From Octopus bimaculoides (Eukaryota), in NCBI RefSeq assembly GCF_001194135.2, contig NC_068983.1, positions 126,153,309 to 126,209,159 on the forward strand: a stretch of 55,851 nt of DNA, in the 5' to 3' direction. The position numbers and the translations under genes are program-made. Each line of letters starts with the position of its first letter. Position 1 is the first letter of the stretch. The notes below the pieces were generated by a model. That model made no database searches and was not told the origin of the DNA. It saw only the letters and a list, made by a program, of their open reading frames with translations. This document shows positions 1 to 55,851 of this stretch, piece by piece.

Positions 1-105
1 AGAGAGAGAGATTATTTAGAGCTTGTTAATATTAACAATAACTCACATTAATATACAGATGGGAAGATGTAGTGCTCGTTGTGACCTATATTCAAAATAA
101 TAATT

Positions 106-782
106 TCATGTAGGCAACACGAGGGAAGACTAAAAGAACACATTTGAAATACACATTAGAAACCAATATAAATATATATATCCTCTATAAAAGGGAAATA
201 AAATTCCAGAATACATAATTATATATAAATAGACAAATGTTGGTGCAATAAATAAAACACGATTGAATTTAACAAAAAATTATTTTGTATGTAGATTTAA
301 ATCTATAATACTTTACTATGACGAAAATTGAATTTTTTTTCTTGAGAGGATTAAGCATAAACAGACATATTAAAAACAATGACAGAAAAAATATAAAAAT
401 CACATCTACGGGCAGTTTCAGAGATGTGCCAAGGAATATGGCATATTTCATATTATTAATCATGACACTCCCATCATCAAGATGTTATACAAAGTTCGTA
501 AACACATCTACATACCAAGACCGATCTTTTGAATACTTAATCCTCTCAAGAAAAAACAAATTGTCATCATACTAAAGTATTATAATTTTAAATGTACTTA
601 TAAAAGACACATTTCTTAAATTCAGTCGTGTTTTGTGTATAGCATCGACATTTATCTATTTATATATATCTATGTATTCTGGAATTTTATTTTCATTTTA
701 TAGAGAATATATGTATTGATATAGGTTTCTGATGTGTATTTTAATTTTGTTCTTTTATACTTCGACTGTGTTGCCTCCATGA
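106..782. repeat. Imperfect inverted repeat (arms ~106-358 and ~533-782, ~175-bp spacer); arms possibly decayed Penelope-like GIY-YIG C-terminal sequence
   Basis: The reverse complement of 533-782 aligns by eye with 106-358 (TATGTATTCTGGAATTTTATTT, TTTTTTCTTGAGAGGATTAAG). The left arm translates FHVGNTRE..KNTFEIHIRN..CRFKSIILYYDEN.FFLERIK, loosely like a PLE GIY-YIG tail. Confidence 0.75.
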
Positions 783-786
783 GAAT

Positions 787-1101
787 ATTATTATTATTAT
801 TATTATTCAGTAGTTTTATTTTTATAACGTGCTTTCACTTCACTACCGAGCGCAGCTCTGTGCGCCTTGGGTATGTGCTGTGGTTTGCTGTGGTGCTCTT
901 ATGTTTACTGTATTGAAAGTGTTTTGCGTAGAATGTGTGCAGTACCCAGTAGTGCAATTTTCTGTATGTTATATATATTTGTAAGTCCTGCTATTTTTGT
1001 TATGTATTTGTCTGAATATTTTTTTATTATACCTAAGGCACCTACTATGATAGGAATTGTTTCTGTTTTTAGATTCCACATTCGAGTTATCTCTATTTCC
1101 A
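787..1101 (-). mobile_element. 3' end of young R4/Dong-like (RLE-type) LINE, subfamily A, copy 1
   Basis: Translates EIEITRMWNLKTETIPIIVGALGIIKK..QKIALLGTAHILRKTLSIQ* (stop 905-907), followed by a ~100-nt 3'UTR with AATAAA and a (TAA)n tail. Runs into an N gap. Confidence 0.9.
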
Positions 1102-1410
1102 NNNNNNNNNNNNNNNNNNNNNNNNNNNNNNNNNNNNNNNNNNNNNNNNNNNNNNNNNNNNNNNNNNNNNNNNNNNNNNNNNNNNNNNNNNNNNNNNNNN
1201 NNNNNNNNNNNNNNNNNNNNNNNNNNNNNNNNNNNNNNNNNNNNNNNNNNNNNNNNNNNNNNNNNNNNNNNNNNNNNNNNNNNNNNNNNNNNNNNNNNNN
1301 NNNNNNNNNNNNNNNNNNNNNNNNNNNNNNNNNNNNNNNNNNNNNNNNNNNNNNNNNNNNNNNNNNNNNNNNNNNNNNNNNNNNNNNNNNNNNNNNNNNN
1401 NNNNNNNNNN

Positions 1411-1432
<22 letters not shown>

Positions 1433-1443
<11 letters not shown>

Positions 1444-1760
1444 GACAAATGAGGAATGTCAACTGAAAAATTAAAATGTTAGCAAACGTAAGCTGTAATA
1501 ATAACGCATCATATTACCGAAAATTGTCAACAACTGAAACAGGCTTAAAACAAAATATTATTAGCAGTGAAGCAACAGGAATAAAACACACTATTAATGA
1601 TAAGAAACATTTAAGGAAACGAAATGAAAACTGTGTATTGCTGGTATCACATAAAGTCTAATGTCGTGCAATTTTCTGTAAATGTGCACCCGGGCCATTC
1701 TCTGAAGACCTATTTCATGAACAGAAAAATTGTAAGGGAAGCCATATGAGTCCTAAAAAT
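1433..1760 (+). pseudogene. Frameshifted remnant resembling the Cys-rich region of the 10201-11220 protein, plus an EGF-like C-x-C module
   Basis: Joining frames gives YVGQMRNVN / KLKC-LANVS-C-NNNASY / ITENCQQL, matching the C244-x5-C250-x6-Y257-x6-C264 spacing of the intact ORF within 1 residue per interval. Further on: FCKCAPGPFSEDLF..SHM. Confidence 0.45.
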
Positions 1761-2519
1761 TAATTACTGGGAAATGTTGAAATAATAAACAGTTGTCATA
1801 GATATCAAACAAGATTATTCATTAAAAGGTGATCTCAGTAAAATGTGTGAACTCATTCCTTACATTTGTTGCCATGCAAAGTATTAGATTCTTCGGAGAG
1901 GTTGCATTTGTTTTCCCCTTGAATTGTAATAACGATTGTAAATTTAATCGCACTTAGGTTAGAATTTAGTGGCCGTAGTTTGATAAATCTAGTAGACTGA
2001 ATGACGAATAAACATTACGTTGCTCAAGGCTGAATATGATGCGATTAGAAATCAGTTGCAAAGTTGATGCGGACATTTGGTGTGCAAGATATTGTGCGTA
2101 TTGAACTAGTACCACTGAATCCATGCTTATGTTTCTGATTTTCTTACTTACGTTTGTAGATGCATGATTCTTTTTAAGCTATTGTATATTGTCCCTTTCA
2201 TAGTTATTATTCTAGTAAATAATCAGAAAATCCTTATTTTGGTTCCGTTGTCAAGTGCATATGCCACAAATTGTATATGCGCTCTTTCTGTTATTAATCC
2301 GTGTTACATATTCTTCAATGACATATGTTTGTTCAAAGTTTCTAATGAAAATATTATAAATTGTATTTGATGATTTGAAATTGATTATTAAATTGTTGAT
2401 GTATTACAGAGAAAAAGTGATACTTCTTCATTTAACTCAGGACACATCTTGCAATTATTTCACGTTTGTTACTCATAATTTATGTATCGGTGATTATTTA
2501 AAGAGTTGATGTCATTCAT

Positions 2520-3210
2520 GTTATTATACAACATATTTTTTATATAACACTTGCGTCAGAAGAAACATTTTAATCCTCCTGATTTGAATGTATAGTTTCT
2601 TTGTTTTGCGTAACCATAGCTGATTCGATTTTATTTTCCTGCAAATTTATTGAGAAGAATTTGACCCCCAACTAAAAATTGTAACGAATAATAGTCGCAG
2701 AATATTAATTTAGAATTTGAATTATTTAATTGGAATGAAGTATAGTGATGACGATAATGATAAATTTAACAACAAACGAGGCAACTTTTTGTGAATGAAG
2801 ATCTTGAAATCGTTGATTAACTCTTTGTTCATTAACACTTTTTTTGCATTGTGGCCAGTTTGACATGCTCACGCTTTCTTTGGGAATTTTCTGCAACTTC
2901 TTTTATTTTAATTCACTGTTGGTGATTGTAACTAGATCAAATATCGAATTTTAAGCATTTTGAAAATCTTAGATATTCTGCTATGCACTCCTAGGTACTT
3001 TATAATTAATCTACAGTAATTGTTGTTCCTATGAGTAGAGAATGATTTGTTATCCTATAATTGCTAATAATTTTTATTAAAGTAGGGATAACGTCGGTAT
3101 TCATTTGCGTAAGTTTAAATATAGTAAAGTAGTGCGAATAAGCCTGGAAGAAATGATTGCAAATATAATCTAATTTTGCATCAAGTCTGTGTTCTTTTTG
3201 TTGCACGGTC
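2520..3210 (-). pseudogene. Second decayed apparent paralogue of the 10201-11220 gene
   Basis: IFKLTQMNTDVIPTLIKI (~3125-3070) matches IFELEIRNNIAKPVFLTI. YAKQRNYTFKSGGLKCFF*RKCYIKNMLYN (2612-2523) has the same C-x5-C-x6-YN spacing. Same order as in the intact gene, with in-frame stops. Confidence 0.45.
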
Positions 3211-4616
3211 TTTATTTAGAAATTCATCTCATGCATTCATAATTAACATTTAGCAATGCAAAACACTAGGACGTGTACAAAGAATTAGAATTTAAAAAAT
3301 GAAAAATGTTTATATTTTCTTCCGTAATGAAGTAGCTTCACAATCATAGTAGAACCTACAGAATCGACAAACTGTAAAGTCATTCAGGTTATTGGTTTGC
3401 CTTTTGCATTGCAACTCCATCTGCATTATTTGTTGTAAATGAACTCCTGTGTCATTGTTAGTCATATTTGTTTACGAGCATTGTCAGATTTTAGTTCTTA
3501 CTTCATTTTGAGTTGTTATTCTTATGTATTGATTTATATAATGAATGAATGAAAAATAGGTATGTTTAGTGGAAAACTGAAATGTAGTAAAGGGAACTGA
3601 ATTTGAAAAGAAATATTGTATTAGAAATGAATGAAAAATATGCATCTAAAATAAAACTCCCGGTCAGATGCGCTCGCCCTTTGACAAATATTGTATTTAC
3701 GTTTGTTTACTTCATTGGGCTTCGGTTCCATAGTTATATGATTGCTGGAAGAAAAAGTGTAATATTGCATTCTTACTTTTCGAGACTGAAAGGGAGATCG
3801 AGGGAAAGAAAGAGAGAGAGAGGGAGGGGGAGAGGAAGAGAATAAAGAGTAGAATATATATATATATGTATATANNNNNNNNNNNNNNNNNNNNNNNNNN
3901 NNNNNNNNNNNNNNNNNNTATATATATATATATATATATATATCTTCAAATGTGAATTAGAAGCAGCGTGTGTGTTGTTAACATTATCGAAAACACACAA
4001 TGTTCGCCAGTCTCCTCAAATTTGACGCGGTGGAGATGACTCTCTCAAAGGGCCACGTAAGAAAACACCTGATATCAAAGTCATAGACAAGTGAGACAAC
4101 TCACCCTAAGTAACATTTACAAGCGATGGACATCAATGCCTTCGACTATGACATCCAGGTTTTTCAACCCCGAAAATTTGAGCGAATCATCTTCTCCGCG
4201 TCAGTTCGCAGTCGACTAGTAAATAGGCAAAGTTCATACATTATGTATCTGTGTCAAATAATTCTTAAAACACTCATTTTACTTCTAACTCATATTTAAA
4301 TTTATTCTTTCGTATGCAGATGCGTTTTACGCTATCTTACATATAGTCATGAATAGGCTGTTCGGTTTGCCTCCGGCTTGCTTCCAGTACGTGATGTAGA
4401 TAAACTACAACAATGGAAAAACATTAAAATCTCTCACTCGATGAGTTTTGTCGCCTTTCTACGACTATGAATTTTAGGTGTTTTAGCACCCGGCGAATTG
4501 AGTATGTCTGTGGGGAGGTGCGTCCTGCGGGTGAGTGTGTTTGTCTGTGTGTCTGTGAATGTAGGGGTGCATTTGTGTATGTCTGTATGTCTATACTGCT
4601 GGCATCATCATTAACG

Positions 4617-4836
4617 TTATTATTATTGTTATTGTTCAGTAGTTTTCTTTTTATAACGTGCTTTCACTTCACTACCGAGCGCAGCTCTGTGCGCCTTGGC
4701 TATGTGCTGTGGTTTGTTGTGGTGCTCTTATGGTTACTGTATTGAAAGTGTTTTGCGTAGAATGTGTGCAGTACCCAGTAGTACAATTTTCTGTATGTTA
4801 TATATATTTGTAAGTCCTGGTGTTTTTGTTATGTAT
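4617..4836 (-). mobile_element. 3' end of R4/Dong-like LINE subfamily A, copy 2
   Basis: Near-identical to 807-1010 (CAGTAGTTTT..ACCGAGCGCAGCTCTGTGCGCC..); degenerate TAA tail; followed by an N gap. Confidence 0.9.
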
Positions 4837-5359
4837 NNNNNNNNNNNNNNNNNNNNNNNNNNNNNNNNNNNNNNNNNNNNNNNNNNNNNNNNNNNNNNNN
4901 NNNNNNNNNNNNNNNNNNNNNNNNNNNNNNNNNNNNNNNNNNNNNNNNNNNNNNNNNNNNNNNNNNNNNNNNNNNNNNNNNNNNNNNNNNNNNNNNNNNN
5001 NNNNNNNNNNNNNNNNNNNNNNNNNNNNNNNNNNNNNNNNNNNNNNNNNNNNNNNNNNNNNNNNNNNNNNNNNNNNNNNNNNNNNNNNNNNNNNNNNNNN
5101 NNNNNNNNNNNNNNNNNNNNNNNNNNNNNNNNNNNNNNNNNNNNNNNNNNNNNNNNNNNNNNNNNNNNNNNNNNNNNNNNNNNNNNNNNNNNNNNNNNNN
5201 NNNNNNNNNNNNNNNNNNNNNNNNNNNNNNNNNNNNNNNNNNNNNNNNNNNNNNNNNNNNNNNNNNNNNNNNNNNNNNNNNNNNNNNNNNNNNNNNNNNN
5301 NNNNNNNNNNNNNNNNNNNNNNNNNNNNNNNNNNNNNNNNNNNNNNNNNNNNNNNNNNN

Positions 5360-5484
<125 letters not shown>

Positions 5485-6515
5485 CGCGCAGTATACTATA
5501 TCGTGAGGGTATTGATTGAAGATATTGTGTCTACCGGGGCAGGGTTTTGTATTGTTTGTCAAGTCACAATAATGACCTCAGACAGACATTATTTTACGCA
5601 ATATGTGGGTAATTCAAAGATTTTTCAGATTTTTTTTCAGATTGAGTTGTATTAAATCCAATGCTTCGGTGACAATAGGGATAAACTTTGTTTCACTTAC
5701 GTAGCTACCACATGTTAGCGATCTCAATTCTCAAGTCTCCAGATTTATCAACAATTTCTCTTTCTTTCATAATAATATGTTAATCTCCTACCACTGCCAC
5801 GTCAATTATCAGGCACTCTTGTTTGTCCCTCTTAAAGCTTACTGTATCTGACGTTCGGTGCTCTAACACCTTATCTGTCTGGAAGTCAAAGTCCCAGAGG
5901 ATTTTTGCCTTCCCCTTTTCGTCCATTACATTTTCCGGTGTACGTTGGTATCGGGCACACCTAGCCTCATATCCATACATACAGCATAGTAGCCAGTAGC
6001 TCTTTTGGGCTACCTTGTCGTGTCTAAGCTTGTACTCGTTCTGGGCAAGACATTCATAAACACTAACGATGTAAGTTGCGCTTTCGATCCTCTTCGCACA
6101 CATTCTTCGTAGGTCCGTTGCACATGTGTTGTATATATTCTTTCTCACTGAGTTGGTCTTCAATTCCTGGTCCTAGGCAGCGACGATTAGGCTTTCAGTA
6201 TTCGTTTTAGTTGACCCTTGTTGAGTCACCTCCATGCTGCTTCCTTTTCAATATTAAACTATCTCGTCTATAGTATACTCTTTTTATCTTCTGCTTCATA
6301 TGTGTGTGTTGTATCGTACCTAGTTCATTGCGTCCTAAGTATTTGTACGTTTGCCTTAGGTCTAATCCTCTTATTTCATAGACTTTATCTAGTGTGAAGT
6401 TGCTACTCCTAACTAGTTTTTCCTCATTTGACGGTTACTTTGGCACATTTTTCTAAGTCAAATTTCATATTTATTTCTTCGGTAAATACATGCAGTGCCT
6501 GTAGTATTGTTACCA
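5485..6515 (-). mobile_element. Older R4/Dong-like LINE remnant: RT fragment (~6250-6515) joined to zinc-knuckle/RLE domain and 3'UTR
   Basis: MKFDLEKCAKVT..YKYLG, then TESLIVAA*DQELKTN, ECLAQNEYKLRHDKVA, KILWDFDFQTDKVLEHRT.D..CLIIDVAV; several stops and frameshifts. Confidence 0.85.
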
Positions 6516-6517
6516 GC

Positions 6518-6715
<198 letters not shown>

Positions 6716-6892
6716 GTAGGTTATTGATGATGGAAAGCGTCAGATGTCCAAGGCCAGCGGATAATGTCACACTTGTTTACTGGTTATGTTTTTCAGCCAT
6801 GTTGGTAGTTGAATGCTGATACTTCGAAGTGCACCAAGTACTATTAATATCACACATTTTTTTGCACGGTTATGGAAGCATGACCAGTACAA

Positions 6893-7325
<433 letters not shown>

Positions 7326-8219
7326 CTTCTTCTTCTTCTTCTTCTTCTTCTTCTTCTTCTTCTTCTTTCCGATCATGGACTGTACGGTATTGTCAACGAG
7401 GGCCAGTAAATTTTGTACACGTAAGAAATAAATTGCTGCAGTGTCATTTTGACACTTGATATTGTCTTCTCCTCTAATACTATAGGAGTGAATGCAACAA
7501 AGTTGCCGAGGATCCGATGATGAAAATGCATCATTTTCCTCATTTTCACTTCCAACATATTTAAGTTAACATCATTTCCGAGAGGTCTAAACTGAAACAA
7601 GATTCACGGGATATTTTACGGTCAAATCAATAAATTATTTTAAACTCTAAGTATGAGAATGGAACTTGCACATTGAATGGGAGTTAAATGTCTTATGAAA
7701 GAAAATTGGTATGCGATTTCAAATAACACCTGAGATAAAATCTAACTTATTTTCAAATGTCTCAACTTTAAATAAGTATATATTGATATCAAATGTATTT
7801 TGCATTATATCTGTCAGATCAGTAACAATACGGAAAGGCAATTACAATTCACATAAAAAATATACTTATAATATATACATATGCGCTTTCCATTCCGAAA
7901 TTACTTATTCAAAAACTTATATATTTAAAATTTTTGTAAGCCACTTCAAATACAATGCCAGCGAGAAAATAATTTATACTGTCAGAACTTTACGTTTAAA
8001 TATATACATTGTAAATTATTCATTAAGCTGTATGACAATTTTGTATCATTTCAAAAGCATTCGAATTTAAAAATGAAAAGTTTTATAATGCACTAGATTA
8101 TAAAAGTTTAATATCTTTACAATTATGAAGTACTTTTTCTCGTCTATGCCGTTTTAAACTCTTACTATATATGTAAATGTTTAAATATTATTATGACACC
8201 AATCCGAGTCTCTCTGTCT

Positions 8220-8244
8220 CTGTATGTCTGTCTGTTCCTCTCTA

Positions 8245-8331
<87 letters not shown>
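8220..8331. repeat. (TC)n microsatellite
   Basis: Direct inspection. Confidence 0.95.
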
Positions 8332-8334
<3 letters not shown>

Positions 8335-8409
8335 GTCGGTTTCGACGTACAAGAACTCGAGAAACTACACTCCCTTTCTCAATCATAATGATTATATTGA
8401 ATATATATA

Positions 8410-9165
8410 TAATTAGCAGTAGGTTTTCATTGCATTTCGCAACAAGTGTGTTTTTGGGAGCTAATATGGCTGTTTCGCACAGCCAATTCAGGTTTTGGTA
8501 GTTTGCGTGCAGATCGGGAAAAAACAGCAGTGGTAATGTCGTCCACAGTATCCATAGGTGTGTCCACGTGTGAGACAATTATCTCTCCAGCTGCATCGGA
8601 GGGACCTTTACCATCACCAACGGTAAGAAGTTGCTTAGAGAAGTCGCCTGATAAGTTGTCGCCGAAAAGCTGGACCCTCGTTTGTTGTAAGAGTCAAAAT
8701 TGTCACGTCCTGCCACAGGGAAGATAACGTAATGCAAGCCATTACAGCGTCGGCTCTGGTGCCTTTTGGAATTATGGGTAGGGTTTGTCTGAAATCACCA
8801 GACAGAAGGAGGGAAACGCCTCTCATGGGGCTAATGCAGACCTGGATCTCTTTTGGGGTTCTGTCCAGTGCATCAAAGGATCCTTTATGTACCATGGTGC
8901 ATTCGTCCCAAAAAATGAGCTGGCACTTTCGCAGCACTTCTGCTTTTACTGAGTCTTTTGTAATATTGCAGTTGGCTGAGTTGGACGCAGAAGCATTGAA
9001 CGACAGTTTGAAGTTCGAATGAGCCATCCTACCCACGAGCAGTAGAGTCGTGGCAATTCCGGAAGAAGCAATAGCTACAGTGATCCCCTTTTGCTGGCGT
9101 ATTTTTGCTGGGAGGAGTTTAGTCACGAATATTTTACCAGTTCCCCTTGGGGCGTCTGAAAAGAA
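8410..9165 (-). mobile_element. Helitron RepHel fragment, PIF1-like SF1 helicase motifs I-IV, frameshifted
   Basis: FFSDAPRGTGKIF (Walker A), VAIASSGIATTLL..GRMAHSNFKL, IFWDECTM, LLSGDFRQTLPIIP, then FPDLHANYQNLNWLCETAILAPKN in another frame. Confidence 0.92.
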
Positions 9166-9849
9166 AATGCAAACACACACACAAACACACATACATACAT
9201 ACGCATATATATATGTGTATGNNNNNNNNNNNNNNNNNNNNNNNNNNNNNNNNNNNNNNNNNNNNNNNNNNNNNNNNNNNNNNNNNNNNNNNNNNNNNNN
9301 TATATATATATAGCAGAAAGAGAAAGGGAGAGAGAGAAAGCGAGACAAAGAGGAGAATTGTAATATTTATCTGCTGTATGTGCTTGCAAAAAAAAAAAAA
9401 AAATAGCCAGAAAAAGAATGTGCGTGTGAAATATTTGGACAAATAAAATGAGAAAGCTAAAGTGACAAACACCTCCATGTTGCTGTGTGTTTCTGAATTG
9501 AAATCTCGGCGTTGTTAACTAGTTTCACTTAATGATGTGTCGGAAATATACGAGGGTAAATTAAATTTAGTGTAGAACTTTCTTCAACGATTTTGTAGTT
9601 GTTATAATTTTTTAAAAAGCGAATAAATGAAGAAATTATGAAAAATTCCTAATGTAATTTATTAATGTCACTTTTTATAAACTTTTACAAATATATTAGA
9701 ATATAATGCGTCGCAGAAAACTTATATCAGATATATTCATTAGCATATGTTCTGATCCGATAAAGCAAATTATACCTACAAATATTCAGTCGAAAAACAG
9801 TGTATATGAAGGCAGTCATTGGGCAGTTTCTCTTAACACTTGTATTCCA

Positions 9850-10200
9850 GCTTATCACAAACACAGTATTTCCCTGTACAGGGAGAGAGCTTCAAAATTC
9901 GCTAACTCCGAACGTAAATTATTCTTTGCAGTCTCTTTGAAGGCAGCGGAAAATGATTGATATGCAATTTTAAAGCGTTAAACAATTTCCCACTTTTGAC
10001 ACATGAATCGACTATGTATCCCCAATTTATGTTCTGTGCTAGCGAAGTAAATAAATAAATACTTATTTCCCTTTAATATAATCATACAATACTTGTTTTT
10101 ATATTATAATTGAATGCATTTTATCAATATTTTAATTGAATATATCTGAAAGATATTTTGAGAAATTGGTTTCCATGGTGGCAACAATATCGAGTACATT
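9850..10200 (-). pseudogene. Decayed C-terminal continuation (EGF-like Cys motifs) of the 10201-11220 gene
   Basis: The -1 frame is open 10270-10127 and reads ..KCTRYCCHHGNQ (CCHHG at 10186-10172). PCTGKYCVCDK occurs at 9883-9851. Multiple stops and frameshifts lie between them. Confidence 0.4.
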
Positions 10201-11220
10201 TTAACAACCAGATTCTTGTGCGCAACGATCGAACGAAGGTATAATTGTCGACGGATTTTTCGTGAACTTCTTAGCTGATCGACACATGCTACTGCAACTA
10301 GCGTATTCAAGATTTCCTGCATTAATTCTTTCTAAGTCTACATATGGAGATTTAGTTTCGTGCAGCGCTTTAAACTGAAATTTTCGATCATCTTTCAGAT
10401 TTTGAATTGCGCTAAATCTATAGTTTTGGCACTGTTTCTTCAAAATGTTGTAAAATGTATTATTAGCAGCACAAGCAGGGGCTCTAATACATTCCCCAGT
10501 CTCACCATCAAAGAAATTCATCTTAGTACTTGTAGCTTGGGCACAGTCAATTGGCAAGCAATTATCATTGTTGCATATCCAGCCAGTATATTTCCGACCC
10601 GAATGCTGGAGCTTATACCCTGACCCCTGTGACTTATCTACGATAGGTGACTCGTCTTCCGCTGACGTAACTCTTGTTTTAAACGGAAGCATACAGGAAA
10701 TCACTGATCCTGCTTTCTCGCTTATAACATCAAACTTACAACGACCTTTGAACTGATAATTGTCTAGCATTAAATGAACGCTAGCATATAACAGAGTTAC
10801 TGTTGCACTTTCTTCTGGATTTATTTTGTATTTACGTTTCCCGATTAAAACAATAGAAACACAGCGATCCGTTTGACTTACTCTCTCAGTTGCCATTTGA
10901 AATTTTTTGGCGCAACATTTGGTTTTTATCGTAAGAAAAACAGGTTTGGCTATATTGTTCCTTATTTCTAATTCAAATATAATTACAGGGCTCTGAGGTG
11001 CCAACGATTTTGCATCAGATCTAATAATTTCAAACGGTGTTTTTGACCCTGCGTCCGCATATCGAGTGAATCTGTTTTTTGCCGGTTCCTTGTACTCAAA
11101 ACGATTATCACGAATATGGTATGGTTTGTGGGTATTTTTTTTCCCTGCCCTACACATGTTCGCTGATACATATTTCACAATCAAAACAATTAGGAGAAAT
11201 CTGAAATATGTACAAAACAT
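10201..11220 (-). CDS. Uncharacterised, apparently single-exon, secreted Cys-rich protein (339 aa)
   Basis: Longest gap-free ORF in the window. Signal-peptide-like start MFCTYFRFLLIVLIVKYVSA-N with an in-frame stop 10 codons upstream. 16 Cys in the mature part; beta-rich segment ~aa 78-183; Cys cluster C216-C264. No transposon motifs or low complexity. Confidence 0.75.
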   Translation of the reverse strand: MFCTYFRFLLIVLIVKYVSANMCRAGKKNTHKPYHIRDNRFEYKEPAKNRFTRYADAGSKTPFEIIRSDAKSLAPQSPVIIFELEIRNNIAKPVFLTIKTKCCAKKFQMATERVSQTDRCVSIVLIGKRKYKINPEESATVTLLYASVHLMLDNYQFKGRCKFDVISEKAGSVISCMLPFKTRVTSAEDESPIVDKSQGSGYKLQHSGRKYTGWICNNDNCLPIDCAQATSTKMNFFDGETGECIRAPACAANNTFYNILKKQCQNYRFSAIQNLKDDRKFQFKALHETKSPYVDLERINAGNLEYASCSSMCRSAKKFTKNPSTIIPSFDRCAQESGC

Positions 11221-11419
11221 AACTTGTAATTGGTGTATGGAATTCTTTTAATGTTTCTAATACTTCTGAAGCTAATGACGTCATTATATTACTTATGTCG
11301 CAAAATATAGTAAACATCACGTGGTAAATGTGATTCTCATTCACTGATCTTTTTCGTTCTTTTTCCTTCTCATTCTGACTGTTTGTGTGTATATGTAAGT
11401 ATATACATACTTGCAAATG

Positions 11420-11465
11420 TATATGTATGTATGTACACACACACACACACATGCGCACACACACC

Positions 11466-11560
<95 letters not shown>
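11420..11560. repeat. (CA)n(TA)n microsatellite upstream of the ORF
   Basis: Direct inspection. Confidence 0.9.
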
Positions 11561-11561
<1 letters not shown>

Positions 11562-12554
11562 CATGTATGTATATAAGTGTGTAAGTGTATATGTGTGTGT
11601 GTGCGTGAATATGAGTGTGTGACTAGGTGTGTCTGAGTGAGAATGCGAGTATGCATGTGTGTTTTTCTTTCTCTAATACTTCCTTTTTCTGTCTTTCACT
11701 ATGGACCTTATTTCGATGTTTCTTTACTCCCCAAGCACGGTGATTTATTTTAAGCAGGAACTTAAAAAGATGAGTCGCCCATTTGCTCTATATTCTGCGT
11801 GTAATTTCACTCTGCATACAATTCATGGATCTTCTTCAAAGTGAAGAATATCCATGCTTTTTTATCCAGCAGGCACACCATCATGTATACATTACTACAT
11901 GGTGTAAGACTACCGGCACTCAGTCCCAAACCGGCAACAATAGTGTGTGGGTGTGTGTGGTAATAATTTTTTTAACAACGACGTGGCTTCGTGATCAATC
12001 AAATTGCGTGAATCCTTGGGCAAGTGTCTTGTATTAAAGCTCTCTTATTGCTTGCATGCCCATCATTTAATACAAAGGAACTGGCGTATAACGAGAAAAT
12101 ACTTTGAAATTAAGGTACCCCTGATATATGAATACTATCGGAATAAAACACGTTTCACGTAAATCGGACCACAGATTCCCGAGAAACGCATTTGTTGGTG
12201 GTATTTATTTCCGTAAATGTATGCTGTAAAACCTAGAGTTATTGCCCTTTACGGAGAAGGCTGGATAGCTTTGTTGGTATAACTACAGATATGTACCTCA
12301 CCGATTTTATTGCCTCATAACTTCCAGAAAAAAATGATACTTTATAATGAAACTTTCAACAAATACCACCTAGATGCTGTGGAGTCAGTATCTATAGGGA
12401 TTTACCGGTAAGAAATTTCTGAGGGGGCGGGGCAAGGAGTTTCGGAAAATTCACATGAACCACATTTTTTCCATTATAAATTTCAGGATAATTGGATTTC
12501 TGTTAATGAAATTTTATACCAATACTTTTCAAACGACATAGTTTACGAGTGTAA

Positions 12555-13696
12555 AGAAAATTGTAGGGAAATTTTTTTCGGATTTGGTGTGGAGAGGAGT
12601 TTCGAAAAAAATTAGTTTCGTATCAGGAAGACCAAATAATTTGAAACTATGTTTAGACGGGGATTTTCCCTATTGTTTTTAATTCACGACAGTATTCGAA
12701 ATGATGTTCGTGTAGGGTGCATATTTCTGTGAAAATGTCTGAAATTCCTCACCATCCCACTCCGGACGGATTTTGGCCAATATTTTCTATGAACTTGAAC
12801 ACCATTGGAGGAGCATTTTCGATATGAAAAAAGAAGTTGTAAATATTTTCAAAGGAAAGGGTACACGATGCAAGGGATATTTCACAATTATTTCTAGCAC
12901 ATCTCAAACCTCCCTCGTTCTTCCTTCTCACATATATTGATGTTTTCTCAATAGTTTTCTCCCATTAAATACATTTTATGAAATAGCGATACCGAAGTAA
13001 CACACGCATGGTCCGTTGTAAGTTATATTTTTACCCCCACCTCCATCAAGTGAAGACGTGTGCGCGTATAGAAAAAAAATACCATTTTCTCATAGAAAAG
13101 TATGCTATTAAAACGAATTATCGTTTACGTACCACTGTGGATAGATTCCAGCAACAACCTTATCAGGATCTCCAGTATTTTGACTTATAAGCAAAAACAA
13201 TCAGGGCAGGGAGTGAGATTGCAAAATGAATATAATTTTTCAGACTTTTTTTATTGCATATAAAATGCTTTATGAGGAGAAAAAATATTGACAAACATCA
13301 ACACGTTCAAGAGTAAGAAAGAAACGAGGAGGGTTTCTTCGGATGTGCTAGAAACAACTACAAAATCTCCATTAAATCACTGACTTTTCTCACTGGAAAT
13401 ATTACATTTTTTAAAAGTATGTTACCGATAAGGCTCCTCCAATGGTTTTCAAGTGCAAAAAAAAAAAAAAAAAGTCCAAATTCCGTCCGCAGGGAAATGA
13501 TGAGAGGGTGTTGTACTAAAGAAAATTAAAAAGAAGAAATTTCATAAGAAGATGTTCTCCGCCCACATCATTTCCTATAAATCCCCGTCAAAACGGAGTA
13601 GTTCCAACATATTTGGTCTTGCTGATCCGAAAGTCCGTTTTTTTCGAAACTTCTCTCCCCACCACCTCGGAAGAAATTTTCTCCGCAAATTTTCTA
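12555..13696. repeat. Large diverged inverted repeat (arms ~12555-12986 and ~13252-13696), probably two tail-to-tail copies of a non-autonomous DNA element
   Basis: Colinear reverse-complement matches: GGAGAGGAGTTTCGAAAAAAA/TTTTTTTCGAAACTTCTCTCC, GACGGGGATTT/AAATCCCCGTC, CCATTGGAGGAGC/GCTCCTCCAATGG, TTTCTAGCACATC/GATGTGCTAGAAA. Confidence 0.85.
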
Positions 13697-14275
13697 AGAG
13701 TAATGAATTTATGAGGCAACAGATTCGGGGTTGGGTATACATCTATACTAAGGCCAGTTTTGTTTGCTTGCAGGCGTGCGTGATTGCCTGTAATTTAATA
13801 TAGCCAAAACAGAGCACAATGAGAAAATACTCCGAAAGTATCATAACCCTGAAATGGAAAAATTGTTTCCATTAATTTTATGTTTACGTTATATGACAAT
13901 TCCTTTTGCATGTTTGTAGAAGTGTGCACATATACCATAAATAAATGGTTTTACTGCAGTTCAAGTTTATCGTGGAAGTTCCATTTCTATTAGATGCTGT
14001 AAATAATCAATAAAACCTCAAACATGAACTTGTTAACCAGACCTATGGTGACACGAACGAAGTGAAATGTTTAAATGAATCATCATAACTTTCATTTCAA
14101 TGGAGTGTTGACATCAGCTTCAATTGTATATAAACTGAACCGTCAGTGACCCAACGTGTCTTCTAATATATATACGTGTGTGTGTGTGTGTGTGTTTGTG
14201 TGTATACATATACATTACATATGTAGGTATATAATGAGTGTGTATGTGTGCGTGCGTGTGTGTATACATTAATAC

Positions 14276-14320
<45 letters not shown>

Positions 14321-14359
14321 ATTTGTATTTGTTTTGGGCCCTCACAACTGTATGAGATC

Positions 14360-14520
14360 TGCTGTTGCTCAGTTTACATCCCAGTAACGTCGCGGTTCTG
14401 TAAGAAGGCACATCTAGATTAAGTACCAGTCTTAAAAGAATAACTACAGTTGTGGATTTGTTTCACTAAATTCTTCAAGACAGTATTCCGGGATGGTTGC
14501 TGTCGAATGACACGAAAATA
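14360..14520 (+). mobile_element. Degenerate SINE body/3' part (cephalopod-type)
   Basis: TTTACATCCC.GTAAC..GCGGTTC..AAGTACC..GATTTG.TT.ACTAAA..TC.AATGAC..AA pattern, recalled as a common Octopus SINE. Confidence 0.55.
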
Positions 14521-15702
14521 TGGAAGACAAAAGATTAAACTAACATACACCCATACACAAAACAGACACAGCAGCTCAAAATATCCATATATTTCATAAG
14601 GAATGATCCATTAATGATTTCTGCAATTGCTTTATTTGTTAATTAACTGCAAAATGATGATTACGTTATCACAGATCGTGTGATTTTCAGTTTAGTTCCA
14701 AAACCATTTACTATAATGTTTCTTTTCTTCGGAATACAATATAGTCATGGTAACCCATTACACTCCCTCGAAACAATTCTATGGCTGTTAAAAATTAAAA
14801 CATGAGCATTCTGTCATATTTTTCTTCCAAAATTTTCCGATTTGATCAACATAATTTGTCCCCTACGGGTGAATAAGGGACAAAGAAAATGCAAATATTT
14901 TATTGTTATGAATCATAATAATAAATATAACGGTTATTTCGTTGTAATGTCACTATAATAGTGATGCCATTTTACATGTGTTATCGTCATCACAATTTTA
15001 TATTAAACTGTTTATACTTCATGTGTATGAAGGTGTTAGTGATGTACCTTCCTCTCTGTTTTCCTTGCCTATTGGCGTTAACTAAATCTAGCAGCAACAT
15101 GAGGTTAATTCTCAGCCCCAGTAAATGCAAGGTATACCTAACCGAGTCTAAATTATCTACCTTATTAAATGCTCTACTATCTTTTAATAAATAACATTGC
15201 ATTAGCTATTTCAATAGATAAGTAAGTTCTGTATTAAATAAAGGATGAATTCGTTCATAATACTCTGCTACTTTACCGCCACTTACTAAATTTAGCATAC
15301 CGGCAAACAAATTACTTATTAGCTAAATTTCAGGGCAATTGCAACGTAAGGAAATTCTTATCACTGTTCCATTTCAAAACCCTTACTGAATTCATACATT
15401 ACTTAATAGCTTTACAACTAACCCTATTTTAAAATCCAATCTAGTGCAGGTCCATTACGAAGACTTCTTTGAATTGATATATTATGTAATGTCGTTTCAA
15501 CTAACCCTGATTTAAAATTCAATCTATGGCTACTTTTCAGATGTAATAAAATGATTTAATTGATTCTATTATACAGCGTTCATCAGGAAGATTATCGCTT
15601 CATCTATACTAATATGCTTAGATATTTCCTGGTTGTAGTTCGTTTAAAGAAAAGCATTCATCTGATTACAGGAAAGTATTACACGTAATCACTACAATTC
15701 CT

Positions 15703-15743
<41 letters not shown>

Positions 15744-15766
15744 NNNNNNNNNNNNNNNNNNNNNNN

Positions 15767-15806
<40 letters not shown>

Positions 15807-17074
15807 ACTTACACACGCAAAAACACTCTCTCTCTCTCTCACACACTCCATCTCTCTCTAACACACACACACAAATATATACATATACACAGGCCCAAGC
15901 ATTCAATTAGGAATGTTAACTGCATGGCAGTGATAATACTCTGATTCCAGCTATTGCTAATTTCTGCATCGTGTCTTCATTTTCAAGCAGAAAGGACCAT
16001 GTTGCAAGATTAATTATTCTATGCATCTCACATGTCTAGTTAAGAGATTTTGTTTGAAATGCAACCAGAAATCATGTTACTTTAGGTGTATGATGATAGT
16101 ACCCATCTGCATTGTTCGTTGAAGAATAAATGCCATGTAGCTTTAATCCACTCGAAAGGAGATGTGCTTTGTTTAAAAATAAATATTCTTTGACCTCATA
16201 GCTTTGACCACAGTTATCCATATTATGAACAGCAAAATTATTATGAAGCATCTTTACAAATGGCAATTATATTTTGATTTCTTCAACGAAGAATAGCTGT
16301 CCATATCACGCTTGGCACATTAAAATTAACTCAGAATTTGATATATTTTTTTTTTCACTTTGTCTTGACACTTCAGACTATATCTCCATTCCAAAGTTCT
16401 CTTCCAGATTTGGTTAAGACTGCATTTGTTAATGCATCAGGTAATTTAAATTTCTCAATTTTTGATTACTGATGTGTATTACAATTAATTGTCTCTGTTT
16501 CAGAAGTAATTCCCACGCACACACATTTACACGCAAAACAAAGAAATTAGAGGAAATTTCCTTCCATGGTGATGATGCTACCTTGAGAGCTGTTTATTTT
16601 TCTGTTATGTATTTGCCTCTTACCTTTCCCATAACGTCGGTACATATAACTTATGCCGTCATGTCAAACGAAATGACATCCATTGTCCAGTCGCCTGCGC
16701 ATTTCCCTGTCTTCATTCATGTTTTGCTAGGTTTCCTGCAGTAACTGTTGAACTTATGTCGAATAAGGTCTGCTTCTCTTTCTCTTACACTGCACTAGTT
16801 TCCTTAGCGATATTTCATGGAAAAATTAATTGTCACTTCGTCTATGAAAAACTGTCTTCCAACATTTATGTCTGCGTTGGTTAACGGTTTTGTTTAATTT
16901 AGATATATTAACAAAAAATATGTAATATCCTTTTGTAGAAAGTTATGTCTGACTGCACGGCCAATGATAGTTACAATCTGGTGGTTTGGATATAACACAA
17001 AATATCATTAGCATAGCTTACCAATAAATTACACTTATTTTCCGAGCCTTTACCACCAAGCCTCTTCCGTATTT

Positions 17075-17210
17075 TTCTTCTTCTTCTTCTTCTTCTTCTT
17101 CTTCTTCTTCTTCTTCTTCTTCTTCTTCTTCTTCTTCTTCTTCTTCTTCTTCTTCTTCTTCTTCTTCTACTATTACTACCGCTACTACTACTACTACTAC
17201 TACTACTAGA
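17075..17210. repeat. (TTC)n(TAC)n microsatellite
   Basis: Direct inspection. Confidence 0.95.
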
Positions 17211-17799
17211 ATTATAGTATTAGAGTCTCAATAGCGTTTTAATATAATTATATTATATGCTGCCCAGTGTTTGAGTGGCCATCATAAAGAAAATTTCCTC
17301 ATAGACCACATATAAATATGCGATAGGAATGAAATTCCTTCGAGTAATGCCATAAAACCGGTATAGCGCAATGATAATCTACGTATGCGACATATTTATC
17401 GTTTGACACTCTACATTTTGAATTGCCCACTAAAACGCATGATACTTGAAAATCAATTAATGTCCTCAATAGTTACAAGTTTGTAAATGCAGAGAAAATT
17501 GCTGTCGTCCATGAACGTGCAGTGACAAATTATGTTTCAAATAAAGGCTTAATATTTGTCAAACATATTTTTAATAAATTATATTAGCTACAGCATTATG
17601 AGCATTCATAAAACAAACACACAGAGCCATCGATGATGAAGTGCATTGCGAGTTTCGCAGGCTGACTATGAATGAGTGAGTCTATGATACGTTGCATTGT
17701 TAATTTCAGTTCTTTTTATTAATAAATGCATGTTTTATTTCCAGGTAAACTGGAATCTGATTGTTGAAAACAGTCTTCAGACATAACTATTAGCGATTT

Positions 17800-19018
17800 C
17801 TCTTCAAAACGGACAAAAGTATGCATCATGGTGTATGTGCTGATAAATGGTTTAGCTCGCAAGATCATTCATGATGAAATGCTTGCTACATTAGCGGATG
17901 ACACTTGAGTCTTATCAACAATGCAAAATTGGGCAGCGAAATTGTGGAGGAGAATGGAGATACTTGAAGATGGCCCGAGCTCTGGAGGTCCTGCAACTGC
18001 CAACAACGAGTAAAACATTAATCGCGTTCGACACAGGCATATAGAAGAAGGCTATAATTCAAATAGTCAATGACATTTGCGATTACCGTGAAAGAGTTGA
18101 AAATATTCTTGTGGTAACGAGTGTTTCTGCTCGATGGATTTTATGTCATCTGAAATCTGATCAAGTGTGCACCAGTGCTAATCACAATACGTGAAAACCT
18201 GACATAAGTTGACACAGATCTGGCTGGTTTCCTTGAACTTTCCTAAATTAGAAAGTGCGTTCGGTTCATCATTTTGACCCAGAGACAAAGAGACAATTCA
18301 TGCAGTACGAACACCCTCTCCTCACCTACTCCAAAGAAGGCTAACGTCGTTTTATCTGCGGGAAGTTGATGGGCTCAGTTTTTTGAGATGCAACAAAAAG
18401 GCATTGTGTTTATTGACTCTCTTCAAAAGGAACACATCATCAGTGAAGAGTTCTATAACAAGTTACTGGGGCAGTTATGAATTATTAAACGTTTTGGATA
18501 GCGGACATATGATCTGTCTATAGATAGACTTCGCTTCAGAAGCTGTGATCTTATATTTGGCCAGATGAGTGAGAGTGGCGTATTTTACGATCAATAGATT
18601 ACCAAGCATCTGGGTTATCAAAACCAAACGGTTATGACAAAAAGGATCATATTTACTCAGGACGATGCTCCAGCACACAAGTCCCTGGTTTCAAGGGCTG
18701 GTGTGCTTCACTGGATTTGGACTATTTAGTCATCATCCGTATTCTCCTTATTAGAACCCGTCTGATTATGAATGGTTCTTCAACATGAAAATGCACTTGC
18801 CTGGGAACAAGTATCATTGGGGAAGAGTCATATTTAATATTGATGACGTCTTTGACCAACAAGATGAAAGAGTCTTCAGTAACAGGATACATGCATTGCA
18901 ACACTGATGAAAGATGTACGTTTATCGCAAGGGGAACTATGCTAAGAATAACTGTTATGTGGTTACATCTCATGGGAATATTTTGTTCAGCCTAAGAACT
19001 TTTCAGCCGACCCTCGAA
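17800..19018 (+). mobile_element. Degenerate mariner (Mos1/SETMAR-like) transposon
   Basis: HHFDPETKRQFMQYEHP, AGKLMGSVF, QDDAPAH, HPYSP..PSDY motifs. Terminal-repeat-like CCTAAGAACTTTTCAGCCGACCCTCG at 18991-19016, followed by TA at 19019. Left TIR not found. Confidence 0.85.
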
Positions 19019-20160
19019 TATGCAGGTATTTTTTAAATGTTGAATATATATTTTCTTCGGTTTTGCGTGTTATAATAACAAAAGGCGGTGCGTGGATTTT
19101 GATTTAGCGTTATACATTTATAGTTTGAGGACTGTATTAAAATTCTCGATTGCGAGATAAGCCACTCTCGCTTATATGACTCAATCTTTAGTAACGGCTT
19201 CTTACGCAAAGTGTTTTAACAGACAGATCGCGTGTGTTCGCAAGCCAAAAGTTTTAACAATTGATGAGTAATCGAGAAAATCGATACGATAGGAAATAAG
19301 AATTCCCTGCCAAATACAACTGTAAATTTGTAAAAGAACCTTACAAATAAAGTATATAGATAAGAGATTAGAGGGATGGGTTAAAAATACAAAGAGAGAA
19401 ATAAAAGTCAAGTGAAGATGAGAGAGATGCAGGAGGAAGAAATCACGATCAAGCATTGTTCATTGACAGAACTTGATAAACGGAACAAAGATGGAAAAGA
19501 AGCACGAAATCTAGAGACAGTCGATCAAAGCAATGCTGTTGACCAAGATATAGAGCTTTCGATCATATCTGGATTGCTAATCTCTAATCGAAACATCTAT
19601 TTTCAACTAAGGGAACCGCAGATTCGTATCATGCGGCTCCACCCCAGTATATTTTCATGGATGTATTTCTTACTTGCACTCCGTCATCACTGATGTGCTC
19701 TACTGTTGAGCCTCTGTTTGGCTGTTTCCGCGCAAGAAACTGCATTAAAGGCATGCTTTTATAATATTTCCAGTTGAAGGTTAAACAGAAATTTCATTTA
19801 AACGACTATTGCCAATAACATACCTCTATTTCAAATAAGTTATGTAATTGTAACAACCGAAATTGTTGTTCTTGCATTGTTTTCGTTACAGAGAAAAATA
19901 TACCCAAGTTTTGTCATATTTACACGTACATTGAAAGAGGAACTTATCTTATGATAAAGAAATAAATTGCTAGATTTGGTACATATGATACTGCAACAAA
20001 TTTACTTGAATGAATAAACAGAAGGCCGATGGAAATATAATTTTCAGAGGAGAATTGGAACCAAACTTGAGAAAATGACGATATATCAGAGTGTACTGGG
20101 TTGTTTACCACCGCTACGATGCATGCGCGCACGCAACCCACACCTATATATGTATGTTAA

Positions 20161-20211
<51 letters not shown>

Positions 20212-20775
20212 TGGAAGAGAGAGTGAGAGAGAGAGGAGGAAGAGAGAAAAGGAAAGACAAAGGGAAAATAGAGAGCTGAGTATGCAAACAGACAGGACTG
20301 GCCTAAGATAACGTCAATAACCATTGAAACACAGATTAGTGAAAATTTACCGAATATATGTAGCATTAAATACATTTATTCCTACGGTAATGTATTAACA
20401 TTAAAAGTATTGCATTGCATATAAAAGCAATTTCTGATTATAAAAATACGTTATATATATTAAATATATTTAGCTATTGTACTCTGGCTGGCTATCTGCA
20501 GCATTCTGACATAATAATATATTGTAAGATATTAATATTAAGATTGGAGTCTCTTATCGCCACAAGAGTCGCACCTCGAGAAGAACTCGTTATCAATAAG
20601 CTATTTATAATCGTACTAGTATCAACCAGTTCATACATCGTGATAGTATTGTGAATGGAGACAAAAAAAATTGGATTGCGACCGATATTGGGTTTTAAAT
20701 AATAGTGAAAGACTTTCACAGACAAAATAATTTATAATAATAACGAGGATGATGATGATGATGATGATAATAATA

Positions 20776-21308
20776 TGTCCTGATGCAGTATCAGGCTGTG
20801 GCTCTCATTATCTTAACTGAATAGAAGTGTTATGACGTACATTGATTTGTCTCGATATAAAGATGCACTGCAACAAATATTCAGCTTAGTACCACAGATT
20901 TGTTTCTCGGTTGTTTGACCATAACCACTTGAGCATGTCCCATAGTGACTGACAATGTGTGCAACTCCGATCATGAGCAGAAGAAGTAGAACATCATGAC
21001 CATGTATTTAAAAGGAATTCTTTTGGATTTGGATAATTCACCTCTGGAAACGGTTATTTCATTCAACATCATCAAACGGCCCTTTTCCAGGGACATTTTG
21101 AGGAGGGGGGGGCTACTCGATCTGAAAAAAATTCTAAGTGGATCCCACATGTAAGATCATGTGCTGGTTGTCTTGGTATGGGATCATTATGTCAAAATAT
21201 ATGGTTGTGATGCATGTGCATAGTGTAACCTTATCAGATTGGTAGTTATGACGAGTATACTGGGATTTGTATATTTTATCCCAGTGTCAATTTGATGGCA
21301 TGCACTGC
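20776..21308 (+). mobile_element. ~555-bp non-coding retroposed repeat, copy 1 (older, near full length)
   Basis: Colinear with 50878-51435 along its length; preceded by a (GAT)n/(AAT) tract. Confidence 0.85.
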
Positions 21309-21319
21309 ACTAGAACGGC

Positions 21320-22280
21320 TATTATTGGAAGTAAGAAGGTCAAGTTTGTGTACCATGAAAGAGCGCAAAGATAAAGCACTCTACAAGAAATCGAAAACGA
21401 ATGAAACTGAAAATAGGTAGGTAAAGAAAAGAATGCATGGTCAATTTCATGGGTATGTTGAAGATAAGACAGACAAAGAAAAAAGATGGCTGTGGATGAC
21501 TAAAAGTGATTTAAATTGGAAACGGAGGCTCTTATCTGTGCTGCCCGAGAGAAAGTACTTAAACAAACTACATAAAACACAGAATAGACAACACATCAGA
21601 AAATGGTAAGTGCAGAATCTGTGGAGAAAAAGGGGAAACCATATTGCATATTACCAGCCAATCTATGCCACTAGCCTAGAAGGAATATAAGAGACGCCAT
21701 GAAAATATAGCAAGGATTGTCAATTGGACACTTTGAAATAAGTATGGATTTGACGGAGAAAAAAATTCGTACGACCACAAACCTGACAGCATCGTCGAAA
21801 ATAAAAAAAAAAAACATCAAGAACATATGGGACTTTATGATTCAGTGTGACCATGACATAGAGAATAGGAAGACTGATATAGTATTAATTGAGATAGAAA
21901 ACAAGCTATGCTGGATCATAGATATAGCATGCTCAGCTGAAAACAAGATATGCGATATGGAAGAAAGAAAAGTCGAGAGATATGACAGGTTAGTTTGGGA
22001 AGTTAAGCAGTTGTGGTCGATGAAAAACGTAGCTGTAGTACCAATAATTGTCGGAGCCCTGGGAACAGTGAGCAAAAGTCTCGTGAGGTACGTTGAACAA
22101 ATATGGAATGCAGTAAGGATGGAGCACTTGCAGAAAATAGCACTGCTTGGAACCGCCCGAATACTCCGGAAGGTGCTCGAAAAATAGGTGTTACCATAGT
22201 TAACTGGTAGTGAACAGCTGACACCACAGTGCATCTCCAGCATTAGAAGCTGTGCAAAGGCAATGATGAGGATAATGATT
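21320..22280 (+). mobile_element. R4/Dong-like LINE 3' third (zinc knuckle + RLE), separate subfamily
   Basis: MHGQF, ETEALICAA, CRICGEKGETILH, IWDFMIQCDHDIENRKTDIV..IDIAC..EERKVERY..VPIIVGALG..LLGTARILRKVLEK*; ends in (GAT/AAT) repeats. Confidence 0.9.
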
Positions 22281-22374
22281 TCATTTATTTATCACGAGGG
22301 CGAAAGATGAGGGGACAATACAGAGACAGACATAAATTGTGGTGGTTTACATATAATAATGAAATGGTAAATTA

Positions 22375-23572
22375 AAAAAAACGTACACAATATACACTGG
22401 GAAAGAGGAGACATATGCATAACGTAAATCGGTACAAAAAAGATAGAGAGGATGATATAGACGTAGCCCTCCTGATAGAGGAAGCCTCTAGGAGTAAGCG
22501 AGAAACCACACCGTCCGAGATTTCCCTAAAACCCTTGGAGCAAGTACTCTCTCCGATTCCTACTCTCCAACTCACATATGTACACTTAGAGAGCTACCAT
22601 CCACTAATGCAATTTTCGCTAAATTCGATAAATTCACTCGAGGACAGCACTTCCCTCTCTACTCTCAATCTCCTTTTCAAATGAAACTTGAAAAAGTCAA
22701 CGAGAACTCTACCGAAGAGGAATGTGTCTGTCCTCATGCCTTTCAGCCTTGTCCACCAAACAACCTCTCGATTGGAGGAGAGCGGCACTGCAATTATCAC
22801 TACAGCCTCGAACGACAGGCGAATCTGTCCCACACGTGATACTAGCTGTTCAACGTAACCCCACAAGCCAGCAATACCTGGACACTGAACGGGCGCTTGC
22901 AGAACGGTTTCATCATTCTGCGCGCACCTGGAACAAGTCCGTATGACAACGTATCCGTGCCTGTAGAGCTTGTCTCGAACTGGTAGCACGCCCACCCTGG
23001 TAGCGCTGCCAAGCCAAGGACATCTGAAAATCATCCATGGTAGTTCCAGACCGGAAAGTCTTCCGGATTAGACGAACCAGTTCATTCTCGTTGGCGCCCA
23101 GAGTTTCCCGAAAACGTCGTTTCAATTCTCCGCCACAAATCCTCTAACAATTTCTAAAGCGGAACATCCACCGATCCCATTTACCGGCTGTTAGAGGGTT
23201 GTGAGCGCCTGACGAGATTCTAGGTGCCAGGCACCCAGCTTCAGTCTTTTGTTCACTCAAGACTGCATCTCCGGCAAGGAGACAAGCTCCGGAAGGACGA
23301 GCCTCACAGACGGAGTCTACACATAATCACCTCTTAGAAATTAATGCAGGTGACGCAGCCTAAGCGCACGTCTATACATTAATAGCCACGGTATACCTAA
23401 TCCGCTACTCAGAGAATGCTGGCAACAGCCTGACCTTCTGGCCATTGGAACGCGTACCTTCCACAAGAATTTAAATAAAATACACTCCAACCTGGTCAAG
23501 CCGTAAGCAGGACAAGGCACGACGATCAGGCGACAAATGATAACGGAGGCGATGTAAGCATTCGCTACCTCT
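22375..23572 (-). mobile_element. Tx1/L1-like LINE 3' portion (post-RT region, zf-RVT-like zinc finger, 3'UTR)
   Basis: LFKFLWKVRVPMARRSGCCQHSLSSGLGIPWLL..ALRLRHL and LPVRDKLYRHG..TCSRCAQNDETV..QC; frameshifted. Confidence 0.8.
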
Positions 23573-23651
23573 GTAGTCAGGATGGTTATATTGGGCTTCG
23601 TATATTTTTACCCCAGTGTCATTTTGATATCATGCGCTGCTCTTTCACTCA
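23573..23651 (+). mobile_element. 5'-truncated copy of the ~555-bp repeat, with an (ACT)n(AAT)n(AAG)n tail to ~23775
   Basis: Matches the last ~80 bp of 50878-51435. Confidence 0.75.
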
Positions 23652-23652
23652 G

Positions 23653-23702
<50 letters not shown>

Positions 23703-24066
23703 ATAATAATAATAATAATAATAATAAGAATAAGAAGAAGAATAAGAAGAAGAATAAGAATAAGAAGAAGAAGAAGAGAAGAGCGCCAGCCTTGATAGCG
23801 ATTGGACATGTTCCTCGCTGCTCTGTCCATTCAGTAGCCGAAAGCCATAGTAACACTAATATGACCCAGCAGGACAACGGGGAAAAATAACTCTCAAAGA
23901 CTGGAATATCTACAATATCCTGCGAGTATTTAAATTCCCTTCAAAATAAGTTAAGAAATTTACAAATTTACACATCTACAGTTTTCAAACACACAAACTT
24001 TGCACCCATCGTCAGCCATGCGCAGTTGGTTAAATATGTGTAAGCATTAACGGTTCAACATGATGA

Positions 24067-24110
<44 letters not shown>

Positions 24111-24494
24111 GATTTCGGTGCGAATGGTCTTGTTATGGAGTGCTGAGTTTTTCAATCCTGTAAATAATAATAAGTGTATTTATACAAGATTAAAGTGATC
24201 CCCGTGGAATGACTAAAGAAAATGCAATTATAATGGGGCATATAAGCGCTCGTCAGAAAAAAAGTAGGAATTTCCATCAGCATGGGACTCGAACGTACAT
24301 CCGTTTATTAACGCAGCTAATTGAATTAGCATTACTCCAACAAATTGCCCCTGTTTATCTGAAAATTAAGAACTATAATAGTTTGTAGTTGTTTTTGTAA
24401 ACAAACTTCTTTGTGCTTTCGGTGCGAATGGTTTTGTTATGCGGTGTCAAGTTTTACGATCCTATAAATAATAATAATGGTATTTATATAAAAG

Positions 24495-25272
24495 TATCTT
24501 GAAATACTAAAGTAAATTTATTTAATAAAATCGCATTGCCTTCAACCACGGCCTCCAGTCGACTTCGGTATTTCTTGCAACGCTTCTAGATGGTCTCCTT
24601 GTTTAAGTTGGTGAATGTTGCCATAATCCTTGCCTTCAATTCATCTTCGGTATTACAAGGAATTTTTTTGATCTCTCACTCAACTGCGCCCCACATATAA
24701 TAATCAAGGAGGTTTCAGTGTGGACAGTTAGGTTATCATGTGTTAGAGGTGACGTGGTCGCAGAAATATTCTGACGGTCATGTGTGGTATGATGTAGAGT
24801 CTTGTTGCCGGAAATAGGATCTTCCAGCAGCCACGCTCTTCATCCGGGGCAGCACTACCGCCTCCAGGCACTTGACATAGGCTTCTGAGTTGAGTCTAGG
24901 CCGTGTGGAAAGATGAATGGAGGCATAACGTCGAAACCACAAGTGATCACTCCAAATGCCATGATGATGACTGGATGTTTGATTATCATCACTCTCGGTA
25001 CATGTCCTCAGATTGCACTTTCCGCAGATTGACATCCAAACATACTGGTATATTCGTAATGGAGATTTCGGCGCGAATGACAAGCTGCACAGCGTGTCAT
25101 TTCCGAATTTCTGGCGGAGTGAATTGCGTCACGAAGTTGTTGTTTTCACAGACGGTTCACAACTACTGTATAACACTACTATACTGTGTAGTAGACAAAA
25201 TCAAAATCAAATAATGCGCTTGCATGAAATAAAACATATAAAATGGTAACAATTTACCAATTGCACCCTACA
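24495..25272 (-). mobile_element. Internally deleted Tc1/mariner-superfamily transposon
   Basis: RLNSEAYVKCLEAVVLP..AAGRSYFRQQDSTSYHT, then YMWGAVE..PCNTEDELKARI..RSRLEAVVE. TIR-like GGTAACAATTTACCAATTGCACCCT at 25245-25269 next to a TA tract. Confidence 0.85.
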
Positions 25273-25317
25273 TATGTATATATATATGCGTGTGTGTTTG
25301 TGTGTGTGTGTGTGTGT

Positions 25318-25356
<39 letters not shown>

Positions 25357-25367
25357 CGTGCGTGTAT

Positions 25368-25399
<32 letters not shown>

Positions 25400-25664
25400 A
25401 CACATATATGTATATGTATAACTTGTAGTTACAGGATTGGTTCGTCACCTCGGAAGCGCTAATATAAAAACTCGCAAGAGTATATGGTAAGTTAGAAAGG
25501 AGAAATCCATTTAAAAAAAATTTCAATGCGTAGGTTTCGCTTTCATATCGATATATTTATTTTACATATATAACTACATGGAGTATTTAATGGATTGAAG
25601 TTTTACTTTTCATATATGGACCGATAAAACAACTTTTTGTCTCACATTCCAAATCATCCGTAAT

Positions 25665-25716
<52 letters not shown>

Positions 25717-25971
25717 ATATATATTTATATATTAAAAAATAGGGTAAAAAATCATATATTAATTAATATCGATTAATTACCAGGAAGCTAGCACATTTAA
25801 AGGACCAAAGAGATTTAGAAACAGTATCTGCAATCTCAGGGGGTTAAAGTACATTTTTATATATAACGTCAGCACATTGAATGTCCACGTTAGTGGTCAA
25901 CGTTATATATAAAAATATATATTTATATATATATATATACACACACACAACCACACACACACACACATACA

Positions 25972-26021
<50 letters not shown>

Positions 26022-27156
26022 CATACATATGAGGCACATAACCTAGGAATTAAGACATTGCATTCACGATGGTTAGATCATAGTTCCGATTCTCTCTCTC
26101 TCTCGGGGGTTCGATTTTGGCTGTTAGTGCAATAAGGTATAATTCCTAGTAACTAATTAAAATGAAAATAAGTTAACCCATTTCAAGGGGAACATTTCCA
26201 GTAGTTTTGCGTGAAATTGCTACAAGCCTTGTGTGCCGAAACCGCAAGAAATAACAACCGATGAAAGGAAGAGACAATTAGGAGACGAACATAAAATCTA
26301 AACCAAGGAACGGGTACAGAATCAATGATGAATTAATAAATAAAAGCAAGCAATAGAATGTAGCAAATTATACATGTAATATTTAGAAACCTCTCCAGAA
26401 CTATCACTGTTATAGAGAGAAAATGATAACAACTAATTTTACTTGAAGAAAACTGGATTAAAAAAAAAGAAGAGCAAACAGTTACCTGAACAACGTTGTG
26501 AGAAACTAAAATCGCGATAACAAAAGCATGAGCTAAATAAAAAAATGTATGTTTATTTTGCACATTACCTCAGTGGATCTCAAACATTTACGTGTTACTG
26601 ATACAAAGACGAAATCATCTCGGATACAGGTAAACATTTACACTCCCCCATCTCCCGCATGGAATTTGAGAGCCATAAAATAAAACTCAGCTGGTGTGTT
26701 CAGAATGAGCTACCACAAAAAATTCGAAATGTCGTATATTATCGAAATGTGATAAGAAATGAGAATAGAGGTTTCAATCATCTACTGCAAATATTTTCCG
26801 GATATGAGCACTACGCCATTCTTTTGTGCGTCTAGTAGACATGACATGATTTTTACTACGGCAATTACGACATTTTGTGTTAACAATACAATTATTTCAC
26901 CCATATGAATGAATTTAATGTAAAAGTTCCGTATTCTACTTTTCTATGCTAAAGTTTAATTTTGTTGTGACAAGTTAGTTTCATGTTAATTTAGGTTTGG
27001 AAATGTCAACCATCCATTGCGATTTTCATTTTCTTTATGACAAAGGATAAGTACCCTATTAGCAATTTCGATCAAACGTTATAAATTAAATGCTTCTGGT
27101 TTCTATACATAACGTTAGCCAATTGTGTGCGTTTCATATTTATTCCTTGCTTAATG

Positions 27157-27490
27157 AAGCCAGTTCAATAGGAAGTGCACAACAAGGAATGCACTTCGTA
27201 ATACCGCGCATGAATTTGGCCACAAATTACTCCAGCCTTCTTTTCATCTCGGAAATATTTCATTTTCGTGTAAGGCTCTCCTATTCTTTGAGAATAAATA
27301 AAGCACAAGGACATACATTTAACAAAACTGGAATATATTTGCCACATCCTGTGTTCACCCATGGGCAATTATATGTGGCATTTTCTAGAGCCAGGAAATT
27401 ATTTGATATTACAGTAAGAGTAGTTGAAAGCAACTGACAAGGCAAACAAAAACGTAAATCACTTACAAAACCATTCTGTGTAAGAAAATT
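27157..27490 (+). mobile_element. Helitron helicase C-terminal fragment (motifs V-VI)
   Basis: IPRMNL..FRVRLSYSLRINKAQGHTFNKTGIYLPHPVFTHGQLYVAFSRAR. Confidence 0.92.
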
Positions 27491-27641
27491 TCGAGTGAGT
27501 AAATCTAGAATTTTATTAATCGCTTCTAATACGTACGTCATTCATATTATACCCAGTTCATACAATTTGTAAAGTATCATCTGAGAATACATACAGTGCC
27601 TATTTCATATACATTTAAACTAGTTCACGTTTTGCATTTCT

Positions 27642-27857
27642 TTTTTTCTACTCAAGGTACAAGGCCCGACATTTTGGGGAGGAGGCCAATCGATTACACT
27701 GACTCCAGTACGCAACTGAAAATTAATTTATTGAATCCTAAAGGATGAAAGCCAAATTCGACCTCAGCGGAATTTGAACTCAGAACATAAAGACAGGCGA
27801 AATACGGCTCAGCATTTCGCCAGGCGCGCTAATGTTTCTGCCAGCTCGCCGCCTTTT
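27642..27857 (-). mobile_element. Full-length tRNA-derived SINE with 13-bp target-site duplication
   Basis: Minus strand begins AAGGCGGCGAGCTGGCAGAAAC (A-box-like), has GAGTTCAAATTCC (B box) and ends in an A-rich tail. GTTTTGCATTTCT flanks both sides (27629-27641, 27858-27870). Confidence 0.9.
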
Positions 27858-28868
27858 GTTTTGCATTTCTGTTTATATACATATGTCACATGCATTTGGT
27901 GCAGTGCCTTTTGTAATGTAAGATGTTTGCATCTAATTCAGTGAATAAGCTCATGCTTTTCCGTATGCACATATCATAATCATACGAAATATTGGTTATA
28001 TTTATTTATTTACTTTATAAATATGCAATAAAGATTGTAAACCATAAACAGTTATTCAATATATGTGAATAAATGTTATATTTGTATCGTTGTAATTCAT
28101 TTTCTGTTCCCTTAAACTCTAAAGCACATCATATCTGCCATTCGTATTAAATAAGCTGTACCTTCGAAATTCATTTAATTATATCTAAAAGCACAGACTT
28201 TATTAAAAGTCAGGATATCAAAAGTACTTTTTGAAACTCCTTGCTCGAGTCTAATATACGAACATAAGGTTTTCAAATCTGTAGCCTTAAATCATGGAAT
28301 TTTCACGAGACCTGCTAGTATTTATTTCTTCTGTTGTGGACAACGCGTTAGATCGATCAATTTACACAAGTTACGTCACTGTTGAGTATTACTTAGCGTA
28401 TATTTATAACGCTGTCCTTAGATTACTTGTATGCTTTCATAGAAGCGTGGTCTTTCAAGTTTATTGAAGGACGACTGGATTTTAACTTCGTTGCCGTTTT
28501 GTCGCCTTGCAGATTACATTTGCTCCTATGACTAGTTATTTGTGTATGTTTATGTAACATTTTAGAATATAATTCCGTTTTAATTTAGAACAAAATATTT
28601 CTTTTGTGTCTCAACAGAAATCTTTCATAAACCACATTAATTTTCAATATAATTTCATTAACAGTTTCATGACTTTTTCCCCTTCGGGTTTTTCCCTATA
28701 TTTAACGGTCATTCTAACAACTCTTTTGTTTGTCTTAATAACGGTCATTTACATAGTAATTTCCCTTTNNNNNNNNNNNNNNNNNNNNNNNNNNNNNNNN
28801 NNNNNNNNNNNNNNNNNNNNNNNNNNNNNNNNNNNNNNNNNNNNNNNNNNNNNNNNNNNNNNNNNNNN

Positions 28869-28892
28869 TTTCGAGCCTACGCTCTTCCACAG
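28869..28892 (-). ncRNA. Partial hammerhead ribozyme motif (core + stem II) with a non-canonical CUGUGGA box
   Basis: CTGTGGA-A-GAGC-GTAG-GCTC-GAAA; the remainder falls in the N gap. Confidence 0.55.
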
Positions 28893-30005
28893 AAAGGAAC
28901 ACTGAAAGAAACAAGGAGTGAAAATAAAGAATGTGTAGTGGCTAACGATCTATCATTGCGAATGCCGGACAGAAGGGACACAAAAGAGATCTAGGAAGAA
29001 GGGGAGATAATAAAGTAGTGGTGATCCGAAAACGATGGTGCGCGTGGGTGTGTGTATAAGAGAGTATGTATGTGCGTGTGATAGAGGGCTGGTGACCTTG
29101 ACGTGTGAAGATGTGGACTGGTAAGTGGTCAGTGGGAGTGTGTGCGTTGTGGTGTGATGTGATGTGTTGTGTGGTATGTTGGTGTATGGTGTAGTCGTGT
29201 GTGGTGTAGTGTGATGGTGTTGGAAGGTGGGGAGGTGAAAGTGGGAAAAGTATGTGTGCGGTGTGAGTTAATCTGAGGATTGCGGTAGGGTGGGGTATGT
29301 GGGTAGGCAGAGGTTGAGGTAGAGGTGTGGTAAGTGGGAGGGGTGTAAAGGATAGGGTAGGGTGATATGGGAAGGATAGGTAAGGTGGGGTTGGAATGTG
29401 TGGGTGTGAGGTTACGAAGGATGGGTGAGGATGAAGGGGGGTTAAGGAGAAGGTGGTTATGAGTGAAAAGAAGAGAGGAGAGTAGCAGTTAAGAAACGTA
29501 GTCGGAGAAGAGTTGGAGCAAGAGAGAAGAGCTGGGAAGAAGTATGTGTGAGAAGAAGAGAGGCGAGGGGAGGGGTTAGATGAAGAAGGGAGGAGAGTTG
29601 AGCCAATGTGGTGCAAAGGAGTGAAGAGAGAATATTATTCCCTTTTTACAGCGCAAACGTGTGTCCGGATGGCCCCAGTTCAAGGACAATACGAACACGG
29701 ACAGGTGTTGCAAAGTGTGATCAGTAGAGCGTAAATGGCGCGAATCCGGGGTGTCATTGCCGAATCGGATGCCTCGGAGGTGTTCCGACAACCGGTCAGC
29801 AAAAGCGGCGTCCCATTTGCCCGATGTATAGAGAAGGGCAGAGAGAGCAAGAGATGCAGTATATGACATTGGTAGAAGTACAGGTGAAGGAGTTGGTGAT
29901 GTGATTGAGTCGATGATGGTTGCCGGTGAGGACGGTGGTGTTGGAGCGGTAAGGGCAAGTGCAGCTGCGTAGGCGGGAGCAGGGAACGAGCCGGGTTGGT
30001 ACCCA
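28869..30005 (-). mobile_element. Penelope-like element 3' part: GIY-YIG endonuclease (~30005-29570), low-complexity pyrimidine-rich 3' region, hammerhead-like motif at the gap edge
   Basis: Joined frames read SFTCTSTNVIYCISCSLCP.LYIGQMGRRF / ADRLSEHLRGI..RHLRSTDHT..IIFSLHSFAPHWLN. Confidence 0.88.
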
Positions 30006-31711
30006 TAATCTAAGAGGGATATGGTTTTCTCAGTTTCTTTGATTTCCCGTTAGTACTTTATTGGTAATGGATTTAACTTATTTATTTTCCGTAGACATCT
30101 TTCGAAATCATATTGTAGTCAAACCGTTAGATGTAAATCATGTAATTTTATTCATTTTTTTTTCGCGTCGATTTGCATTTCCTTAGATTTATATCCTATT
30201 TGTTGTGTACTTAAAAAGGTATATTTGTAACTATCTTGTTTCAAAATGAATCCTAATGGGTAGCACTTGAAAAAGATATCATATGGACGATGGGAGAAGA
30301 CTTATTGCTGTTCTTCAATTGTAAGCTTATCCCGCAATCCAGTTTAATAACCTCATATGACAATTAACTCTTTTTAGTAAAGTTAGAACTGTTGCTAGTA
30401 TACGGGATCATTAATATAATGGGAATAAGTTAATCATAAAATGTCAATGTCTATGAATTATATTATGAGCATTGCCACCTTTTATCTGTATATTGACAGA
30501 AAGGGGTAGGATAATAAATGAGAAAGTCTAGCATTTTCAATTAGTGAGTCGAGTGTTATGGCAGTTTTTGGCCATTTGGCTTGTTTTATCAATGAACTTC
30601 AGATGATCGACATTCTTCTATCTCATTCTTCTCGACAATAAATTTGTCTCAGGTAGATATTATTATTACTAACATTATTAATAATATTGCTAACAATATT
30701 TGCAAAAAAGAATCACAAGTGGATGTAAGCATGGCAAAAGTAAGCTCTTTGATTCCAAGTGCTTCTATAAGTATCAAACTTCTTTAAGGAATGACTATTG
30801 TGATATCACATATAAGTTGTTCATATTTTCCTAGCTTCTTCAAAATATACATAATTTTTTTCTCGAGGCTGTTTTACTAACTTTCAAGGATATCAATCTT
30901 CTTATGGTACTTTTAGTCAATAATATTTAATAACTTACCGACTAAGATATATACATATATGTATATATGTTTGTGAGTATGGGGATAAACTTTCATGTGA
31001 CGTTACGTGTGTGTTTGTGCATATACATATATATATACTGGCATATTCTGATATATAATCAGCTGCAGATGAATACGCAGTTTTATCTATTTATAGTCTC
31101 CGCCACACAACTGTTCAAATTTTATGATGTGCTAAATATATACATAGGCACAAACAGCTTTGCCACCATATTTGAAAAGAAATAAGTCTTGTTAATTTTC
31201 TGTTTTGTTAGGGCTGTCGATATCTTCCGAGTCTTTCGTTTATAAATAAGTGCTAGGTATTCATGACTTGCTTTGAGAAAGAAAACCTACATTGTTTAAT
31301 ATCTATTAGTTGATTAGCGAACAAGTTCTTTTGATAGGTTTGCTTTGTTTTCATCAAGAAAATAGCGAAAGACATTTGTTAATTATTATAGAGCTATTTT
31401 GCATTTAGGAAATAAATTTATATGAATTCTCCCAATGCATAAACAATTTACAAGTACAACGTCGCTATGTTTCCAAGGAATTAGTTTTCATTGTTGCTTC
31501 AAAACATTGCAAGTATGTCTGATAATGTTTCTTGAACACCGATAGCGAAATATTTCTAAGAAAAATTGTTTCGACGTTTCAATACAACAACGTCAGCTAT
31601 AAAATGTTTCAATTGTTAATTTAGTACGTTAAATAGTTTCCCTAGTTCAATAGTTTCATTGTATACCACTCATATATAGCTATGATGTCCCATTGGATGC
31701 TTATTTATTTG

Positions 31712-31853
<142 letters not shown>

Positions 31854-32396
31854 AATTAACAAAATGAGATAAAAATCCAAAGCTGTGAAAGATTTCAGTA
31901 CATTTATAAAGAGGTCTTACAGCAGTTTCCTGGATATTTTATATATCCCATCATCGGAGACGGTGCGAGAAAATTGTTAAGCAATAGTTATTCTAGAGAA
32001 CATATGAAACAGAGAGTGAAGTGGAGGAATGAAAACACAGGTGAGATATGCAGGGATATTGTATCTGCAGTTTCATTATTTAAGCAGAATGGGATACATA
32101 TAAGTTTACTGTGCCTTGTGTGTAAGTTCCAATAGTATTTAAAATTGGTCATTCCAAGTATAGAGTTACTACACGGTGTTATTGGATCGAGTGTTTATTT
32201 TGAAGTGACTTAAAAGTTGAGAATGTGCTTGTAAGGTCAAATCAAAAACAGGAAAAGAGGAAAAAAAGAGAGAAAAAAAGAAAAGCGGGGAGAGAAATAA
32301 TAAAGATACGAAGAGAGGGAGAGTGTACTGGCTAGTGGTCAGTCAGGATAAATTGATAGAAGGAAAGGAGAGGTGAGGGTGAGATAGAGAGAGAGA

Positions 32397-32453
<57 letters not shown>

Positions 32454-33259
32454 TGAGAGAAATATATGACCGTGTAAAGATATGAGAGGGTAAGAGTAAA
32501 GGAGTGTGAGGAAAGTAGTAATAGAACCTAAGTGAAGGGCGGGATGAAGAATTTGGGAATATATGTTAAGTTGCTTAGAGGACACGTCAGTGCTTAGTAG
32601 TAGAGAATATATATGTGAAAATGCATACACAAGCATATATAAAACCCTGCTAATATAATATATCTACACCTAGAAACGCATATATTAACATGTACCCTCT
32701 TGTTTCCCTATAAATAATGCATACATTACACGTGCAACACGCGTAAACACGCGTATACACGCATACAAATACATAGGCGTGTATATACATACATACATAC
32801 GTATATATATATATATATATATATATNNNNNNNNNNNNNNNNNNNNNNNNNNNNNNNNNNNNNNNNNNNNNNNNNNNNNNNNNNNNNNNNNNNNNNNNNN
32901 NNNNNNNNNNNNNNNNNNNNNNNNNNNNNNNNNNNNNNNNNNNNNNNNNNNNNNNNNNNNNNNNNNNNNNNNNNNNNNNNNNNNNNNNNNNNNNNNNNNN
33001 NNNNNNNNNNNNNNNNNNNNNNNNNNNNNNNNNNNNNNNNNNNNNNNNNNNNNNNNNNNNNNNNNNNNNNNNNNNNNNNNNNNNNNNNNNNNNNNNNNNN
33101 NNNNNNNNNNNNNNNNNNNNNNNNNNNNNNNNNNNNNNNNNNNNNNNNNNNNNNNNNNNNNNNNNNNNNNNNNNNNNNNNNNNNNNNNNNNNNNNNNNNN
33201 NNNNNNNNNNNNNNNNNNNNNNNNNNNNNNNNNNNNNNNNNNNNNNNNNNNNNNNNNNN

Positions 33260-33305
<46 letters not shown>

Positions 33306-33324
33306 GTGTGTGTATACATACATA

Positions 33325-33705
33325 TATGGAAGTCCAAGGCACCCTCTTCGTCTTTCTATGCATCGAGCAATCCTCGTCGTTTACTGACGTCATCTTAACT
33401 TTTAATCTTCATTTAATCTTCGTTGGGATAGACAGGTCCCTGATTCACCATCGGCTACTCTCGCCTGGTTAAGCCAGCCTGTCGAAACCGCTTCCCGGGG
33501 GGTATGAAAGCTGCCACATGCTAACAGCTAAATGGAGCGACAGGTGAGGGCAGGCTGTTGGTGGGAGCGGGGCAATGATGGACGATCTATTCTCGGAAGG
33601 GTACGACAAACGCCACATCAGAGATCGTACCCTTCCCAGCACTCTGCAAATGCTCATATTTGTGGGTGAAGAAGCAGCAGCAGCGTTGGTAAGGTTGACC
33701 TAGTG
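33325..33705 (-). mobile_element. Possible 5'UTR/ORF start of an APE-type (RTE-like) LINE
   Basis: GC-rich structured segment ending in ..HRKTKRVPWT, reminiscent of the K-rich stretch before the APE 'TWNV' motif; truncated at a (TG)n tract. Confidence 0.3.
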
Positions 33706-33714
33706 CTAAAAAAT

Positions 33715-33862
33715 ATCCTCCTCCTCCTCCTCCTCCTCCTCATAATCAACATCACCACCACCGCCACGAAGACCACCACCACCGCCGCCGCCGCCGTCGT
33801 TGTCGTCGTCGTCGTCCTCATCATCATCATCATCAACTTCATCATCATCATCGTCATCGTCG

Positions 33863-33913
<51 letters not shown>

Positions 33914-33930
33914 ACCACAACAACAACAAT
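33715..33930. repeat. Compound (CCT)n(CCA/CCG)n(CGT)n(CAT)n(CAA)n trinucleotide tract
   Basis: Direct inspection. Confidence 0.95.
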
Positions 33931-34281
33931 ATCAAACACCCCCAACAACCATATACGAGGTATGAGGCGAGAAATTGCATTGTAAATAATGATTCTGCGA
34001 TAATTCTGTGTGTTTGTGTTTTAGGTATACACATCTATAATTTCAGTATTGTTCGGAAATATTTTCACTATTCTTTTTACTTATGCATACATACACGCAT
34101 GCATGTATACACACACACACACATATATATACACCCACATACACATACACACACTTTCACATACATAACACATGACTCCTCATTCGCATAATCATCGAAC
34201 ATGGAACTTAACTATAGTCTGTCCAAGCACTTACTCAGCATTACCTGACGCCATTGGGTCTTGTTGACGCCATTACCTCTC

Positions 34282-34372
<91 letters not shown>

Positions 34373-34529
34373 GGGGTAAGTAAGAAGAAAAATAAGCAAA
34401 AATGCACATTTGAAATCAGAAAAAGTAAAGGCTTTTTATGAAAAATAACCATAAATATATAAAATTGGATGAACTGAGGTAGGAATAAAAGTAATAAAAG
34501 TCATTATTTTGAATTGTTAAAGAAATCCA

Positions 34530-34568
34530 AAAGCATACCGGTTTCGTAATGTTAGTAATCATTGCTTT
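34530..34568 (-). ncRNA. Degenerate minimal type I hammerhead ribozyme (CUG of the core missing)
   Basis: AAAGCA-[CTG absent]ATGA-ttactaacattac-GAAAC-CG-GTA-TGCTTT: perfect 6-bp stem I, palindromic ACCGGT stem III, GUA triplet; ~250 bp 3' of the PLE ORF. Confidence 0.5.
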
Positions 34569-36200
34569 AAATGCACACCGAATACTGAACGGTATCACGT
34601 CTACTAGTCCCTGAGTAAAAAAGGTTATGTGTAATGGAGGTAAGTATATCTGGATGTGGTGCAATTAAGGTAGATCTACATCTGTAATGTGAATGGTGTA
34701 TCGGATTTATGGGGGTTAGTGGTATTAAATGAAAGGCTAGTCGTGTCCTGTATTATGTTATGTGTTCATATTTAGTTGTGGAAGATATATATTGATGGAA
34801 GCTGCCTCTTCATTCATTGTTTGTTGTATTGAGGTGTTCTGTGAACATTGATAGAAGGGAAAACTAGGAAATTAGGATTCCTCGCTATGTGTCCACTGAC
34901 CTGCATCTGTCTGTACTGTGAGTGGCGGATTTGTTCCTTTTCGAGAGTGGTTCTTCCACGGAGTGATATTCCTGTTTGGCCAATATAATTATTACCACAC
35001 CCTAAGCATCTAATGGCATAGATTAGATTTTCCGAAGCACAGGTGAAATTTGATTTAATCTTAAATATTTCACCTTGTTTAAAGTGAAACTCTGAACCCT
35101 CCAAAAGGTGGGGGCAATTACCACAGTTAGGTCGACCACATTTTTTAACTTTTGGTTCTGTTGTTAGTGGATATAGTCTTGCGCTGGTTAATATTTTTTT
35201 CAATGATTGAGGTTGCAGTTTACTTTTGATAATTTTGTGCGAGCCTAAAATTTTGTTCATTGTTTTATCTCTTGTGAGGATGGGTAGATTTTGGATGATA
35301 ATGTTAAAGGCTTCGTTGTTTCTAGAGTTATGTGTGGAGATGTATGGGAGTATATTAAGTCTTGGTTCGTATTTCGGTTGACTTCCCTTAATGTTCGTAT
35401 GTCTATTTCCTTAGCTCGTTTAATTCCTTCATTTATTAACGTTATTGGGTAATGTCTTTTGATTAGCATTGATCTGAGTTCAAAGAGTAATCGTTCACGA
35501 GTATAGGTGTCCGAAACTATGGTACAGATTCTTTTCGCTAGATTATAAGGTATATTAATGTTTATGTGTTTGGGGTGGCAGGAGTTGAATAATAGGTATT
35601 GTTTAGAATCTGTGGGTTTATAGAAGATGTCTGTTTCGATGTGGTTATTGACTATTTTAATTAGGATGTTAAGAAAAGGGAGTTCTTTACTGCTGTCTTC
35701 CATGGTGAATTGTATCTTGCTAGTAATATTGTTAAGCATTAGTTTGAAATCGAGGAGTTTGTCCATGCTATCTTTCCAAAATATAAAGCAATCGTCCAGA
35801 TATCTCTTCCAGTTCTCCTTTAAATAGCAATGAAAAGAGGTGCTATATTTTTGTAGTGGTGATTGATATATTTTAAGCTCTAGGTAACCCATTACAAGGT
35901 TCGCAATCACTGGAGCAGCTTGGGTTCCCATTGCATTTTTGTCCATAGTAAATTGTATCGAACATGAAATAGTTGTTCAGTAGGACGAATTTGAGTGCTG
36001 CGATTATGAATCTGTGGTTGATGCGCTCTGGTATCACTTGTGGGTATTCTTCTAGCCAGAAGGTGATTGCTTCTATACCATAATCGTGTGGGGTATTGGT
36101 GTACAAATTCAGCACATCGAATGATACTATCAGGGTTCCTTCATTCATTTTCTCCGGGTGGTGCTTAAGCATGTCTAAGTCATCCCTGATGAAGATTTTC
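34530..36200 (-). mobile_element. Penelope-like element: RT + GIY-YIG endonuclease in three frameshifted pieces, with downstream pLTR remnant
   Basis: SFDVLNLYTN, AMGTQAAPVIANLVM, WKRYLDDCF, IFYKPTDSKQYL..SCHP, CGRPNCGNC, FTCASENLIYAIRCLGCGNNYIGQTG. Confidence 0.95.
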
Positions 36201-36884
36201 ACATAATTTAGAAATGCTAATCTTGGAATAATCGTAAGATTTTCTCTGTGTTGTTGAGATACTGCATATCATTCGGAAAATATTTTCATAAACATATTTC
36301 GTACAAATTAATTTCTATGATATTTTGTCCTATTACAGTTTTAACTTGTTGTATATGTTATTATATTGCATTGAACCATGTCAATCTAATCATTAAGGAT
36401 GGCAATTAATAGATGAGGAATAAAAACATATTATCAAAGTCATAAGTAACGACATAATTTAGAGGTAGGAAAAAAAAACACATCTAAAGATTCGGTCCAC
36501 AAGCTTAAGAATGTCTACATAAACTGGCATAACTTAAGTATAAATATTGATTATCTAAAAATGTAATGCCTACTTATAGAAGAACATTTTCATATTTTGA
36601 TTCTATGAATGAGAAGAAAATAAGCAGAGATTTCAAAGTATGAGTATCAACAAAACCAGTTTGAAGACCAATCGAAAAATCAAGAGACCCACAAACTTAT
36701 AATAAGAACAAAATGTTGTATTCGTTTCTGTATATAACATTCTCGTAATATATCTTATTAAAAATAATATTCAACACACACACACACACACACACACACA
36801 CANNNNNNNNNNNNNNNNNNNNNNNNNNNNNNNNNNNNNNNNNNNNNNNNNNNNNNNNNNNNNNNNNNNNNNNNNNNNNNNNNN

Positions 36885-36915
<31 letters not shown>

Positions 36916-36929
36916 TACAATTAGCGTCT

Positions 36930-37070
36930 TTAAGTTTCCTTCTACCAAATCCACTAACAACGCTTTGGTCGGCCTGAAACTAGTAGGAACAGCGGTCTAA
37001 TCCGCCATTCGGTGGGTCTGAACCCAAATCGTGTTGTTGGGGGTGGGTTTCTTACTACACTTCTAGCTGT
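36930..37070 (-). mobile_element. Degenerate SINE (second cephalopod-type family)
   Basis: TCTACCAAATCCACT.ACAA.GCTTTGGTCGGCC..GTGGG.CTGAACCC (reverse B-box-like)..CTTACTACAC. Confidence 0.6.
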
Positions 37071-40000
37071 TACCGAGACAAACAAAATCACATTTAGCCT
37101 TAACGGCCCGTAAAGCGCCACCAATCACAATCAGTTTGCCATGAAATATATAAAGAGAAAATGAATACAATTAAAGCAAAGATTGTTAAAGGACTGTAAG
37201 CTGAAACTTCGAAGTCTCTCTGTATATTTTCCTCGTAAAGGTGAATATGTAATGAACTTGAAAATATTGAGTTTCTTATAGAAAAGACGTTATTTATTAA
37301 TAGGAATGGCTTCCTCATTGAATTAATATTGCATTTTTTCTGTCTTTGCTACAAACTGATATTCATCATACATAACTCAGATGATTGTTTAAATGGAGAA
37401 ACGCGGCGCAGGGGTGCTGTTTCTAATCAATTTCATCATGTACGATTCACTAAATTTAGTAGAAAGTTTTTACTATACTACACGTAATAATAGGCACATT
37501 GTTATGCAAGTCCTCCTGCTGTTAGCTACTGTGTTCGTATCATCGTTCTCCGTAAACCAATTACCAACTTTTTTTCTTATATGATTCAAGTAAACTCAGA
37601 ATGCGTAAGCTGTAGAGTAGATCTTTCCTTACAAACTGTCTCACAAATTGGTATAATTGATCTACCATTAAAATATGTGGATTTAAAAAGCAAATACCCT
37701 TGTCAGATAACTAAACAACCTTTGGCCGTATATAATTATTAATTCTATCTCTCACAGATATTCCTCAGTAACCATTGGAACTGTCATGATGTGCTAGCTC
37801 TCTACAGAAGTTATGCTTACAACGTTAATTACTTCGCTAGCAATGCGGCTTTCAGTCTGAATGGAAGAGTAAATTTGTAATACATAAAGAATCCAAACAG
37901 AATCCAATGCAGACAGATTTTCTTCGTACGTTGTTATGTATATTTCTCTATTCCGCAATTTTGAACAGAAAGTCAAAATGTGAAAGATGTGCTGTAGGGA
38001 ACTCTCTACATCAAACATGCGATTTAAGTTTAAGCGCACTCTAAATGTACTGATTTCCGATTGCCTAACTCTGAAATGACAAACATAAATTAACAGTTGC
38101 ATTCTAATTGGTTTTAAAATCTTAAAAATTATATGCAATGTAAAATAAAAAAAAATATCAATGTATTAGATGTGATTATGTTTATGTTCATTTTACAACG
38201 ATTTGTCTTCTAGAAGCATTCTTAAAAGACGATTATTATATTTCACTGTATTTCATATCTTCTGTAATGTACACACGCACACACACACACTCACACACAC
38301 ACACACACACGCACACAGAGTTCAATATCAGTGTGCGCGTGCACCCTGATACTGAACTCTTAGAATGAGTGGACGATATCCGTTTTCAAACTCTTTTCTT
38401 TATTCACTATTATAGGTTATAAATGGAGAGAGGAAGAAACAAGGATAGACAGACAGACTTGTGGACAGAGATCGAATAAGCGTAACCGAGTGAAGATGAA
38501 CGTTAAAAATTCCAAACAATAATTAATGATGAAGTATAATTAGGATGATTAACAAAAATGATGCGGAGAACGTGGCCGACCCCACAAACCACATTTTCAT
38601 GCAGAAAAACTTATTTTTACATTTTAATTTCCAACTCAAACAGGTTAATTCACTCTCAACACGCATGCTACTGACTTCAATTTTTTTTTCGAAAAACACT
38701 GTGCAACAGGCATTTATTCTCCAGCCTATTTTTCTTCTCATGTGGAAAAGGAAAAAAAGTTAACGAGCGCAAGGCTAGAAATTAAAATGCCTATCCCGAT
38801 CCATTTCACTCTGATTTTCCATACTACCTCTTTCGCGGTAGTTACTACCGAGAGAAAAAGAAAACCTGTTCTTTCCTATTCACAGTGGGCGGCGAAATAA
38901 TCTTAATAATAAATTCGGTCGACAGTTTTACTCTTCTCAGATGTGACAGCAGGTGTTCAACTTTACAAATTTTCTCTAGAAATTAAAGCCAGCACCAATT
39001 CTGTTAGGTTTCGTAATCGATACGTGAGATGAAAACAACGTGTAGAAATGAACTTAACATGTGATTTAAGTGTACTGCTAGCACAAAAGTATATGGCATT
39101 CCCTTATAAAAATGTTTAATATCCTATGTGGCATAATATGGTTTCTTAATAAAATACCGTGTGACTACTTGTCATTAATTTTTACGGACCAGCTTCCAGG
39201 AACGTTTTTAATATGTAAATTGGTGTATCCAATAACGTTACATCACTACATGTAGTGGCTACTTAAGCAATGAATTCGTAGATGGGTGAAGACGAAGGAG
39301 CAATAAATCTGCAATAAATATATGCCCATTGCTCAAATTTTCATCTTTGATCTTATCGCTTGCTTACATCTGACGCCTTGGATACGAAACGTGGTAACAA
39401 AAGCAGTGTTGGCTATAAATTCTATAGAAAATATGTAGAGATGATATTAACAAGTGATTTGAATGTATGTACATACTAGACAATAAGTCCATGATGACAC
39501 ACGATTTACCAGAACGTAAATTATTTCAAACGGCAATGATGTGGAGGACATTGTGTTGTCATAGAAATAATCAATTCTGTCGCAACTTTTAAAATGCTCA
39601 AATTAACCTGCGATTTCAATTTAAATTTGTAGATTTTTATATTGGTTAAACGAATGAAGAATTTTCATGAAAATTAAAGCTGATTCCACTTATCGTGTTC
39701 AGAAGATTTATTCCCCTTCCATTTTTTAACTTCCCAAATATCAAAGACTACATAGAAAGTTAAGGTGTCAAATGTAGTTATCAAAATTCTGCGAAAAGGA
39801 CTAAAGAAATAGAAAATAAAATACAGTAGCAATTAGGAAAATAGCAGTTATAGAAGTAGAGAAATATAGTAAAGAAAATTAGAATTTCAGAATACGAAAC
39901 TGAATTGCAATTACTTTCTGGTAACCAACGTCAGAATATATATCTCATTAGACTTTGCGTCGACTCGATATACTCTTGTACATTTTTTTACTATTCAATG

Positions 40001-40846
40001 TTTAGTGTGAATAAAATAGCTTGATGCAGAGTTTAATGAATCATGTTTACAGATGATGAAATTCAGACGTAGGAGAATCGTATTTACCGATAAGCCGCTT
40101 GCCACTGCCAATATTTCAAATTATTAATCAGAAGGAAATATGGAAAACTGAAATAAAACTATCAGTATAATTTATTTTAACCAATAGTAGTAACTGTATC
40201 AGCAACAACTGTATTGCTAATGGCTTTCGTAAGTAATGGCGTATGTTTAGCATCAGTACGTGATATTTCATAGCATATGTTACTTATCGTGTAAGATCTA
40301 CAATAAACTCCTCAATGTAAATATATATTTGTCATGTACTTTTCCTCAAATCAATAGATAATTTAATACATTTTGTGACATGAGGAATAGTAAATAAATG
40401 TATAATATCAATCAAAAGAATAACTTATATAATTCCATTCCATTCATAAGTCAAATGCTGTAAATGGGTGAGAGGAGAAGCAATGACTAGATGAATATGA
40501 ACTGTATTTAAAAAAAACAATTCTATAATATGCATGATTTTAAGCAATACTTCACGCACATCAAAAATAGTTTTAGACCACTGAACGTAATTCGTTCTTG
40601 CAATATAATTTATGTTCATTAGAGTATCGTGAAATGACAATTGCAAACTTACAAGATTAAATTAAAGTAAGATATACTCTTTTATTTTGCCCCAGGTTTG
40701 TAATTAAATAGTAACGACTCAGGTTGTCTCGTTCAACATAGGTTACAGAAGTAAAATTCAACCGATTGATGGTTCTAGTTTGGTCACAAATTTTGTTCAC
40801 ATAATTATCATCATCATCATCATCATCATCACCATCATCATGAACA

Positions 40847-40887
<41 letters not shown>

Positions 40888-40890
<3 letters not shown>

Positions 40891-41047
40891 TAATCTTTTT
40901 TTTTTCACGTTCATTCTCCGCTCTACAGAGCGCATGCATGTGTGCCTCGTGTATGTGGTGTGGTTTGTTGTGATTCTCTTATTTTTACTGTATTGAAAGT
41001 GTTTTACGTTTGATATGTGCCGTGTGTAGTAGCATTAGGTTCTGTAA
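40888..41047 (-). mobile_element. 160-bp 5'-truncated 3' end of R4/Dong-like subfamily B, fused behind the tail of a subfamily A copy
   Basis: LQNLMLLHTAHIKRKTLSIQ* plus a distinct 3'UTR and a TAA/GAT tail. Confidence 0.85.
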
Positions 41048-42632
41048 TTATTATTATTATTATTGTTCAGTAGTTTTATTTTTATAACGTGCTTTCACTT
41101 CACTACCGAGCGCAGCTCTGTGCGCCTTGGGTATGTGCTGCGGTGCTCTTATGTTTATTGTATTGAAACTGTTTTGCGTAGAATGTGTGCAGTACCCAGC
41201 AGTGAAATTTTCTGTATGTTATATATATTTGTAAGTCCTGGTGTTTTTGTTATGTATTTGTCTGAATATTTTTTTATTATACCTAATGCACCTACTATGA
41301 TAGGAATTGTTTCTGTTTTTAGATTCCACATTCGAGTTATCTCTATTTCCAGGTCTTTGTATTTTNNNNNNNNNNNNNNNNNNNNNNNNNNNNNNNNNNN
41401 NNNNNNNNNNNNNNNNNNNNNNNNNNNNNNNNNNNNNNNNNNNNNNNNNNNNNNNNNNNNNNNNNNNNNNNNNNNNNNNNNNNNNNNNNNNNNNNNNNNN
41501 NNNNNNNNNNNNNNNNNNNNNNNNNNNNNNNNNNNNNNNNNNNNNNNNNNNNNNNNNNNNNNNNNNNNNNNNNNNNNNNNNNNNNNNNNNNNNNNNNNNN
41601 NNNNNNNNNNNNNNNNNNNNNNNNNNNNNNNNNNNNNNNNNNNNNNNNNNNNNNNNNNNNNNNNNNNNNNNNNNNNNNNNNNNNNNNNNNNNNNNNNNNN
41701 NNNNNNNNNNNNNNNNNNNNNNNNNNNNNNNNNNNNNNNNNNNNNNNNNNNNNNNNNNNNNNNNNNNNNNNNNNNNNNNNNNNNNNNNNNNNNNNNNNNN
41801 NNNNNNNNNNNNNNNNNNNNNNNNNNNNNNNNNNNNNNNNNNNNNNNNNNNNNNNNNNNNNNNNNNNNNNNNNNNNNNNNNNNNNNNNNNNNNNNNNNNN
41901 NNNNNNNNNNNNNNNNNNNNNNNNNNNNNNNNNNNNNNNNNNNNNNNNNNNNNNNNNNNNNNNNNNNNNNNNNNNNNNNNNNNNNNNNNNNNNNNNNNNN
42001 NNNNNNNNNNNNNNNNNNNNNNNNNNNNNNNNNNNNNNNNNNNNNNNNNNNNNNNNNNNNNNNNNNNNNNNNNNNNNNNNNNNNNNNNNNNNNNNNNNNN
42101 NNNNNNNNNNNNNNNNNNNNNNNNNNNNNNNNNNNNNNNNNNNNNNNNNNNNNNNNNNNNNNNNNNNNNNNNNNNNNNNNNNNNNNNNNNNNNNNNNNNN
42201 NNNNNNNNNNNNNNNNNNNNNNNNNNNTTGCTCGTGTTTTGTGGCTATTTGTATTAGTTTCCCTTGCTTTTGGAGTAGGTATTTTTGCAGTCCTATGGTG
42301 GTTATTTTATAATAGTTTTCTAGCTGTATAAGACCCCTGCCACCTTCTGTGCGTTGTATATATAGCCTTTCTATGTCAGATTTTGGGTGGTGCATCCTAT
42401 ATCCTGTCATTATTTTTCTTGTTTTCCTGTCTATTTTAGATAGTTCGTTTAGTGTCCAGTTAAGGATGTTGTAGCTGTAGCTTATAACTGGGACAGCTAA
42501 AGTGTTGATACCCATTATCTTGTTTTTAGCATTGAGCTCTGTTTTTAGTAGTGATTTAACTCGTCTATAGTACTCTGTTTTTAGTATTGATCTAACTCGT
42601 CTATAGTACTCTGTTTTTAGTATTGATCTAAC
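41048..42632 (-). mobile_element. R4/Dong-like subfamily A, copy 3 (5'-truncated, centre in gap)
   Basis: GINTLAVPVISYSYNILNWT..HHPKSDIERLYIQRTEGGRGLIQLE on one side of the gap and the subfamily A 3' end on the other. Confidence 0.92.
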
Positions 42633-42658
42633 TTATTATTATTATTATTATTATTATC

Positions 42659-42719
<61 letters not shown>

Positions 42720-42720
<1 letters not shown>

Positions 42721-43950
42721 CGCGTTCAGATATGTACGCAGTTTCCCACACTTATCAGCACCCTGCCACCATTTGCTCCTTTCGTGTATAGGCGATCAAT
42801 GTCTGCACGTGGATGATGGGTTCCATGCGCTATTAAGATCTTTCATGTCTTCCTGTCCAACTCCTATAATTCTCCCTCTGTCCACATCAGGATTCCAGTG
42901 CCACACTGAAAACTGCGCCCGAGTATATTGCCGAAATTATGTCTCCGACATTCAGCTTTCAAGCCAATATTTTTCTCACTCACCGCAAGTACTCTTATTT
43001 GTCTTTTATTTCATATCACTGTAATTAATTTCATTTAACTGAATTACTTCCAGGTATTTATAACTGGACTGAGGTTGAATTGACTTCATCAATTCACCAT
43101 TTGTCATACATTTATTTGTCCCGACCAGCTTTCGTCTTTCCTCTTGTTACAACCATTGTAACACATTTGGAGAGTCCAAACTCCATTTTAACATCATTAG
43201 CGAGTAGGTTGTCCAGTTCTGCCTCACATTTTGAGAACAACATCAAGTCGCCCATGAATAGCACTTGTTCAATTTTCCCCTCAGCTCTTCCCAGATAATA
43301 CCCGATTTTGTCTTCTATAATATTTAACAAAAGGATATCATTACCAGCAAAAAGATCAGTGGGGACACACTGTCTCCCTGAAAGATTCCTCTCTTGATTT
43401 TCACCTTTCCTAATACCTGATTCCCTGCTGTCAATTCAGGTCTCCAAAATTTCATAATGCTCAGTTAGGTTTGCCTTAACTGTTTTGGAGCCTGCACGCG
43501 GAGACAACATGATCGATGGTTTCATTATGTAGTTTACATATACATGTTGGGATAGTGCCATTCTTTAATATGTTACCCTGGTAGGTCCTTGTAGGTAGGC
43601 AATGATCTTCGGTTGCTATGATAAACATTTCTGCCTCTGATTTTAAGCCAGAAGATACAAACCATTGATGAGTAAGTGCTTTGTCAACATCGGCGTCATT
43701 AGCTAATTTTGGGTATTTGCCACTGGAAGGTTTTTTATTGCCATTTATCAGTAAGAGTATCAAGGCAGCAGTTTTAGCATGGCTTTTTATACGCTTAGTT
43801 TTTTCTGTCTTAGTTTCTATTACGTCTAATTCTGGGAATTTTGTATTTGGAATTCACTTAGATATTCTTTTGCCTGTTTTGTTTCTGAGAATAATGTTTT
43901 CTTGTTTTCGTGCTTTAAGCCAAGTTTTAACATCCAGTCATCAGAATTTT
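42720..43950 (-). mobile_element. Stacked fragments of older R4/Dong-like LINEs
   Basis: QWFVSSGLKSEAEMFIIA..ETIDHVVSAC; GIFQGDSVSPL; LFMGDLMLF..MEFGLSKC; fragments out of native order. Confidence 0.75.
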
Positions 43951-43954
43951 TGGC

Positions 43955-44276
43955 TTTGGTCTTGTGCAGCAATTAAAAATCCTTCAGTCTCTGCTTTGAG
44001 TCCTGAGCTTCTCAACCATTGCTGGGATTTTTCTCTGTCTATTTCTTTTACATTTAGTTTAGCCCAGTATTTACCATGTAGGGGCTTTTCTGGCTATCGT
44101 TTTATCATGGTCCGTTGATGTTCTAGTTTTAGTTTGGATTTCATTTGTTTTATAGCTTTTGTTGTTTCTTCTTCTTCTTCTTCTTCTTCTTCTTCTTCTT
44201 CTTCTTCTTCTTCTTCTTCTTCTTCTTCTTCTCCTTCTTCTTCTTCTTCTTCTTGTTCTTGTTCTTGTTCTTGTTC

Positions 44277-44314
<38 letters not shown>

Positions 44315-44341
44315 CTTCTTCTTCTTCTTCTTCTTCTTCTT

Positions 44342-44422
<81 letters not shown>

Positions 44423-46290
44423 TGTTAGGTAGATTGATTTCTTGTTTGTATTTGTCAGCTTCCTTAAATACTGAAAACAGTTTTTTGTTTTACTAGTGTT
44501 TTGTGGCTATTTATTAATTTTCCTTGCTTCTGGAGTAGGTATTTTTGCAGTCCTATGGTGGTTATTTTATAATAGTTTTCCAGCTGTATAAGACCCCTGC
44601 CACCTTCTGTGCGTTGTATATATAGCCTTTCTATGTCAGATTTTGGGTGGTGCATCCTATATCCTGTCATTATTTTTCGTGTTTTCCTGTCTATTTTAGA
44701 TAGTTCATTTAGTGTCCAGTTTATAACTGGGACAGTTAAAGTGTTGATAGCCATTATCTTGTTTTTAGCATTGTGCTCTGTTTTTAGTATTGATCTAACT
44801 CATCTATAGTACTATTTCTTTATTTATTTTTTCTTTCATTTGTGTATGTTGTATCCAATCTAGTTCTTTGACTCCTAAATATTTATATGGTTGGCTTTCG
44901 TCTTGTTATCTTGTTTCATTGGCTTTATCTAGTATTATATTGCTACTTTTAACTAATTTTCCTCTTTTCAGGGTTGCTTTGGCACATTTTTCTAATCCGA
45001 ATTTCATATCTATTTCCTTGGTAAAGCCGTGTACTGTCTGTAGTAGCGTTTCTAGCTCTTTGTCATTTTTAGCATATAATTTTAGGTCATCCATATATAA
45101 AAGGTAGCTGACTGTTTTTCCGTAGTATTTGTAACCGCATCCAGTTCTATTTAGCAATTCAGTTAAATGTGTGAGTGCCAGGCAGAACAGGAGTGGAGAT
45201 AGCGTGTTTCCCTGGAATATTCCTCTTCTAATGGGGATGGCTTTCGTTTTCACAAGTCCCTCTTTTGTTTGGAGCTGTAGCACTGTCTGCCATTTGTTNN
45301 NNNNNNNNNNNNNNNNNNNNNNNNNNNNNNNNNNNNNNNNNNNNNNNNNNNNNNNNNNNNNNNNNNNNNNNNNNNNNNNNNNNNNNNNNNNNNNNNNNNN
45401 NNNNNNNNNNNNNNNNNNNNNNNNNNNNNNNNNNNNNNNNNNNNNNNNNNNNNNNNNNNNNNNNNNNNNNNNNNNNNNNNNNNNNNNNNNNNNNNTTATT
45501 TTCCAGGTGCTTACTCAATCTCTGCGATATTTTGCAGTAAAGGCTTTGTAGATCGTAGGGAGACAGGTTATAGGTCTATAGTTTTGTGGCTTCTCTGCTT
45601 CCGTGGATTTGGGGATTAAGATGGTTTTCCCTTTCGTGAGCCATTCAGGCATTGTCTCTGGTTCTTCTAGTATGTTGTTAAAGTTTTCTGCCAGCTTTTT
45701 ATGCATTCCTGGCAGGTGTTTTAATCAGAAGTTGGGGATCTTGTCGTGTCCAGGTGCCTTCCAGTTGCTTAGTCTTTGCAATGTCTGGGTGACCTCTTCA
45801 GTTGTTATAGGGGCCCAGCGTTGCTCAGGTGCTACGTTCGTTGTTTTAATGGTCCTTTTCTGGGTTCGTTGTTTTAATGGTCCTTTTCTGGGGTTGTTGT
45901 TGCTTCACCGACCATATTTGTTTCCAGATTTCTTCCAGTTCTTCTGCTGTTGGTGCTGCAGTAATATCTATTTTATTTTTACCCAGTTCTTGGTAGAGTT
46001 TTTTGGGATTGGATTTGACTGTTTGTTTTGTTCAAAGAAACGTTGGCGTTTCTCATAGCGGGGGATCCTTTGTGCTTTGGGATGGATGTCTTGCTTTAGT
46101 TTTTCTTTTGCCTCAGTTAATGCTGTATTTGTACAGTATTTTTGTTTTCTTCTTGTTACTTAGTTGTGTTGATTGTCTACTAATTTCGTTGAGAATCGAT
46201 AAATCTTTTCTCTTTTTTAAAATTTTGTTCTGGATGTTATTTATCCACAAGGTCTGTTTGGGTGGTAGAACTACTGTTCGGATGGGTTTG
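43955..46290 (-). mobile_element. R4/Dong-like subfamily A, copy 4 (longest; full RT region, disrupted)
   Basis: NWKAPGHDKI, NYRPITCLPTIYK, RRGIFQGNTLSPLLFCLAL, LLYMDDLKLY, KFGLEKCA, HHPKSDIERLY, LHGKY; frameshifts, a gap and an internal microsatellite. Confidence 0.93.
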
Positions 46291-46311
46291 AGTAAGTAAC
46301 CTGCTTCTTTT

Positions 46312-46495
<184 letters not shown>

Positions 46496-48039
46496 TATCA
46501 GGATTGTTTAACTATCTCTGCGGCCTCTGATCATATATCCAATGTTAAAAATAATATTTTTGTTCTTCATTTAATTATTTTGTTTCATATACGTGGATTC
46601 TATATATTTGTTTGTTTGCTACATGTTTTACTTGCCATCAGCAATCATTCATCAATCATTAAACAGCACCATCATCAATAAGTCATCAACACCGATGTTA
46701 ATTGGTTACTGAAGAAGCAAAGACATGCATGCAATCTTAAATGTAATCATATAATTATAATTAAGATTAATTAAAAATAATATTTTTTATCAATAGCAAA
46801 ATGCTTGTTGCGAGCATAATTGATGTAATAAGTGAAAAAATTTTAATTAATTACAACTGCACTCTAAGTGGCAATGCAATTCACTCGGTGATTCAATTTA
46901 GCGTGCCTATTTTCAGGTAAAGTTTCATTACCCGGTTTGATGCAGCATATTTGTTCTCCTCTACCCTTTTGTTGATTAGAATCAATTTAAATATTAGTAA
47001 TACTTTCTATCACTACCGATATAATTCTAATTGAAATGTATTGCTCATACATATTGAATGTTTTAAAAGTTTTGCAGGAAATATCCTGTTGCATTATTTG
47101 TAATGTTTTGAAATTTCAAGGCAAAGTCGGTTGCAGAATTTATGTCTTAAAATTTCAGGACGCAGTATTGTCCAGAAATTTTAATGCTTAATATATTTAA
47201 AGGGAAAAAACACGGCAGGTATAATACCAATGTTTTCTTCGAAAACGGAACCAGTGTTGCTCTGAGAAGAGCATGTTGGACTCTTAACGTGGTAGATGTG
47301 TAAGAACAGAGAATATGGGGTCATTTACCTTTATATCCACGAGTAAAACAAATGTAAGTTTGTAGGGCATCTTGCCGATCTCCCGTGCCCTTTGCTCTAT
47401 CTCACTTTAATGAATAGCATTCTTGTGTAATACATTACTACATTAACAGCCACCATGTTACAGTAAATAAAAATTAAACATACTCCTAACATTAGATTAA
47501 TCATAGAAATATCTAGTAAAGACCTTATATAAGTTAAATAATAACCTTTATTCGTGATTCACGCATCTTCTATAATTAGATGCTGTTGGATTAGTTAAAG
47601 TATATTTCCGCGGCGCATTCAATTTTATACGATCAATAGATTGTTATTTCCATTCAGATGGATTTCCCAGTATAGCAAGTTCAGATGTCTGGAGGTCAAA
47701 TGCATAAAACTATTCTACTAACTGGAGTCTGTGATATGGAGAACTCAAATATAACTCAAAATGTACATGTGCATGCGTATACTTGCTTTAATATTTAGCA
47801 GAACATACAGAGTGACGCAAGGGCCTAGAGCTTCGTGCATTGGTACGTATTATTGGTAAGTGCTAATGAGCGAAACTCTCGGTTTATGAGTCACTTTGTT
47901 GCTTCTGCTAAATACAAAGACACACACAGAAACACACACGTATGCATGTATGTATTATGTATGTATGTATGTATGTATGTATGTATGTATGCATGTATCT
48001 ATCTATCTATCTATCTATATATATATATATATATATATA

Positions 48040-48444
48040 GTGATGATTTGTTGCAAACTTGATGTGGCAGTCCCAATAAAGGGAAGAATGCTACTGCTAT
48101 TTAGCCCCAGGAAACACTGTTTCTAGTTGGCTATGTGACACAAGCGTAATGTTACGTTATGTTTTCAAACAGGGGAGATAAGCACCTCCACTCAGCAAAG
48201 CCCGCATCCAGAGACTAGTTTCAGACTCATTGCTCTTCATCAGTGTGGAGTAGATTGGTTTGTTAGCTGTCGATACTTATTCAGCTTTGAAAATATGCAG
48301 ATTTGAAGTGAAATAAATTCACTGATCTACAAAATTAGTACGCTTGTCAATTAACCGACTGGAAACGGTGTTTCCTGGGGATAAATAGCAGTAGCATTAT
48401 ACCTTTACTGGGACTGTCACATTAAGTTGGCACGAAACCATCAC
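48040..48444. mobile_element. ~405-bp element with ~93-bp inverted terminal repeats enclosing a hammerhead ribozyme
   Basis: 48040-48132 vs reverse complement of 48352-48444 (..GTCCCAaTAAAGG..AATGCTACTGCTATTTAgCCCCAGGAAACAC..). Confidence 0.85.
48207..48249 (-). ncRNA. Minimal type I hammerhead ribozyme
   Basis: TCCACA-CTGATGA-agagcaatgagtct-GAAAC-TA-GTC-TCTGGA: intact core, palindromic ACTAGT stem III, GUC triplet, stem I 5/6 paired. Confidence 0.7.
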
Positions 48445-48614
48445 TTTATTGTGCTGCCACTGTATAAGTCTCTGAGAGATGTAATAAGTATTATTTCTAA
48501 TTATATATATATGCATGTATGTGCATGTAAACGCATGTATGTGTGTGTATATATAGACTATGTACATACATAAATACATCTATACGTGCACCCCCCCCCN
48601 NNNNNNNNNACACA

Positions 48615-48665
<51 letters not shown>

Positions 48666-48794
48666 GAGTTTCAATGCGAATCACCTAGCTTGTTCTCACC
48701 TTATATGCTCATAGCTTGTCAAATTCTGAGCTGGAATGCATAGAAATTGCATACCTAAGAGAAGATTTACATATGAAATAAACGCAGCCCTTGT

Positions 48795-49490
48795 GTAATA
48801 AATATTATTAAATATTCATCCAGTTTATCATAACTTACGGCTAATCTTGAAATCTGTGAACAAAATACTAGATTCTGTAATGAAGCATTATCTAGGGCTG
48901 GCTGGTTATATAAAAAATTAACTCTTCCCCTAATTATAATGTTAATAATAATAATGCCACTATAAATTTTATAAATAACATTGATAATCCAAATAACGAA
49001 TATTTTCCTATGAATAATGTTTATATAAATTGTAATAATCAGAATATTTACTCGCATCGTATACACAATCCTAGCTAGCAGAAGAGATTTAAAAGTGATA
49101 CACAAGATAATGAGTACTACACTAATATATTTAAAGAAACTAACAATATTTACACTTGTACTAAAGGTAATAATATTAAGTATAATTATCAGAGAAATAA
49201 AGACTAAAGTATTGAAGAACTATATAATAATAATGATCCTTGAAGAAGTATGTTATATGAAAATAGAAATAGTAGAAATAATGATGAAATTCATAAACCG
49301 TATAAAAGAAAACGAAATTTGTATAAAAATGTATTTTGGTTTAACTTCCCAGTTAATCTAAATGTTATCTCTAATGTAGCAGAAAAGTTCTTCCGAGTTC
49401 TTAGATAAACATTTCCCAAAATCTAACCCATCATCATTAGACATATTGCTAAACTATCCTACCCTGACATCTCCAATAATCCTGAATATA
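48795..49490 (+). mobile_element. Highly decayed Penelope-like RT C-terminal/linker region
   Basis: IIKY..NEALSRAG(Y), Asn-rich linker, then KRKRN..VFWFNFPVNLNVISNVAEKFF.. / DKHFPK / KLSY. Confidence 0.7.
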
Positions 49491-49780
49491 TATCTACATT
49501 TCCTAATCTAAACTAAAATATCTGGCCTCCAATATTCAAACCAATACTAGTACATTTAATACAGCGATTGAATAACTTATCCATCAGTAATATCTAACGT
49601 AAATGATAAGTTTAATTATGCGTCTAATAGTATTGTTACTATTAATAATTTAACTAAGCATATTATACTACTATTACTGCTGTTGCTGCTGATGCTGCTG
49701 ATGATGATGATGAGGATGATGATGATGATTATGGTGATGATAACAATAATAATACTACTACTAATAATAATAATAATAAT

Positions 49781-50812
49781 AAAAGAGATAGAAACACTAC
49801 TACAGACAGTACAAGGCTTTACCAAGGAAATAGATATGAAATTCGGATTAGAAAAATGTGCCAACGCAACCCTGAAAAGAGGAAACTTAGTTAAAAGCAG
49901 CAATATGACACTAGATAAAGCCAATGAAATAAGAGAACTAGACGAAAGCCAACCATACAAGTATTTAGGAGTCAACGAACTAGATAGGATACAACATACA
50001 CAAATGAAAGAAAAAATAAAGAAAGAGTACTATAGACGAGTTAGATCAATACTAAAAACAGAGCTCAATGCTAAAAACAAGAAAATGGGTATCAACACTT
50101 TAGCAGTCCCNNNNNNNNNNNNNNNNNNNNNNNNNNNNNNNNNNNNNNNNNNNNNNNNNNNNNNNNNNNNNNNNNNNNNNNNNNNNNNNNNNNNNNNNNN
50201 NNNNNNNNNNNNNNNNNNNNNNNNNNNNNNNNNNNNNNNNNNNNNNNNNNNNNNNNNNNNNNNNNNNNNNNNNNNNNNNNNNNNNNNNNNNNNNNNNNNN
50301 NNNNNNNNNNNNNNNNNNNNNNNNNNNNNNNNNNNNNNNNNNNNNNNNNNNNNNNNNNNNNNNNNNNNNNNNNNNNNNNNNNNNNNNNNNNNNNNNNNNN
50401 NNNNNNNNNNNNNNNNNNNNNNNNNNNNNNNNNNNNNNNNNNNNNNNNNNNNNNNNNNNNNNNNNNNNNNNNNNNNNNNNNNNNNNNNNNNNNNNNNNNN
50501 NNNNNNNNNNNNNNNNNNNNNNNNNNNNNNNNNNNNNNNNNNNNNNNNNNNNNNNNNNNNNNNNNNNNNNNNNNNNNNNNNNNNNNNNNNNNNNNNNNNN
50601 NNNNNNNNNNNNNNNNNNNNNNNNNNNNNNNNNNNNNNNNNNNNNNNNNNNNNNNNNNNNNNNNNNNNNNNNNNNNNNNNNNNNNNNNNNNNNNNNNNNN
50701 NNNNNNNNAAGAACAGCAACGGACCATGATAAAACGATGGCAAGAAAAGCCCCTACATGGTAAATACTCGGTAGTGAAGTGAAAGCACATTATAAAAATA
50801 AAACTACTGAAC

Positions 50813-50815
<3 letters not shown>
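49781..50815 (+). mobile_element. R4/Dong-like subfamily A, copy 5 (5'-truncated, RLE domain deleted), (AAT)n tail to 50877
   Basis: EIETLLQTVQGFTKEIDMKFGLEKCA..YKYLG..GINTLAV; after the gap, QRTMIKRWQEKPLHGKY is joined directly to the terminal 3'UTR. Confidence 0.9.
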
Positions 50816-50877
<62 letters not shown>

Positions 50878-50879
<2 letters not shown>

Positions 50880-51435
50880 CCCGGATGCAGTACCAGGCAG
50901 TGGCTCTCATGGCTTCTGATCTTAATCGATTGGAAGTGTTATCACGTACGTTGTTTTGTCTTGTTATAAAAAGATGGGCTACAGCAAATATTCTGCTTAA
51001 TACCACAGATTTGCTTGTCAGTTGTTTGACCTTAAACAGTTGAGCATGTCCCTTGGTGACTGACGATATGTGCATCTCTGATCATGAGCAGAAGTAGTGG
51101 GGGAGCATCATAGCTATGCGTTGAGAGGAATTCTTTGGGGTTTGAATAATTCACTTTTGGAAACATAGGAGTTTTGCTCAACATCCTTATACAACCCTTA
51201 TTCAGGGACCTTTTGAGCGGGATGGGCCACTCGACCTGAAGAAAATTCTAACTGGGCCCCACCTGCGAGGTCATGAACTGTTTATCTTGATATGAGATCA
51301 CCATGTCGCGCACATATGGTTGTGATGCATGTGCCTGGTGTACTCTTATCAGACGGGTAGTCATGATGGGTATAATGGACTTCTTATATTTTTACCCCAT
51401 TGTTACTTTGATGGCATACACTGTTCTCTCACTCA
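50878..51435 (+). mobile_element. ~555-bp non-coding retroposed repeat, copy 2 (full length)
   Basis: Flanked by (AAT)n on both sides; no ORF; matches 20776, 23573 and 54873. Confidence 0.88.
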
Positions 51436-51459
51436 ATGATAATAATAATAATAATAATA

Positions 51460-53160
51460 CAGAAGATTTATGAACAGACAGAAGCAGTTCTAGGGCAACA
51501 GATTGTTCAAAAATAGCCCGAAGCGATTCTTCCCAACGTTAGAAGGGAGACAATGGGGAAAATGTTGCTCCTGATGCAAATAATACCAAGGAGTTTTGGA
51601 GCGGATTAAGGGGAAACAATGTGGTGTATAAAAGGGATGTAATATGGATATGAAGTATCAAGACAGTATTAAAAGGAGGAAAGAAATAAAGGTATATTGT
51701 CATAAGGACGGGTGGTGTAAAAGAACGAGTAGGTAAATTGCTTAACTGGAATGCGCCCGGACCAGATGGGATTCAGGCTTCTGGCTGAAGAGATGCCACC
51801 CGGTGCATGAAAGACTAGCAGCCCAATTGAATGAGTGTGTCCAGAAATATACAGTCGCACGTAGATTGTGACTGCGAGGACAACACTTGTAATGAATACT
51901 AAAAGAAGGCGGAATATCGTGGTAAACTACCGTTCCATAGCATGCCGAAATATAAGCTGAAAGATACTCACTGGAATATGTGCGGCAGGGACATACACTT
52001 ACCTGGCACAGGAAGAAATACTACCAATTGAACAAAAAATATGTAGAAAGAGTTCTTAGGATACCAAGAATCACCTGGTCATCGATAAAACTGTTTTGAG
52101 GTATTTTTAAAACTTCATACAAATATGTCTGTGCCTTCGATTGACTTTAAGAAGGCATATGATATGATACCTCATTCTGGATCGTTGAATACCTGCAGAT
52201 GTCTGGTATTGTTGACAACGTCACACATTTTCTGATGCATAGCATGAAAGAGTGGAAAACCAAATTGTACTCAAGTAATGTGTTGCGGGAGAAGTTAATA
52301 TTAAAAGGGGAATCTTCCAAGGTGACTCATTTTCTCCGTTACTATTTGTAATTGCACTAATACCCATAACAATCACACTTAGGAAAGTTAAGTTGTGTTA
52401 CCAATGTTGGAAGAAAGGCCCATTATTGAATCATCCGCTGTTTATATTTGACCAGAAATAGTTTGGGAAAGTTGAAAAATAGATAGGTTATTTAACCAAA
52501 GCAGTCCAGAATTGTGGTAGGGACATCGGTATGGAATCGGGATTACCAAATGCTCAGTACTTAATATGAAAAGAGGGAAGAAAGCAGCCTGCAGAGTACT
52601 GGAGTTACCGTCAGGGAGGACCATGGGTGAACACGACGGTAGTGGGCATAGATACTTACAGATTTTGGACCTGGATGACATTCCACCTGGCCTATCAATA
52701 AAGAGTGAATATGGTGTTGAAATCCAACATCAATGCCGAAGCTTTGATTACCGCAATGAATATCTGGGCACTTGCGGTGGTCAGATATAGTGCTTCCATC
52801 CTGAAATGAACTAAGGAGGAAATATCAACACTGGCTAGAAGGATTAGAAAGTTAATGACGCTGTATGGGATGCTACACCCTAAAGCAAACGTAAACAGAG
52901 TGTATACGAAAAGAAAGAATGGTGACAGAGGAATAATTAGTATAGTCCGTTATATAAAGAGTGAAAGTAGAACGCTTGGCGAGTATTTGAGAAATAGTGA
53001 TGAAGACTTGCTGCAATATGCCGCAAAAGATATGGGTGTAAATGCAGATCAAAACGATGGGTAAGGAAGAGTTTAAAAATTGAGTTGACGAGATGAGAAA
53101 AGACGACCTTCTTGAAATGAGAATGCATGGACAGTTTTAAAGAAACACACAGAACGTTAA
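51460..53160 (+). mobile_element. Old R4/Dong-like LINE RT region, heavily frameshifted
   Basis: NWNAPGPDGIQ, IDFKKAYDMIPH, GIFQGDSFSPLLFVIAL, LHPKANVNRVYTKRKNGDRGIISI, MHGQF. Confidence 0.85.
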
Positions 53161-53435
53161 TGATCATACAGCATTGTGAGCCAGTCGTAACAAACAAGTA
53201 ATTGTAACACACAAGCAGATAAAAAATAAAAATAACAATAATTAAAATAATAATAATAATAATAATAATGATAATAATAATAATGATAATAATAATAATA
53301 ATAATAATAATAGCAACAAGAATAACAACAACAACAACAACAACAATAACAACAACACCACCAACAACAACAACAATAATAATAATAATAATAGTAGTAA
53401 TAATAGTAGTAATTATTATTATTATTATTATTATT

Positions 53436-53595
53436 CAGTAATCTTATCCTTTTCACGTTCTTTCTCCGCTCTACAGAGCGCATGCATGTGTGCCTCGTGT
53501 ATGTGGTGTGGTTTGTTGTGATTCTCTTATTTTTACTGTATTGAAAGTGTTTTACGTTTGATATGTGCCGTGTGTAGTAGCATTAGGTTCTGTAA
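53436..53595 (-). mobile_element. Second copy of the 160-bp subfamily B 3' end, fused behind subfamily A
   Basis: Near-identical to 40888-41047, with the same 5' breakpoint. Confidence 0.88.
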
Positions 53596-54872
53596 TTATT
53601 ATTATTATTGTTCAGTAGTTTTATTTTTATAACGTGCTTTCACTTCACTACCGAGCGCAGCTCTGTGCGCCTTGGGTATGTGCTGTGGTTTGCTGTGGTG
53701 CTCTTATGTTTACTGTATTGAAAGTGTTTTGCGTAGAATGTGTGCAGTGCCCAGCAGTGCAATTTTCTGTATGTTATATATATTTGTAAGTCCTGGTGTT
53801 TTTGTTATGTATTTGTCTGAATATTTTTTTTATTATACCTAAGGCACCTACTATGATAGGAATTGTTTCTGTTTTTAGATTCCACATTCGAGTTATCTCT
53901 ATTTCCAGGTCTTTGTATTTTGAAAGTTTTTCCATTTCTTTTAGAGAAACATTTTCATCTGCTGGTATTAATATATCAATTAGAAAGCATTTATTTTCTT
54001 CATCATCTTTGACAACTATATCTGGTGTATTGGTCTTAATTTCTCTATCTGTGTGTATTGGCATATCCCAGAGTATTGTTGTTTTCTCGTTTTCTGTAAC
54101 CTTTTCTGGCGTGTGTTTATACCATCTTTTTTCTGTTGTTATTCCATAGTGTTTGCATAGATTCCAGTGTATATAGGTCCCAGCTCTATCGTGTCTGTGA
54201 ATATATTCCTTCTTAGCCAGGTCTGGGCAGCCAGAGATAATATGATTTATTGTTTCTTGTCCATCTCCACATATTCTACAGTTACTTGTTATGTTTCTTT
54301 TCATTATGTGTTATTGGTAATTTCTGGTCGGGAGGCTTTGGTCTTGTGCAGCAATTCAAAATCCTTCAGTCTCTGCTTTGAGTCCTGAGCTTCTCAACCA
54401 TTGCTGGGATTTTTCTCTGTCTATTTCTNNNNNNNNNNNNNNNNNTCTTCTTCTTCTTCTCCTTCTTATTCTTCTTCTTCTTCTTCTTATTCTTCTTCTT
54501 CTTCTTCTTCTTCTTCTTCTTCTTCTTCTTCTTCTTCTTCTTCTTCTTCTTCTTCTTCTTCTTCTTCTTCTTCTTCGTATTTGTTAGGTAGATTGATTTC
54601 TTGTGTGTATTTGTCAGCTTCCTTAAATACCGAAAATAGTTTTTTGTTTTTCTCGTGTTTTTGGCTTTTTGTATTAGTTTTCCTTGCTTCTGGAGTAGGT
54701 ATTTTTGCAGTCCTATGGTGGTTATTTTATAATAGTTTTCTAGCTGTATAAGACCCCTGCCACCTTCTGTGCGTTGTATATATAGCCTTTCTATGTCAGA
54801 TTTTGGGTGGTGCATCCTATATCCTGTCATTATTTTTCGTGTTTTCCTGTCTATTTTAGATAGTTCGTTTAG
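53596..54872 (-). mobile_element. R4/Dong-like subfamily A, copy 6 (intact zinc knuckle + RLE domain)
   Basis: CRICGDGQETINHIISGC (CCHC), RHDR, WD..TDREI..PDIVV..LIDI..EKLSKYKDL (RLE PD-x-D-K/KY), TAHILRKT, 3'UTR and TAA tail. Confidence 0.95.
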
Positions 54873-55088
54873 AAAGGGATGGGTTTCTCAAACCTAAGAA
54901 TATATTAACTGGGCCTCACCTACAAGGTCATGTGCTGTTTATCTTGATATGCGATCACCATGTCGCGCTCATAGGAATGTGATGCATATGCCTGGTGTAC
55001 CTTAAGACGGGTAGTCATGTTGGGTATACTGGGCTTCGTACATTTTAACCCAGTGTCACTTTGCTAGCATACACTGTTCTCTCATTCA
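54873..55088 (+). mobile_element. 5'-truncated copy (last ~215 bp) of the ~555-bp repeat; (AAT)n(AAG)n tail to ~55310
   Basis: Matches ~51220-51435. Confidence 0.85.
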
Positions 55089-55112
55089 ATAATGTTAATA
55101 ATGATGATGATG

Positions 55113-55228
<116 letters not shown>

Positions 55229-55246
55229 TATAATAATAATAATAAT

Positions 55247-55287
<41 letters not shown>

Positions 55288-55851
55288 GAAGAAGAAGAAG
55301 AAGAAGAAGAATACATTTTGTAACTGTTGTGATAAAGCTAATTTCACTTTTATAATAAATTTTAGGAAAACATGAATGTTTAAATATGGCCTTTGTTAAG
55401 GAGCAGGTCTAATTTGGTGCCCTCCTCTTCATCATTTAAAATTAATTGTAATAATCATAGACCTTCATTTAGATATAAACAAACATTTAATTATAAATTA
55501 ATACATTAACAAATGGATGATGATATTGAATACGAATTCCAGGTTATGCACAAGCTTATAGGGGCGGTAGAAGATAGTGTGGACTTTAAATTAATAAAAA
55601 TAGTAAAAATGATGTAATTATGATTAATCGGTATGAGGTACTTATTCGAAACTGTTAACATTTTAAATATAAATATTTTCTGTATTATGAACATACATAA
55701 TATACTTATAATATAATATTTTCTTTTAATGCTATTCGTGGCAATTTAATCTGATCATTACATTTGGTTTTATCATAATTTACACTGATGTGATAATTAT
55801 GATTCTTTTGCTTATATTAAATGTCTGCTTATGGATATATATATATATATA

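What the first reader, a model, noticed from the sequence alone, without database searches (positions are those of the whole stretch)
10201..11220. Orphan single-exon secreted Cys-rich protein in a transposon desert
Seen: a 339-codon open frame in very AT-rich DNA where every other long frame is transposon or microsatellite. It has a clean signal peptide (cleavage VSA-N) and a beta-strand-rich ~105-aa segment with CC/C/C/C. This is followed by the cluster C-x4-C-L-P-I-D-C-x8-NFFD-x5-C-x5-C-x6-YN-x5-C. Inference: an Ig-like domain plus a small disulphide module. From recollection only, not a search, this resembles an uncharacterised invertebrate family (C.P.DC..Y.G.RN.F..C..P.C then CHHG..C.C..GW and a TM helix). 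Best candidate for new biology in the window.
Basis: partly seen in the sequence, partly recalled or inferred. Interest (0 to 1): 0.75.

Follow-up and report, generated by a model that had tools for sequence, protein, structure and literature searches.

The report
Intronless octopus secreted cysteine-rich gene
This is a real, conserved octopus gene for a secreted, disulphide-rich protein that looks like the free-floating outer half of an ancient, still unnamed membrane receptor family otherwise seen in sea anemones and corals; it is a decent uncharacterised gene, not a strange one.

Summary
The 339-codon frame is real. It lies on the minus strand (11220→10201) and is the only genuine long ORF in the window. 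The other long frames are N-runs, microsatellites or transposon debris.

It is intact in Octopus vulgaris (82% aa, syntenic) and in a third octopod (76–77%). dN/dS is 0.38–0.57 overall and 0.21–0.27 in the C-terminal 40%. Indels are in-frame only, all 16 mature cysteines are invariant, and the signal peptide is conserved.

It is not an orphan. Profile–profile comparison (97.9%, E 5e-13; shuffled controls ≤0.7%) links residues 65–303 to the ectodomain of an unnamed anthozoan type-I membrane family (β-sandwich, 6-Cys module, EGF-like, TM, cytoplasmic SH3). The octopus protein lacks the EGF, TM and SH3 parts. The Nematostella homologue has about 12 exons and the octopus coding region has none, which suggests a retrogene.

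AlphaFold and Foldseek give only a generic Ig-like/E-set sandwich. There are no Pfam, PDB, viral or transposon relatives.

Conserved TATA-like, CRE and E-box motifs lie upstream and a conserved AATAAA lies downstream.

My best reading is a soluble extracellular binding protein (ligand or decoy). Expression, splicing and function were not tested here.

The parts
10201..11220 (-). Complete coding sequence, 339 codons plus a TAA stop (10201-10203), with no intron in the coding region
   Evidence: It is intact and collinear in O. vulgaris (L004) and a third octopod (L001-3, L006-7). dN/dS is 0.38-0.57, Fisher p = 3e-7 to 0.014.
11161..11220 (-). Signal peptide, aa 1-20 (MFCTYFRFLLIVLIVKYVSA, predicted cleavage before N21)
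   Evidence: Read from the sequence. It is the only hydrophobic segment. It is 90-95% identical in three octopods, with mostly synonymous changes. The distant relative on L005 also has an in-ORF ATG followed by a hydrophobic leader. SignalP was not available.
11041..11160 (-). Basic, fast-evolving N-terminal linker, aa 21-60, containing C23; predicted disordered
   Evidence: pLDDT is 28-39. It is 55-75% identical among octopods and carries the only (in-frame) indels. The equivalent linker is about 140 aa in the L005 relative.
10678..11040 (-). Ig-like / E-set β-sandwich domain, aa 61-181, with C102-C103, C120, C161 (invariant out to Anthozoa) and C176
   Evidence: AF2 block pLDDT is 58-86. Foldseek top hit is 2r39, TM(target) 0.71, E 3e-5; other hits are ApaG, TMEM106B lumenal, MSP and ASH/PapD-like domains. 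hhalign to the anthozoan ectodomain.
10429..10584 (-). Six-cysteine module, aa 213-264 (C216, C221, C226, C244, C250, C264; motif C-x-P-[IV]-[DN]-C ... FF ... G-x-C-x5-C), predicted as two short β-hairpins
   Evidence: It is 94% identical among octopods. C221/P223/C226/F236/F237/G242/C244/C250 are invariant across octopods and anthozoans. The model here is low-confidence. dN/dS for aa 201-end is 0.21-0.27.
10204..10428 (-). C-terminal tail, aa 265-339, predicted helical, with four invariant cysteines (C309, C313, C333, C339). It replaces the EGF-like/TM/SH3 part of the anthozoan relatives
   Evidence: hhalign homology extends to aa 303. No hydrophobic segment. The stop is at the same position in three species.
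11276..11323 (-). Conserved promoter-like block 56-103 nt upstream of the ATG. It holds an E-box CACGTG (11318-11323), a TATA-like ATATAAT (11283-11289) and a palindromic CRE TGACGTCA (11276-11283)
   Evidence: Three-species alignment A6, coordinates. The CRE and TATA-like motifs are invariant in all three. The E-box is intact in two; the third species has CGCGTG. Function is inferred, not tested.
11248..11250 (-). In-frame TAA 30 nt upstream of the ATG, which closes the frame on the 5' side
   Evidence: The distance is the same in the window and in the third octopod.
9658..9663 (-). Conserved canonical polyadenylation signal AATAAA, about 540 nt after the stop. It implies an unspliced mRNA of about 1.6-1.7 kb
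   Evidence: It is invariant in the three-species alignment A5, coordinates. Similarity to the third species decays just downstream of it. Inferred, with no RNA data.
11379..11640 (.). (AC)n/(AT)n microsatellite that bounds the gene unit on its 5' side. It is context, not part of the gene
   Evidence: The Logan contigs L006/L007 start inside the orthologous microsatellite.
8430..9348 (-). Neighbour, not part of the gene: a decayed, frameshifted PIF1-like (Helitron-type) helicase remnant about 850 nt downstream on the same strand, interrupted by an N-run at 9222-9300
   Evidence: Pfam PF05970, E 5.7e-45. Frames shown. It is partly alignable at the orthologous O. vulgaris site.

Best explanation
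This is a functional, intronless octopod gene. It encodes a basic mature protein of about 319 aa with 16 cysteines, which is predicted to be secreted.

Domain order: signal peptide, then a variable basic linker, then an Ig-like β-sandwich, then a six-cysteine module, then a short helical four-cysteine tail.

It is the soluble, ectodomain-only relative of an ancient, undescribed metazoan type-I membrane protein family. That family's anthozoan members carry the same β-sandwich and Cys module, followed by an EGF-like module, a TM helix and a cytoplasmic SH3 domain.

The Nematostella homologue splits the shared region over at least 7 exons, while both cephalopod-type copies are uninterrupted. The gene therefore most likely arose by retroposition of a processed transcript (less likely by wholesale intron loss) before the octopod species compared here diverged. 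It then acquired its own TATA/CRE-type promoter.

Inferred mechanism: having lost the membrane anchor and the SH3 signalling tail, it cannot signal. It should act outside the cell as a disulphide-stabilised binding protein, either a ligand or a decoy for whatever the ancestral ectodomain binds. The Cys module and tail would form the constrained core, and the linkers and β-sandwich surface the fast-evolving part.

A tissue-restricted role, for example in male reproductive tissue or a secretory gland, is a guess from priors only.

Shown: the ORF, its conservation and constraint, the homology, the missing domains, the absence of introns in the coding region, and the conserved flanking motifs. Inferred: secretion, retroposition, promoter use and function.
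For: - ORF and chance expectation.
- Orthologues: O. vulgaris 82% at a syntenic site, with flanks about 85-87% identical; a third octopod at 76-77%.
- Constraint: dN/dS is 0.38, 0.57 and 0.40 for the three pairs (Fisher p 3e-7, 0.014, 6e-7). For aa 201-end it is 0.21-0.27 (p about 2-5e-5).
- Indels: one 3-nt and one 6-nt indel in the CDS, against many indels of other lengths (1, 2, 5, 14, 17 nt among them) in 805 nt of 3' flank.
- Polymorphism within the third species: 3 synonymous changes and 1 conservative change.
- All 16 mature cysteines are invariant.
- An exhaustive HMMER search of 1.84e9 representatives found only P0003, P0004 (E 4e-19) and Nematostella P0005 (E 5e-4).
- Anthozoan family and architecture: SH3 by Pfam, weak EGF hits, TM helix.
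- hhalign 95.8% (E 7e-9), rising to 97.9% (E 5e-13) over aa 65-303 when the L005 relative is added. Reversed and shuffled controls gave probability 0.7% or less and score 21 or less.
- Anthozoan proteins each hit only this ORF in the window by tblastn, at 1e-5 to 1e-8.
- Nematostella gene: about 12 exons over about 8 kb.
- No EGF, TM or SH3 coding sequence within about 10 kb downstream in the window, L004 or L005.
- Second single-ORF relative with its own signal peptide.
- β-sandwich model and Foldseek results.
- Conserved TATA-like/CRE/E-box and AATAAA motifs.
- Prior: genes of octopod age are most highly expressed in male reproductive tissue (PMC7656900).
Against: - There is no expression evidence. 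The five Logan contigs carrying the third-species orthologue are collinear with the genome and end in a microsatellite and a repeat. They look like genomic contigs, not transcripts.
- Secretion rests on reading the N-terminus by eye.
- Between the two closest species, aa 22-200 has dN/dS about 1.0, so part of the protein is weakly constrained or under diversifying selection.
- The structure model is poor outside the β-sandwich (mean pLDDT 49.7). The Cys module and tail are essentially unmodelled.
- No multi-exon molluscan parent gene was found, so retroposition is argued only from a cnidarian comparison.
- Octopus introns can exceed the 10 kb searched, so distant downstream exons are not strictly excluded.
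- The function of the anthozoan family is itself unknown.
Confidence: 0.6

Rival explanations
1. The ORF is one large exon of a longer spliced gene. Either an upstream exon splices into the TTTCAG inside the signal-peptide codons, or the transcript continues to distant downstream exons that encode the EGF-like, TM and SH3 parts. In that case the protein would be a membrane receptor like its anthozoan relatives.
For: TTTCAG preceded by a T-rich stretch lies at codons 5-7. The anthozoan relatives have EGF/TM/SH3 exons 3' of the homologous region. Only about 10 kb downstream could be searched, and cephalopod introns can be longer (own knowledge).
Against: - The stop codon is at the same position in three species, and the last 75 residues, including four invariant Cys up to the very last residue, are constrained.
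- The ATG is conserved, with an in-frame stop 30 nt upstream.
- Changes in the first codons are synonymous.
- TATA-like and CRE motifs lie 56-70 nt upstream, and an AATAAA about 540 nt downstream, all conserved.
- The independent relative on L005 also has an ATG, a leader and a stop in a single ORF.
- No EGF, TM or SH3 similarity was found in any of three loci.
Confidence: 0.1
2. The ORF is transposon- or virus-derived, for example a passenger or captured gene of the neighbouring Helitron, or an endogenous viral glycoprotein. It would not be a host gene in its own right.
For: It sits in TE-rich DNA, with a PIF1-like helicase remnant 850 nt downstream on the same strand. It is a single exon.
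Against: - No TE or viral relative was found in 1.84e9 protein representatives, in IMG/VR, in JGI metagenomes or in the BFVD fold library.
- There is one copy per window or locus and one protein per genome in the database.
- Its position is syntenic in O. vulgaris.
- No terminal inverted or direct repeats flank it.
- Its only deep homologues are multi-exon cellular genes of anthozoans.
- It is under purifying selection.
Confidence: 0.03
3. It is a dead or dying retrocopy, or a spurious ORF that happens to remain open. It would be annotated only because gene predictors favour long ORFs.
For: There is no expression evidence. dN/dS is about 1 for aa 22-200 between the two closest species. It is annotated only as 'hypothetical predicted protein'.
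Against: - The frame is open in three species at dS up to 0.37, and in a 27%-identical relative.
- The chance of 339 open codons is 1.3e-11 in this composition.
- dN/dS is significantly below 1 overall, and 0.2-0.27 in the C-terminal 40%.
- Indels are in-frame only, and all cysteines are invariant.
Confidence: 0.04
4. The similarity to the anthozoan SH3 membrane proteins is convergent or compositional (cysteine-rich sequences). On this view the octopus gene is a true lineage-specific orphan.
For: The single-sequence E-value to Nematostella is only 5e-4 library-wide. Identity is 22-28%. No intermediate phyla were found.
Against: - hhalign gives 97.9% and E 5e-13 over 218 columns in a single collinear alignment. 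It covers the β-sandwich, the Cys module and the following helix, while reversed or shuffled controls score 21 or less.
- Eight cysteines and the P/FF/G motif residues are in register.
- Four different anthozoan proteins (P0005, P0010, P0014 here; P0005 also by BLASTP 1e-10) hit the ORF independently.
Confidence: 0.05

Closest known systems
Unnamed anthozoan 'SH3 domain-containing' type-I membrane proteins (Nematostella vectensis LOC5503128 / XP_032227280.2; Exaiptasia LOC110251858; Acropora LOC107338416; Montipora, Porites and Desmophyllum hypothetical proteins)
   Same: The ectodomain is homologous over octopus aa 65-303. It has the signal peptide, a β-sandwich with the CC...C...C pattern, the C-x-P-[VI]-[DN]-C...FF...G-x-C-x5-C module and the following helical stretch.
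   Different: The octopus protein has no EGF-like CNHG...C-x-C..GW module, no TM helix and no cytoplasmic SH3. It adds a basic N-terminal linker and a four-Cys tail. It is intronless, against about 12 exons in Nematostella. The anthozoan family itself has no Pfam model for its ectodomain and no paper that I could find.
Ig-like / E-set β-sandwich domains (FixG-related 2r39, ApaG 1xvs, TMEM106B lumenal domain 8b7d, MSP domain of VAP-A, ASH/PapD-like domain of CEP192, HAP2 / Fsx1 domain III)
   Same: The predicted fold of aa 61-181 is a seven- to eight-stranded sandwich. Foldseek gives E 3e-5 to 1e-3 and TM(target) up to 0.71.
   Different: Sequence identity is 8-18% and there is no sequence-level match. 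The hits span many unrelated superfamilies, so only the general fold class is supported. The model is of moderate confidence.
EGF-like and other small six-cysteine extracellular modules
   Same: Six cysteines lie in about 50 residues and are predicted as two short β-hairpins, in an extracellular setting.
   Different: The spacing C-x4-C-x4-C-x17-C-x5-C-x13-C does not fit the EGF signature (which has C-x-C between Cys4 and Cys5; own knowledge). There is no Pfam EGF hit on the octopus protein. The model here is low-confidence.
Retrogene-derived or otherwise truncated soluble paralogues of membrane receptors (soluble 'decoy' ectodomains)
   Same: Only the ectodomain is retained, behind a signal peptide. 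The coding region is intronless where the distant homologue is intron-rich, and the gene has its own compact promoter-like region.
   Different: No parent gene, poly(A) remnant or target-site duplication was found. Binding partner and decoy activity are wholly hypothetical.

Membership tests
Anthozoan-type β-sandwich / Cys-module / EGF / TM / SH3 membrane protein family (unnamed) | Homologous N-terminal β-sandwich with the conserved CC, C, C cysteines | tested here: met
   hhalign 95.8-97.9%, with controls. C102, C103, C120 and C161 are invariant in the 10-sequence alignment.
Anthozoan-type β-sandwich / Cys-module / EGF / TM / SH3 membrane protein family (unnamed) | C-x-P-[VI]-[DN]-C ... FF ... 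G-x-C-x5-C module | tested here: met
   C221, P223, C226, F236, F237, G242, C244 and C250 are invariant.
Anthozoan-type β-sandwich / Cys-module / EGF / TM / SH3 membrane protein family (unnamed) | Membrane-proximal EGF-like module (C-[NH]-H-G-R-R-V-G-S-x-C-x-C-x-x-G-W) | tested here: not met
   It is absent from the octopus sequence. The profile alignment stops at aa 303, just before it, and there is no Pfam EGF hit.
Anthozoan-type β-sandwich / Cys-module / EGF / TM / SH3 membrane protein family (unnamed) | Single TM helix | tested here: not met
   There is no hydrophobic 19-mer apart from the signal peptide. The ORF ends at C339 in three species.
Anthozoan-type β-sandwich / Cys-module / EGF / TM / SH3 membrane protein family (unnamed) | Cytoplasmic SH3 domain | tested here: not met
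   No SH3 was found in the protein or within about 10 kb downstream by tblastn. Note that two coral entries (334 aa) also end just after the TM.
Ig-like / E-set β-sandwich fold class | Two-sheet sandwich of about 7 strands, recognisable by structure comparison | tested here: met
   AF2 block pLDDT is 58-86 over aa 61-181. There are 34 PDB matches with E of 1e-3 or better, all β-sandwich domains. This is a predicted, moderate-confidence model.
Immunoglobulin superfamily proper (I-set/V-set/C-set) | Pfam/sequence signature, with the B-F strand disulphide and core Trp | tested here: not met
   There is no Pfam Ig hit even at E of 10 or less, and no PDB sequence hit. The only Trp is W214, which lies outside the domain.
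Secreted protein (classical signal peptide) | Cleavable N-terminal signal peptide and no other membrane anchor | tested here: inconclusive
   The n/h/c regions and the (-3,-1) rule are satisfied by eye, and the leader is conserved in 3 species plus the L005 relative. No predictor (SignalP) or experiment was available.
Processed retrogene | Intronless copy of an intron-containing parent | tested here: inconclusive
   The coding region is uninterrupted, whereas the Nematostella homologue has 7 or more introns in the shared region. No molluscan parent gene was identified.
Processed retrogene | Poly(A) remnant and target-site duplications | tested here: not met
   No A-tract follows the AATAAA and no flanking direct repeats were found. 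Both are expected to have decayed if the event is old.
Helitron / transposon-encoded or captured ORF | Homology to TE proteins, multiple copies, element termini | tested here: not met
   The neighbouring PIF1 remnant is a separate, decayed frame.

The most novel reading that the evidence does not exclude
An ancient metazoan adhesion or signalling receptor family (β-sandwich, Cys module, EGF, TM, SH3) has so far been seen only in Anthozoa and has never been described. On this reading it survives in cephalopods only as retroposed, secreted, fast-evolving ectodomain copies. These would have been recruited as soluble recognition molecules, for example in gamete or seminal-fluid interaction or another tissue-specific secretion. 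The β-sandwich surface would evolve quickly (dN/dS up to about 1 between sister species) while the Cys-module scaffold stays nearly frozen.
Probability: 0.15. Interest if true: 0.6.

Novelty: new member of a known kind. Interest (0 to 1): 0.35.

Why it matters
The finding shows that the one long clean frame in this 56-kb transposon-filled stretch of octopus DNA is a real, constrained gene and not debris.

It also links that gene to a protein family with no Pfam model for its ectodomain. I found no solved structure with sequence similarity to that ectodomain, and no paper naming the accessions I searched. Defining the family would add a new extracellular domain pair (β-sandwich plus 6-Cys module).

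It would also give a clean example of a membrane receptor ectodomain turned into a secreted protein, probably by retroposition, in a lineage known for many lineage-restricted genes.

In practical terms, it corrects the O. vulgaris model, which starts at the second Met and so loses the signal peptide.

This is useful annotation and a reasonable candidate for expression profiling. Nothing here contradicts current understanding.

Tried and rejected
- Pfam, the PDB sequence search and the PDB profile search on the octopus protein and alignment gave nothing. The FRS2 PTB hits at E 0.12 are noise.
- The profile search of the 5.8e9-protein index with a 5-sequence alignment returned only the three octopod proteins, so it told me nothing new.
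- The first AF2 run, with 3 sequences, was unusable at mean pLDDT 39.
- I first read the five 1.66-1.81-kb Logan contigs as possible transcripts, because their 3' ends are identical. I rejected that reading. They begin in the TA microsatellite, end in a repeat and are collinear with the genome.
- Searches for the SRR/ERZ accessions and the anthozoan LOC numbers in the paper library gave no hits.
- An exact look-up of the window protein and of Nematostella isoform X2 in the contig index found nothing on record.
- IMG/VR and JGI metagenome scans for relatives found none.
- The BFVD fold search returned only generic sandwiches at high rmsd.
- The HAP2 domain III and Fsx1 Foldseek hits rank no better than dozens of unrelated Ig-like domains, so I rejected them as meaningful.
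- The repeat search found no LTRs, TIRs or TSDs around the gene.
- The bacterial promoter/terminator scan is irrelevant to a eukaryote and found fewer sites than in shuffles.
- tRNA and Rfam scans of the window found nothing.
- blastn of L005 against the window and L004 found no shared repeats, so the source organism of the 27%-identical relative remains unknown.
Full report
**1. The observation**

- The quoted features are all present. These are the leader MFCTYFRFLLIVLIVKYVSA|N, the CC/C/C/C pattern (C102-C103, C120, C161, C176), and the string C-x4-C-LPID-C-x8-NFFD-x5-C-x5-C-x6-YN-x5-C (C216 to C264).
- TTTCAG spans codons 5-7.
- At the window's 35% GC, a 339-codon open frame has probability 1.3e-11. 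About 1.5e-6 such frames are expected in the window.
- The other ORFs of 150 aa or more listed mechanically are runs of N read as X, microsatellite frames, or transposon pieces. The large N-runs are 1102-1410, 4837-5359, 32827-33259, 41366-42227 and 50111-50708.
- This is therefore the only genuine long ORF in the window, and the 'transposon desert' description is fair.

**2. It is a conserved, constrained gene of octopods**

A word-indexed search of 5.8e9 proteins found two close relatives.
- One is an Octopus vulgaris 'hypothetical predicted protein' at 82% identity. The other is a 338-aa protein at 76-77% from five Logan assemblies.
- The O. vulgaris locus (OX597816.1, about 35.4 Mb) aligns with the window through the gene and both flanks, so the position is orthologous. 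Flank identity is 85-87%.
- The O. vulgaris model starts at the second Met. The upstream ATG and the leader are intact in the DNA.

Nei-Gojobori estimates show constraint.

| Comparison | dN/dS | Fisher p |
|---|---|---|
| Window vs third species | 0.38 | 3e-7 |
| Window vs O. vulgaris | 0.57 | 0.014 |
| Third species vs O. vulgaris | 0.40 | 6e-7 |

- dS reaches 0.37.
- Constraint is uneven. For aa 201-end, dN/dS is 0.21-0.27. For aa 22-200 it is 0.5, and about 1.0 between the two closest species.
- By segment, the Cys module is 94% identical in both comparisons. The β-domain is 79%, and the two linkers are 55-75%.
- The CDS carries only one 3-nt and one 6-nt indel. By contrast, 805 nt of 3' flank carry nine indels, mostly of lengths that are not multiples of three.
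- All 16 cysteines of the mature protein are invariant.
- Two alleles in the third species differ by three synonymous changes and one Ile/Leu change in the CDS.
- A decaying pseudogene or a chance frame is thus excluded for practical purposes.

**3. No expression evidence was obtained**

The five Logan contigs share an identical 3' end 601 nt after the stop, which I first took as a hint of transcripts.
- The longest start inside the TA microsatellite that also lies upstream in the window.
- All end in a sequence absent from the window's orthologous position, which looks like a repeat boundary.
- They are collinear with genomic DNA.
- They look like whole-genome contigs broken at repeats, so I do not count them as transcription evidence.

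**4. Gene model**

- An in-frame TAA lies 30 nt upstream of the ATG in the window and in the third species.
- A block 56-103 nt upstream is conserved in all three species. It contains an E-box (CACGTG; CGCGTG in the third species), a TATA-like ATATAAT and a perfect palindromic CRE, TGACGTCA.
- A canonical AATAAA about 540 nt after the stop is invariant in all three. Similarity to the third species falls off just beyond it.
- This fits a compact, unspliced unit of about 1.6-1.7 kb (inference).
- No LTRs, TIRs or target-site duplications bracket the unit, only microsatellites.

**5. Relatives beyond octopods**

An exhaustive HMMER scan of 1.84e9 cluster representatives gave only two further hits.
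- P0004 is 461 aa, at 27-29% identity, E 4e-19, from an ENA long-read assembly contig.
- P0005 is Nematostella vectensis LOC5503128, E 5e-4.
- On its contig, the P0004 frame extends to 477 aa with its own ATG and hydrophobic leader (...LFIVYIITMCLGWRLSLA|N). It has a basic linker of about 140 aa, then the same β-domain, Cys module and Cys-containing tail, all in one ORF, in 35% GC DNA full of TA/TG microsatellites.
- Its source organism is unknown, and it shares no repeats with the window.

Nematostella P0005 is a type-I membrane protein.
- Its domain order is signal peptide, β-domain with CC...C...C, the module CKPVNC..YNGKRTFFD..GKC..C, a helical stretch, an EGF-like module (CNHGRRVGSVCVCNDGW), a TM helix and a cytoplasmic SH3 (Pfam SH3_2, above the gathering score).
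- A search seeded with its ectodomain recovered orthologues in Exaiptasia, Acropora, Montipora, Porites, Desmophyllum and one unnamed Logan sequence. All are 'uncharacterized' or 'SH3 domain-containing protein'.

The homology is well supported.
- Profile-profile comparison of the octopod and anthozoan alignments gives 95.8% (E 7e-9).
- With the 477-aa relative added, it gives 97.9% (E 5e-13) over 218 columns, octopus aa 65-303 against Nematostella aa 25-257.
- Reversed and column-shuffled controls gave probability 0.7% or less and score 21 or less, against 97.8 for the real alignment.
- tblastn of three anthozoan proteins against the 56-kb window hits only this ORF, at 1e-5 to 1e-8.

So the protein is not an orphan. 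It is the ectodomain of this family up to, but not including, the EGF-like module.

**6. What is missing, and the intron contrast**

- The octopus protein has no hydrophobic segment other than the leader.
- It has no EGF or SH3 Pfam match.
- No EGF, TM or SH3 similarity appears within about 10 kb downstream in the window, the O. vulgaris locus or the P0004 locus.
- The Nematostella gene spans about 8 kb in about 12 exons, with at least seven introns inside the region homologous to the octopus ORF.
- Both cephalopod-type copies are uninterrupted.
- Retroposition of a processed mRNA, followed by loss or non-inclusion of the 3' part, is the simplest account. It remains an inference, because no intron-bearing molluscan parent was found and no poly(A) or TSD remnant survives.

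**7. Fold**

- With 10 sequences, AlphaFold2 models aa 61-181 as a β-sandwich (block pLDDT 58-86). The rest is poor, at mean pLDDT 49.7.
- Foldseek against the PDB returns 34 matches at E of 1e-3 or better. All are Ig-like/E-set sandwiches from unrelated families: FixG-related 2r39 (TM target 0.71), ApaG, the TMEM106B lumenal domain, complement MG domains, GH3 FnIII-like domains, HAP2/Fsx1 domain III, MSP, and ASH/PapD-like.
- Only the fold class is supported, not any family.
- The viral structure library gives nothing specific.
- The six-Cys module is predicted as two short hairpins at low confidence. Its spacing does not match EGF.

**8. Rivals**

- Transposon or viral origin is contradicted by the exhaustive sequence search, the IMG/VR and metagenome scans, single-copy synteny, the absence of element termini, and the multi-exon cellular homologues.
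- The PIF1-like helicase remnant 850 nt downstream (PF05970, E 5.7e-45) is a separate, frameshifted, decayed frame.
- A larger spliced gene is not excluded without RNA data. It is made unlikely by the conserved ATG and upstream stop, the conserved stop with constrained terminal cysteines, the conserved promoter-like and poly(A) motifs, and the parallel single-ORF architecture of the distant relative.

**9. How it probably works**

Shown: a leader, an Ig-like sandwich, a frozen Cys module, no anchor and no SH3.

Inferred:
- The protein enters the secretory pathway, folds with eight disulphides and is released.
- With neither membrane anchor nor SH3 tail, it cannot transduce a signal.
- It should act as a soluble binder of whatever the ancestral ectodomain recognises, either as a ligand or as a decoy.
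- The contrast between a nearly invariant module and tail and quickly changing linkers and sandwich surface is typical of extracellular recognition proteins.
- A published octopod comparison reports that genes dating to the octopod ancestor are most highly expressed in male reproductive tissues (PMC7656900).
- Intronless genes with TATA-plus-CRE promoters are also often germline-expressed in other animals (own knowledge).
- I therefore rank a reproductive or glandular secretion as the most likely setting, at low confidence.

**10. Novelty and score**

- The gene is already in databases as a hypothetical protein.
- The ectodomain family has no Pfam model, and I found no solved structure with sequence similarity to it and no paper naming the searched accessions.
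- It is a new, truncated, soluble member of an uncharacterised but otherwise ordinary class of extracellular proteins.
- It is worth annotating and profiling, but it would not surprise a specialist. Interest is 0.35.

Noticed in passing
window 1102-1410, 3875-3918, 4837-5359, 9222-9300, 15744-15766, 28769-28868, 32827-33259, 36803-36884, 41366-42227, 45299-45495, 48600-48609, 50111-50708, 54429-54445: There are thirteen runs of N (assembly gaps or masking). The large ones are translated as X and create most of the window's apparent ORFs of 150 aa or more, so those frames are artefacts.
   Followed up: yes
window 8430-9348 (-): A decayed PIF1-like helicase (Helitron-type) remnant, Pfam PF05970 E 5.7e-45, lies here. 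It is frameshifted and interrupted by an N-run and a microsatellite. Part of it aligns at the orthologous O. vulgaris site, so the insertion predates the species split.
   Followed up: partly
window 27090-27437 (+): This ORF ends in ...INKAQGHTFNKTGIYLPHPVFTHGQLYVAFSRARK..., which looks like the C-terminal motif region of a PIF1/Helitron helicase. It may be a second Helitron fragment. This was judged by eye only.
   Followed up: no
window 34814-35946 (-): Two adjacent ORFs look like a Penelope-like retroelement remnant. One has an RT-like region (...YLDDCFIFW...). It is followed by a GIY-YIG-like region (...NLIYAIRCLGCGNNYIGQT...). Pfam gave no hit at E of 0.01 or better for 35257-35946.
   Followed up: partly
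window 5801-6434 (-), 21717-22187 (+), 44906-45283 (-), 49683-50110 (+), 53774-54304 (-), 54366-54830 (-): These are repeated fragments of one or more LINE-type retrotransposons. They show an RT core (...FQGNTLSPLLFCLAL...YMDDLKLYA...) and a characteristic tail (...ILWDF/M..IQTD/HTD...IPIIVGALG...). Several are truncated by N-runs.
   Followed up: no
L004 9938-10960 (O. vulgaris OX597816.1, ~35.4 Mb): The deposited O. vulgaris protein model (319 aa) starts at the second Met. The upstream in-frame ATG and a 21-codon signal-peptide-encoding segment are intact, so the annotated product wrongly lacks its leader.
   Followed up: yes
L005 9953-11386 (ENA ERZ21867824 contig ctg118661l): A 477-aa single-ORF relative (27% identity) has its own signal peptide and a basic linker of about 140 aa. 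It sits in microsatellite-rich 35% GC DNA of unknown organism. No repeats are shared with the window, so it is probably not a close octopodid.
   Followed up: partly
window 11276-11323 (-): A perfect palindromic CRE (TGACGTCA) abuts a TATA-like ATATAAT, with an E-box 35 nt upstream. The CRE and TATA-like motifs are invariant across three octopods at dS up to 0.37. This is a compact promoter signature worth a reporter test.
   Followed up: partly
window 28001-30000 and 44001-46000: Composition is strongly skewed here. GC skew is +0.38 at 28-30 kb, where a Pro/Thr/His-rich low-complexity frame runs 28942-29616. AT skew is -0.48 at 44-46 kb, over Ser/Cys/Tyr homopolymer-like frames. These are presumably simple-sequence arrays.
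   Followed up: no
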